From a virus (taxonomy: Duplodnaviria; Heunggongvirae; Uroviricota; Caudoviricetes), in the IMG/VR virus record IMGVR_UViG_2579778538_000006, positions 1 through 29,553 of that record: a stretch of DNA of 29,553 bases. The stretch is one strand, 5' to 3'. The notes under the pieces were generated by a model. It was not told the origin of the DNA and did not search any database. It was given only the letters and a program-made list of their open reading frames with translations. The position numbers were made by a program, and so were the translations under genes. Shown here piece by piece: positions 1-29,553 of the stretch (the first letter of the stretch is position 1; the number at the start of each line of letters is the position of its first letter).

Positions 1-981
1 TTATAACGTCACTCCGCCTTTTAGTGGATTCAGAGCGACGGCGTTCTGCAGGTAGTCAGGCGCAAGATGCGCATAGGTCATTGTCTGCTGAATGCTCGCA
101 TGCCCCAGAATCTGTTGCAGTGCAATTATGTTGCCCCCATTCATCATGAAATGGCTTGCGAATGTATGCCGCAGAATGTGGGTTGCCTGATTGGGAGGTA
201 TGTCAGGTTTTACTCTGCGTAAAATCCCGCAAAACTTCTCATAATCGACCTTGAACAATTTGGCGCTGGCCTCCTCTTTAACTTTTTTCTCCAGTTCCTC
301 AGATATCGGCACTGTTCGCTTTTTACCGTTTTTGGTTTTCAGGAAGGTAACCCTGCAACTTGTAATCTGTGCTGGTTTTAGCGTGGCAACTTCCGTCCAT
401 CTTCCTCCAGTGCTCAGACATAAAAGCGCGACAAGTAAGTCATCACCAGTCAAAACATTTAGCAGTTTTTCGATTTCTGCTTTTTCCAGGAACGTCATTT
501 CAGGGTTAGCCTCCGTCAGTGGCGGCAGTCCGTGAATTGGGTGTTGCCCGGAAAATTCATCTAATTGAATTAATTTTGTGAACATGCCGGATAATCGGTA
601 CATGTCGCGGTTTATCGTTGCAGCACTGATGCCATCACGTAGTCGCATGGAGCGATAATCCATCAAAGCCCTTTTGTTCATCCGACTCACTGGTATATCA
701 CCTATACCGCTGATGGTTTTGAGCAGATGATTAAACTCTTTTGTCCCATGCTCGTGGTTTTGCCCGTGGTATTTCCACCAGATGTCGAGCAATTCTGTCA
801 AAGTTCGGCGGTCTGCTCGCTGGCCTCCCCATTCTTTCTGACTGGCATTGGCGATTGTGTATCGCTCAAATGCTAGTGCTTCAGCTTTTCTTTCAAATTT
901 CCTGCGGATGCGCTTTCCATCGCGACCGCGAGGCCTAATATCCACTTCATAACGTCCATCATCGAGCTTTCTGATACTCAT
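1..981 (-). CDS. int: Phage integrase, tyrosine recombinase (P2 Int-like), 326 aa
   Basis: Full ORF on minus strand; C-terminal catalytic region with H-x-x-R (ILRHTFASHF) and downstream Tyr (TMTYAHLAP) typical of tyrosine recombinases; position at prophage left end next to C repressor as in P2. Stop codon occupies positions 1-3, so att site lies outside the window. Confidence 0.9.
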   Translation of the reverse strand: MSIRKLDDGRYEVDIRPRGRDGKRIRRKFERKAEALAFERYTIANASQKEWGGQRADRRTLTELLDIWWKYHGQNHEHGTKEFNHLLKTISGIGDIPVSRMNKRALMDYRSMRLRDGISAATINRDMYRLSGMFTKLIQLDEFSGQHPIHGLPPLTEANPEMTFLEKAEIEKLLNVLTGDDLLVALLCLSTGGRWTEVATLKPAQITSCRVTFLKTKNGKKRTVPISEELEKKVKEEASAKLFKVDYEKFCGILRRVKPDIPPNQATHILRHTFASHFMMNGGNIIALQQILGHASIQQTMTYAHLAPDYLQNAVALNPLKGGVTL

Positions 982-1057
982 AAAGCCCTCCGATGAGCAC
1001 GTGTTTTCTTGTTGTTTGACCCTTTATGGTTGTGTGGTGAATATTTTTTTACCAGTA

Positions 1058-1078
1058 ACATGCATTTTATGTGCATGT
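1058..1078. repeat. Inverted repeat ACATGCA-N7-TGCATGT in the C-int intergenic region
   Basis: Read directly: acatgca ttttatg tgcatgt. Possible regulatory hairpin between C and int; function unknown. Confidence 0.3.
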
Positions 1079-1093
1079 AATTTCGGTAAATAG

Positions 1094-1387
1094 TTAGCCA
1101 GTTTTGCGGTCTGAGTGTGACGAGGTTGTTTCTTCTTGCCCAGAGTGTGCGACGACCGGGGAAATCTGCCCGGCTTCTGGCGCAACCTCATCTGTCATAA
1201 TCCACAGTGTATATTTTTTAAATAGAGGCGTGTTTACCACTTGCTTTACGATTTGTAGTCCAGGCTCTTTATGTCCTCCTTCGTAATTTTTCAATGAGCT
1301 AAGTGCTAATCCGCTAAGTTCGCAAAATTTTTTTTGCGTTAATCCCTCAGCTTTGCGGATTGCGCGAAGTTTCTCCGATATTTTCAT
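1094..1387 (-). CDS. C: Immunity repressor C (HTH, P2 C-like), 97 aa
   Basis: N-terminal helix-turn-helix (LTQKKFCELSGLALSSLKNYEGG); C-terminal half 'KYTLWIMTDEVAPEAGQISPVVAHSGQEETTSSHS' resembles recalled P2 C; divergent to cox; size close to P2 C (99 aa). Confidence 0.8.
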   Translation of the reverse strand: MKISEKLRAIRKAEGLTQKKFCELSGLALSSLKNYEGGHKEPGLQIVKQVVNTPLFKKYTLWIMTDEVAPEAGQISPVVAHSGQEETTSSHSDRKTG

Positions 1388-1535
1388 TTGACATGGTTCC
1401 CTTATGGAGACTATATTTCCCTCAAAAGGTACTTGTTTGGAAACCTTTTGGGGCGTGAGTCCAGCCAGTCAGGAGCGTTCCTGAGCGGTTTTGAAAGGGC
1501 TGGAACAAATAAGATTAGCACGACAGGTGTGTTTT
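1388..1535. promoter_or_regulatory. Divergent early control region (expected Pc/Pe promoters and C/Cox operators)
   Basis: Intergenic region between divergently transcribed C and cox; in P2 this interval holds the face-to-face Pe and Pc promoters. Exact -35/-10 elements not assigned. Confidence 0.4.
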
Positions 1536-1808
1536 ATGGACGCAAACAACTATGTAATTCAGTATCCGATTGACGCGGTACACCCTGATAAGTTCGCAGA
1601 ATTGCTCGGAAAACCGCGTACTGCGGTTGTTGAAATGATTAAAGCTAATAAGCTGCCGGTTGTTGAGTTTCGTGATCCAAACAAACCAAATGCTCGCGCA
1701 GGCGACAAACTGGTTTTCATTCCTGAGTTCAATCGCGGTGTGCATGAGGCGTTTTATAACCGACCGGTTGAACAGCGCGATGCATGGCTTTTGTGGATGG
1801 GGTTGTGA
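1536..1808 (+). CDS. cox: Cox-like excisionase / transcriptional switch protein, 90 aa
   Basis: First gene of early operon opposite C; C-terminus '...RDAWLLWMGL' resembles recalled P2 Cox C-terminus; internal ATG at 1536 chosen over the ORF-track start 1491 because it gives the P2 Cox size (about 91 aa). Confidence 0.7.
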   Translation: MDANNYVIQYPIDAVHPDKFAELLGKPRTAVVEMIKANKLPVVEFRDPNKPNARAGDKLVFIPEFNRGVHEAFYNRPVEQRDAWLLWMGL

Positions 1809-1810
1809 GC

Positions 1811-1981
1811 ATGAATGAGCCTCGTTGTATTGCTCAGTTATTGCGTAACGAAAGCCCCAGGGCGATTGACTTCACCATCACCCACGGGAAGGGGCGCAAG
1901 GGAATCATTATCCGTACCAAAAAACAGAGTCCGTTAAAAAAGGCTCTGACCTTTCTGAAAAGCCGGAGGGTCTGGAAATGA
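1811..1981 (+). CDS. Small hypothetical early protein (P2 orf78-position), 56 aa
   Basis: Short ORF between cox and the B-like gene, basic C-terminus; start overlaps cox stop region; no recognisable motif. Confidence 0.35.
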   Translation: MNEPRCIAQLLRNESPRAIDFTITHGKGRKGIIIRTKKQSPLKKALTFLKSRRVWK

Positions 1982-2478
1982 CAGTGATGACGCTCAATCT
2001 CGTTGAAAAACAGCCAGCAACTATGCGCCGGATAATTGGTAAGCATCTGGCCGTCCCTCGCTGGCAGGAGACATGCGATTATTATAATCAGATGATGGAG
2101 CGCGAACGACTAACGGTTTGCTTCCATGCTCAGTTAAAACAGCGTCACGCAACGATGCGTTTTGAAGAAATGAATGATGTCGAACGTGAACGACTGGTAT
2201 GTGCAATTGATGAATTGCGTGGGGCATTCTCAAAACGCCGTCAGGTTGGCGCAAGTGAGTATGCATATATTAGTTTTTTAACCGTCAGTCAGCGTCGCAC
2301 TTTATTTATGCACGCACGACTGACAGAAAAAGAATTTAACCAGCCATACTGGCGAATTAATGAAGAATCATGTTACTGGCGTGATGCTTTATTCCGTGCA
2401 TTACGTGAATTATTCAGTCTGTTTGAGTATGCACCGACAATTCTGACGTCGGTAAAACCAGAGCAATATCTGCATTAA
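1978..2478 (+). CDS. B: Early protein, P2 B-like (replication, helicase-loader-like) by position and size, 166 aa
   Basis: 166 aa, identical in length to P2 B and at the same position (after cox/orf78, before the orf80-83 cluster and A); ATGA start/stop overlap with upstream ORF. Sequence identity to B not verified. Confidence 0.5.
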   Translation: MTVMTLNLVEKQPATMRRIIGKHLAVPRWQETCDYYNQMMERERLTVCFHAQLKQRHATMRFEEMNDVERERLVCAIDELRGAFSKRRQVGASEYAYISFLTVSQRRTLFMHARLTEKEFNQPYWRINEESCYWRDALFRALRELFSLFEYAPTILTSVKPEQYLH

Positions 2479-2541
2479 GTAATTAACCAGAGTTTTTAAC
2501 GCACTTAATTGTGCGGGGCTTCTTTTTGCCTGGAGAAAGTC

Positions 2542-2766
2542 ATGCATACAGTTTCTGAAAATCAGTGCGGTAAATACGCATTACTGCTGCAACAGGCCAG
2601 AACCGAAGCACAGGCCGACGCAGCGACGCGCTTCTCTTCTCATCTTGACGCCATGATTCGCCACATCACAAAGGCGGAGTTATCCCGCGTGGAGATAGTC
2701 GAGCTGCTCAGTCAGGAGTCGGAAAAATTTCACAATATCGGATTATCTCGCGGGGAGGTGCTTTGA
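2542..2766 (+). CDS. Hypothetical early protein (orf80-position), 74 aa
   Basis: ORF with GGAGA Shine-Dalgarno 8 nt upstream of ATG 2542; stop overlaps next start (TGATG). Confidence 0.5.
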
Positions 2767-3068
2767 TGTCCTGTTCTCATTCAGTTGTATTACTGAATAA
2801 CGCCTTAAAAATCGCCGTTATGAAAAATGGCGATTTGTCTCTTATTCAACTTGGTCTTGATAAAGAAAAACGCGAAATAACTGAATCTGTTATCGCGATT
2901 TATCAGAACGAATTAAACCTCCTGTCTGATGTGGTCAATTTACTTGTGAAACGCGCTGTATTTAACAAGCAAATCTCCTCCGTGGATGAACTGACGAAAT
3001 TAACGACAGAAATCGCCAGCTATTGCGCTGATGAATTTAAGAAACTGAACGACAAAAGGAGCTGGTAA
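2763..3068 (+). CDS. Hypothetical early protein (orf81-position), 101 aa
   Basis: ORF translationally coupled on both sides (ATGA / TAATG overlaps); AAAGGAG RBS just upstream of the next gene. Confidence 0.5.
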
Positions 3069-3292
3069 TGCCGGACAACGTGGATTTTATTCAGGAACAA
3101 CAGGCTGAATTACTGGAGCGCCAGATTAACGCGGCAAGGGGGAAGCATTGCGGTGTTTCTGCGCTGGTTTGCGAAGAGTGTGACGCGCCAATACCTGCTG
3201 CCCGTCGTGCGGCTTATCCGTCAGCCACGCGTTGTGTTTCCTGTCAGTCAGTCTTTGAAGCAAAAAACAAACATTACCGGAGAACGGCATGA
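3068..3292 (+). CDS. DksA/TraR-family C4 zinc-finger protein, 74 aa
   Basis: CxxC-x17-CxxC motif (CEEC...CVSC) with the spacing typical of TraR/DksA zinc fingers; located in the early operon just upstream of A as in P2 (orf82 position). Confidence 0.75.
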   Translation: MPDNVDFIQEQQAELLERQINAARGKHCGVSALVCEECDAPIPAARRAAYPSATRCVSCQSVFEAKNKHYRRTA

Positions 3293-3564
3293 GTATTCGT
3301 ATTGAAATTGGCGAACGTTATGTCGTTACCAGTGACAGCTTTCAGTTTATTCTCCACGAGAAAAAGAGAGCGGAAAGCGGTAAAAACGCCGGTCAGGAAT
3401 GGCTGGCGGTGGTTGGTTATTACCCGAAATTAAGCCAGCTCGTTTCCGGCCTGATGCATCACGATATTCTGACCGGAAGCGCAAAATCTTTTGCTGATTT
3501 AAACGCGCAGGTTGAACAACTCAGCAAGCGTTGTTCAGAGGCTTTGGGCTCATATGGCCGTTAA
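3289..3564 (+). CDS. Hypothetical early protein (orf83-position), 91 aa
   Basis: ORF coupled to upstream gene (ATGA overlap); no recognisable motif. Confidence 0.5.
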   Translation: MSIRIEIGERYVVTSDSFQFILHEKKRAESGKNAGQEWLAVVGYYPKLSQLVSGLMHHDILTGSAKSFADLNAQVEQLSKRCSEALGSYGR

Positions 3565-5839
3565 AGCCTCCGGGCGTTTTGTCCCTCCGTCAGCATTTGC
3601 CGCAGGCACCGGTAAGATGTTTACCGGTGCTTATGCATGGAACGCGCCACGCGAGGCTGTCGGGCGCGAAAGACCCCTTACACGTGACGAGATGCGTCAG
3701 GTGCAAGGTGTTTTATCCACGATTAACCGCCTGCCTTACTTTTTGCGCTCGCTGTTTACTTCACGCTATGACTACATCCGGCGCAATAAAAGCCCGGTGC
3801 ACGGGTTTTATTTCCTCACATCCACTTTTCAGCGTCGTTTATGGCCGCGCATTGAGCGCGTGAATCAGCGCCATGAAATGAACACCGACGCGTCGTTGCT
3901 GTTTCTGGCAGAGCGCGACCACTATGCGCGCCTGCCTGGAATGAATGACAAGGAGCTGAAAAAGTTTGCTGCCCGTATTTCATCGCAGCTTTTCATGATG
4001 TATGAGGAACTCTGCGATGCCTGGGTGGATGCGCATGGCGAGAAAGAATCGCTGTTTACGGATGAGGCGCAGGCTCACCTCTATGGTCATGTTGCTGGCG
4101 CTGCACGTGCTTTCAATATTTCCCCGCTCTACTGGAAAAAATACCGTAAAGGACAGATGACCACGAGGCAGGCATATTCTGCCATTGCCCGCCTGTTTAA
4201 CGATGAGTGGTGGACTCATCAGCTTAAAGGCCAGCGTATGCGCTGGCATGAGGCGTTACTGATAGCTGTCGGGGAGGTCAATAAAGACCGTTCTCCTTAT
4301 GCCAGTAAACATGCCATTCGGGATGTGCGTGCACGCCGCCAGGCAAATCTGGAATTTCTTAAATCGTGTGACCTTGAAAACAGGGAAACAGGCGAGCGCA
4401 TCGACCTTATCAGTAAGGTGATGGGCAGTATTTCTAATCCAGAAATTCGCCGGATGGAGCTGATGAACACCATCGCCGGTATTGAGCGTTACGCCGCCGC
4501 AGAGGGTGATGTGGGGATGTTTATCACGCTGACCGCACCGTCAAAGTATCACCCGACACGTCAGGTCGGAAAAGGCGAAAGTAAAACCGTTCAGCTTAAT
4601 CACGGCTGGAACGATGAGGCATTTAATCCAAAGGATGCGCAGCGTTATCTCTGCCGTATCTGGAGCCTGATGCGCACGGCATTCAAGGATAATGATTTAC
4701 AGGCCTACGGTTTGCGTGTCGTCGAGCCACACCATGACGGAACGCCACACTGGCATATGATGCTTTTTTGTAATCCACGCCAGCGTAACCAGATTATCGA
4801 AATCATGCGTCGCTATGCGCTCAAAGAGGATGGCGACGAAAGAGGAGCCGCGCGAAACCGTTTTCAGGCAAAACATCTTAATCGGGGCGGTGCTGCGGGG
4901 TATATCGCGAAATACATCTCAAAAAATATCGACGGCTATGCACTGGATGGGCAGCTCGATAACGATACCGGTAAGCCGCTTAAAGATACTGCCGCGGCTG
5001 TTACCGCATGGGCGTCAACGTGGCGCATTCCGCAATTTAAAACGGTTGGCCTGCCGACAATGGGGGCTTACCGTGAACTACGCAAATTGCCTCGCGGCGT
5101 CAGCATTGCTGATGAGTTTGACGAGCGCGTCGAGGCTGCACGCGCCGCCGCAGACAGTGGTGATTTTGCGTTGTATATCAGCGCGCAGGGTGGGGCAAAT
5201 GTCCCGCGCGATTGTCAGACTGTCAGGGTCGCCCGTAGCCCGTCGGATGACGTTAACGAGTACGAGGAAGAAGTCGAGAGAGTGGTCGGCATTTACGCGC
5301 CGCATCTCGGCGCGCGTCATATTCATATCACCAGAACGACGGATTGGCGCATTGTACCGAAAGTTCCGGTCGTTGAGCCTTTGACTTTAAAAAGCGGCAT
5401 CGCCGCGCCTCGGAGTCCTGTCAATAACTGTGGAAAGCTCACCGGTGGTGATGCTTCGTTACCGGCTACCACACCTTCTGAGCACGCCGCAGCAGTGCTA
5501 AATCTGGTTGATGACGGTGTTATCGAATGGAGTGATCCGGAGGTCGTGAGGGCGCTCAGGGGCGCATTAAAACACGGCCTGAGAACACCAAATCGTCAGC
5601 AAAGAGCCGGAAGCCCGTTAAAACCGCATGAAATAGCGCCATCGGCCAGACTGACCCGGTCGGAACGAATGCAAATTACCCGTATCCGCGTTGACCTTGC
5701 TCAGAACGGTATCAGGCCGCAGCGATGGGAGCTTGAGGCGCTGGCGCGTGGCGCGACTGTAAATTATGACGGGAAAAAATTCACGTATCCGGTCGCTGAT
5801 GAGTGGCCGGGATTCTCAACAGTAATGGAGTGGAGATGA
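3554..5839 (+). CDS. A: Replication initiation protein A (rolling-circle HUH endonuclease), 761 aa
   Basis: HUH-type motif (PHWHMM) followed by a two-tyrosine active-site motif (YIAKYISKN) typical of rolling-circle initiators; start at ATG 3554 (GAGG RBS upstream) gives 761 aa, the length recalled for P2 A. ORF-track start 3512 is probably too early. Confidence 0.9.
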   Translation: MAVKASGRFVPPSAFAAGTGKMFTGAYAWNAPREAVGRERPLTRDEMRQVQGVLSTINRLPYFLRSLFTSRYDYIRRNKSPVHGFYFLTSTFQRRLWPRIERVNQRHEMNTDASLLFLAERDHYARLPGMNDKELKKFAARISSQLFMMYEELCDAWVDAHGEKESLFTDEAQAHLYGHVAGAARAFNISPLYWKKYRKGQMTTRQAYSAIARLFNDEWWTHQLKGQRMRWHEALLIAVGEVNKDRSPYASKHAIRDVRARRQANLEFLKSCDLENRETGERIDLISKVMGSISNPEIRRMELMNTIAGIERYAAAEGDVGMFITLTAPSKYHPTRQVGKGESKTVQLNHGWNDEAFNPKDAQRYLCRIWSLMRTAFKDNDLQAYGLRVVEPHHDGTPHWHMMLFCNPRQRNQIIEIMRRYALKEDGDERGAARNRFQAKHLNRGGAAGYIAKYISKNIDGYALDGQLDNDTGKPLKDTAAAVTAWASTWRIPQFKTVGLPTMGAYRELRKLPRGVSIADEFDERVEAARAAADSGDFALYISAQGGANVPRDCQTVRVARSPSDDVNEYEEEVERVVGIYAPHLGARHIHITRTTDWRIVPKVPVVEPLTLKSGIAAPRSPVNNCGKLTGGDASLPATTPSEHAAAVLNLVDDGVIEWSDPEVVRALRGALKHGLRTPNRQQRAGSPLKPHEIAPSARLTRSERMQITRIRVDLAQNGIRPQRWELEALARGATVNYDGKKFTYPVADEWPGFSTVMEWR

Positions 5840-6291
5840 TGGCAAAAATTCACGAGGTAAAGCTGCACGCAAAATATTTCGACCTTGTGCTGGAAGGAAA
5901 GAAACGCGCAGAGTTTCGGAAAAATGACCGTAATTATGAGCACGGGGACACGTTGATTTTGCATGAATGGGTGCAGGGTGTGTATACGGGGCGAAAGGTT
6001 GAAGCCCGGATAACAGATGTTACTGACCTGTCAGACTGGCTGGAAGATTATGTCTTGCTAAGTATTGAGCTGCTTAATACAGGCGCATATGAGATTGTGA
6101 ACTGGAAAGAACTTAGTGAGCGTGGTCTGGTATTCAGAATTAATCATGAAATTATGCATCAGCTCGGCCTTGCTGTTATGTATGAACCAGAGACGGGGAT
6201 GTCTGGCGGGGCAATGGTTGCCACGGATGGAGCATGGAACTATTCAGATGAACAGATGGAGCGTGCACAGCAAAACGGGTGGCTTGGATAA
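5836..6291 (+). CDS. DUF3850/ASCH-like (PUA-fold) domain protein with C-terminal extension, 151 aa
   Basis: N-terminus 'IHEVKLHAKYFDLVLEGKKRAEFRKNDRNYEHGDTLILHEW' fits my recollection of the DUF3850 consensus (H.LK..P.YF..V..G.K..E.R.NDR....GD.L.L.E); start ATGATG overlaps A stop (5837-5839). Confidence 0.6.
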   Translation: MMAKIHEVKLHAKYFDLVLEGKKRAEFRKNDRNYEHGDTLILHEWVQGVYTGRKVEARITDVTDLSDWLEDYVLLSIELLNTGAYEIVNWKELSERGLVFRINHEIMHQLGLAVMYEPETGMSGGAMVATDGAWNYSDEQMERAQQNGWLG

Positions 6292-6497
6292 TGCACAGAA
6301 TACCAGGCGAGATACCGCACCATAAAACTAAAAATATCAAGCTGATGGCTATTGTTCAGCGTTTACAGCGGATTATGGTCAACGAAAATATGACGCCCGA
6401 TGAGCTGGTCGGGTGTGCCGAAATAGTCCGGGATAATTACGGGCGGTTTAATCATATCGGTCAATCAAGAGTTACGCCACCACCACGCAGACGATAG
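6291..6497 (+). CDS. Small hypothetical protein, 68 aa
   Basis: ORF whose ATG overlaps the upstream stop as TAATG (6289-6293), suggesting translational coupling; C-terminal Pro/Arg-rich tail; no known motif. Confidence 0.35.
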   Translation: MHRIPGEIPHHKTKNIKLMAIVQRLQRIMVNENMTPDELVGCAEIVRDNYGRFNHIGQSRVTPPPRRR

Positions 6498-6720
6498 AGA
6501 ACGCCGCCAGTCGTGAAACTTGTTTTCAGGGCTGGCGGGGTTGAACAACGAGCGAAGCGAGGCGTTAGTTGACAGACATATTTTTACTGCGTTGGTGCCG
6601 GTTTTTGACGGTTGAAAGGAGTTAGGTTGGAGAGCCAACAACTTACAAATATTCAAAAGTAAGCATCCTGTTGCTAACATGAGGTCGATTTTTTATGTGG
6701 ATGATGCAAAAAGGATAGCT

Positions 6721-7452
6721 ATGGATACTATAATCGCTTTTCTATCACTCGCTTTTTTCGTTGCTTTCTTCATCGGGTTAATCAAGCCATCACTGGTGCG
6801 AATGCCAAACCGCAAACGTGCAAGTGCGGTTTATCTCGGAGGAGGTTTTGTATTGAGCATAATTGGTTCAATACTCTATCCAACAGAAAAAAGCCAGCCA
6901 GTTGCTAAAACTGAAACATCAACCGTTGCAGAACACAAAGTCCAAAAAACATTCGAATATGGTGAAAAAACACTCAAGGAATATCGGAACGAGTCAAAGA
7001 AAACACGACACGATATTGTGAATAGTTACATTGATTTTAAGGAAGTTCCAGCCACCGCGTCAGATGCGTTTTATGCCTGCATGAGTGAGTATACATTTAC
7101 CAAAGATGATGAGTTGAAACTCGGTGATGTTCTTGGGTGGTGCTTTAATGATTATGAAAATGACCCGAATTCACTAAACAATAAAATCAATCTTGATACA
7201 TTTCAGAGTAATTTTAGTGGTTGGGATGGTTCTTATCGTCCATTGGAAAAACTAATTAAAGATAATATGAACGATGATTCATCTTATAAACATGTGTCAA
7301 CGGTATATCATTTGGTTTTGAATAAAGACCCGTACGCTATTGTGAAAACTACGTTTCGCGGTACTAATGCTTATGGTGGAGTGGTTAAGCAGACTATAGC
7401 TGCGCGCGTCGACATACGAACGGGAGAGGTTGTATCAATATTAGATAATTGA
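6721..7452 (+). CDS. Membrane-anchored hypothetical protein (two N-terminal hydrophobic segments), 243 aa; AT-rich cargo
   Basis: AAAGGA RBS upstream of ATG 6721; N-terminal hydrophobic helices (IIAFLSLAFFVAFFIGLI and AVYLGGGFVLSIIGSILY) followed by a hydrophilic domain; visibly AT-rich codon usage unlike the prophage backbone. Confidence 0.6.
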   Translation: MDTIIAFLSLAFFVAFFIGLIKPSLVRMPNRKRASAVYLGGGFVLSIIGSILYPTEKSQPVAKTETSTVAEHKVQKTFEYGEKTLKEYRNESKKTRHDIVNSYIDFKEVPATASDAFYACMSEYTFTKDDELKLGDVLGWCFNDYENDPNSLNNKINLDTFQSNFSGWDGSYRPLEKLIKDNMNDDSSYKHVSTVYHLVLNKDPYAIVKTTFRGTNAYGGVVKQTIAARVDIRTGEVVSILDN

Positions 7453-7517
7453 TTATAAGCAATGAGTGTTGAATGGTTTTCTGCACTCATATAAATATGA
7501 ATTTTTTAGGTGATGTA

Positions 7518-8453
7518 ATGGAATATCAACTGGATTTACAAGAGAATGCTATTGATAGTTTTAATGAAGCTTTAGCAAAGTATGAGTTAGGGCAGAGAGG
7601 AGAATTGCGGCAATATAAATTTGCTATCTTGCATTTGTCACATTTTCTTGAGCTGGTGTTGAAGTTATATATTGTTACAGTAGATGAAAATTTACTGTAT
7701 TCCGATTGCTATAAACAAATAGCTACAAGAGCAAAGCAAGAATCAATCAGTCTTTTAGACGCATATAATAAAATTATCGAGGATGGCGTTGATTTAGGAA
7801 GGTTCATTGAAGGGAAATCTAAGCCATATACGATAACCTTAGATCAGGCACTAAACTTTGCTAAGTGTGAGAAATGCGGCATAACTGGGGTTGATTTTGT
7901 AGATATTGATTTTTGTAATGATATAGCTTGGATAAAGAATTTAAGAAATGATATTGAGCATTATCAATTCAGACTTACTCCTAAAGACGCGCGCTTGTGT
8001 ATTGGACGCCTCGTCCGGGGGGTAGCTGAGTTTATTGATATCTTCGATCTTTTTAATCTTGAAGATGAAGTCGGTGCAGATAACTTACAGATATTTCAAA
8101 CTTTAGCTGATGAATACTCTCATCGGCTCTCTGAAGCCAAGAAAGAAGTTGAAGAAAGAGAGGCTGAAGCTTTTTATGGGGTTAGGCATAAATTTTATGA
8201 ATTGGTCGATTGGAAAGTTTATGAATGTCCTGAGTGTTCTAACGACACAATGATTCCCTCTGATGAGTCTTCTACGGGTTACAAATGCACTTTTTGTCAG
8301 AATGAAGATAGTGATGATATTGATGTTGCTTGCGATTGTTGTGGTGCGCAGGCTCCCAGCAGCGAAATGAGCATTTGGCCAATGGATGATGGTGATGTTG
8401 AGTATCGTTGTTACTACTGTTCAGGGCAGTATCAGGCAGATAAAGACTTTTAA
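7518..8453 (+). CDS. Hypothetical protein with HEPN-like R-N-x3-H motif and C-terminal Cys-rich zinc-ribbon-like tail, 311 aa; AT-rich cargo
   Basis: AGGTGA RBS upstream of ATG 7518; 'LRNDIEH' (Arg codon 7944-7946, His codon 7959-7961) matches the Rx4-6H HEPN signature; C-terminus has four CxxC pairs (CPEC, CTFC, CDCC, CYYC); AT-rich; follows the membrane ORF after 65 bp on the same strand. Confidence 0.6.
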   Translation: MEYQLDLQENAIDSFNEALAKYELGQRGELRQYKFAILHLSHFLELVLKLYIVTVDENLLYSDCYKQIATRAKQESISLLDAYNKIIEDGVDLGRFIEGKSKPYTITLDQALNFAKCEKCGITGVDFVDIDFCNDIAWIKNLRNDIEHYQFRLTPKDARLCIGRLVRGVAEFIDIFDLFNLEDEVGADNLQIFQTLADEYSHRLSEAKKEVEEREAEAFYGVRHKFYELVDWKVYECPECSNDTMIPSDESSTGYKCTFCQNEDSDDIDVACDCCGAQAPSSEMSIWPMDDGDVEYRCYYCSGQYQADKDF

Positions 8454-8578
8454 TTTGCTGTTAACTGCTAGGGATGAAGTTAAAAATCATAGGACTCATC
8501 GTTAATTTATACTCAAATTTGTTTGATTTCTGCATTGCATACAAAAGATGCATTTTTTTGCATGCGTCAGACGTGCTT

Positions 8579-8602
8579 GCTCTGACAGTATATTGTCAGA
8601 GC
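8579..8602. repeat. Inverted repeat GCTCTGACA-N6-TGTCAGAGC upstream of cos
   Basis: Read directly; 9-bp perfect arms. Preceded by clustered TGCAT/ATGCA motifs (8531-8566). Confidence 0.5.
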
Positions 8603-8659
8603 TGGCGCGAATCTGGATTGTTCGTGCAACTGCATTAAAACCGCCCTATGAAGCGGGCG

Positions 8660-8678
8660 GGCGAGGCGGGGAAAGCAC
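8660..8678. other. cos: cos site (19-nt cohesive end sequence, P2-type)
   Basis: Exact occurrence of GGCGAGGCGGGGAAAGCAC, which I recall as the P2 19-nt cohesive end; located just upstream of portal gene Q as in P2. Confidence 0.7.
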
Positions 8679-8819
8679 TGCGCGCTGGCGGTGGTGCTGA
8701 TTTTATTTTTTCAGCGTCTGAGCGCGTCGTGACGGCGTTTAGTCTGCCCGTTGAGGCGCTGGTGTGTCTGCGGGGTGTTTTGTGCGGTGGTGAGCGTGTG
8801 AGGGCGTGATGACGGGGTG

Positions 8820-8843
8820 TAAAAAAGCCGCCCGCAGGCGGCG
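8820..8843 (-). terminator. Rho-independent terminator downstream of Q (minus strand)
   Basis: On the minus strand: GCCGCC-TGCG-GGCGGC hairpin followed by TTTTTT, immediately after the Q stop codon. Confidence 0.65.
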
Positions 8844-8847
8844 ATGT

Positions 8848-9882
8848 TCAGTCGTTGTCAGTGTCCAGTGAGTAGTTTTTAAAGCGGATGACTTCCTGAC
8901 CGAGCCAGCCGTTTATTTCCCGAATCCTGTCCTGTAGCGGGATAAGCTCATTGCGGACAAAGACCTTTGCCACTTTCTCAATATCACCCAGCGACCCGAC
9001 GTTCTCCGGCTTGCCGCCCATCAACTGAAAGGGGATGCGGTGCGCGTCCAGCAGGTCAGCGGCGCTGGCTTTTTTGATATTAAAAAAATCGTCCTTCGTT
9101 GCCACTTCACTAAGGGGGATAATTTTAATACCGTCGGCTTTCCCCTGCGGGGCATAGAGAAACAGGTTTTTAAAGTTGTTGCGGCCTTTCGACTTCACCA
9201 TGTTTTCGCGAAGCGTTTCGATATCGTTGCGATCCTGCACGGCATCGGTGACGTACATGATGTATCCGGCATGAGCGCCGTTTTCGTAATACTTGCGGCG
9301 GAACAGCGTGGCCGATTCATTCAGCCAGGCAGAGTTAAGGGCGCTGAGATATTCCGGCAGGCCGTACAGCTCCTGATTAATATCCGGCTCCAGCAGGTGA
9401 AACACGGAGCCGGGCGCGAAAGGTGTCGGCTCGTTGAAGGACGGCACCCACCAGTAAACATCCTCCTCAACACCACGGCGGGTATATTTTGCCGGTGAGG
9501 TTTCCAGTCTGATGACCTTACCGGTGGTGCTGTAACGCTTTTCCAGAAACGCATTACCGAACACCAGAAAATCCAGCACAAAGCGGCTGAAATCCTGCTG
9601 GGAAAGCCACGGGTGCGGGATAAACGTTGAAGCCAGAATATTACGTTTGACGTAAATCGGTGAGCTGTGATGCACGGCAGCACGCAGGCTTTTTGCCAGA
9701 CCGGTAAAGCTGACCGGCGGCTCATACCATCTGCCGTTACTGATGCACTCGACGTAATCCAGAATGTCACGGCGGTCGAGTACCGGCACCGGCTCGCCAA
9801 AGGTGAATGCTTCCATTTTCGGAGCGCTGGCGGTGATTGTTTTTGCCGCAGGTTGCGGTGTTTTCCCTTTTTTCTTGCTCAT
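8848..9882 (-). CDS. Q: Portal (capsid vertex) protein Q, 344 aa
   Basis: 344 aa, same as P2 Q; adjacent to cos and co-directional with terminase P on minus strand; ATGA overlap with P stop. Confidence 0.9.
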   Translation of the reverse strand: MSKKKGKTPQPAAKTITASAPKMEAFTFGEPVPVLDRRDILDYVECISNGRWYEPPVSFTGLAKSLRAAVHHSSPIYVKRNILASTFIPHPWLSQQDFSRFVLDFLVFGNAFLEKRYSTTGKVIRLETSPAKYTRRGVEEDVYWWVPSFNEPTPFAPGSVFHLLEPDINQELYGLPEYLSALNSAWLNESATLFRRKYYENGAHAGYIMYVTDAVQDRNDIETLRENMVKSKGRNNFKNLFLYAPQGKADGIKIIPLSEVATKDDFFNIKKASAADLLDAHRIPFQLMGGKPENVGSLGDIEKVAKVFVRNELIPLQDRIREINGWLGQEVIRFKNYSLDTDND

Positions 9883-11654
9883 CAGTAAAACTCCAGAATG
9901 GTGGATGTCAGCGGGGTGCTGATACCGGCGGTGAGTGGCTCATTTAACAGGGCGTGCATGGTCGCCCAGGCGAGGTCGGCATGGCTGGCTTCCTCGCTGC
10001 GGCTGGCCTCATAGGTGGCGCTGCGTCCGCTGCTGGTCATGGTTTTGCGGATAGCCATGAACGAGCTGGTGATGTCGGTGGCGCTGACGTCATATTCCAG
10101 ACAGCCACGGCGGATAACGTCTTTTGCCTTGAGCACCATTGCGGTTTTCATTTCCGGCGTGTAGCGGATGTCGCGCGCGGCGGGATAGAACGAGCGCACG
10201 AGCTGGAACACGCCGACACCGAGGCCGGTGGCATCAATACCGATGTATTCGACGTTGTATTTTTCGGTGAGTTTGCGGATGGATTCCGCCTGGGTGGCAA
10301 AGTCCATGCCTTTCCACTGGTGACGCTCAAGTATTCTGAATTTGCCACCGGCCACCACCGGCGGTGCCAGCACCACGCATCCGGCGCTGTCGCCACGGTG
10401 TGACGGGTCGTAACCAATCCATACCGGGCGGGAGCCGAACGGATTGGTGGCAAACGGCGCATAGTCTTCCCATTCTTCCAGCGTGTCGACCATGCAGCGT
10501 TGCAGCTCCTCGAACGGGAACACCGACGCCTTGTCGTCAACAAATTCACACATGAACAGGTTTTTAAAATCGTCGGCGCTGTTTTCACGTTTGAGCTGCT
10601 CAATGTCGAACAGTGTGCAGCCGCCTTTCAGGGCGTCCTCAATGGTGACAATCTGCCGCCACTGGCCGTCTGCACAGAGAAGCCCACCGGCAAGGGCGTT
10701 ATGACTGACGTCGATTTCCACGCGTTCGGCGGCGCTGGCGCGTCCCCGGTTAAACAGTTCACCCGACCAGAACGGGTAGGCGTCGTGCGCCAGCGTGGAC
10801 GGGGTGGAGAAATAAGTCGAGCGCAGGTGACTTTGTGAGGCCATACCTGATGCCACCTTACGCAGTACCTGAAAATTCGGGATCCAGAAAATCTCGTCGA
10901 CGTACAGGTCGCCGTTATGGCTCTGTGCGGTGTTGGAGTTGGTGCCGAGAAAAATCAGTTTTGCGCCGTTATTGCCCAGGACAATCGGGTCACCGGTCAG
11001 GTCAACGTCAACCAGCCGGGCAAAGGCGATGATGTATTCGCGGAACACATACGCCTGCGTTTTACTGGCCGACAGAAAAATCTGGTTATGGCCGGTTTTC
11101 AGGGCGCGCAGCAGCGCCTCGCGGGAAAAATAAAACGTCGCGCCAATCTGGCGGGATTTCAGAATATCGCGGATGCGGTGCTCAAGCCCGGCGCGATACC
11201 AGTGCAACTGATATTCGAAAGACTGCTCAAAGAAAATCTGCTCCAGCTTTTCGATGGCCTCGTCACTGAAAAAATTCTTTTTCGGTTTGCGACGCCCGCC
11301 TTTGTTGCGGTTAGCGACGTTCGGATTAAGGTCTGCCTCGTTGCCGGTCTGACTGTAACGGTTTACCCGTGCCAGTCGTTCAATCTGGCGTCCCAGCAGG
11401 TCAATTTCCTTGAAGTCACCGCCGGTTTTCTGCGGTTTGATGATGAGCTGGGTCAGCCGCGCTTCCAGACTCATTTCGACACGGCTGATGGGGGCAACGC
11501 TGTCCCAGCCGTCGCGCTGTTTCCAGCTCTGCACCGTCGGGCGTTTCATCTGCAACATGGCGGCAATCTGCGGCACGGAAAACCCCTGCCAGTACAGCAG
11601 CGCCGCCTGACGACGCGGGTCGTGTAAAAGAGTGGTGTCTGTGGTGATGGTCAT
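9882..11654 (-). CDS. P: Terminase ATPase (large) subunit P, 590 aa
   Basis: 590 aa from internal ATG at 11654 (GAGGT RBS upstream), matching P2 P length; divergent from O; HTH-like N-terminus and large nuclease/ATPase body. Confidence 0.9.
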   Translation of the reverse strand: MTITTDTTLLHDPRRQAALLYWQGFSVPQIAAMLQMKRPTVQSWKQRDGWDSVAPISRVEMSLEARLTQLIIKPQKTGGDFKEIDLLGRQIERLARVNRYSQTGNEADLNPNVANRNKGGRRKPKKNFFSDEAIEKLEQIFFEQSFEYQLHWYRAGLEHRIRDILKSRQIGATFYFSREALLRALKTGHNQIFLSASKTQAYVFREYIIAFARLVDVDLTGDPIVLGNNGAKLIFLGTNSNTAQSHNGDLYVDEIFWIPNFQVLRKVASGMASQSHLRSTYFSTPSTLAHDAYPFWSGELFNRGRASAAERVEIDVSHNALAGGLLCADGQWRQIVTIEDALKGGCTLFDIEQLKRENSADDFKNLFMCEFVDDKASVFPFEELQRCMVDTLEEWEDYAPFATNPFGSRPVWIGYDPSHRGDSAGCVVLAPPVVAGGKFRILERHQWKGMDFATQAESIRKLTEKYNVEYIGIDATGLGVGVFQLVRSFYPAARDIRYTPEMKTAMVLKAKDVIRRGCLEYDVSATDITSSFMAIRKTMTSSGRSATYEASRSEEASHADLAWATMHALLNEPLTAGISTPLTSTILEFY

Positions 11655-11827
11655 GAATACCTCGCCGTGATGAATACACGGCAAGGCTACTGAGTCGCGC
11701 CCCGCGATTCGCTAAGGTGCTGTTGTGTCAGTGATAAGCCATCCGGGACTGATGGCGGAGGATGCGCATCGTCGGGAAACTGATGCCGACATGTGACTCC
11801 TCTAATCACTATTCAGGACTCCTGACA
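11655..11827. promoter_or_regulatory. Divergent late promoter region between P and O (expected Ogr/Delta-activated promoters)
   Basis: Intergenic between divergent Q-P and O-N-M-L operons as in P2; contains TGT-rich segment (gctgttgtgtcagtgataagcca) and inverted repeat CCATC..GATGG; exact activator site not assigned. Confidence 0.35.
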
Positions 11828-12688
11828 ATGGCAAAAAAAGTTTCAAAATTCTTTCGTATCGGCGTTGAGGGTGACACCTGTGACGGGCGTGTCATCAGTG
11901 CGCAGGATATTCAGGAAATGGCCGAAACCTTTGACCCGCGAGTCTATGGTTGCCGCATTAACCTGGAACATCTGCGCGGCATCCTGCCTGACGGTATTTT
12001 TAAACGTTATGGCGATGTGGCCGAACTGAAGGCCGAAAAGATTGACGATGATTCGGCGCTGAAAGGCAAATGGGCGCTGTTTGCGAAAATCACCCCGACC
12101 GATGACCTTATCGCGATGAACAAGGCCGCGCAGAAGGTCTACACCTCAATGGAAATTCAGCCGAACTTTGCCAACACCGGCAAATGTTATCTGGTGGGGC
12201 TGGCCGTCACCGATGACCCGGCAAGCCTCGGTACGGAATACCTGGAATTCTGCCGCACGGCAAAACACAACCCCCTGAACCGCTTCAAATTAAGCCCTGA
12301 AAACCTGATTTCAGTGGCAACGCCCGTTGAGCTGGAATTTGAAGACCTGCCTGAAACCGTGTTCACCGCCCTGACCGAAAAGGTGAAATCCATTTTTGGC
12401 CGCAAACAGGCCAGCGATGACGCCCGTCTGAATGACGTGCATGAAGCGGTGACCGCTGTTGCTGAACATGTGCAGGAAAAACTGAGCGCCACTGAGCAGC
12501 GCCTCGCTGAGATGGAAACCGCCTTTTCCGCACTTAAGCAGGATGTGACTGACAGGGCGGATGAAACCAGCCAGGCATTCACCCGCCTGAAAGACAGTCT
12601 CGACAGCACCGAAAGTCTGACCCAGCAGCGCCGCAGCAAGGCCACCGGCGGTGGCGGTGGCGGTGACGCCCTGATGACGAACTGCTGA
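11828..12688 (+). CDS. O: Capsid scaffolding protein O, 286 aa
   Basis: Position after P; start at MAKKVSKFF gives about the P2 O size (284 aa); coiled-coil-like C-terminal half and Gly-rich tail. Confidence 0.85.
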   Translation: MAKKVSKFFRIGVEGDTCDGRVISAQDIQEMAETFDPRVYGCRINLEHLRGILPDGIFKRYGDVAELKAEKIDDDSALKGKWALFAKITPTDDLIAMNKAAQKVYTSMEIQPNFANTGKCYLVGLAVTDDPASLGTEYLEFCRTAKHNPLNRFKLSPENLISVATPVELEFEDLPETVFTALTEKVKSIFGRKQASDDARLNDVHEAVTAVAEHVQEKLSATEQRLAEMETAFSALKQDVTDRADETSQAFTRLKDSLDSTESLTQQRRSKATGGGGGGDALMTNC

Positions 12689-12741
12689 CCGGCGTCAGTC
12701 CGGGAAACCTTCACGATTAACCCTTAATTTCAGGAAAAACT

Positions 12742-13815
12742 ATGCGCCAGGAAACCCGCTTTAAATTTAATGCCTACCTGTCCCGTGTTGCCGAACTGAA
12801 CGGCATCGACGCCGGTGATGTGTCGAAAAAATTCACCGTTGAACCGTCGGTCACCCAGACCCTGATGAACACCATGCAGGAGTCCTCTGACTTTCTGACC
12901 CGCATCAACATTGTGCCGGTCAGCGAAATGAAAGGGGAAAAAATTGGTATTGGTGTCACCGGCTCCATCGCCAGCACCACCGACACCGCCGGTGGCACCG
13001 AGCGTCAGCCGAAGGACTTCTCGAAGCTGGCGTCAAACAAGTACGAATGCGACCAGATTAACTTCGATTTTTATATCCGCTACAAAACGCTTGACCTGTG
13101 GGCGCGTTATCAGGATTTCCAGCTCCGTATCCGTAACGCCATTATCAAACGCCAGTCCCTTGATTTCATCATGGCCGGTTTTAACGGCGTGAAGCGTGCC
13201 GAAACCTCTGACCGCAGCAGCAATCCGATGTTGCAGGATGTGGCGGTCGGCTGGCTGCAGAAATACCGCAATGAAGCCCCGGCGCGCGTGATGAGCAAGG
13301 TCACTGACGAGGAAGGCCGCACCACCTCTGAGGTTATCCGCGTGGGTAAGGGCGGTGATTATGCCAGCCTTGATGCACTGGTGATGGATGCGACCAACAA
13401 CCTGATTGAGCCGTGGTATCAGGAAGACCCTGACCTTGTGGTGATTGTGGGACGTCAGCTACTGGCGGACAAGTATTTCCCCATCGTCAACAAGGAGCAG
13501 GACAACAGCGAAATGCTGGCCGCTGACGTCATCATCAGCCAGAAACGCATCGGTAATCTGCCGGCGGTACGCGTTCCGTACTTCCCGGCGGATGCGATGC
13601 TCATCACGAAGCTGGAAAACCTGTCCATCTACTACATGGATGACAGCCATCGCCGCGTGATTGAGGAAAACCCGAAACTCGACCGCGTGGAGAACTACGA
13701 GTCAATGAACATTGATTACGTGGTGGAAGACTACGCCGCTGGTTGTCTGGTGGAAAAAATTAAGGTCGGTGATTTCTCCACACCGGCTAAAGCGACCGCA
13801 GAGCCGGGAGCGTAA
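12742..13815 (+). CDS. N: Major capsid protein N, 357 aa
   Basis: 357 aa as in P2 N; follows scaffold gene. Confidence 0.9.
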   Translation: MRQETRFKFNAYLSRVAELNGIDAGDVSKKFTVEPSVTQTLMNTMQESSDFLTRINIVPVSEMKGEKIGIGVTGSIASTTDTAGGTERQPKDFSKLASNKYECDQINFDFYIRYKTLDLWARYQDFQLRIRNAIIKRQSLDFIMAGFNGVKRAETSDRSSNPMLQDVAVGWLQKYRNEAPARVMSKVTDEEGRTTSEVIRVGKGGDYASLDALVMDATNNLIEPWYQEDPDLVVIVGRQLLADKYFPIVNKEQDNSEMLAADVIISQKRIGNLPAVRVPYFPADAMLITKLENLSIYYMDDSHRRVIEENPKLDRVENYESMNIDYVVEDYAAGCLVEKIKVGDFSTPAKATAEPGA

Positions 13816-13818
13816 CCG

Positions 13819-14562
13819 ATGACGAGTCCCGCACAGCGCCACATGATGCGGGTCTCGGCAGCGATGACCGCGCAGCGGGAAGCCGCCCCGCTGCGACATG
13901 CAACTGTCTATGAGCAGATGCTGGTTAAGCTCGCCGCAGACCAGCGCACACTGAAAGCGATTTATTCAAAAGAGCTGAAGGCCGCGAAAAAACGCGAACT
14001 GCTTCCGTTCTGGTTGCCGTGGGTGAACGGCGTGCTGGAGCAGGGCAAAGGCGCACAGGATGACATTCTGATGACGGTCATGCTGTGGCGTCTGGATACC
14101 GGCGATATTGCCGGTGCGCTGGAGATTGCCCGTTATGCCCTGAAATACGGTCTGACCATGCCGGGTAAACACCGCCGTACCCCGCCGTACATGTTCACCG
14201 AGGAGGTGGCACTTGCGGCCATGCGCGCCCACGCTGCCGGTGAGTCTGTGGATACCCGCCTGCTGACGGACACCCTTGAACTGACCGCCACGGCTGACAT
14301 GCCTGATGAAGTGCGCGCAAAGCTGCACAAAATCACAGGTCTGTTTCTGCGTGACGCTGGTGATGCCGCAGGGGCGCTGGCGCACCTGCAACGCGCGACA
14401 CAGCTCGACTGTCAGGCAGGCGTCAAAAAAGAGATTGAACGACTGGAGCGGGAGCTGAAACCGAAGCCGGAGCCGCAGCCCAAAGCGGCCACCCGCGCCC
14501 CACGTAAGACCCGGAGCGTGACACCGGCAAAACGTGGACGCCCGAAAAAGAAAGCCAGTTAA
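13819..14562 (+). CDS. M: Terminase endonuclease (small) subunit M, 247 aa
   Basis: 247 aa as in P2 M; basic Lys/Arg/Pro-rich C-terminus; position after N. Confidence 0.85.
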   Translation: MTSPAQRHMMRVSAAMTAQREAAPLRHATVYEQMLVKLAADQRTLKAIYSKELKAAKKRELLPFWLPWVNGVLEQGKGAQDDILMTVMLWRLDTGDIAGALEIARYALKYGLTMPGKHRRTPPYMFTEEVALAAMRAHAAGESVDTRLLTDTLELTATADMPDEVRAKLHKITGLFLRDAGDAAGALAHLQRATQLDCQAGVKKEIERLERELKPKPEPQPKAATRAPRKTRSVTPAKRGRPKKKAS

Positions 14563-14660
14563 CAACGAATGCGCCCCGCGCCAGGGCGGCACGCCGGTCA
14601 GTGAGGGTGAATCACCTGACCCTGTACCGGCGTCCACCGCCCGACTTTTCAGAGGTAGTC

Positions 14661-15170
14661 ATGATGACGCTGATTATTCCGCGAAAGGAGGCTCCCGTGT
14701 CCGGTGAGGGTACGGTGGTCATCCCGCAACCGGCAGGCGACGAGCCGGTGATTAAAAACACGTTCTTTTTTCCCGATATCGACCCGAAGCGCGTCCGGGA
14801 ACGTATGCGCCTTGAGCAGACCGTCGCCCCCGCCCGTCTGCGTGAGGCCATCAAGTCAGGCATGGCGGAGACGAATGCGGAGCTGTACGAGTACCGCGAA
14901 CAGAAAATTGCCGCCGGTTTTACGCGTCTGGCGGACGTCCCGGCGGACGACATCGACGGTGAAAGCATCAAAGTTTTTTACTACGAGCGCGCCGTGTGTG
15001 CGATGGCGACCGCGTCGCTTTATGAGCGTTACCGCGGCGTGGATGCCAGTGCCAAGGGCGACAAGAAGGCCGACAGCATTGACAGCACCATTGATGAGCT
15101 GTGGCGGGATATGCGCTGGGCAGTGGCGCGCATCCAGGACAAGCCGCGCTGCATCGTGAGTCAAATCTGA
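14661..15170 (+). CDS. L: Head completion/stabilisation protein L, 169 aa
   Basis: Start at ATGATG 14661 (GAGG RBS) gives 169 aa, matching P2 L; stop overlaps X start (TGATG). Confidence 0.8.
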   Translation: MMTLIIPRKEAPVSGEGTVVIPQPAGDEPVIKNTFFFPDIDPKRVRERMRLEQTVAPARLREAIKSGMAETNAELYEYREQKIAAGFTRLADVPADDIDGESIKVFYYERAVCAMATASLYERYRGVDASAKGDKKADSIDSTIDELWRDMRWAVARIQDKPRCIVSQI

Positions 15171-15373
15171 TGAAGACCTTTGCGCTACAGGGCGACACGC
15201 TCGACGCCATTTGTGTCCGGTATTACGGGCGCACTGAGGGCGTGGTTGAGACCGTGCTCGCCGCAAATCCGGGACTGGCTGAACTGGGTGCGGTGCTGCC
15301 GCACGGCACCGCCGTCGAACTGCCCGACGTTCAGACCGCGCCCGTGGCTGAAACTGTCAATCTGTGGGAGTAA
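15170..15373 (+). CDS. X: Tail protein X, 67 aa
   Basis: 67 aa as in P2 X; start overlaps L stop at 15168-15172. Confidence 0.8.
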   Translation: MKTFALQGDTLDAICVRYYGRTEGVVETVLAANPGLAELGAVLPHGTAVELPDVQTAPVAETVNLWE

Positions 15374-15376
15374 CGC

Positions 15377-15658
15377 ATGACAGCAGAAGAAAAAAGCGTC
15401 CTGTCGCTTTTCATGATTGGGGTGCTGATTGTTGTCGGCAAGGTGCTTGCCGGTGGTGAACCCATCACCCCGCGTCTGTTTATCGGGCGCATGTTGCTCG
15501 GTGGTTTTGTCTCGATGGTTGCCGGTGTTGTTCTGGTGCAGTTTCCTGACCTGTCACTGCCTGCGGTGTGCGGCATCGGCTCCATGCTGGGTATCGCCGG
15601 TTATCAGGTGATTGAGATTGCCATTCAGCGCCGCTTTAAGGGCAGGGGGAAACCGTAA
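15377..15658 (+). CDS. Y: Holin (P2 Y-like), 93 aa
   Basis: 93 aa with hydrophobic transmembrane segments and charged C-terminus; first gene of lysis cassette; size equals P2 Y. Confidence 0.8.
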   Translation: MTAEEKSVLSLFMIGVLIVVGKVLAGGEPITPRLFIGRMLLGGFVSMVAGVVLVQFPDLSLPAVCGIGSMLGIAGYQVIEIAIQRRFKGRGKP

Positions 15659-16155
15659 TGCCGGTAATTAACACACATCAGAATATCGCCGCCTTTCTCG
15701 ACATGCTGGCCGTGTCCGAAGGGACGGCGAATCATCCGCTGACGAAAAACCGGGGCTATGACGTGATAGTCACCGGACTGGACGGAAAGCCGGAAATTTT
15801 CACCGACTACAGTGACCACCCGTTCGCGCATGGCCGACCGGCGAAGGTGTTTAACCGTCGCGGTGAAAAATCCACGGCCTCCGGTCGCTATCAGCAGCTT
15901 TACCTGTTCTGGCCGCACTACCGCAAACAGCTTGCCCTGCCGGATTTCAGTCCGTTGTCGCAGGACAGACTCGCCATTCAGTTGATCCGCGAACGCGGTG
16001 CACTGGATGACATCCGGGCGGGACGCATTGAGCGCGCCATTTCACGCTGTCGCAATATCTGGGCGTCCCTGCCGGGTGCCGGTTACGGTCAGCGTGAGCA
16101 TTCACTGGAAAAACTGGTCACCGTCTGGCGTACCGCCGGCGGCGTACCGGCTTAA
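15658..16155 (+). CDS. K: Endolysin (P2 K-like lysozyme), 165 aa
   Basis: 165 aa as in P2 K; immediately follows holin with ATGA-type overlap. Confidence 0.85.
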   Translation: MPVINTHQNIAAFLDMLAVSEGTANHPLTKNRGYDVIVTGLDGKPEIFTDYSDHPFAHGRPAKVFNRRGEKSTASGRYQQLYLFWPHYRKQLALPDFSPLSQDRLAIQLIRERGALDDIRAGRIERAISRCRNIWASLPGAGYGQREHSLEKLVTVWRTAGGVPA

Positions 16156-16169
16156 ACGGAGTAAACACC

Positions 16170-16595
16170 ATGAAGAAATTATCCCTTTCACTGATGCTGA
16201 ACGTGTCGCTGGCGCTGATGCTGGCACTGTCCCTGATTTACCCGCAGAGCGTGGCCGTCAATTTTGTCGCCGCCTGGGCGATTCTGGCGACGGTTATCTG
16301 TGTGGTTGCCGGTGGTGTCGGCGTGTATGCCACGGAGTATGTACTGGAACGCTACGGGCGGGAGCTGCCGCCGGAATCGCTGGCCGTGCAGATTGTCACG
16401 TCGCTGTTTTTGCAGCCGGTGCCGTGGCGCAGACGGGCGGCGGCTCTGGTGGTGATGGTGGCGACGTTTGTCTCGCTGATTGCTGCCGGGTGGATTTTTA
16501 CCGCGCTGATTTATCTCATGACGTCGCTGTTTTTCCGGCTGATACGCACGGCCTGCCGTCAGCGTATTGAGGGGCGGGAACCATGTCAAAGCTGA
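16170..16595 (+). CDS. lysA: Lysis regulatory membrane protein LysA, 141 aa
   Basis: 141 aa multi-pass hydrophobic protein at the P2 lysA position. Confidence 0.75.
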   Translation: MKKLSLSLMLNVSLALMLALSLIYPQSVAVNFVAAWAILATVICVVAGGVGVYATEYVLERYGRELPPESLAVQIVTSLFLQPVPWRRRAAALVVMVATFVSLIAAGWIFTALIYLMTSLFFRLIRTACRQRIEGREPCQS

Positions 16596-17008
16596 TGACT
16601 GTGCTGGTTGTGTTGTTATCGCTGGCGGTGGCCGGTCTGTTTCTGGTGAAACACAAAAATGACAGCCTGCGCGCCTCGCTGGACAGGGCGAATAACGTCG
16701 CCAGTGAACAGCAGACGACCATCACCATGCTGAAAAATCAGCTTCATGTTGCCCTCACCAGGGCAGACAAAAACGAGCTGGCGCAGGTGGCACTGCGTCA
16801 GGAACTGGAGAACGCCGCGAAGCGTGAAGCACAGCGCGAGAAAACCATCACGAGGTTACTCAATGAAAACGAAGATTTCCGCCACTGGTACGGTGCTGAC
16901 CTGCCTGATGCTGTGCGCCGGTTGCACCAGCGCCCCGCCTGCGCAGACGCCAGTGATTGTCGCCAACGCCTGCCCGAAAGTGAGCCTTTGCCCGATGCCG
17001 GGCAGTGA
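16583..17008 (+). CDS. lysB: Inner-membrane spanin component LysB (Rz-like), 141 aa
   Basis: N-terminal TM anchor then coiled-coil periplasmic region; 141 aa as in P2 LysB. Confidence 0.8.
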   Translation: MSKLMTVLVVLLSLAVAGLFLVKHKNDSLRASLDRANNVASEQQTTITMLKNQLHVALTRADKNELAQVALRQELENAAKREAQREKTITRLLNENEDFRHWYGADLPDAVRRLHQRPACADASDCRQRLPESEPLPDAGQ

Positions 17009-17153
17009 CCCGGAGACGAACGGCGATTTAAGTGCCGATATCCGGCAGCTTGAGAACGCGCTGGCACGCTGTGCCAGCCAGGTAAAAATGATTAAACACT
17101 GTCAGGACGAAAACGATGCTCAAACCCGACAGCCTGCGCAGGGCGCTGACTGA
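16863..17153 (+). CDS. lysC: Outer-membrane lipoprotein spanin component LysC (Rz1-like), 96 aa, embedded in +1 frame of lysB 3' end
   Basis: Internal ATG at 16863 in alternative frame; signal peptide with Cys-containing lipobox-like segment (TVLTCLMLCAGCTS); 96 aa equals P2 LysC; overlaps lysB and the start of R. Confidence 0.75.
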   Translation: MKTKISATGTVLTCLMLCAGCTSAPPAQTPVIVANACPKVSLCPMPGSDPETNGDLSADIRQLENALARCASQVKMIKHCQDENDAQTRQPAQGAD

Positions 17154-17583
17154 TGCCGTCACGGTGCTGAAAACCAGTCCCGAGATGCTGCGGATATTCG
17201 TGGATAACGGGAGTATTGCCTCCACACTGGCGACGTCGCTGTCATTTGAAAAGCGTTACACGCTCAATGTCATTGTGACCGACTTTACCGGTGATTTTGA
17301 CCTGCTCATCGTGCCGGTGCTGGCGTGGCTGCGGGAAAATCAGCCCGACATCATGACCACCGACGAAGGCCAGAAAAAGGGCTTCACGTTTTATGCAGAC
17401 ATCAACAATGACAGCAGCTTTGATATCAGCATCAGCCTGATGCTGACCGAGCGCACGCTGGTCAGTGAGGTGGATGGCGCGCTGCATGTGAAGAATATCC
17501 CGGAACCCCCGCCGCCGGAGCCGGTCACCCGCCCGATGGAGCTTTATATCAATGGCGAACTGGTGAGCAAGTGGGATGAATGA
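17116..17583 (+). CDS. R: Tail completion protein R, 155 aa
   Basis: 155 aa as in P2 R; position after lysis cassette. Confidence 0.8.
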   Translation: MLKPDSLRRALTDAVTVLKTSPEMLRIFVDNGSIASTLATSLSFEKRYTLNVIVTDFTGDFDLLIVPVLAWLRENQPDIMTTDEGQKKGFTFYADINNDSSFDISISLMLTERTLVSEVDGALHVKNIPEPPPPEPVTRPMELYINGELVSKWDE

Positions 17584-18028
17584 GTTTAAGCGTTTTGAAG
17601 ACCGGCTGACCGGACTTATTGAATCGCTGTCACCGTCAGGGCGTCGGCGACTGAGTGCCGAACTGGCGAAACGTCTGCGTCAGAGTCAGCAGCGTCGGGT
17701 GATGGCACAGAAAGCCCCGGACGGCACACCCTACGCGCCACGCCAGCAGCAGATCGCCAGAAAAAAGACCGGTCGTGTTAAGCGAAAAATGTTTGCGAAA
17801 CTTATCACCAGTCGTTTTTTGCATATCCGCGCCAGCCCGGAACAGGCATCAATGGAATTTTACGGCGGGAAGTCGCCGAAAATCGCCAGTGTGCATCAGT
17901 TCGGTCTGTCGGAAGAAACCCGGAAAGACGGTAAGAAAATTGATTATCCGGCGCGTCCTCTGCTCGGCTTTACCGGTGAGGATGTGCAGATGATTGAAGA
18001 GATTATCCTGGCTCACCTTGAGCGTTAG
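17576..18028 (+). CDS. S: Tail completion protein S, 150 aa
   Basis: 150 aa as in P2 S; start overlaps R stop. Confidence 0.8.
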   Translation: MNEFKRFEDRLTGLIESLSPSGRRRLSAELAKRLRQSQQRRVMAQKAPDGTPYAPRQQQIARKKTGRVKRKMFAKLITSRFLHIRASPEQASMEFYGGKSPKIASVHQFGLSEETRKDGKKIDYPARPLLGFTGEDVQMIEEIILAHLER

Positions 18029-18094
18029 TTGTGCCATTCCCGACACCTCATCGTCACATTGCCGCCGGTATGACCCGGCGGCATCCTTCCCGTT

Positions 18095-18730
18095 ATGAAC
18101 ACTCTCGCAAATATTCAGGAACTCGCGCGCGCACTGCGCAACATGATTCGTACCGGCATTATCGTCGAAACCGACCTTAACGCCGGTCGCTGCCGTGTGC
18201 AGACCGGCGGCATGTGTACCGACTGGCTGCAGTGGCTGACCCATCGCGCCGGACGTTCGCGCACATGGTGGGCACCTTCCGTGGGGGAACAGGTGCTGAT
18301 TCTGGCCGTGGGCGGTGAACTCGACACGGCGTTCGTTCTGCCGGGGATTTATTCCGGCGATAACCCCTCGCCGTCTGTGTCGGCGGATGCCCTGCATATC
18401 CGTTTCCCTGACGGGGCGGTGATTGAGTATGAACCCGAAACCAGTGCACTCACGGTAAGCGGAATTAAAACGGCCAGCGTGACGGCTTCTGATTCTGTTA
18501 CCGCCACGGTGCCTGTGGTCATGGTGAAAGCATCAACCCGCATCACCCTGGACACACCGGAGGTGGTCTGCACCAACAGGCTGATTACCGGCACGCTGGA
18601 AGTGCAGAAGGGCGGGACGATGCGCGGCAACATTGAACACACCGGCGGTGAACTCTCATCAAACGGTAAGGTACTGCATACCCATAAACACCCCGGCGAC
18701 AGCGGCGGCACAACCGGGAGTCCTCTATGA
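18095..18730 (+). CDS. V: Baseplate spike/assembly protein V, 211 aa
   Basis: 211 aa as in P2 V; first gene of V-W-J-I-H-G operon after a 66-bp intergenic region. Confidence 0.85.
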   Translation: MNTLANIQELARALRNMIRTGIIVETDLNAGRCRVQTGGMCTDWLQWLTHRAGRSRTWWAPSVGEQVLILAVGGELDTAFVLPGIYSGDNPSPSVSADALHIRFPDGAVIEYEPETSALTVSGIKTASVTASDSVTATVPVVMVKASTRITLDTPEVVCTNRLITGTLEVQKGGTMRGNIEHTGGELSSNGKVLHTHKHPGDSGGTTGSPL

Positions 18731-19074
18731 CAGCGCGTTATCTCGGAATGAATCGCAGTGATGGCCTGACTGTCACTGACCTTGAGCATATCAGCCAGAG
18801 TATCGGCGATATCCTGCGCACACCGGTCGGCTCACGGGTGATGCGTCGTGATTACGGCTCGTTGCTGGCGTCAATGATTGACCAGCCGCAGACCCCGGCG
18901 CTTGAGTTGCAGATTAAGGTCGCCTGTTACATGGCGGTGCTGAAATGGGAACCCCGCGTCACGCTGTCATCTGTCACCACGGCGCGCAGTTTTGACGGGC
19001 GAATGACGGTCACGTTAACCGGCCAGCACAACGACACCGGCCAGCCACTTTCGTTAACCATCCCTGTGAGTTGA
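18727..19074 (+). CDS. W: Baseplate protein W (gp25-like), 115 aa
   Basis: 115 aa as in P2 W; ATGA overlap with V. Confidence 0.85.
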   Translation: MTARYLGMNRSDGLTVTDLEHISQSIGDILRTPVGSRVMRRDYGSLLASMIDQPQTPALELQIKVACYMAVLKWEPRVTLSSVTTARSFDGRMTVTLTGQHNDTGQPLSLTIPVS

Positions 19075-19078
19075 AACC

Positions 19079-19987
19079 ATGCCGATTATCGACCTGAACC
19101 AGCTACCCGCACCGGATGTGGTCGAGGAGCTGGACTTTGAAACCATTCTCGCCGAACGCAAGGCGACACTGATTTCCCTTTACCCGGAAGACCAGCAGGA
19201 GGCGGTCGCCCGTACCCTGACGCTGGAATCTGAGCCTCTCGTCAAACTGCTGGAGGAAAATGCTTATCGTGAGCTTATCTGGCGTCAGCGTGTGAATGAG
19301 GCCGCACGGGCGGTAATGCTGGCCTGTGCCGCCGGTAATGACCTTGATGTGATTGGTGCCAATTACAACACCACGCGCCTGATTATCACCCCGGCAGATG
19401 ATTCGACCCTCCCGCCGACACCGGCAGTGATGGAATCTGACACGGATTATCGTCTGCGTATTCAGCAGGCGTTTGAAGGTTTAAGCGTTGCCGGGTCGGT
19501 GGGTGCCTATCAGTATCATGGTCGCAGTGCCGACGGGCGCGTCGCAGATATCTCTGTCACCAGTCCGTCTCCGGCCTGCGTCACCATCTCCGTGCTGTCT
19601 CGCGAAAATAACGGTGTTGCATCCGAAGACCTGCTGGCGGCGGTGCGTAACGCCCTTAATGGCGAGGACGTCAGGCCGGTGGCCGACCGCGTGACCGTGC
19701 AGTCTGCCGCCATCGTTGAATACCAGATAAACGCCACGCTTTACCTTTACCCTGGTCCCGAAAGCGAACCCATCCGCGCTGCTGCCGTGAAAAAACTGGA
19801 AGCGTACATCACAGCACAGCACCGGCTGGGGCGCGACATCCGTCTGTCTGCCATTTATGCTGCTTTGCATGTGGAAGGCGTGCAGCGTGTCGAACTGACT
19901 GCTCCGCTGGCCGACATCGTGCTCAACAGTACGCAGGCGTCTTTCTGTACCGAATACCACGTCGTGACCGGAGGCTCGGATGAGTGA
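19079..19987 (+). CDS. J: Baseplate assembly protein J, 302 aa
   Basis: 302 aa as in P2 J. Confidence 0.85.
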   Translation: MPIIDLNQLPAPDVVEELDFETILAERKATLISLYPEDQQEAVARTLTLESEPLVKLLEENAYRELIWRQRVNEAARAVMLACAAGNDLDVIGANYNTTRLIITPADDSTLPPTPAVMESDTDYRLRIQQAFEGLSVAGSVGAYQYHGRSADGRVADISVTSPSPACVTISVLSRENNGVASEDLLAAVRNALNGEDVRPVADRVTVQSAAIVEYQINATLYLYPGPESEPIRAAAVKKLEAYITAQHRLGRDIRLSAIYAALHVEGVQRVELTAPLADIVLNSTQASFCTEYHVVTGGSDE

Positions 19988-20510
19988 TTCGCGACTGCTG
20001 CCGACCGGCTCATCACCGCTTGAGGTCGCCGCCGCAAAAGCCTGTGCGGAAATTGAAAAAACGCCGGTCAGTATTCGTGAGCTGTGGAACCCGGACACCT
20101 GCCCGGCAAATCTGCTGCCGTGGCTGGCGTGGGCGTTTTCGGTCGACAGGTGGGATGAAAAGTGGCCGGAAGCGACCAAGCGCGCCGTTATTCGCGATGC
20201 CTATTTCATCCACTGTCATAAAGGCACTATAGGCGCAATCCGGCGTGTGGTGGAGCCGCTCGGCTATCTCATTAACGTAAAGGAATGGTGGGAGACAAAC
20301 GACCCGCCCGGAACCTTTCGCCTTGATATCGGTGTGCTGGAAAGCGGCATCACGGAGGAGATGTATCTGGAAATGGAACGGCTGATTGCCGATGCCAAAC
20401 CCGCAAGTCGCCACCTTATCGGCCTGAACATTATCCAGGACATTCCCGGCTATCTGTATACAGGCGGTGTGGTCTGTGATGGTGATGTTATTACTGTTTA
20501 TCCCGGATAA
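19980..20510 (+). CDS. I: Baseplate/tail protein I, 176 aa
   Basis: 176 aa as in P2 I; overlaps J 3' end. Confidence 0.85.
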   Translation: MSDSRLLPTGSSPLEVAAAKACAEIEKTPVSIRELWNPDTCPANLLPWLAWAFSVDRWDEKWPEATKRAVIRDAYFIHCHKGTIGAIRRVVEPLGYLINVKEWWETNDPPGTFRLDIGVLESGITEEMYLEMERLIADAKPASRHLIGLNIIQDIPGYLYTGGVVCDGDVITVYPG

Positions 20511-20520
20511 GTGAGAAACA

Positions 20521-23256
20521 ATGAGCACGAAATTTAAAACCGTTATCACTACTGCCGGAGCCGCGAAGCTGGCAGCCGCCACTGTCCCCGGCGGGAAAAA
20601 AGTAAACCTGTCTGCAATGGCCGTGGGTGACGGTAATGGCAAATTGCCGGTGCCGGATGCCGGTCAGACGAAGCTGGTGCATGAGGTCTGGCGTCATGCC
20701 CTGAATAAAGTCAGCGTGGATAATAAGAATAAAAACTATATCGTGGCTGAACTGGTTGTTCCGCCAGAAGTGGGCGGCTTCTGGATGCGTGAGCTTGGTC
20801 TGTATGACGATGCCGGAACACTGATTGCGGTATCCAACATGGCAGAAAGCTATAAGCCAGAACTGGCTGAAGGCTCCGGACGTGCGCAGACCTGCCGCAT
20901 GGTTATTATTCTCAGCAACGTGGCGTCCGTTGAGCTGAGTATTGATGCCAGCACAGTGATGGCGACGCAGGATTACGTCGATGACAAAATCGCAGAGCAT
21001 GAGCAGTCCCGCCGCCATCCTGACGCCACGCTGACAGAAAAAGGTTTTACTCAGTTAAGCAGTGCAACAAACAGCACCAGTGAGTCATTGGCAGCAACGC
21101 CAAAAGCGGTCAAGGCAGCAAATGACAACGCAAATTCACGTCTGGCGAAAAATCAGAATGGTGCAGATATCCAGGATAAATCAGCTTTTCTGGACAATGT
21201 TGGCGTTACCAGCCTGACGTTTATGAAAAACAATGGCGAAATGCCGGTTGATGCTGATCTGAATACGTTTGGTCCTGTTAAGGCTTATTCAGGTATCTGG
21301 TCTAAAGCTACATCCACTAACGCGACGGCTGCTAAAAATTTCCCTGAAGACGGTGCAGTCGGTGTACTGGAGGTATTCAATGGCGGTAATTTTTCAGGAA
21401 TGCAGCGTTATACCACCAGAACAGGCAATGTTTATATGCGCAACCTTTCTGGCACATGGAATGGTTCAGACGGTCCGTGGAGTTACTGGCGTCAGGTTCA
21501 GTCTGCAACACGCCCCCTGAGCACAACCATTGACCTGAACACGCTCGGAGGCGCAGAGCATCTTGGTTTATGGCGAAACAGTAGTGGCTCAATCGCTTCA
21601 TTTGACCGCAACTATCCGGAAGAAGGAAGTTATGGTCAGGGACTCCTTGAAGTTCTTGAAGGTGGTGGTTACTCGCGAACGCAGCGTTACACGACCCGCC
21701 GTGGAAATGTTTATGTTCGCTGTCTTTCGGCCTCGTGGGATGCAGAGAACCCACAGTGGGAGCCGTGGTCAAGAGTGGGCTACCAGTCAGAAAGCCGTTA
21801 TTACGACGGTGATTTGAATGATGTAACCTCACCAGGTATTTACAGCGTTACAGGTAAAGCGACCAATGGTCCAATACTGGACGGAAACGGCGTGACAGTC
21901 CTCGGTATTCTGGAAGTGTTGAGGCGCTTTGATGGTGTTAACGTATGGCAGCGTTATACAACTGCCGGAACAGGTACAACCCTTAAAGGTCGCACGTTTG
22001 AGCGCGTTTTTACCGGCAGCTCATGGAGCGAATGGCGGGAAGTTTACACATCTTATTCACTTCCCCTGAATCTGGGTATCGGTGGCGCAGTAGCAAAACT
22101 CACCAGCCTGGACTGGCAGACATACGATTTTGTGCCGGGCAGTCTGATAACCGTTCGGCTGGATAACATGACCAATATTCCCGACGGTATGGACTGGGGC
22201 GTCATTGATGGCAACCTGATAAACATCTCAGTCGGTCCGAGTGATGATTCTGGTTCGGGACGCTCAATGCATGTATGGCGCAGCACTGTAAGTAAAGCCA
22301 ACTACCGCTTTTTTATGGTGCGTATTTCAGGAAATCCGGGAAGCCGCACGATTACAGCAAGACGAGTACCAATCATTGACGAAGCCCAGACATGGGGCGC
22401 GAAACAGACATTCAGTGCTGGCCTTTCTGGTGAACTGTCCGGCAATGCGGCGACAGCAACAAAGCTGAAAACAGCCCGTAAAATTAATAACGTTTCGTTT
22501 GATGGAACATCAGATATTAACCTGACGCCGAAAAATATTGGTGCATTTGCTTCAGGAAAAACAGGAGACACCGTTGCGAATGATAAAGCCGTTGGATGGA
22601 ACTGGAGTAGCGGAGCCTATAACGCAACTATTGGTGGGGCATCAACGTTAATTCTTCATTTTAATATCGGTGAAGGAAGTTGCCCCGCCGCCCAGTTCCG
22701 CGTTAATTATAAGAACGGCGGTATTTTTTATCGTTCTGCTCGTGACGGTTACGGATTCGAGGCTGACTGGTCTGAGTTTTATACCACAACGCGAAAACCT
22801 ACAGCGGGAGATGTCGGTGCACTGCCGTTATCTGGTGGTCAATTGAATGGTGCTCTGGGTATAGGAACATCCAGTGCTCTTGGCGGTAATTCGATTGTTT
22901 TGGGTGATAATGACACGGGCTTTAAACAAAATGGTGATGGTAATCTGGATGTTTATGCTAATAGCGTCCATGTTATGCGCTTTGTCTCGGGAAGTATTCA
23001 AAGTAATAAAACCATAAATATTACGGGGCGTGTTAATCCCTCGGATTACGGTAACTTTGATTCCCGCTATGTGAGAGATGTCAGACTTGGCACACGTGTT
23101 GTTCAGACCATGCAAAAAGGCGTGATGTATGAAAAATCAGGCCATGTAATCACGGGGCTTGGTATTGTCGGTGAAGTCGATGGTGATGATCCAGCAGTAT
23201 TCAGACCAATACAAAAATACATCAATGGCACATGGTATAACGTTGCGCAGGTGTAA
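20521..23256 (+). CDS. H: Tail fibre protein H (conserved N-terminal anchor, enlarged mosaic C-terminal receptor-binding region), 911 aa
   Basis: N-terminus (MSTKFKTVITTAGAAKLAAA...) resembles recalled P2 H; protein much longer than P2 H (recalled as 669 aa); C-terminal part contains three degenerate repeats of about 93 aa and has lower GC. Confidence 0.85.
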   Translation: MSTKFKTVITTAGAAKLAAATVPGGKKVNLSAMAVGDGNGKLPVPDAGQTKLVHEVWRHALNKVSVDNKNKNYIVAELVVPPEVGGFWMRELGLYDDAGTLIAVSNMAESYKPELAEGSGRAQTCRMVIILSNVASVELSIDASTVMATQDYVDDKIAEHEQSRRHPDATLTEKGFTQLSSATNSTSESLAATPKAVKAANDNANSRLAKNQNGADIQDKSAFLDNVGVTSLTFMKNNGEMPVDADLNTFGPVKAYSGIWSKATSTNATAAKNFPEDGAVGVLEVFNGGNFSGMQRYTTRTGNVYMRNLSGTWNGSDGPWSYWRQVQSATRPLSTTIDLNTLGGAEHLGLWRNSSGSIASFDRNYPEEGSYGQGLLEVLEGGGYSRTQRYTTRRGNVYVRCLSASWDAENPQWEPWSRVGYQSESRYYDGDLNDVTSPGIYSVTGKATNGPILDGNGVTVLGILEVLRRFDGVNVWQRYTTAGTGTTLKGRTFERVFTGSSWSEWREVYTSYSLPLNLGIGGAVAKLTSLDWQTYDFVPGSLITVRLDNMTNIPDGMDWGVIDGNLINISVGPSDDSGSGRSMHVWRSTVSKANYRFFMVRISGNPGSRTITARRVPIIDEAQTWGAKQTFSAGLSGELSGNAATATKLKTARKINNVSFDGTSDINLTPKNIGAFASGKTGDTVANDKAVGWNWSSGAYNATIGGASTLILHFNIGEGSCPAAQFRVNYKNGGIFYRSARDGYGFEADWSEFYTTTRKPTAGDVGALPLSGGQLNGALGIGTSSALGGNSIVLGDNDTGFKQNGDGNLDVYANSVHVMRFVSGSIQSNKTINITGRVNPSDYGNFDSRYVRDVRLGTRVVQTMQKGVMYEKSGHVITGLGIVGEVDGDDPAVFRPIQKYINGTWYNVAQV

Positions 23257-23259
23257 ATT

Positions 23260-23787
23260 ATGCAGCATTTAAAAAACATTAAGTCAGGTAATCCAAAAAC
23301 AAAAGAACAATATCAGCTAACAAAGAATTTTGATGTTATCTGGTTATGGTCCGAAGACGGAAAAAACTGGTATGAGGAAGTAAGTAATTTTCAGGAAGAC
23401 ACGATAAAGATTGTTTACGATGAAAATAATATTATTGTCGGCATCACCAGAGATGCTTCAACGCTCAACCCTGAAGGTTTCAGCGTTGTCGAGGTTCCTG
23501 ATATTACCGCCAACCGACGTGCTGATGACTCAGGGAAATGGATGTTTAAGGATGGTGCCGTGATTAAGCGGATTTATACGGCAGACGAACAGCAACAACA
23601 GGCAGAATCACAAAAGGCCGCGTTACTTTCCGAAGCGGAAAGCGTTATTCAGCCACTGGAGCGCGCTGTCAGGCTGAACATGGCAACAGATGAGGAGCGT
23701 AGCCGACTGGAAGCATGGGAACGCTACAGTGTTCTGGTCAGCCGTGTGGATCCTGCAAATCCTGAATGGCCGGAAATGCCGCAATAA
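23260..23787 (+). CDS. G: Tail fibre assembly chaperone (P2 G-like Tfa), 175 aa
   Basis: 175 aa as in P2 G; immediately downstream of H; Gln-rich linker and conserved C-terminal '[11 protein letters not shown]'-type tail typical of Tfa proteins. Confidence 0.8.
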
Positions 23788-23848
23788 GTGATATGATCTC
23801 TTGTGTTAGTTAACATAGCTATAGTACAGAGTAAGGCCTAATCTGACA

Positions 23849-23872
23849 GTCCGCTCTGTGCTAGGAGCGGAC
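23849..23872 (+). terminator. Hairpin downstream of G (GTCCGCTC-N8-GAGCGGAC), possible terminator or regulatory stem
   Basis: 8-bp perfect inverted repeat read directly; not followed by a clean T-tract, so terminator function is uncertain. Confidence 0.3.
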
Positions 23873-24176
23873 ATTATCAACATCATGCTATGTTAATGTA
23901 TAAAGTGAAGATAAATTGATATAATAAGGCCACCATGAATATTTCAGAACCTTGTCAAAAGGTTTGCACATACTCTAGTCTTGCAATGTGTAGTTGATAG
24001 TTCCACTGAGGAGGTTCTTCGACATTCTTTATAAAAATGTACATTTTCATCAATAATAAGAGGTAAAAGGGCTTTAATAGTTTTTTGTGGATGTTATGTC
24101 CACTCATAAATTTTGAGATAAGTATTGAGTTGAGATAAAGTTAAACTCGTTAAATTCACCTTTAAAAGGATAAAGC

Positions 24177-24704
24177 ATGGACTGGAAAGATCTTGCATCA
24201 ACCGCTGTGTATACAGGTATGACTGATGAAAATGAAAACATATGGGAACGTGTTGATGGGGTTGACGTTGCCTTCATAGGTGCCTTTCTTACTGCGCACT
24301 TGAGCCTTGAAAAGTATATTACTGATTATCTTGGATTAAGATATCCTTCGTTAGCTTGGGGTGATGCAAAACTCACATTTTCACAAAAAATAGCTTTAAT
24401 ACAACATGAGCCTGCAAAACCCCCTTATGATGAAATATATTTAAGAATAAAAGACTTTAACAGCATAAGAAATAAAATCAGTCATCAATTGAATTATCAG
24501 ATTACGGATAAAGAAAAAAGTAAGTTTGTGGACTTCTACATGAAGATTACTAAAGCCAGTAAAACTAAACCAAATATTGATATTGATAACATGGCAGATT
24601 TGTTGGATTTTTTCGTGTCGATGACAAAATCCTATTTTGCTAGTGCTATTTCTTATTATCACTGTAATAAAAAGGTTGCAGGTAAAAGTAATAAAATTGA
24701 TTAA
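24177..24704 (+). CDS. Hypothetical protein with HEPN-like R-N-x3-H motif, 175 aa; AT-rich cargo in the G-FI (Z/fun) slot
   Basis: AT-rich ORF with A-rich RBS region; 'IRNKISH' (Arg codon 24468-24470, His codon 24483-24485) matches Rx4-6H; preceded by a roughly 390-bp AT-rich non-coding stretch (23788-24176). Confidence 0.6.
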   Translation: MDWKDLASTAVYTGMTDENENIWERVDGVDVAFIGAFLTAHLSLEKYITDYLGLRYPSLAWGDAKLTFSQKIALIQHEPAKPPYDEIYLRIKDFNSIRNKISHQLNYQITDKEKSKFVDFYMKITKASKTKPNIDIDNMADLLDFFVSMTKSYFASAISYYHCNKKVAGKSNKID

Positions 24705-24879
24705 TAAAACTGGACTTAGGGATAATTAATATATAGACGTTCTATCATTTTTAGAGTGTGCGGCAGCTCCATACATTCATGCGGATGTCAGCACCTCGCT
24801 CAAAGCAGACAGTCAGATTTGATAGCGTTTGGACTATGTAAATAGTCAGTTGGAAAATGAGTGAGTACAAACCAGGACA

Positions 24880-24906
24880 GGCGGGCGAATTGCCCGCCTT
24901 TTCTTT
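24880..24906 (+). terminator. Rho-independent terminator (GGCGGGC-GAATT-GCCCGCC + TTTTCTTT)
   Basis: 7-bp GC-rich stem, 5-nt loop, T-rich tail, read directly; lies between the cargo gene and the FI promoter region. Confidence 0.7.
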
Positions 24907-25002
24907 ATCTGTTGTTTCATCCACTGACCAGCCAGGTCAAATAGCGCCTCATACTCTGCACAACAGAAAATAATTGCACCCATTAACCACGGAGTTAAAC
25001 GG

Positions 25003-26193
25003 ATGAGTGACTATCATCACGGCGTGCAGGTGCTGGAGATTAACGAGGGCACCCGCGTCATTTCCACTGTATCCACGGCCATTGTCGGCATGGTCTGCAC
25101 GGCCAGCGATGCGGATGCGGAAACCTTCCCCCTCAATAAACCTGTGCTGATTACCAATGTGCAGACCGCAATTGCAAAGGCCGGTAAAAAAGGCACGCTG
25201 GCGGCATCGTTGCAGGCCATCGCCGACCAGTCAAAACCGGTCACCGTTGTCGTGCGTGTGGAAGACGGCACCGGCGACGACGAGGAAACGAAACTTGCGC
25301 AAACCGTTTCCAATATCATCGGCACCACCGACGAAAACGGTCAGTACACCGGACTGAAAGCTCTGCTGGCGGCGGAGTCGGTAACCGGTGTTAAACCGCG
25401 CATTCTCGGTGTGCCGGGACTGGACACCAAAGAGGTTGCCGTCGCACTGGCATCAGTCTGTCAGAAGCTGCGCGCTTTCGGGTATATCAGCGCATGGGGC
25501 TGTAAGACCATTTCCGAGGTGAAAGCCTACCGCCAGAATTTCAGCCAGCGTGAGCTGATGGTCATCTGGCCGGATTTCCTCGCATGGGATACGGTCGCCA
25601 GTACCACCGCCACCGCGTATGCCACCGCCCGTGCGCTGGGGCTGCGTGCCAGGATCGACCAGGAGCAGGGCTGGCATAAAACGCTGTCCAATGTCGGGGT
25701 GAACGGTGTTACCGGCATCAGCGCATCTGTATTCTGGGATTTGCAGGAGTCCGGCACCGATGCTGACCTGCTTAACGAGTCAGGCGTTACTACGCTGATT
25801 CGCCGTGACGGTTTCCGCTTCTGGGGTAACCGTACCTGCTCTGATGACCCGCTGTTCCTCTTTGAAAACTACACCCGCACAGCGCAGGTGTTGGCCGACA
25901 CGATGGCTGAGGCGCACATGTGGGCGGTGGACAAACCCATCACCGCAACGCTGATTCGCGACATCGTTGACGGCATCAATGCCAAATTCCGTGAGCTGAA
26001 AACAAACGGCTATATCGTGGATGCGACCTGCTGGTTCAGCGAAGAATCCAACGATGCGGAAACCCTCAAGGCCGGAAAACTGTATATCGACTACGACTAT
26101 ACCCCGGTGCCTCCTCTTGAAAACCTGACCCTGCGCCAGCGTATTACTGATAAATACCTGGCAAATCTGGTCACCTCGGTTAACAGCAATTAA
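25003..26193 (+). CDS. FI: Contractile tail sheath protein FI, 396 aa
   Basis: 396 aa as in P2 FI; GGAG RBS at 24991-24994; followed by tube gene. Confidence 0.9.
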   Translation: MSDYHHGVQVLEINEGTRVISTVSTAIVGMVCTASDADAETFPLNKPVLITNVQTAIAKAGKKGTLAASLQAIADQSKPVTVVVRVEDGTGDDEETKLAQTVSNIIGTTDENGQYTGLKALLAAESVTGVKPRILGVPGLDTKEVAVALASVCQKLRAFGYISAWGCKTISEVKAYRQNFSQRELMVIWPDFLAWDTVASTTATAYATARALGLRARIDQEQGWHKTLSNVGVNGVTGISASVFWDLQESGTDADLLNESGVTTLIRRDGFRFWGNRTCSDDPLFLFENYTRTAQVLADTMAEAHMWAVDKPITATLIRDIVDGINAKFRELKTNGYIVDATCWFSEESNDAETLKAGKLYIDYDYTPVPPLENLTLRQRITDKYLANLVTSVNSN

Positions 26194-26205
26194 GGAGCCT
26201 GACCG

Positions 26206-26724
26206 ATGGCAATGCCGCGCAAACTCAAATACATGAATGTCTTTCTGAACGGTTACAGCTATCAGGGCGTTGCAAAGTCCGTCACGCTGCCAAAACTGAC
26301 CCGTAAGCTCGAAAACTATCGCGGTGCGGGGATGAACGGCAGCGCACCGGTAGACCTCGGCCTTGATGACGATGCGCTGTCAATGGAGTGGTCGCTTGGG
26401 GGCTTCCCGGATTCGGTTATCTGGGAGCTTTACGCTGCAACCAGTGCTGATGCCGTACCGATTCGTTTTGCTGGTTCTTACCAGCGCGACGATACCGGCG
26501 AAACGGTGGCCGTCGAAGTGGTCATGCGTGGGCGTCAGAAAGAAGTCGACACCGGAGAGGGTAAACAGGGAGAGGATACCGAATCGAAACTCCCGGTGAT
26601 TTGTACTTATTTCAAGCTGACGATGGACGGTAAGGAGCTGGTCGAAATCGACACCATCAACATGATTGAGAAGGTGAACGGCGTCGACCGGCTGGAGCAA
26701 CACCGCCGCAATATCGGCCTGTGA
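26206..26724 (+). CDS. FII: Tail tube protein FII, 172 aa
   Basis: 172 aa as in P2 FII. Confidence 0.9.
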   Translation: MAMPRKLKYMNVFLNGYSYQGVAKSVTLPKLTRKLENYRGAGMNGSAPVDLGLDDDALSMEWSLGGFPDSVIWELYAATSADAVPIRFAGSYQRDDTGETVAVEVVMRGRQKEVDTGEGKQGEDTESKLPVICTYFKLTMDGKELVEIDTINMIEKVNGVDRLEQHRRNIGL

Positions 26725-26780
26725 TTTTCATCCGGTCAGCCTGGCTGACCGGTTAACCCCGATTCAGAAGTGAGAAAACC

Positions 26781-27056
26781 ATGAACAAAGAAAATGTCAT
26801 TACCCTGGACAATCCGGTCAAACGTGGTGAGCAGGTTATCGAACAGGTCACGCTGATGAAACCCAATGCGGGGACGCTGCGCGGTGTCAGTCTGGCTGCG
26901 GTTGCAAACTCCGAAGTCGATGCACTGATTAAGGTGCTGCCGCGCATGACGGCACCGATGCTGACCGAGCAGGAGGTCGCCGCGCTGGAACTGCCTGACC
27001 TTGTGGCGCTGGCCGGTAAGGTGGTCGGTTTTTTGTCGCCGAACTCGGTGCAGTGA
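26781..27056 (+). CDS. E: Tail assembly chaperone E, 91 aa
   Basis: 91 aa as in P2 E; located between tube and tape-measure genes; contains slippery heptamer near its 3' end. Confidence 0.8.
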   Translation: MNKENVITLDNPVKRGEQVIEQVTLMKPNAGTLRGVSLAAVANSEVDALIKVLPRMTAPMLTEQEVAALELPDLVALAGKVVGFLSPNSVQ

Positions 27057-27208
27057 CGTTCCCGAAAAATCTCTCGGTCGATGACCTGATGGCGGATGTG
27101 GCAGTGATATTTCACTGGCCGCCATCAGAACTGTATCCCATGAGCCTGACCGAACTCATCACATGGCGCGAAAAGGCGCTCCGGCGAAGCGGAAACACGA
27201 ATGAGTAA
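27035..27208 (+). CDS. E': E' extension reached by programmed -1 frameshift (E+E' fusion chaperone, about 142 aa total)
   Basis: Slippery heptamer T_TTT_TTG at 27029-27035 in E frame; the -1 frame is open from there to TAA at 27206-27208, overlapping the T start; fused length matches my recollection of P2 E+E'. Confidence 0.65.
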   Translation, partial: VAELGAVTFPKNLSVDDLMADVAVIFHWPPSELYPMSLTELITWREKALRRSGNTNE

Positions 27209-28436
27209 CAATGTAAAATTACAGGTATTGCTCAGGGCTGTTGACCAGGCATCCCGCCCGTTTAAATCCATCCGCACAGCGAGCAAGTCGCTGTCGGGGG
27301 ATATCCGGGAAACACAAAAATCACTGCGCGAGCTGAACGGTCACGCATCCCGTATTGAGGGATTCCGCAAGACCAGTGCACAGCTCGCCGTGACTGGTCA
27401 GGAACTGAAAAAAGCCAGACAGGAAGCCGCAGCTCTGGCAGTCCAGTTTAAAAATACTGAACGACCGACAAATGCACAGGCAAAGGCAATGGAAGCCGCG
27501 CGTAAAAATGCGTCTGAGTTACAGGCGAAATATAACAGCCTGAGATTGTCGGTACAGCGCCAGCGTCAGGAATTGAGTCAGACGGGTATTAATACCCGCA
27601 ATCTTGCACATGATGAGCAGGGACTGAAAAACCGTATCAGTGAAACCACCGCACAGCTTAACCGTCAGCGCGACGCGCTGGCGCGTGTCAGTGCGCAACA
27701 GGCAAAACTTAACGCAGTAAAACAGCGTTATCAGGCAGGCAAGGAACTGGCCGGAAATATGGCCTCAGTGGGCGCTGCCGGTGTGGGGATTGCTGCTGCG
27801 GGAACGATGGCCGGAGTTAAGCTGCTGATGCCCGGTTATGAGTTTGCGCAGAAAAACTCAGAATTGCAGGCCGTGCTAGGTGTGGCAAAAGACTCCGCCG
27901 AAATGGCCGCGCTCCGCAAGCAGGCGCGCCAGCTCGGCGATAATACCGCCGCCTCGGCAGATGATGCAGCAGCAGCTCAAATCATCGTGGCTAAATCGGG
28001 AGCGGATAAAAATGGCATCCTGGCACAAACACCGGCCATTTTGAATATGTCACTGGCAAACAAGAAAACGATGGAGGAAAACGCCACTTTACTTATTGGG
28101 ACAAAATCGGCATTCGGGCTTGCTGACGATAAGGCTTCCCATATTGCTGATGTTATTTCAATGACGATGAATAAATCGCAAGCCACATTCGAGGGACTAA
28201 GTGATTCACTTACCTATGTCGGGCCAGTGGCAAAAGATGCAGGTGTCAGCCTGGAAGAAACAGCAGCAATGTTAGGTGCATTACACGATGCAAATATCAG
28301 TGGGTCTATGGCTGGCACAGGAAGTCGAGCAGTACTGAGTCGTTTGCAGGCACCAACCGGGAAAGCGTATGACGCTATTAAAGAGCTTGGCGTAAAGACA
28401 ACTGACAGCAAAGGTAATACGTGCGTATTTTCATGA
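27201..28436 (+). pseudogene. T: Tail tape measure protein T, 3'-truncated (411 aa remaining) by IS insertion
   Basis: Alpha-helical, Ala/Gln-rich N-terminal half typical of tape-measure proteins; reading frame ends abruptly at 28436 where IS21-family terminal repeats begin; P2 T is recalled as about 815 aa. Confidence 0.8.
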
Positions 28437-28439
28437 AAG

Positions 28440-28550
28440 GAGATCACTCAATAACTTCCATCGAGATCGGGTAATAACATTTGAACAGATCGCTGAATAA
28501 CATCGATGGAGATCACTTTTGACTCATTTTGTTATTCAGTGATCTCCATC
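28440..28550. repeat. IS21-family terminal multiple repeats (three copies of GGAGATCACT / AGTGATCTCC)
   Basis: Copies at 28440-28449, 28510-28519 and inverted at 28541-28550; additional ATAACATCGATGGAGATCAC / GTGATCTCCATCAATGTTAT inverted pair. Confidence 0.7.
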
Positions 28551-28614
28551 AATGTTATTGGAACTTCACAGGTGTGTTGATCTGTATCTTTTGCCATTCC
28601 GGTAAAGGATACCT

Positions 28615-29553
28615 ATGCCAACAGTTCCAATTTCTATGAGAAAACTTAAAGAAATTCTTAGGCTTAAATACGGTGTTGGACTCAGCCATCGACAAATTGG
28701 TCGTAGTCTTGCAATCTCCCCTTCCGTTGTATCCAGATATGCTAATCGGGCGGCTCAACTTGGCATAAAGCAGTGGCCCTTACCTACAGGATGGGATGAT
28801 ACAAAACTAAAACATGCGTTCCTTCAGACCCAGGTTAAGATGAAGAAGCACTCTCTGCCTGACTGGGCTACAGTACACCGGGAACTGCGTAATAAATGCG
28901 TGACGCTGCAGCTACTCTGGGAAGAATACTGTGAGCGTAATCCAGGCGGTTTTTACAGCTATAACCATTACTGCCGGATGTACCGTGAATGGCTCAAAAC
29001 CACTTCACCATCAATGCGTCAGGTACATAAAGCTGGCGAAAAACTTTTCGTTGATTACTGTGGACCTACCGTTGGCGTTACCGACCCTGAGACCGGAGAA
29101 ATAAGAACTGCTCAGGTCATCGTAGCTGTTCTCGGGGCATCAAGTTACACATGGGCAGAGGCCACCTGGTCTCAGCAGCTTGAAGACTGGGTGATGAGTC
29201 ATGTTCGCTGCTTCCAGTGGTTGGGTGGCGTTCCTGAACTTGTTGTTCCGGACAATCTGAAAAGCGCCACATCCAGGGCATGTAAGTATGATCCTGACGT
29301 TAACCCTACCTACCAGCAGATGCTTGAGCATTATAATGTCGCAGTTTTGCCTGCGCGGCCACGTAAACCGAAAGATAAAGCCAAAGCTGAAGTTGGCGTT
29401 CAGGTTGTTGAACGCTGGATCATGGCCCGAATCAGGCATGAGATCTTCTACAGCCTTGCATCGCTTAATCAGCGCATTCGGGAGTTGCTGGAAAGACTGA
29501 ATAACAAAATAATGCAGAAGTTGGGTTATTCACGTGCAGAACTCTTCATCCAG
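28615..29553 (+). CDS. istA: IS21-family transposase IstA (5' partial; no stop within window)
   Basis: Frame open from ATG 28615 to window end (313 codons, translated by hand); N-terminal HTH (LKEILRLKYGVGLSHRQIGRSLAIS) and DDE-type core (FVDYCGP...VPDN...) typical of IstA; AAAGGA RBS upstream. Not in the ORF track because it lacks a stop in the window. Confidence 0.85.
   Translation, partial: MPTVPISMRKLKEILRLKYGVGLSHRQIGRSLAISPSVVSRYANRAAQLGIKQWPLPTGWDDTKLKHAFLQTQVKMKKHSLPDWATVHRELRNKCVTLQLLWEEYCERNPGGFYSYNHYCRMYREWLKTTSPSMRQVHKAGEKLFVDYCGPTVGVTDPETGEIRTAQVIVAVLGASSYTWAEATWSQQLEDWVMSHVRCFQWLGGVPELVVPDNLKSATSRACKYDPDVNPTYQQMLEHYNVAVLPARPRKPKDKAKAEVGVQVVERWIMARIRHEIFYSLASLNQRIRELLERLNNKIMQKLGYSRAELFIQ

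Follow-up and report, generated by a model that had tools for sequence, protein, structure and literature searches.

The window, i.e. the whole stretch of 29,553 nucleotides that was analysed (IMG/VR record IMGVR_UViG_2579778538_000006), carries replication gene A (3512-5839), a pair of small genes, a cargo region, cos (8660-8678) and, on the minus strand, the portal gene (8848-9882), in that order. Gene A shares 95-97% nucleotide identity with the A genes of P2, Wphi and phage 9W, and the small gene pair is located within the gpA-gpQ hotspot and varies among phages. The features treated here are:

3512-5839, plus strand: replication gene A (open reading frame list; Pfam Phage_GPA, E=1.2e-123)
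5836-6291, plus strand: intact orf91-type gene, 151 aa, with ASCH/DUF3850 and DUF7415 domains (Pfam, PHROG, AlphaFold2 model)
5848-6066, plus strand: DUF3850/ASCH beta-barrel domain, aa 5-77 (Pfam)
6094-6288, plus strand: DUF7415 domain, PF24187 (Pfam envelope aa 87-129)
6291-6497, plus strand: small gene, 68 aa, TAATG-coupled to the orf91-type gene (open reading frame list, PHROG, homologues, pN/pS)
6498-6568, plus strand: structured 71-nt element, here called E (alignment, RNAalifold, homology boundary)

The P2-type early (Pe) operon ends with the orf91-type gene and the 68-aa gene. The former has an in-frame ATG at 5836, a further ATG at 5839 and a TAA stop at 6289-6291, and its start overlaps the TGA stop of gene A (5837-5839) as ATGA, at the coordinates that the preliminary description of this DNA had given for a gene running over the A stop. 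The same spacing of -4 nt recurs in 50 loci and lies between -7 and +11 in nearly all others, five loci giving an artefactual value. The small open reading frame (ORF) is joined to its upstream neighbour by a TAATG overlap at 6289-6293, as also described earlier, and ends with TAG at 6495-6497; this overlap is conserved, taking the form TAATG at 51 loci and ATGA at some 20. This coupled start is real, since the N-terminal residues preceding an internal Met are conserved and the orthologue at locus L008 has no internal Met. Synteny and coupling of the pair are retained in orthologues of 52-57% identity from Enterobacter and metagenomes. The annotation of phage 186 records translational coupling within the corresponding operon.

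A consensus-only scan counted 10 promoter-like sites against 7.1±2.7 expected, i.e. no enrichment, and the gene arrangement suggests that the pair is expressed from Pe only. Because it is coupled to gene A and shows no promoter signal of its own, it is expected to be made when the replication proteins are, in lytic growth or on induction. The GC content of the pair (0.45-0.49) falls between that of gene A (0.50-0.59) and that of the downstream cargo (0.32-0.41), which agrees with the intermediate base composition noted at first.

The two proteins and their domains

The 151-aa protein matches phrog_1812 over its full length (E=1.5e-82), and its AlphaFold2 model has two domains (pLDDT 85.7). The N-terminal segment, assigned to DUF3850/ASCH in the preliminary description, is confirmed by Pfam: DUF3850 (PF12961) scores 64.8 bits against a cut-off of 22.9 (E=8.4e-18, aa 5-77), ASCH scores 41.8 bits against 21.2 (E=1.8e-10), and the domain has the PUA-like beta-barrel fold of this superfamily; aa 1-85 additionally match phrog_986 (E=1.7e-42). 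The roughly 70-aa C-terminal extension is likewise present, and turns out to be a Pfam domain itself, DUF7415 (54 bits against a cut-off of 27, E=1.9e-14). The gene is under purifying selection (pN 0.22-0.36 vs pS 0.56-0.87) and, by comparison of sequences, is the orthologue of P2 orf91 in an intact form.

The ASCH domain contains the octapeptide GKKRAEFR at aa 21-28 (nt 5896-5919), as read from the sequence, which fits the pattern GxKxxExR through G21, K23, E26 and R28. This motif has been defined, with K and E catalytic in TthASCH, EOLA1 and TRIP4, and 19 of 19 ASCH proteins tested removed ac4C from tRNA (bioRxiv 10.64898/2026.02.27.708502). GKKRAEFR matches the octapeptide group of the 'GKER'-type N4-acetylcytidine amidohydrolases, or tRNA ac4C erasers (TthASCH 2DP9, EOLA1, TRIP4-ASCH); the 'GKTR' enzyme YqfB, whose mechanism has been described (PMC6972931), can be placed with these as a near known system. 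Going by the motif, the most likely activity of the protein is to bind an N4-acylated cytosine, and probably to deacylate it. The K..E.R residues are retained in about 92 of the 96 distinct orthologues; in the other four (L008/P0025, P0027, P0314) Leu replaces the catalytic Glu, so catalysis is not universally kept, and binding rather than catalysis may be the conserved property of the family.

DUF7415 is a separate and promiscuous domain. In the model it forms a helix-helix-strand-strand-helix unit (aa 90-146), and alignments show the invariant motif WKELSxxGLVFRINHEIxHxLGLA. Its relatives make up 196 clusters in a 50%-identity library, standing alone or fused to other domains, the partners elsewhere including dATP/dGTP pyrophosphohydrolase, Rv2179c-like exoribonuclease and thymidylate kinase; at one locus (L097) DUF7415 sits on another N-terminal domain with a homologue of the small ORF still downstream. 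The string HEIMH (aa 104-108) raised the candidate of a zincin metallopeptidase, which we rejected: the first His of HExxH is not conserved in DUF7415, whose consensus at this place is RINxEILHPLG, the second His alone being nearly invariant. A literature search on 'DUF7415' found nothing.

The 68-aa product matches phrog_11386 (E=1.6e-38, aa 1-67 against positions 1-68 of a 69-position profile), and its homologues form 128 clusters across the Enterobacteriaceae. Its core shows pN of 0.09-0.16 vs pS of 0.71-0.95 when compared with ten diverged orthologues; it is a genuine protein-coding gene and not a chance ORF, and the TAATG-coupled ORF of the preliminary description thus stands. The protein is predicted to be a helical hairpin (helices 10-31 and 36-59, core pLDDT 90-96) with a linker that varies and a PPPRR[RP] tail at its C-terminus. 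Neither orf91 nor DUF7415 accompanies it in PSP3 and in L004, where it comes after tum/dinI: PSP3 gp37 and its counterpart in 186-like prophages (about 74% identity in L004) are homologous small proteins that, as in the window, have element E directly after them, but they follow tumA/tumB (DinI-like) in an SOS-controlled operon, whereas the window copy follows orf91 in the early operon.

Neither protein had a significant match in PADLOC (best E=0.022, over 20 residues), and an NCBIfam search returned nothing for either.

The truncated orf91 of P2 and the distribution of the pair

P2 Orf91 (NP_046796, 109 aa, annotated as 'DUF3850 domain-containing protein') occupies the same position, with the same ATGA overlap with the A stop, and is about 95% identical to the window at the nucleotide level over its first ~75 codons (~225 nt). 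The two are not collinear over their full length, homology to reference P2 ending at about 6060-6062 of the window; three things present in the window are missing from reference P2, namely DUF7415, element E and an unbroken small gene. By alignment, P2 reference orf91 is a deletion chimera, and hence a derived form: the end of DUF3850 runs in frame into the small ORF, entering it at codon 2 and following it for ~27 nt, after which the sequence is unrelated. The small ORF is thereby destroyed, with its start codon lost and its codons from 2 onward absorbed into orf91, and the tin-old cargo comes after the fused gene. Phage 9W has the intact two-gene form, like the window; Wphi gp91/gp92 represent the two-gene form with apparent frameshifts in the deposited record. 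The joint loss of DUF7415 and the small ORF in P2, like their pairing in L097 on a different N-terminal domain, speaks for a link between them; this association may stem from linkage and not from physical partnership.

Two further DUF3850 proteins lie outside this arrangement: (i) The solved representative of the domain, the Enterococcus faecalis 'activating signal cointegrator' NP_814290 (PDB 3IUW), is a single domain of 83 residues, and unlike the window protein it lacks DUF7415 and is not phage-linked. (ii) The prophage-enriched ParB-CTPase-DUF3850 fusions (phrog_986 type, 'RNA-binding protein') share DUF3850 with the window protein, but have a ParB-like N-terminal domain and a neighbouring parA, with neither DUF7415 nor a coupled small gene.

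Among 5,426 complete Escherichia coli genomes, the 3' end of gene A was found in 1,682, the DUF7415 segment in 386, the small ORF in 457 and the whole pair in 342, i.e. in ~20% (342/1,682) of genomes with a P2-like gene A. A scan of species-representative genomes added only seven further loci, and phage 186 and the retron-carrying prophages lack orf91. A preprint calls orf91 'an essential protein' with no evidence given (PMC12407873); since 186 and most P2-like prophages do without it, the comparative data contradict that. We counted 19 different cargo starts after the module or element E, at least 15 of which co-occur with the pair. Possession of the pair is thus optional for a P2-like phage, and no particular downstream cargo goes with it. 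The preliminary description had placed it at the backbone side of the hotspot and left backbone or variable status to a survey; it proves to be optional yet independent of cargo.

A conserved hairpin element at the cargo boundary

Element E lies directly 3' of the small ORF, with variable cargo starting from the next base: in lineages of both 96% and 66% identity, homology to the window stops at 6568-6572. It consists of a hairpin with a stem of about 17 bp and the conserved loop UGAAACUUGUUUUCA, followed in its 3' part by the conserved tail GUUGAACAACGAGC-NNN-GCGAGGCGUUAG. In the alignment (RNAalifold), 96.8% of cells are paired vs 27-53% in slid controls, and two-sided changes occur in 28 cells vs 11.9±2.7 in shuffles, a count reached by none of 500 shuffles. 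The minimum free energy is -35.2 kcal/mol for the plus strand (z=-4.7) and -20.2 for the minus strand (z=-2.3). All 92 of 92 matches lie on the plus strand, 58 of them beginning at the base after a stop codon. Copies of the element follow one gene after another in P2-, 186- and PSP3-like phages, and E marks where the cargo begins. At gathering thresholds, an Rfam search of the whole window gave no match for E; when 5700-6900 was scanned with E-values up to 5, the only hit was a chance-level one to Giardia RNase MRP (20.3 bits against a threshold of 60, E=0.025). A literature search with the sequence of E found nothing.

Several known kinds of element were tried as explanations. An intrinsic terminator is rejected by the lack of a U-tract; in 186, transcripts read through E, since the mapped terminator t95b lies 24 nt further downstream. 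Nor is E part of cos, the exact P2 cos being 2.1 kb away at 8660-8678, or a relative of the nick site at the P2 origin, with which it has a 7-mer alone in common, at chance level. Integron attC sites and REP-type hairpin repeats offer a resemblance only: E is likewise a strand-specific, imperfect hairpin (60-70 nt), repeated directly after successive genes. The likeness includes AAC...GTT at the stem base and ...GTTAG bordering the cassette, but identity with attC is rejected on several grounds: (i) Phage integrase is the one integrase annotated in the loci examined, and none of the integron type is. (ii) The 5' box is unlike RYYYAAC, and the bases after GTTAG are unlike GTTRRRY. (iii) The cargo junction falls after the distal GTTAG, 26 nt 3' of the hairpin, not between the G and TT of the first GTT. 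In addition, E has a long conserved single-stranded tail, which attC and REP elements lack.

Possible roles of the gene pair and of element E

We tentatively favour, with somewhat less than even confidence, the reading of the intact pair as an optional early lytic accessory module, in which the ASCH domain binds or deacylates N4-acylated cytosine and DUF7415 serves as an adaptor. The substrate would be N4-acylated cytosine in RNA, e.g. host tRNA, or in a nucleotide. DUF7415 is probably an adaptor for the ASCH activity; it would dock or regulate that activity, possibly via the co-translated small protein. The pair would be silent in the lysogen, acting early in the lytic cycle and not as a prophage defence system.

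One rival, which overlaps with this account and leaves it standing, is counter-defence: early in infection, the ASCH/DUF7415 protein together with the small protein would disable a defence of the host or of a prophage, e.g. by removing a nucleic-acid modification, sequestering a signal or inhibiting a sensor. The pair is patchy (~20% of E. coli P2-like prophages), lies at the edge of an accessory hotspot (PMC9122126) and, if its coupling to A is a guide, is expressed early in the lytic cycle; stand-alone DUF7415 genes of T4-like Klebsiella phages sit in a block of small early genes with Acb1 and a NUDIX protein, and the authors on the prophage ParB-CTPase-DUF3850 fusions suspected roles in phage-host conflict. 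This neighbourhood evidence is circumstantial, however, neither protein resembles any known anti-defence protein, and a survey of P2-like prophages found anti-defence elements of the Anti_RM and Anti_CRISPR types only (28 elements; PMC13586616), so that we regard counter-defence as possible but doubtful. Less probable again is a replication accessory that binds single-stranded DNA or RNA at the rolling-circle fork and helps proteins A and B. The gene lies directly downstream of A and is translationally coupled in every lineage, nucleic-acid binding is a property of PUA-like and ASCH folds, prophage fusions join DUF3850 to ParB-type DNA-segregation proteins, and DUF7415 is found fused to nucleotide-metabolism enzymes; but most P2-like prophages and the viable phage 186 lack the pair, and reference P2 replicates with the truncated chimera only, in which DUF7415 and the small gene are missing. 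A role in replication, if there is one, must hence be dispensable.

We think it very improbable that the pair is an anti-phage defence or exclusion system of the prophage, as most of the gpA-gpQ hotspot content is. Its position between gpA and gpQ does fall in the region defined as a defence hotspot, a locus listed as 'DUF3850/ASCH + HP + HP + HP' is among those of PMC9122126, and a plasmid clone, pFD239, contains P2 orf91 along with old and tin. Against this, the pair has the same orientation as A, is coupled to it and shows no promoter signal, and so should be repressed in the lysogen; the coupling itself argues against a defence role there. Moreover, PADLOC gave no significant match, the GC content is near that of the backbone and unlike the AT-rich cargo, and the pair is found with at least 15 unrelated cargo types. 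Finally, it is scarcely credible that the small ORF is non-coding and owes its conservation to an overlapping RNA or DNA signal, even with a strongly conserved non-coding element directly downstream and the PPPRR tail encoded right beside it: synonymous sites are near saturation while pN stays low, which is protein-level selection, the predicted helical hairpin is modelled with confidence, and the copy of E after DinI has none of the 3' sequence of the small ORF, by which the PPPRR tail is also rejected as part of the repeat.

Under one speculative and, in our estimate, improbable scheme, element E would close off each of a set of gene cassettes formed by the small ORF, its neighbours dinI/tumB and orf97, and perhaps part of the reverse-transcriptase cargo, and would be the crossover point for swaps of anti-phage cargo in the P2-family A-Q hotspot. 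Perhaps E would then provide portable homology for general recombination, or a folded single strand on which a dedicated enzyme, e.g. the HUH nickase A, would act. Among P2-like phages, transposable elements are nearly lacking (PMC13586616). If the scheme were true, it would amount to an integron-analogous cassette system built into a phage.

The gene pair is an already catalogued and ordinary family whose confirmation changes little, although the GKER-type octapeptide points to a concrete assay, deacylation of ac4C or N4-acyl-cytosine, and if active the protein would be the first proposed phage-encoded member of the ac4C amidohydrolase group. Since P2 reference orf91 is truncated, work on orf91 should use the intact form, as found in the window, in phage 9W and in many prophages. 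Element E is the more novel item. With it, the left edge of the P2 defence hotspot can be placed precisely and a pattern of gene plus element is seen to repeat, which bears on how defence cassettes move so fast between P2-like phages.

The orf91-type gene pair downstream of gene A

The window, a genome or prophage segment of P2-like type (Peduovirus), carries gene A followed by the pair, two AT-rich cargo genes, cos and the portal gene. Its exact copy of the P2 cohesive-end (cos) sequence means that it spans the joined cos site between cargo and portal gene. Within the gpA-gpQ region, a hotspot of anti-phage systems as defined by Rousset et al. (PMC9122126), the pair is found next to gene A; as the preliminary description had it, it stands on the backbone side and is intermediate in GC (0.45-0.49, vs 0.50-0.59 for gene A and 0.32-0.41 for cargo).

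Features of the window
3512..5839, +, gene A (Phage_GPA, Pfam, E=1.2e-123)
5836..6291, +, orf91-type gene
6291..6497, +, small ORF
6498-6568, +, structured element E, found on mapping where homology ends
8660-8678, +, exact 19-nt P2 cos sequence, GGCGAGGCGGGGAAAGCAC
8848..9882, minus strand, portal gene

The first gene does overlap the gene A stop, its ATG at 5836 forming an ATGA overlap, and ends at 6291 (151 aa). The DUF3850/ASCH assignment is significant in Pfam (DUF3850, aa 5-77, E=8.4e-18; ASCH, E=1.8e-10), and the '70-aa extension' is present and is itself a distinct Pfam domain, DUF7415 (aa 87-129, E=1.9e-14). By similarity the gene is an orthologue of P2 orf91. Its spacing from gene A is -4 nt in 50 loci and -7 to +11 in nearly all others (5 loci gave an artefactual value), and the order A, orf91, small ORF is the same in orthologues 52-57% identical. 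Purifying selection acts on both domains (pN 0.22-0.36 vs pS 0.56-0.87), and the protein model (pLDDT 85.7) combines an ASCH beta-barrel with a helix-helix-strand-strand-helix C-terminal domain. The ASCH octapeptide GxKxxExR lies at residues 21-28 (GKKRAEFR); K..E.R is retained in ~92 of 96 distinct orthologues, four having Leu at the Glu position. The octapeptide Lys and Glu are essential to catalysis in the 'GKER' subgroup, and 19 of 19 ASCH proteins tested removed ac4C from tRNA (bioRxiv 10.64898/2026.02.27.708502); the mechanism of YqfB, an enzyme of the 'GKTR' type, is described in PMC6972931.

The TAATG-coupled 68-aa ORF (overlap at 6289-6293, end at 6497) matches phrog_11386 (E=1.6e-38), and its conservation shows the gene to be real. 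Its homologues, down to 56% identity, make up 128 clusters from Escherichia, Salmonella, Citrobacter, Enterobacter and Buttiauxella, and its core (aa 19-52) is under purifying selection (pN 0.09-0.16, pS 0.71-0.95, ten diverged orthologues compared). Where it meets the upstream stop, the overlap reads TAATG in 51 loci and ATGA in ~20. The first 18 residues are conserved (M1, E7, I8, P9, H11), for which reason we rejected the internal start of some annotations ('meiotically up-regulated 80 protein'); as the internal Met is also missing from one orthologue, the coupled start is the real one. By AlphaFold2 the protein is predicted to fold as a helical hairpin (helices at 10-31 and 36-59, pLDDT 90-96 in the core) flanked by disordered termini, and neither structural nor sequence relatives were found in the PDB.

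In reference P2 (L003, NC_001895, 4520-4650, aligned with window 6040-6075 and 6280-6375) homology breaks at window ~6060, after which P2 runs on into small-ORF codons 2-10 (GCACAGAATAC.AGG.GAGATAC.GC), fused in frame, and downstream of these ~27 nt diverges into the tin-old cargo. The alignment shows Orf91 of reference P2 to be a deletion chimera in which the DUF3850 end is joined in frame to small-ORF codon 2; P2 has thus lost the DUF7415 segment and, along with its start codon, most of the small gene, and its copy is the derived form. In phage 9W the pair is intact. The Wphi record (L001, NC_005056, 3937-4680) has seven single-base insertions relative to the window and 9W, probably sequencing errors in an old record, which account for its split gp91/gp92 annotation.

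A link between DUF7415 and the small protein is supported by the loss of both in P2 and by the locus L097, where DUF7415 follows another N-terminal domain and the small-gene homologue is still downstream; counting against it, the small gene occurs without orf91, after tumB/dinI, in PSP3 and the locus L004. DUF7415 (~55 aa, 196 clusters at 50% identity) is a promiscuous domain that stands by itself or in fusion with dATP/dGTP pyrophosphohydrolase, an Rv2179c-like 3'-5' exoribonuclease, thymidylate kinase or further domains. A reading of it as bearing an HExxH motif was rejected, the motif not being conserved across the family, and the term 'DUF7415' is absent from the searchable literature. In T4-like Klebsiella phage contigs (L102-L105, ~176 kb) a stand-alone 85-aa DUF7415 gene at 3001-3258 has small early genes as neighbours, including those for Acb1 (anti-CBASS), a NUDIX protein and a GmrSD_N-domain protein. 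Two E. coli proteins (P0017, P0018) have a Cox-like N-terminus fused to the DUF7415 half of orf91, at two independent junctions close to the same ITDVTDLSDW segment; their appearance suggests that large deletions in defective prophages took out the entire early operon.

Distribution and neighbouring cargo

On the question of backbone or variable, the pair is optional and independent of cargo. Occurrences were counted among 5,426 complete E. coli genomes.

Genomes with each segment
Gene A 3' end: 1,682
Element E: 525
Small ORF: 457
DUF7415 segment: 386
Whole pair: 342

In most prophages homology stops ~20 nt ahead of the gene A stop, with cargo such as retrons directly next, and phage 186 has the SOS promoter p95 directly after gene A. 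These absences make the pair dispensable and led us to reject a passing claim that orf91 is essential (PMC12407873). Nineteen different cargo starts follow the module or element E (77 loci), at least 15 of them occurring with the pair, which belongs to no single cargo system. The prophage L005 (E. coli GSH8M-2) has a retron Ec48 locus and lacks orf91; a frameshifted small-ORF remnant and an intact element E between gene A and cargo (~4700-4945) suggest that the module was ancestral there and has since eroded.

The window's first cargo gene (6679-7452, +, probable start 6721) encodes a membrane protein of 243-257 aa that matches phrog_3403 and is a homologue of phage 186 Orf97, annotated 'expression from plasmid blocks 186 infection'; in the hotspot table that Rousset et al. 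give (PMC9122126), its counterpart is system 12 ('2 TM', 210 loci). The second (7473-8453, +), with the lowest GC of the region, encodes 326 aa that include an R-x4-H (RNDIEH) HEPN-like motif and, at the C-terminus, a Cys-rich zinc-ribbon region. It matches PDC-S64, a PADLOC candidate (E=2e-17), and is the equivalent of system 126 ('FdhE', 21 loci) in the same study; its product is likely an anti-phage effector.

A structured element bordering the pair

Lineages at 96% and 66% identity can be aligned up to 6568-6572 and diverge beyond. The non-coding stretch of element E is 84-87% identical, the flanking genes only ~66%, and it folds into a long hairpin with clear signs of compensation: the 12:36 pair alternates between AU and GC in 10 of 28 sequences, pair 9:39 goes from GC to AU, and whole stems are replaced in two loci (L056, L031). 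Pairing holds in 96.8% of cells vs 27-53% in slid controls, and the observed covariation was reached in 0 of 500 shuffles. The plus strand is favoured (-35.2 kcal/mol, z=-4.7, vs -20.2, z=-2.3, for the minus strand), in agreement with the G-U pairs. All 92 copies (85 of 106 loci examined) run in gene A's sense, 58 beginning at the base after a stop codon, and variable cargo begins right after the terminal GTTAG. In P2-, 186- and PSP3-like phages the element stands after stop codons of successive rightward genes: L004 and PSP3 have one copy after DinI/TumB and one after the small ORF, L027-type loci have one after the small ORF and one after orf97, and phage 186 has the order orf97, element E, terminator t95b, cos. 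The window has no copy after its own orf97-type gene, where related loci have one.

Copies of element E in comparison loci
L004: 3806-3876 and 4211-4281
L101 (PSP3): 3092-3161 and 3496-3566
L100 (phage 186): 5843-5913
L027: 4164-4233 and 5131-5200

Reference P2 lacks the element, which has no Rfam match and whose sequence was not found in the searchable literature. We rejected it as a canonical terminator, as part of cos (whose copy is at 8660-8678) and, by the attC criteria, as an attC. Its role may be that of a 3'-UTR element in the RNA, or cassettes may be exchanged through it as a portable homology or crossover site. In its tail (columns 52-56 of the copy alignment) CTCGC replaces CGAGC in L012, L029, L041 and L074 and in the first copy of L004 and L101, which are independent lineages; with the variant, what was a direct repeat becomes a perfect 5-bp stem formed with GCGAG downstream, perhaps as an alternative fold or through template switching. 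About 30 nt after the element, L008 (~5770-5830) and the related L012, L078 and L091 have a LexA-box-like CTGTATG...ACAG that precedes an 86-aa gene, an arrangement like that of tum and the SOS promoter p95 in phage 186.

Possible role of the pair

The preliminary description was essentially right and its finding real. The object is an already catalogued gene family, P2 orf91 with a conserved small partner; the structured repeat bordering the pair is more novel than the pair itself.

In lysogens of P2 the early replication operon is shut off by the immunity repressor. We infer that the pair is expressed with this operon, in which case it would act in lytic growth. A defence expressed in the lysogen, one of the roles originally entertained, is unlikely, as neither protein has a significant PADLOC match, promoter-like sites are not enriched in a consensus scan (10 vs 7.1+-2.7 expected), GC is backbone-like and the pair is independent of cargo type. 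Counter-defence and replication-accessory roles cannot be separated by computational analysis. The anatomy and conservation of the pair, its coupling, its optional presence and its ASCH motif are shown directly. The mechanism we propose has as its substrate an N4-acylated cytosine, in RNA or in a nucleotide, which the ASCH domain would bind and probably deacylate; DUF7415 and the small protein would serve as adaptor or regulator of that activity. From its sequence, the best description of the pair is that of an optional accessory of early lytic growth with a putative ASCH-type activity.

Follow-up and report, generated by a model that had tools for sequence, protein, structure and literature searches.

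Three tandem modules of probable pyocin knob type in the mosaic tail fibre H of a P2-like phage

The tail fibre protein H, encoded in the 29,553-nucleotide viral stretch analyzed here (Caudoviricetes; IMG/VR record IMGVR_UViG_2579778538_000006, positions 1 to 29,553; termed the window below), contains three tandem repeats. We regard these repeats with high confidence as tandem pyocin knob domains of the family comprising Knob1 and Knob2 of the R-type pyocin fibres, and this grading applies to their identity taken jointly with the reading of their origin and function given below. The finding is correct but ordinary: a described knob domain is located inside a described mosaic fibre of the L-413C type, and this much is already known. 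Its main value is the correct annotation of the central 260 residues of H as three pyocin knob domains probably borrowed from the shaft of T2/T6 gp37.

The tandem modules of H

The gene H occupies positions 20521..23256 on the plus strand (an open reading frame of 911 aa plus stop), and its product matches the GpH annotated in Escherichia phage vB_EcoM-569R9 (ON470601) at 100% identity. According to the order of the open reading frames, H is preceded by I, a baseplate gene, and followed by the fibre assembly gene G (23260..23787, plus strand), the latter coding for a tail fibre assembly chaperone (PF02413 Caudo_TAP, E = 1e-36; GpG in ON470601), and the order I-H-G matches the annotations of ON470601, L-413C, and P2. 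H exceeds P2 H by 242 codons (911 - 669), in agreement with the surplus of about 240 codons noted in a preliminary description of the locus made from the sequence. The same description assigned to H an enlarged C-terminal region of lower GC content, which was found for aa 208-911 as a whole (GC 0.48 and GC3 0.42, versus 0.53 and 0.56 for aa 1-207) but is not a property of the knob block in particular, as the GC of the latter (0.50) is not the lowest in H; the minimum, ~0.43, was found in aa 630-673 and aa 769-911. The GC of the baseplate genes 5' of H is 0.58. PADLOC and Pfam scans of the low-GC flanking open reading frame at 24177-24704 gave no match.

Three modules, R1 (aa 246-337; 21256..21531), R2 (aa 338-430; 21532..21810), and R3 (aa 431-508; 21811..22044), all on the plus strand, are supported by a unit HMM and pairwise BLASTP, together with the knob fold in an AF2 model for R1 and a motif alignment for R3. 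R3, which extends to aa 520 (nt 22080) with the linker included, has diverged most among the modules and has a longer insertion after the QRYTT motif. The claim that H carries three repeats of about 93 aa was borne out: the three strings quoted for them are present, the pairwise similarities are significant by BLASTP and shuffling, and the interval given for them, 21230-22030, is only about 15-25 nt off the module boundaries. The HMM built from the three units detected exactly three copies in H, each with an E-value below 1e-30, and no copy in P2 H or T4 gp37, while T4 gp34 yielded only marginal scores. The motifs of the modules align in register across R1, R2, and R3, the conserved residues being DLN, P, G-LEV, QRYTT, Y-R, and W-x2-W.

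Two readings of the repeats can be weighed at this point. The similarity between R2 and R3 is weak by itself (32% identity, E = 4.9e-4, shuffle z = 4.8) and might be taken for chance or compositional resemblance. However, R1 and R2 share 43% identity (E = 4e-25, z = 27.6), R1 and R3 share 34% (E = 1.4e-6, z = 7.4), and the HMM matches, the register of the motifs, and the similarity of the three predicted folds stand against this reading as well; we regard it as refuted and give it practically no credence. Alternatively, the modules could be the product of a recent tandem duplication in situ, that is, an array that expands and contracts and thereby tunes the fibre length. The modules are indeed arranged strictly head to tail with a period of 92-93 aa, and in a library-wide profile search, which recovered 1461 cluster representatives, the best 150 of the 1461 contained 1-8 matched stretches per protein. 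Nevertheless, the nucleotide identities between the modules over aligned codons are 52%, 48%, and 35%, and Tandem Repeats Finder detected no DNA-level repeat over the region, the repeat being visible at the protein level only. Furthermore, all of the 70 complete relatives (70/70) possess exactly three knobs, and each module of H is closer to the module at the same position of T6 gp37 (AXN58284, 994 aa) than to its own neighbours (32-43%): R1 is 64% identical to T6 gp37 aa 125-216, R2 is 64.5% identical to aa 217-309, and R3 is 49% identical to aa 310-401. Because of this positional similarity, the duplication that made the modules is, as judged from these identities, ancient. A recent duplication is thus extremely unlikely, being effectively refuted by the divergence of the modules, their positional similarity to T6 gp37, and the constant copy number.

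Affinity to pyocin knobs

A knob profile (termed A2) was built from 16 units and searched against PDB. It matched the R1/R2 pyocin fibres (6cl5, E = 2.4e-6; 6cl6, E = 8.6e-5) and 6ct8 (E = 6e-4), so that sequence homology to pyocin knobs is detectable, as well as other phage fibres known to bear knobs, such as Pa193 gp47 (9b45, E = 1e-3). The matched positions of the 6cl5 and 6cl6 chains, ~143-211, should correspond to Knob2 after conversion to residue numbers. In the AF2 monomer model of aa 226-520 (pLDDT 80.4), three similar, consecutive beta-rich units were predicted, about five strands being seen in the best-resolved one, and the model is thus in line with the beta structure proposed earlier for the repeats. 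A Foldseek search with this model retrieved 6cl5 as the top match (E = 8.4e-7, probability 1.0); next came receptor-binding proteins from the phages phi812, P68, phi11, and 80alpha, several of which were classed as knob-like by Buth et al. 2018 (PMC6116203). The TM-scores of the whole model against the pyocin fibres were low (0.24-0.44) because the monomer model places its domains in arbitrary orientations relative to one another. No Pfam or NCBIfam model matched the repeats, whether the complete protein, the single units, or the 16 units were scanned; therefore, the family assignment rests on the profile search against PDB and the fold searches.

The knob family has been defined by a length of ~80-90 residues and an antiparallel beta-sheet of 5-6 strands plus connecting loops (PMC6116203), and the modules of H agree with it in size and beta-sheet architecture; they also resemble the solved pyocin knobs in structure and are homologous to them in sequence. 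Knob1 and Knob2 of the R1/R2 pyocin fibres (PDB 6CL5, 6CL6, 6CU2) are ~83 aa long, compared with ~80-93 aa for the modules, and the knobs stand in tandem within the fibre in both cases. On the other hand, the R1/R2 pyocin fibre bears two copies and H bears three, and the two sets share only some 14-19% sequence identity. In the pyocin fibres, an iron-binding shaft and a lectin-like foot come after the knobs, whereas in H the knobs lead into another conserved segment and a tip of the Mu S / P2 H type. At NCBI, the name 'pyocin knob domain-containing protein' is given to proteins that share 56-87% identity with the query region, and the pyocin knob was described as a mobile pseudo-domain across phage families with RBPseg (PMC12143355).

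A mosaic of P2 H ends and a T6 gp37-like center

The N-terminal region of H (aa 1-207; 20521..21141, plus strand) comprises a P2 H-type N-terminal domain (PF12571 on aa 1-151, E = 3e-57) and a Phage_fiber_2 repeat (PF03406 on aa 170-211, E = 2e-20), and is 84% identical to aa 1-207 of the P2 tail fibre H (NP_046775, 669 aa), which agrees with the P2 H-like N-terminus described earlier. We infer that this domain serves the attachment to the baseplate. With its tail-collar fibre domain, Phage_fiber_2 repeat, and location between I and G, a neighbourhood shared with P2, H belongs to the P2-like (Peduovirus) H proteins. Apart from aa 1-207, P2 H can be aligned only with aa 770-911 of H, P2 H aa 472-669 being 51.5% identical to the C-terminal part (~140 aa); the alignment breaks off between the two ends. 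P2 H possesses no knob module, and the ~264 aa in its center show no relationship to the central 562 aa of H. Judged from these alignments, the extra length of H is a replacement of the center of P2 H and not an insertion.

In contrast, H of Yersinia phage L-413C (NP_839867, 913 aa), located likewise between I and G, is colinear with H over the full length (82% identity, 913 aligned positions). The two proteins are 100% identical in the N-terminus and the junction motif (see below) and 99% identical in the distal aa 674-911. L-413C H likewise has three knob units, at corresponding positions, but these and the post-knob segment are different, deeply diverged alleles with saturated dS (R1 50%, R2 71%, R3 44%, and post-knob segment 70% identical). 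As cited in PMC7460101, Garcia et al. 2008 described L-413C H as a four-part mosaic, of which the N-terminal 207 aa and the C-terminal 137 aa are P2-like. In H as well, P2-like ends surround a non-P2 center of ~560 aa, so that H is a mosaic of the L-413C type.

The donor fibre family sought in the preliminary description is probably that of T6 gp37, of which aa 105-562 are colinear with H aa 226-688 (53.5% identity, 465-aa alignment) and include the three knobs, in unchanged order. Many T-even gp37 proteins are 57-62% identical to the knob block of H, while neither T4 gp37 nor T4 gp34 was matched by H in BLASTP; at the sequence level, the shaft is related to gp37 of the T2/T6 type and not to the gp37 of T4 itself. 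H as an orthologue of gp37 was rejected, since only the segment of aa 226-688 is shared and T4 gp37 gave no match. The N-termini differ, being the P2 baseplate attachment in H and the gp36-joining end in T6 gp37, and so do the distal ends; the gene after T6 gp37 is annotated as gp38. T2/T6-type gp37 bears gp38 as its tip adhesin. Altogether, the P2-like ends, the T6 gp37-like center, and the colinearity with L-413C H uphold the tail-fibre mosaicism claimed in the preliminary description. That description recognized neither the module as a known pyocin knob nor the architecture as that of L-413C H with a T2/T6-type gp37 shaft.

The segment following the knobs (aa 509-629; 22045..22407, plus strand) lies within the alignment with T6 gp37. 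The AF2 monomer of aa 505-681 (window 22033-22563) had a pLDDT of only 33.7, which is probably due to a shallow alignment of near-identical sequences and to an intertwined trimer. The conserved junction motif 'GNAATATKLKTARKIN..FDG..TP' (aa 630-673; 22408..22539, plus strand) is 66% identical to T6 gp37 aa 63-106, and the 'GNAATATKLKTARKIN' motif thus precedes the knobs in T6 gp37 but follows them in H. The distal part (aa 674-911; 22540..23253, plus strand) consists of a Mu S'-like/gp37_C domain and then a tip of the P2 H/Mu S type, with matches to Mu S/S' (8ju3, aa 672-768, E = 6e-49), PF12604 (aa 679-754), and Mu S (5yvq, aa 836-910, E = 2e-15).

Knob alleles among relatives and the role of the knobs

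Conservation is 98% for aa 1-207 among 53 relatives and 93% for the post-knob segment among relatives; the knobs form a local peak of variability (entropy 0.5-0.7) between these two highly conserved flanks. Entropy is highest in the C-terminal aa 674-911 (0.9-1.35; peak 1.75 in 20-residue windows), with a jump in variability at about aa 661, and in many relatives the match to the query ends at aa 673, the tips being exchanged beyond the junction motif. Five to six deep alleles were found for each knob module among otherwise near-identical phages, and some of these are equally close to T-even gp37 and to other Peduovirus alleles. Allele combinations vary; for example, 16 sequences carry (L010, L010, H) and four carry (H, H, L009). 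R3 is exchanged independently of R1 and R2. The dN/dS of the knobs is about 0.1-0.15, indicating purifying selection, and dS is bimodal; therefore, the diversity points to the exchange of old module alleles, and positive selection by point mutation was rejected as its source on the ground of the low dN/dS. The tip and the knob cassette assort independently: a tip 99% identical to that of L-413C is combined with knobs only 44-71% identical, while in other relatives the knobs are 94-97% identical and the tip is unrelated.

We propose that each module of ~80-90 residues probably forms a small antiparallel beta-sheet with surface loops and that, by analogy to the solved pyocin fibres, three such sheets of a homotrimer would pack round the fibre axis into a globular node, of which the conserved residues listed above presumably form the cores and the variable loops the surface. 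The knob triplet and the ~120 residues after it represent one block common to gp37 of the T2/T6 type (the distal subunit of the long tail fibre), and its presence in place of the center of P2 H makes up the L-413C-type mosaic. The knobs may act as rigid, self-registering trimerisation or spacer nodes that lengthen the shaft, possibly with weak secondary contacts to surface glycans. Primary receptor specificity is probably a property of the last 240 residues, which are exchangeable and fold with the assistance of G, and knob diversity would be generated by the exchange of whole old module alleles, R3 moving apart from R1/R2. Sequence patterns suggest that aa 674-911 are probably the primary receptor-binding region; the reported receptor of the L-413C tip is the LPS outer core, and in the P2-like phage P88 the host-range determinant was experimentally mapped to aa 716-746 in the C-terminal region of H (PMC5285337).

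The preliminary description regarded the repeats as a receptor-binding module and associated them with host-range switching. A reading in which the knobs bind the receptor, either as the binding module itself or as a second site of equal rank, and in which the exchange of their alleles switches the host range, would be consistent with the local peak of variability, the deep alleles in otherwise near-identical phages, and the alleles that resemble T-even gp37 no less than other alleles of Peduovirus. For the knob family, saccharide binding or a part in target specificity has been proposed. Moreover, Buth et al. propose that Knob2 of pyocins contributes to the killing spectrum or specificity, and a knob-like beta-prism of K1F binds sialic acid (PMC6116203). 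However, the modules are located mid-fibre, about 400 residues from the C-terminus, and are under purifying selection; wholesale swapping affects the hypervariable aa ~661-911, after which the chaperone gene G follows; the tip shared with L-413C is decoupled from the knobs; P2 H is functional as a fibre without any knob; and the determinant in P88 lies distally. We thus consider this reading improbable, and neither of the two earlier claims was sustained. Most likely, as far as sequence comparisons tell, the knobs are trimeric nodes of the shaft and at most auxiliary in binding. An auxiliary glycan-binding role is possible, and the variable knob block with its several deep alleles would also fit host-surface recognition. 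A bolder version, in which the knob positions are independently exchangeable weak glycan binders, with alleles pooled across Peduoviridae and T-even Straboviridae and maintained by balancing selection and module-wise recombination, seems doubtful, albeit somewhat less so than the co-equal receptor site; the module-wise shuffling and the allele pool spanning both families are observed among the relatives. If it were true, a fixed tip could be combined with varied 'pre-docking' specificities toward variants of the O-antigen or the LPS outer core, which would constitute a combinatorial second layer of host range; such a layer would follow likewise if knob alleles modulated adsorption.

For the engineering of P2- or L-413C-based fibres and retargeted pyocins, the boundaries of the knob modules and the 'GNAATATKLKTARKIN...TP' motif (aa 630-673) offer natural joints; in nature, the knob cassette already assorts independently of the tip (aa 674-911).

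Tandem modules of H and their relation to the pyocin knob

The ORF for the tail fibre H (window 20521..23256, + strand) encodes 911 aa, including three tandem modules, R1, R2 and R3, which open with DLN motifs at aa 246, 338 and 431, respectively, and of which the third finishes with ...WSEWREV at aa 508. They occupy nucleotides 21256-22044 of the window (up to 22080 with the trailing linker included), so that the span in the preliminary description, 21230-22030, was essentially right, and all of the three strings quoted there were found in the protein. The similarity among the modules is far above chance: R1 and R2 shared 43% identity (BLASTP E = 4e-25; Smith-Waterman z = 27.6, 500 shuffles for each pair), R1 and R3 34% (E = 1.4e-6; z = 7.4), and R2 and R3 32% (E = 4.9e-4; z = 4.8). 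An HMM built from R1-R3 detected exactly three copies in H and zero copies in either P2 H or T4 gp37. The observation of three tandem repeats is confirmed. The modules are not visible at the nucleotide level, as Tandem Repeats Finder reported no repeat in the DNA, and aligned codons were only 52%, 48% and 35% identical between modules.

No model in the Pfam and NCBIfam libraries matched the repeats, and the close homologues are named 'pyocin knob domain-containing protein' by NCBI. The knob assignment was examined in two independent ways, by a sequence profile and by a predicted structure. The profile (alignment A2; 16 units from H, T6 gp37, Yersinia phage L-413C H and three database homologues) matched the fibres of the R1 pyocin (6cl5, E = 2.4e-6) and the R2 pyocin (6cl6, E = 8.6e-5), at chain positions that should correspond to Knob2 by our own conversion of chain to residue numbering, as well as the Pa193 gp47 tail fibre (9b45). 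The AlphaFold2 monomer model of H aa 226-520 (mean pLDDT 80.4) comprised three similar beta-rich units, and the first Foldseek match in PDB was again the R1 pyocin fibre 6cl5 (E = 8.4e-7, probability 1.0), followed by the receptor-binding proteins of Staphylococcus phages phi812, P68, phi11 and 80alpha. These matches largely overlap the knob-like set of Buth et al. 2018 (PMC6116203). Low whole-model TM-scores are expected, because the orientation among the three domains is arbitrary in a monomer model. Modelling across the post-knob segment (aa 509-629; modelled as aa 505-681) yielded no usable fold (pLDDT 33.7). As judged from the profile and the predicted fold, we assign R1-R3 to the pyocin-knob domains.

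When a profile was searched against 1.84 billion cluster representatives, 1461 knob-family proteins were retrieved at E ≤ 1e-3, with 1 to 8 matched stretches per protein in the best 150 of them. In RBPseg (PMC12143355), the pyocin knob is already described as a mobile pseudo-domain that tail-fibre classes and phage families have in common. Two homologues, P0037 and P0040 (~450 aa), have in common an unrelated N-terminus (MAWYTTGTIAVSGTTVTGTGTNF...), followed by two knob modules each and then a different C-terminus, so that this knob family also occurs in a quite different fibre scaffold.

Mosaic build of H

As had been noted, H is longer than P2 H (911 versus 669 aa). P2 H aligns only at both ends of H, implying that the centre was replaced rather than added to. 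H aa 1-207 are P2 H-like (84% identity; PF12571, E = 3e-57; PF03406, E = 2e-20), and aa 770-911 share 51.5% identity with the C-terminus of P2 H. Between them, aa 226-688 are colinear with T6 gp37 aa 105-562 (53.5% identity over 465 positions). BLAST of H against T4 gp37 and gp34 found no detectable similarity. The distal part matches Mu S/S' at aa 672-768 (8ju3, E = 6e-49; also Pfam gp37_C) and the Mu S C-terminus at aa 836-910 (5yvq, E = 2e-15). The reading of H as a mosaic tail fibre is right. The lower GC content ascribed to the C-terminal region holds in outline, as aa 208-911 (0.48) are below aa 1-207 (0.53; baseplate genes upstream, 0.58), but the minimum lies in the junction motif and tip (about 0.43) and not in the knobs (0.50).

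H is colinear throughout with L-413C H (913 aa; 82% identity). PMC7460101 credits Garcia et al. 2008 with the description of the latter as a mosaic, in which a foreign centre lies between P2-like ends of 207 aa (N-terminal) and 137 aa (C-terminal). The segment encoding H and the assembly chaperone G is 100% identical to that of Escherichia phage vB_EcoM-569R9 (ON470601, Peduovirus), whose annotation names the two products tail fibre protein GpH and assembly protein GpG, and the knob-coding stretch was present in 306 of the 5426 complete E. coli genomes. Earlier work has already described the domain family, its movement between phage families, mosaics of the L-413C type and the kinship with T-even gp37; our own contribution is confined to one small point, that old knob alleles, while under purifying selection, are shuffled one module at a time.

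Age, exchange and proposed role of the knobs and tip

H R1, R2 and R3 resemble the same-position modules of T6 gp37 (64%, 64.5% and 49% identity) more than their neighbours in H (32-43%), indicating that the triplication predates the Peduovirus/T-even split of the copies. Among 80 IMG/VR loci, all of the 70 complete H genes (840-928 aa) contained exactly three units. Clustering at 90% identity gave 5-6 Peduovirus alleles for each module, which combine in several ways, with mostly R3 exchanged independently of R1 and R2. The R1/R2 modules of T6 gp37 are 60-70% identical to most Peduovirus alleles, as close as the L-413C-type alleles and, for R1, closer; for R3, the T6 gp37 module is the most distant (31-44%). 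By the Nei-Gojobori method, the knobs are under purifying selection (dN/dS about 0.1-0.15), and their dS follows a bimodal distribution, with values either near zero or saturated at 1-2, compared with 0.1-0.3 in the flanks.

Across 53 distinct relatives (52 IMG/VR sequences and L-413C H), mean entropy was 0.05 in the N-terminus, 0.47-0.68 in the knobs, 0.23 in the post-knob segment and 0.9-1.35 in the C-terminal regions (aa 674-911, the tip); 20-residue windows from aa 661 to 900 ranged from 0.6 to 1.75. Many relatives match H only up to aa 673, which places the exchange of the tip at the conserved junction motif ('GNAATATKLKTARKIN..FDG..TP'; H aa 630-673, window 22408-22539). The motif follows the knob block in H and precedes the knobs in T6 gp37 (aa 63-106). 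Its coincidence with the tip-exchange point is in keeping with its being a recombination joint common to fibre families. By per-region identity to H, the tip and the knob cassette assort independently: in L-413C H the tip is 99% identical and the knobs 44-71%, and another relative (L037) combines 94-97% identical knobs with an unrelated tip (12-16%).

By analogy with the pyocin structures, each module in the trimer would supply one sheet of a globular node, with the intra- and inter-chain cores built from the conserved residues (DLN, P, G-LEV, QRYTT, Y-R and W-x2-W) and the variable loops lying exposed. The repeats had been proposed to be a receptor-binding module, which is not supported as their primary role given the purifying selection on the knobs and the more variable, exchanged tip. 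We prefer to regard the knobs as putative rigid trimerisation and spacer nodes within the shaft, with primary specificity probably residing in aa 674-911, assembled with the help of G. In the P2-like phage P88, experiments located the host-range determinant in the C-terminal portion of H (PMC5285337), and for the near-identical tip of L-413C the receptor reported in PMC7460101 is the terminal GlcNAc of the LPS outer core. The knobs may also make an auxiliary glycan contact, as was proposed for pyocin Knob2, and the raised allelic diversity of the knob block agrees with this.

Other ORFs in the window and in ON470601

Between G and the sheath gene FI, at the position that the non-essential fun(Z) occupies in P2, a 175-aa ORF of very low GC (0.33; window 24177-24704, +) had no Pfam or PADLOC match. 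We saw by eye an 'RNKISH' (Rx4H, HEPN-like) motif in it, and an accessory or defence role is possible. Two ORFs (6679-7452 and 7473-8453, both +) lie directly downstream of the gpA-like replication gene, the site of the non-essential tin and old in P2. Neither had a Pfam match, the second matched the PADLOC candidate defence family PDC-S64 (E = 2e-17; aa 19-102 only), and ON470601 has a DUF4209 protein in their place.

The tape-measure ORF (27201-28436, +) is just 411 aa, compared to about 815 codons for P2 gene T (19850-22297), and its PhageMin_Tail match stops at profile position 169 of 201; a frameshift, truncation or sequencing error may be involved. The annotation of ON470601 splits capsid gene N, terminase subunit gene M and tail gene D each into two neighbouring CDSs (13499-14592, 14596-15337 and 30960-32085), which may be frameshifts or assembly errors of that record. 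The window ORFs at 12742-13815 (357 aa) and 13819-14562 (247 aa), putatively N and M by expected position, are each continuous.

Follow-up and report, generated by a model that had tools for sequence, protein, structure and literature searches.

The stretch of DNA analysed here (the window, 29,553 nucleotides) is a P2-like (Peduovirus) prophage. Bases 1-25000 align with P2-like phages at 95-97% identity, the matches covering 83-86% of their length, and the gene order, set by the open reading frames (ORFs) together with Pfam, runs integrase, replication gene A, Q, P, O, N, M, L ... H, G, FI, FII, E, T, with the identities of FI, FII, E, E' and T all confirmed by Pfam. The sheath gene FI (25003-26193; identified by Pfam) is followed on the plus strand by the tail tube gene FII (26206-26724), a 172-aa ORF that matches PF04985 (Phage_tube, E=1.7e-60), aligns with P2 gpFII and is the 5' neighbour of the tail assembly chaperone pair. 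The morphogenesis ORFs of the window other than T are all open, and their lengths are presumably in keeping with those of P2. An Rfam search of the window found no family.

Gene E, the slippery heptamer and the E' frame

Gene E (26781-27056, plus strand) is a 91-aa ORF for the 0-frame tail assembly chaperone, with PF10109 (Phage_TAC_7) covering residues 7-85. Near its 3' end lies the slippery heptamer T_TTT_TTG (27029-27035, plus strand), around which the sequence reads ...GGTAAGGTGGTCGGTTTTTTGTCGCCGAACTCGGTGCAGTGACG... and the 0-frame codons are GGT (27027-29), TTT (27030-32) and TTG (27033-35), i.e. in the X_XXY_YYZ phase. The initial annotation had proposed that this is the programmed -1 frameshift site of an E/E' tail chaperone pair, and most of its reading of the letters is confirmed: the heptamer is in phase with the 91-codon ORF of E; it stands nine codons before the stop, its first T being in codon 83 and the TGA at 27054-56 being codon 92; and the -1 frame, E' (27035-27208, plus strand), translates from G27035 to VAELGAVTFPKNLSVDDLMADVAVIFHWPPSELYPMSLTELITWREKALRRSGNTNE, 57 sense codons, before it ends with the TAA at 27206-27208. 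The statement that this TAA overlaps the start codon of T was mistaken, as the ATG of T occupies 27201-27203 and the TAA comes 3 nt after the start codon; the two ORFs overlap by 8 nt (ATGAGTAA).

The conceptual E+E' fusion has 142 aa and consists of residues 1-85 of E and the 57-codon extension. Both of its halves are matched by PHROG tail families, and two Pfam matches lie above the curated cut-offs, PF10109 (tail assembly chaperone E/41/14) in the 0-frame part and PF06528 (Phage_P2_GpE, E=1.2e-21) on residues 104-139, i.e. in the -1 frame. A phmmer search of E+E' against PDB sequences gave no match, and an AlphaFold model of the fusion, itself poor (pLDDT 62.7), found nothing in the PDB at E<=0.001 with Foldseek. 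Two minus-strand ORFs at the locus (26736-27125 and 26753-27115) showed no sign of coding, and where relatives vary across E, they do so at third positions of the plus-strand frame.

On its own the heptamer shows no significant excess in the window, where TTTTTTG occurs 14 times compared with 8.95 +/- 3.07 copies expected from shuffles. Its presence alone could plausibly be due to chance, but its arrangement close to a stop codon and ahead of a long extension is unusual: a count over 28 window genes gives 23 in-phase X_XXY_YYZ heptamers, of which only the one at 27029-27035 lies within 10 codons of the stop of its own gene, and it has the longest -1 extension. A functionless coincidence of a heptamer with an open -1 frame, which would agree with the lack of over-representation, is at odds with this unique arrangement and with the existence of a Pfam family specific to the -1 frame; it is also contradicted by comparative data, since the heptamer is kept at the nucleotide level across clades with only about 40% protein identity. 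We consider its probability negligible.

Identity of the site with that of phage P2

Bases 26700-27300 share 98.8% identity with phage P2, and in a pairwise alignment the segment 27014-27060, comprising the heptamer and approximately 15-25 nt on each side, is the same base for base. E differs from P2 gpE in a single residue (N29 for S29), four further base changes inside E/E' alter neither protein, the amino-acid sequence of E' is identical to that of P2 E', and the E+E' fusion is 99% identical to gpE+E' of phage Wphi. At the corresponding place, the P2 GenBank record (AF063097) carries a CDS for E ('essential tail protein'), a joined CDS for E+E' ('shares amino terminus with gpE; -1 frameshift; essential tail protein') and a misc_feature ('site of -1 translational frameshift') whose coordinates coincide with the heptamer after correction for the offset. 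The prophage thus has the same genes, heptamer, flanks, product lengths (91 and 142 aa) and overlap with T as P2, and differs from it in that the downstream T is interrupted by the insertion sequence ISEc12. It belongs to the P2 type in that the 0-frame and the -1 parts are homologous to P2 E and E', respectively, an in-phase T_TTT_TTG stands near the 3' end of E, the -1 ORF reaches the start of T, and E/E' stands in the F operon with the tail tube gene FII before it and the tape-measure gene T after it.

The programmed -1 frameshift giving P2 gpE and gpE+E' was reportedly described by Christie, Temple, Bartlett & Goodwin (2002, J Bacteriol 184:6522). In P2, a -1 shift at TTTTTTG yields the 91-aa E and the 142-aa E+E' from a site that has no downstream hairpin (PMC3091744); in two reviews, the fusion is described as being made in vivo by the -1 shift (~10%), with E' essential for tails (PMC3091744, PMC5009743).

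We therefore assign a probability of roughly 95% to the reading that the heptamer serves as a programmed -1 ribosomal frameshift site of a P2-type tail assembly chaperone gene. Judged by its sequence, the stretch 27029-27035 is the known and experimentally proven frameshift site of P2 gene E, retained unchanged in a P2-like prophage. The E/E'-type chaperone frameshift suggested in the initial annotation is in this respect upheld by the Pfam identities of the genes and the near-identity to the annotated P2 site, and the sequence holds nothing that speaks against it. The main finding is accordingly the re-identification of a textbook recoding site in a near-P2 prophage copy; it adds nothing new and is of low interest because the feature is already known in P2.

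Proposed mechanism

Most ribosomes would read E (26781-27056) to its TGA and release the 91-aa gpE. A minority would slip back by one base on U_UUU_UUG while the P site holds tRNA-Phe on UUU and UUG stands in the A site, continue with GUC at 27035 and read 57 codons to the TAA at 27206-08, the product being the predicted 142-aa gpE+E', whose first 85 residues are common with gpE. Public annotations of the fusion differ at residue 85 (L or F), with GFLV in Wphi and GFFV in PGAP entries, because the slippage sub-mechanism has two candidate forms: GFLV corresponds to tandem slippage of both tRNAs, and GFFV to a slip of the P-site tRNA-Phe only, after which UUU is read in the -1 frame. Homology with P2 suggests that gpE and gpE+E' would both be needed for the tail to be assembled around the tape-measure protein T. 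If the analogy with lambda gpG/gpGT holds, the E part common to both products may bind T, and the E' part may recruit the tube protein FII.

The comparison with lambda, made in the initial annotation by calling the arrangement G/GT-like, stands for the architecture and fails for the sequences. As shown by the ORFs, Pfam and the heptamer survey, E/E' belongs to the same architectural class: in both phages two overlapping ORFs lie between a major tail gene and the tape-measure gene, and ribosomes that slip by -1 at a slippery site late in the first ORF make a fusion as the minor product. No sequence relationship to lambda gpG/gpT was found, a Pfam scan of E+E' at E<=0.01 giving only PF10109 and PF06528, and the prophage pair is hence comparable to G/GT in how it works and is not its sequence homologue. 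The two systems also differ in the heptamer, said to be G_GGA_AAG in lambda (Levin et al. 1993), unlike the T_TTT_TTG found here, in the efficiency, which is reported to be 2-3 fold higher in P2 than in lambda, and in the tail, which is contractile in the P2 type, with a sheath and a tube. A conserved frameshift in the tail chaperone genes of long-tailed phages has reportedly been described by Levin (1993) and by Xu, Hendrix & Duda (2004, 2013, 2014). In lambda, the G part binds the tape measure and the T part the tube protein, the products are made at a ratio of approximately 30:1, and neither is found in the virion (PMC5009743).

Conservation in relatives and the expression of E'

A tblastn search with the fusion retrieved 418 phage records, 401 of them covering at least 80% of the query; among the matches listed with at least this coverage, all 57 of 57 match as two pieces, i.e. 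with a frame change between E and E'. We compared 18 regions, namely P2 and 17 others from 16 further host genera (including Yersinia, Klebsiella, Salmonella, Burkholderia, Stenotrophomonas, Pseudomonas, Halomonas, Arsenophonus, Aeromonas, Vibrio, Acidovorax and Mannheimia; a Ralstonia phage region was left out). Each of the 18 carries a slippery heptamer in phase and, after it, a -1 extension of 52-71 codons with a conserved ADIAxIFHW...WRE motif. The heptamer is TTTTTTG in 13 of the 18 (12 of the 17 besides P2) and TTTTTTT, TTTTTTC, AAATTTT (Xuanwuvirus P88) or GGGAAAG (Mannheimia PHL101) in the others, and conservation of the heptamer at the nucleotide level extends to relatives with just 37-57% identity in the E+E' protein. 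The frameshift is annotated in the records of the relatives 186, Milagro, Smp131 and KS5 themselves. Their pairs (orf51/orf52 (H) in phage 186) share the heptamer and the architecture with the prophage E/E', from which they differ by an identity of 57-74% over the matched E+E' stretch and by a longer N terminus of E (103-116 aa).

Larger samples of 80 loci each were obtained with two narrow E' alignments. An in-phase T6N heptamer is present in 79 of the 80 enterobacterial species-level genomes (76 with TTTTTTG) and in 78 of the 80 Burkholderia-type viral contigs (71 with TTTTTTG). The lone enterobacterial exception, Enterobacter sp. EA-1 (CP025776.1; locus position ~895), has T5 in place of T6, and E and E' are thereby fused in frame. 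Several public 141-aa 'fusion' proteins, one of them with the junction GF-VAELG, may be of the same T5 kind; such proteins are either hard-wired fusions or products of homopolymer sequencing errors.

In the source record, as in many others, E' is set apart as a gene of 39-51 aa, so that the present finding is of some use for annotation. If these annotations were right, E' would be a separate small gene with its own start at GTG 27053 (51 aa) or ATG 27089 (39 aa), and the heptamer would be irrelevant. An ORF finder indeed gives 27053-27208 as a 51-aa ORF starting with GTG, both the gene caller of the source contig and PGAP call a separate 'GpE family' gene, and the ATG before the ADxA motif is kept in 73 of 76 enterobacterial and 70 of 72 Burkholderia-type sequences. 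We rejected an independent start, as canonical Shine-Dalgarno cores are missing from the interval 5-14 nt ahead of every candidate -1-frame start in all 76 enterobacterial sequences. Furthermore, the Met of ATG 27089 is replaced by V, E, W or I in phages of Klebsiella, Arsenophonus, Vibrio, Acidovorax and Mannheimia, and in nearly every relative the approximately 18 codons from the heptamer to this Met are open and the heptamer is in phase, neither of which an independent start needs. As E+E' of P2 is, moreover, annotated and reported as a frameshift fusion, a separate E' gene seems to us very improbable.

The frame change could also be made by RNA polymerase, through transcriptional realignment on the T6 run, rather than by the ribosome. 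The site is a homopolymer of six T, and a hairpin at 27008-27029 followed by the T run had been flagged as terminator-like. Productive transcriptional slippage in bacteria takes place on runs of about nine A or T (PMC5009743), for which six is short; the homologous heptamers AAATTTT and GGGAAAG fit re-pairing of tRNAs and not polymerase slippage; and the seventh base, G, is kept in 76 of 80 enterobacterial and 71 of 80 Burkholderia-type loci. The G-U-rich 5' hairpin with its T6 run (-10.5 kcal/mol) was rejected as a feature of the locus, as it can form in only 12 of 77 relatives, and it is probably fortuitous. The chance that polymerase slippage accounts for the frame change appears slimmer still than that of a separate E' gene.

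RNA context of the heptamer

Downstream RNA structure would play no part in the slip. No downstream stimulator was found in folds of 80 nt (z=-0.58) and 171 nt (z=-1.87), RNAalifold on 14 diverse relatives gave 0 consensus pairs downstream of the heptamer, and we rejected such an element on these grounds, in line with the report on P2 (PMC3091744). A small hairpin, CGCCG/CGGUG, beginning 2 nt past the heptamer was likewise discarded, being possible in only 21 of 77 relatives and too close to the site. U_UU.U_UU.G is absent from the list of motifs found efficient in reporter assays in E. coli (PMC4066793), so an efficiency of about 10% would need some further context, and a stimulator would make sense.

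A candidate 5' stimulator is the Shine-Dalgarno-like AGGTGGTC at 27019-27026 (plus strand), pointed to by its predicted duplex with the anti-Shine-Dalgarno sequence and by conservation at synonymous sites. It can form an 8-bp duplex with the 3' end of 16S rRNA (-12.8 kcal/mol), the strongest such site in E/E', and its affinity ranks among the highest 0.23% for intragenic 12-mers in the window. The codons on the 5' side of the heptamer are AAG GTG GTC (K-V-V), the conserved bases spelling AGGUG(GUC). An AGGKG located within an interval of 6-17 nt defines a stimulatory class (PMC4066793); from AGGTG (27019-27023) to the motif's second base (27030) the gap is exactly 6 nt, which places the element in this class at its short limit.

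Conservation of the element exceeds what the protein needs, strongly in the enterobacterial sequences and more weakly in a second clade, these statistics being only in part corrected for phylogeny. In 78 distinct enterobacterial sequences (mean pairwise distance 0.25), the Lys codon is AAG in 64 of 65 cases, with one inferred synonymous change, and the Val codon is GTG in 74 of 78, with four. The 47 other well-conserved codons of E have undergone 6-24 synonymous changes each, the two other Lys columns prefer AAA (11 and 18 changes), and constraint equal to that of AAG and GTG is seen only at the codons of the heptamer. A Shine-Dalgarno-like element is present in the interval in 62 of 66 distinct enterobacterial contexts, as against 23.0 +/- 3.7 expected from synonymous resampling and a background of 11% in the rest of these genes. 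In the Burkholderia-type clade it occurs in 47 of 62 contexts (background 10%), where 41.0 +/- 2.3 are expected and the amino-acid sequence thus explains most of its presence. The elements of this clade, typically GGGGG or GGAGG 13-14 nt upstream of the heptamer, use the Gly codons GGG and GGA, which are rare elsewhere in those genes. Some of the more distant relatives are without any Shine-Dalgarno-like element. A 4-bp stem GGUG:CRCC bracketing the heptamer can form in 68 of 77 relatives (-3.3 kcal/mol), shows no covariation and has a dual-coding 3' arm; it is unlikely to be the cause of the synonymous constraint.

We tentatively propose, at somewhat under even odds, that AGGUGGUC (27019-27026) pairs with the 3' end of 16S rRNA while UUU and UUG are in the P and A sites and thereby stimulates the -1 slip. 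Internal elements complementary to the anti-Shine-Dalgarno sequence also lie 5' of the X_XXY_YYZ heptamers of E. coli dnaX and IS911; unlike these, the prophage has no stem-loop or pseudoknot downstream, and its spacing is at the short limit. One review, citing Christie et al. (2002), gives the frameshift efficiency in P2 and its relatives as 2-3 fold that of lambda (PMC5009743). Pairing with rRNA, if it takes place, would explain how U_UUU_UUG attains this level without downstream structure, and would give a further component to a signal so far held to be free of stimulators. The literature searched, with Christie et al. (2002) outside it, contained no mention of the element as a stimulator, and it may be an unreported one.

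Disruption of the tape-measure gene by ISEc12

The tape-measure gene T, which overlaps the end of E', is represented on the plus strand by its 5' half (27201-28421, 407 codons; PF10145). Its homology to P2-like T stops at 28421, and at 28422 begins the left part of an insertion sequence of the IS21 family, ISEc12 (28422-29553, plus strand), with istA and an rve domain; the IS copy that it matches at 100% is annotated as 'IS21-like element ISEc12 family transposase'. The T ORF (27201-28436) runs on through 4 IS-encoded codons to give a product of 411 aa. This interruption of T, 1.2 kb downstream, had escaped the initial annotation. The window ends at an N-gap of the source scaffold inside the IS. 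In this scaffold (KK736448.1, assembly GCA_000692675.1) the IS is followed by the rest of T, U, D and ogr, and past ogr by host genes matching the Pfam families Cation_efflux, PFK and SBP_bac. The ISEc12 locus spans 10222-13060 of the region extracted from it. The junction seen in the source contig reveals a 5-bp target duplication, ATACG, flanking the insertion, and removal of the IS with one copy of ATACG restores a T ORF of 815 aa.

The predicted frameshift cassette is intact here, but T is split, and the chaperone pair is for this reason probably without a usable client, if T is indeed the client, as we infer from the analogy with lambda. With T disrupted, the frameshift site may no longer be functional in this genome, and the prophage is probably unable to make tails. 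The insertion itself is probably recent.

A second insertion of ISEc12 was seen in E. coli Esc31 (NZ_OZ369368.1; locus 2557-5177), 26 nt past the heptamer and right behind the stop of E (at about 27061 in window coordinates). In the Esc31 genome E is intact and the predicted E+E' is destroyed, a natural knock-out of E'. Other complete E. coli genomes with the same three-piece match may carry the same insertion, Esc31 being the only one inspected. ISEc12 has thus hit the module twice, in T here and in E' elsewhere, providing natural knock-outs of T and of E+E'; this double hit and the comparative evidence for the Shine-Dalgarno-like element are each of modest value.

Other elements of the prophage

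Between FII and E lies an intergenic hairpin, CCGGTCAGC-CTG-GCTGACCGG (26732-26752, plus strand), with a perfect stem of 9 bp and a fold of -18.8 kcal/mol (z=-3.09). It is the counterpart, in the same place and with a similar sequence, of an element that the record of phage 186 labels 'tI; partial terminator of pJ transcript', and it probably lowers the expression of E, T, U and D relative to that of the sheath and the tube.

An AT-rich cargo ORF of 175 aa (24177-24704, 32-35% GC) is located between the tail-fibre assembly gene G and FI, in the slot where P2 has Z/fun; Pfam and PADLOC gave no match for it, and among PHROGs it hits phrog_5483 (unknown function). The slot between replication gene A and portal gene Q is a site of variable cargo genes in P2-like phages. 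Here it contains, at 6679-8453, two ORFs of 257 and 326 aa without a Pfam match, the latter with a weak, partial match (E=2e-17) to the PADLOC candidate defence family PDC-S64.

Follow-up and report, generated by a model that had tools for sequence, protein, structure and literature searches.

Gene T is an essential tail gene of the P2 operon FI-FII-E-E'-T-U-D, and nucleation and sizing of the tube and the sheath in P2-type tails require a tape measure of full length. P2 T mutants reportedly form no tails, a result that is traced to the classical P2 work of Lengyel et al. in 1974 and Christie et al. in 2002. Inside the tail tube, the tape measure serves as an unbroken ruler (PMC3185693), and in P2-like phages the length of the tail tracks the length of T (PMC3091744). 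Among insertion sequences (IS), IS21 was reported to lack target specificity (PMC10122671). Members of the IS21 family leave short target-site duplications of 4-8 bp, with 5 bp reported for both ISEc12 and IS21. In E. coli ST131 clade C/H30, ISEc12 splits the gene tssM and is flanked by a 5-bp duplication (PMC10711316). Disruption of prophage structural genes by IS elements is already known and commonplace, and equivalent T pseudogene halves are found in RefSeq.

Here, a window of 29,553 nt (the whole stretch of viral DNA analysed) was found to end within such an insertion. We consider it very probable that a complete ISEc12 transposed into gene T of a P2-like prophage and truncated its product, and that this prophage is expected to make no tails or plaques on its own. 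The case resembles that of tssM in that the same element, with a 5-bp duplication, split a large gene of a contractile machine roughly in half. The target, however, is a prophage tail gene here and a type VI secretion system (T6SS) gene there, and the T insertion is represented by one assembly and one or two sequencing runs, whereas the tssM insertion is fixed in a global clade. The coordinates of the features are collected in Table 1.

Table 1. Features at the T/ISEc12 junction (window positions; L008 is the locus label of scaffold KK736448.1)
Feature	Position	Strand	Remark
5' half of the P2-type tail tape measure gene T, codons 1-407 of 815	27201..28421	+	nucleotide identity to JJ2434 T; PF10145 and TIGR01760 matches
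Left copy of the target-site duplication ATACG	28417..28421	.	right copy at L008 14061-14065
ISEc12, portion in the window	28422..29553	+	remainder (3' istA, istB, right end) at KK736448.1, L008 12591-14060
IS-encoded tail of the truncated T product (CVFS and TGA), within the left terminal inverted repeat	28422..28436	+	
Left end of ISEc12, TG-starting terminal inverted repeat and GGAGATC(A/G) repeats	28422..28560	+	
istA, IS21-family DDE transposase, first 313 of 513 codons	28615..29553	+	ATG at 28615; rve match; window stops at scaffold gap

The genes upstream of T were the tail sheath (25003-26193), tail tube (26206-26724), E (26781-27056) and E' (27053-27208) genes. With the source scaffold included, the order was FI, FII, E, E', T, (IS), 'T, U, D and ogr, so that the P2 order of sheath, tube, E, E', T, U, D and ogr was kept. 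In the ORF list of the window, the frame at 27201-28436 (+) gives a product of 411 aa, the same ORF that the first-pass annotation had described as a T frame ending at 28436 after 411 codons. This product consists of 407 T residues and CVFS (translation end ...TDSKGNT-CVFS, then stop), and its TGA stop codon at 28434-28436 is IS sequence. The T portion shows 100% identity to the intact T of E. coli JJ2434 (2,448 nt, encoding 815 aa) over nt 1-1221, and the two sequences diverge from 28422 on. The cut therefore falls at codon 407 of 815, in agreement with the earlier estimate of about half length. That annotation had also placed the start of the element directly at the T stop; the IS indeed abuts T, but its exact first nucleotide is 28422 rather than the stop codon.

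The profile PF10145 (PhageMin_Tail) matched residues 239-406 of the 411-aa product with an E value of 2.8e-41, covering profile positions 1-169 of 201, and TIGR01760 (tape_meas_TP901) matched from profile position 2 to 210 of 349 with 203 bits. Both alignments reach the C-terminal side of the product before the profile ends, which shows that the conserved tape-measure domain was cut. The uninterrupted allele shares 89% amino acid identity with P2 T and is colinear with it over 815 residues. The tape-measure domain lies between the E/E' chaperone genes and U-D, as in P2 gpT, but in place of a full-length colinear protein of ~815 aa the T frame makes residues 1-407 only, and the rest is displaced 2.58 kb downstream. 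The T of the window is a disrupted gpT member (a pseudogene), not a short variant.

The inserted DNA was identified by megablast against 5,426 complete E. coli genomes. The segment from 28422 to the window end was >99% identical to thousands of copies labelled 'IS21-like element ISEc12' in RefSeq, and identical transposase copies carry the RefSeq name 'IS21-like element ISEc12 family transposase'. When the scaffold gap was collapsed, the IS measured 2,581 bp and was the same in 2581 of 2581 nt as the ISEc12 copy of E. coli J-8, which, as named by RefSeq/PGAP, served as the naming standard. The full 513-aa IstA matched NF033546 (IS21 family transposase) with 310.5 bits (cut-off 160), as well as PF00665 (rve) and PF22483 (Mu-transpos_C_2); residues 10-46 gave only a weak HTH-like match. 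The istB gene lies directly downstream of istA, outside the window (L008 13229-13975). Its ORF is intact (248 aa by RefSeq annotation), has a Walker A motif (GATGSGKT), and matched PF01695 (IstB_IS21; E 2e-67) and NF038214 (IS21-like helper ATPase IstB; 270 bits, cut-off 200).

The left end of the IS, at 28422, opens with TGCGTATTTTC. Exact copies of GGAGATCACT start at 28439 and 28508 (direct) and at 28538 (minus strand) and are the sole copies in the 29.5-kb window, and degenerate GGAGATC(A/G) copies were found at about 28462 and 28486. These GGAGATC(A/G) repeats are presumed to be the IstA binding repeats. The left end TGCGTATTTTCATG adjoins unrelated DNA at seven individually fetched independent ISEc12 sites and, in viral and metagenome contigs, at 125 further distinct sites. 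All of these copies start with TGCGTATTTTCATGAAAGG right after the unrelated DNA, which fixes the left end at 28422. An end further to the left had been considered from BLAST extensions that reached 9-29 nt into the T flank. These extensions came from the top of about 3,300 records sorted by coverage; the loci concerned show unrelated flanks, and the extensions were rejected as chance similarity. The left end (TGCGTATTTTCATGAAAGGAGATCAC) and the reverse complement of the right end (TGCGTATTACCGTGAAGGAGATCG) agree at 8 of 8 tip positions, have the GGAGATC repeats in common and have the terminal TG...CA.

The assignment of the element to the IS21 family, proposed from the window alone, is thereby supported by the NF033546 score and by the family architecture, namely the DDE transposase IstA, the AAA+ protein IstB, TG...CA inverted repeats and a short duplication, and near-identity to the named copies makes it ISEc12 by RefSeq annotation. 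The reading of 28615 onward as a transposase was likewise borne out, as the rve DDE domain is present in the 313 aa encoded in the window. Together with IS21 and IS5376 (PMC10122671, PMC11208146), the element has istA (HTH, DDE and Mu-transposase C-terminal domain) and istB (AAA+), TG...CA ends with several internal repeats, a 5-bp duplication and no strong target preference. The IstA of ISEc12 is longer (513 aa) than the structurally studied IS5376 protein (about 400 aa), and the direct GGAGATCACT copies at its left end are 69 nt apart and accompanied by an extra inverted copy, compared with a 23-bp spacing in IS5376. Judging from the intact frames and the many polymorphic, near-identical copies in E. 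coli, this ISEc12 copy would be transposition-competent. However, a short-read scaffold may present the interior of an IS as a consensus over every ISEc12 copy of the genome, and the intact istA and istB may not describe the copy in T.

An exact-protein look-up found the 411-aa junction protein on three contigs only. One of them is the 160-kb scaffold GCA_000692675.1 KK736448.1 (locus L008), the start of which is identical to the last 12,353 nt of the window. The right IS end, GGTAATACGCA, precedes ATACG and T sequence in this scaffold: the element closes with ...CACGGTAATACGCA, followed by ATACG and then by CGACCTGTC, the continuation of T. ATACG occurs once at this site in the uninterrupted T of JJ2434, and its presence on both flanks of the IS identifies it as a 5-bp target-site duplication. 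When window 27201-28421 was joined to L008 14066-15292, the result was a 2,448-nt ORF that matched JJ2434 T at 2448 of 2448 nt. Past the 3' half of T, the scaffold continues with U, D and ogr and then with chromosomal fieF, pfkA and sbp. The first-pass annotation had expected the rest of T, U, D and ogr to lie beyond the IS, and all of them, followed by the right chromosomal flank, are indeed in L008; istB, the right end, the duplication and the 3' part of T, which it had proposed to seek past the window, were all located in KK736448.1.

The sequence into which the IS integrated has one peculiarity. The uninterrupted target reads AAAGGTAATACGCGACC and shares GGTAATACGC with the tip at the right end of ISEc12. 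Nowhere else in the 31.9-kb prophage, on either strand, is there a 10-nt match to one of the IS tips, and the integration point lies within GGTAATACGC. One could propose that IstA occasionally recognises an end-like target sequence and integrates beside it, so that the insertion point was not random. If true, this would be a rare sequence-guided targeting atop the normally unspecific, IstB-driven choice, and such guided integration would be related to the formation of IS21 tandems with abutted ends. We regard this proposal as doubtful. No tip match of >7 nt was found in the flanks of the 125 other independent ISEc12 sites, on which ground a general attraction to end-like sequences was rejected, and the 10-nt mimic may be chance noticed after the fact. 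A general ISEc12 target motif was also rejected, with an information content of <=0.15 bit per position in the 125 distinct left flanks. In addition, a hybrid promoter at the T/IS junction, considered by analogy with IS21 tandems, was discarded; the T flank lacks a -35-like hexamer at the place taken by TTCACG in the right tip.

Whatever guided the choice of site, a single, complete and apparently active-type ISEc12 copy encoding the DDE transposase IstA and the AAA+ helper IstB entered T at codon 407/408 by an ordinary cut-and-paste-type integration, leaving the 5-bp duplication ATACG. The recipient is a P2-like (peduovirus) prophage that sits beside fieF-pfkA in a close E. coli relative of JJ2434. 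The 411-aa product lacks the C-terminal half of the ruler protein, and the insert places 2.58 kb between the late tail-operon promoter and what follows it, the rest of T, U and D. The integrase, repressor, replication, head, lysis and cargo genes stay intact. With residues 408-815 lost and the cut inside a conserved domain, tail assembly should fail. Given the known roles of P2 gene T and of tape measures, the prophage should be unable to make tails or plaque-forming particles alone. The insert may also lower the expression of U and D. No intrinsic-terminator-like site was predicted on the + strand of the IS, so polarity on U and D is only presumed.

A real insertion could still be without effect on virions if another P2-like prophage supplied T (and U/D) in trans, or if the two T fragments sufficed. 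Several P2-like prophages are common in E. coli, with a median of two query-matching places per genome; the 3' T fragment has an in-frame ATG that opens a 381-aa ORF; and no terminator was predicted on the + strand within the IS. We nevertheless hold this to be very unlikely. The break falls inside the conserved TIGR01760/PF10145 domain of a protein that works as one unbroken ruler along the tail (PMC3185693). A colinear 815-aa T with 89-96% identity is kept in the best-matching 25 isolated peduovirus records, P2 included (160 phage records covered >=80% of the intact T). Moreover, particles complemented in trans would still package the T-defective genome and give no plaques on a naive host.

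The age of the insertion was judged from its surroundings. JJ2434 matches the flanks of the IS at 100% over 11,221 nt on the upstream side and 5,816 nt on the downstream side, and the whole late region (window 8597-28421) is 99.955% identical. All late genes are full-length frames with the same lengths as in the annotated JJ2434 prophage. The early region (int, C, cox, B and A) is ~95% identical to JJ2434, and between A and the portal gene the cargo segment has no relation to its JJ2434 counterpart, in which a reverse-transcriptase gene is found; these differences are the usual mosaic pattern. One cargo ORF of the prophage matched the PADLOC candidate PDC-S64. JJ2434 holds five other ISEc12 places, showing that a donor copy was at hand in the lineage. 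The T/IS junction was absent from the 5,426 complete E. coli genomes searched by megablast, and this absence, along with the identical flanks, points to a recent, strain-specific insertion. The identity of the flanks suggests that it is very recent, and it is probably neutral. The suggestion that the prophage is domesticated or cryptic did not hold, given that its other genes are full-length and its flanks 100% identical to an intact prophage; the multiple lesions or decay of a cryptic prophage were not found in these genes or in the late region, which is 99.955-100% identical to JJ2434.

Insertions of the same IS in T were also found in J-8, KOr024, CFSAN061763, FDAARGOS_1370, RM8082 and other genomes, with pseudogene halves annotated on either side. 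They lie at different nucleotides (the J-8 site is 21 bp upstream, with the duplication AACCT) in T alleles about 80-90% identical to the JJ2434-type T, indicating that they arose independently. In total, 23 of the 5,426 complete E. coli genomes carry ISEc12 in or beside a P2-like T gene. In the 12 genomes returned by the first search the IS always pointed the same way as T, and a control query with the IS inverted returned 11 in the opposite orientation; an orientation bias was therefore rejected as an ascertainment effect of the same-strand joining of the first query. The nine same-orientation sites that were fetched are all distinct; they span the stretch between E and the T/U boundary, and their duplications measure 5-7 bp. 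In unbiased samples, P2-like prophage DNA accounted for 6 of 91 metagenomic and 13 of 34 viral-contig distinct ISEc12 sites, which are scattered over S, X/holin, I/H, H, FI, FII, T, U, D, portal and terminase genes. An exact 34-mer scan of a one-genome-per-species collection gave no additional ISEc12 sites. T was rejected as an ISEc12 hot spot, as the sites all differ and are spread over many late genes.

This recurrence could be explained by selection, if knocking out the tail domesticates the prophage while the host keeps its immunity and defence cargo. The number of T-associated insertions, at no fewer than nine distinct sites (>=9), would agree with this, as would the share of metagenomic sites in P2-like prophage DNA, which is ~10x its genome share, and the prophage does carry cargo, the ORF matching PDC-S64 included. 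Such selection is nonetheless very improbable, since hits that spread over many late genes in both orientations (12 versus 11) are what relaxed selection on prophage DNA predicts. Furthermore, a tail knockout leaves induction and lysis possible, so that the gain for the host would be small, and the present insertion is limited to one lineage and was followed by no later decay. The pattern fits insertions that were tolerated in dispensable prophage DNA; it fits neither selection on T nor a hot spot.

What closes the window is a scaffold gap of 237 N inside istA, not a contig end. The 21 nt before this gap are repeated after it, and the overlap collapses to the exact 2,581-bp IS, indicating that the N-run is a scaffolding artefact with no sequence missing. 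Another carrier of the junction protein is a 4.7-kb Logan contig of run SRR1180942, which ends 30 nt into the IS. That the T/IS junction itself is an assembly or scaffolding artefact, a repeat contig misplaced within an intact T, is extremely improbable: the gap does mark a region scaffolded from short-read contigs that break in a repeat, but both unique junctions lie inside contigs, a misjoin would not make a perfect 5-bp duplication of a sequence that intact T contains a single time, the gap edges together reconstitute exactly one ISEc12, and the Logan assembly of the SRR1180942 reads, a separate assembly, has the same left junction. The first-pass annotation had itself named such an artefact as what would overturn its reading, and the existence of both junctions, the duplication and the restoration of T upon deletion of the IS speak against it. 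The insertion is real and simple.

For annotation, T of this prophage should be treated as a pseudogene in two halves, the N-run as spurious, and the prophage as 'intact but for one IS hit'. The T insertion makes no open question testable; it is one more case of IS traffic disabling prophage structural genes in E. coli lineages with active ISEc12. The strain is predicted not to release infectious P2-like phage from the fieF-pfkA locus. Satellite P4 depends on P2 late genes, and from this need it would follow that the prophage alone would not provide tails to a P4-type satellite.

The insertion point of ISEc12 in the tape measure gene T coincides exactly with a 10-nt mimic of the tip of the element. 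This target, GGTAATACG(C), was the sole 10-nt match to the ISEc12 tip across the 31.9-kb prophage. At 125 other distinct ISEc12 insertions from viral and metagenome contigs, tip matches reached at most 7 nt.

Features at the insertion, at other ISEc12 copies and in the prophage (L008, source scaffold KK736448.1; L010, L011 and L013 to L015, other loci)
Feature	Location	Details
T target GGTAATACG(C)	window 28412-28421; uninterrupted form, L010 32183-32192	resembles ISEc12 right tip GGTAATACGCA
Scaffold gap, 237 N	L008 12354-12590	inside istA; window end 29553 = L008 12353
ISEc12 copy between E and E'	L011 3504-6084	E. coli Esc31; flanks ...GTTTAC and GTTTCC...
CCAG-containing duplications	L013; L014; L015	RM8082 ACCAGAC; P30_L1_05.20 CCAGA; KOr024 ACCAG
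Cargo segment	window 5820-8596	ORFs 6679-7452 and 7473-8453, + strand; P2 'old/tin' position, replication gene A to portal gene
175-aa ORF	window 24177-24704	+ strand; P2 Z/fun position, between tail-fibre assembly and sheath genes

Exact target duplications of 5-7 bp were found at the eight other ISEc12 sites of this set, unlike the copy in Esc31, whose flanks are without a clean direct repeat. In three ISEc12 insertions that arose independently in T or close to it, the duplications include the motif CCAG, and a general CCAG preference was not seen across the 125-site sample.

The N-run inside istA is spurious. Both of its sides share a 21-nt overlap, CGTGCAGAACTCTTCATCCAG, and collapsing the gap yields an ISEc12 of exactly 2,581 bp.

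The 175-aa ORF, which is also found in JJ2434, an E. coli strain carrying a closely related prophage with an uninterrupted T, was assigned to phrog_5483 (unknown function) and had no match in Pfam, NCBIfam or PADLOC. It contains an R-x4-H motif (RNKISH), which recalls HEPN nucleases.

Nothing in the JJ2434 prophage matches the cargo segment; there, a helix-turn-helix (HTH) gene and a reverse-transcriptase gene occupy the position. Among 5,426 complete E. coli genomes, only GN04171 has the segment in full. The PHROGs of both cargo ORFs are of unknown function; the 326-aa ORF matches, in its N-terminal part only, PDC-S64, a candidate defence family in PADLOC (E 2e-17).

The prophage is a mosaic. 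Its early region (window 1-5819; int, C, cox, B and A) shares only ~95% identity with the JJ2434 prophage, whereas the late region (window 8597-28421) shares 99.955-100%. This difference in sequence identity implies that P2-like phages have recombined at or near the cargo locus.
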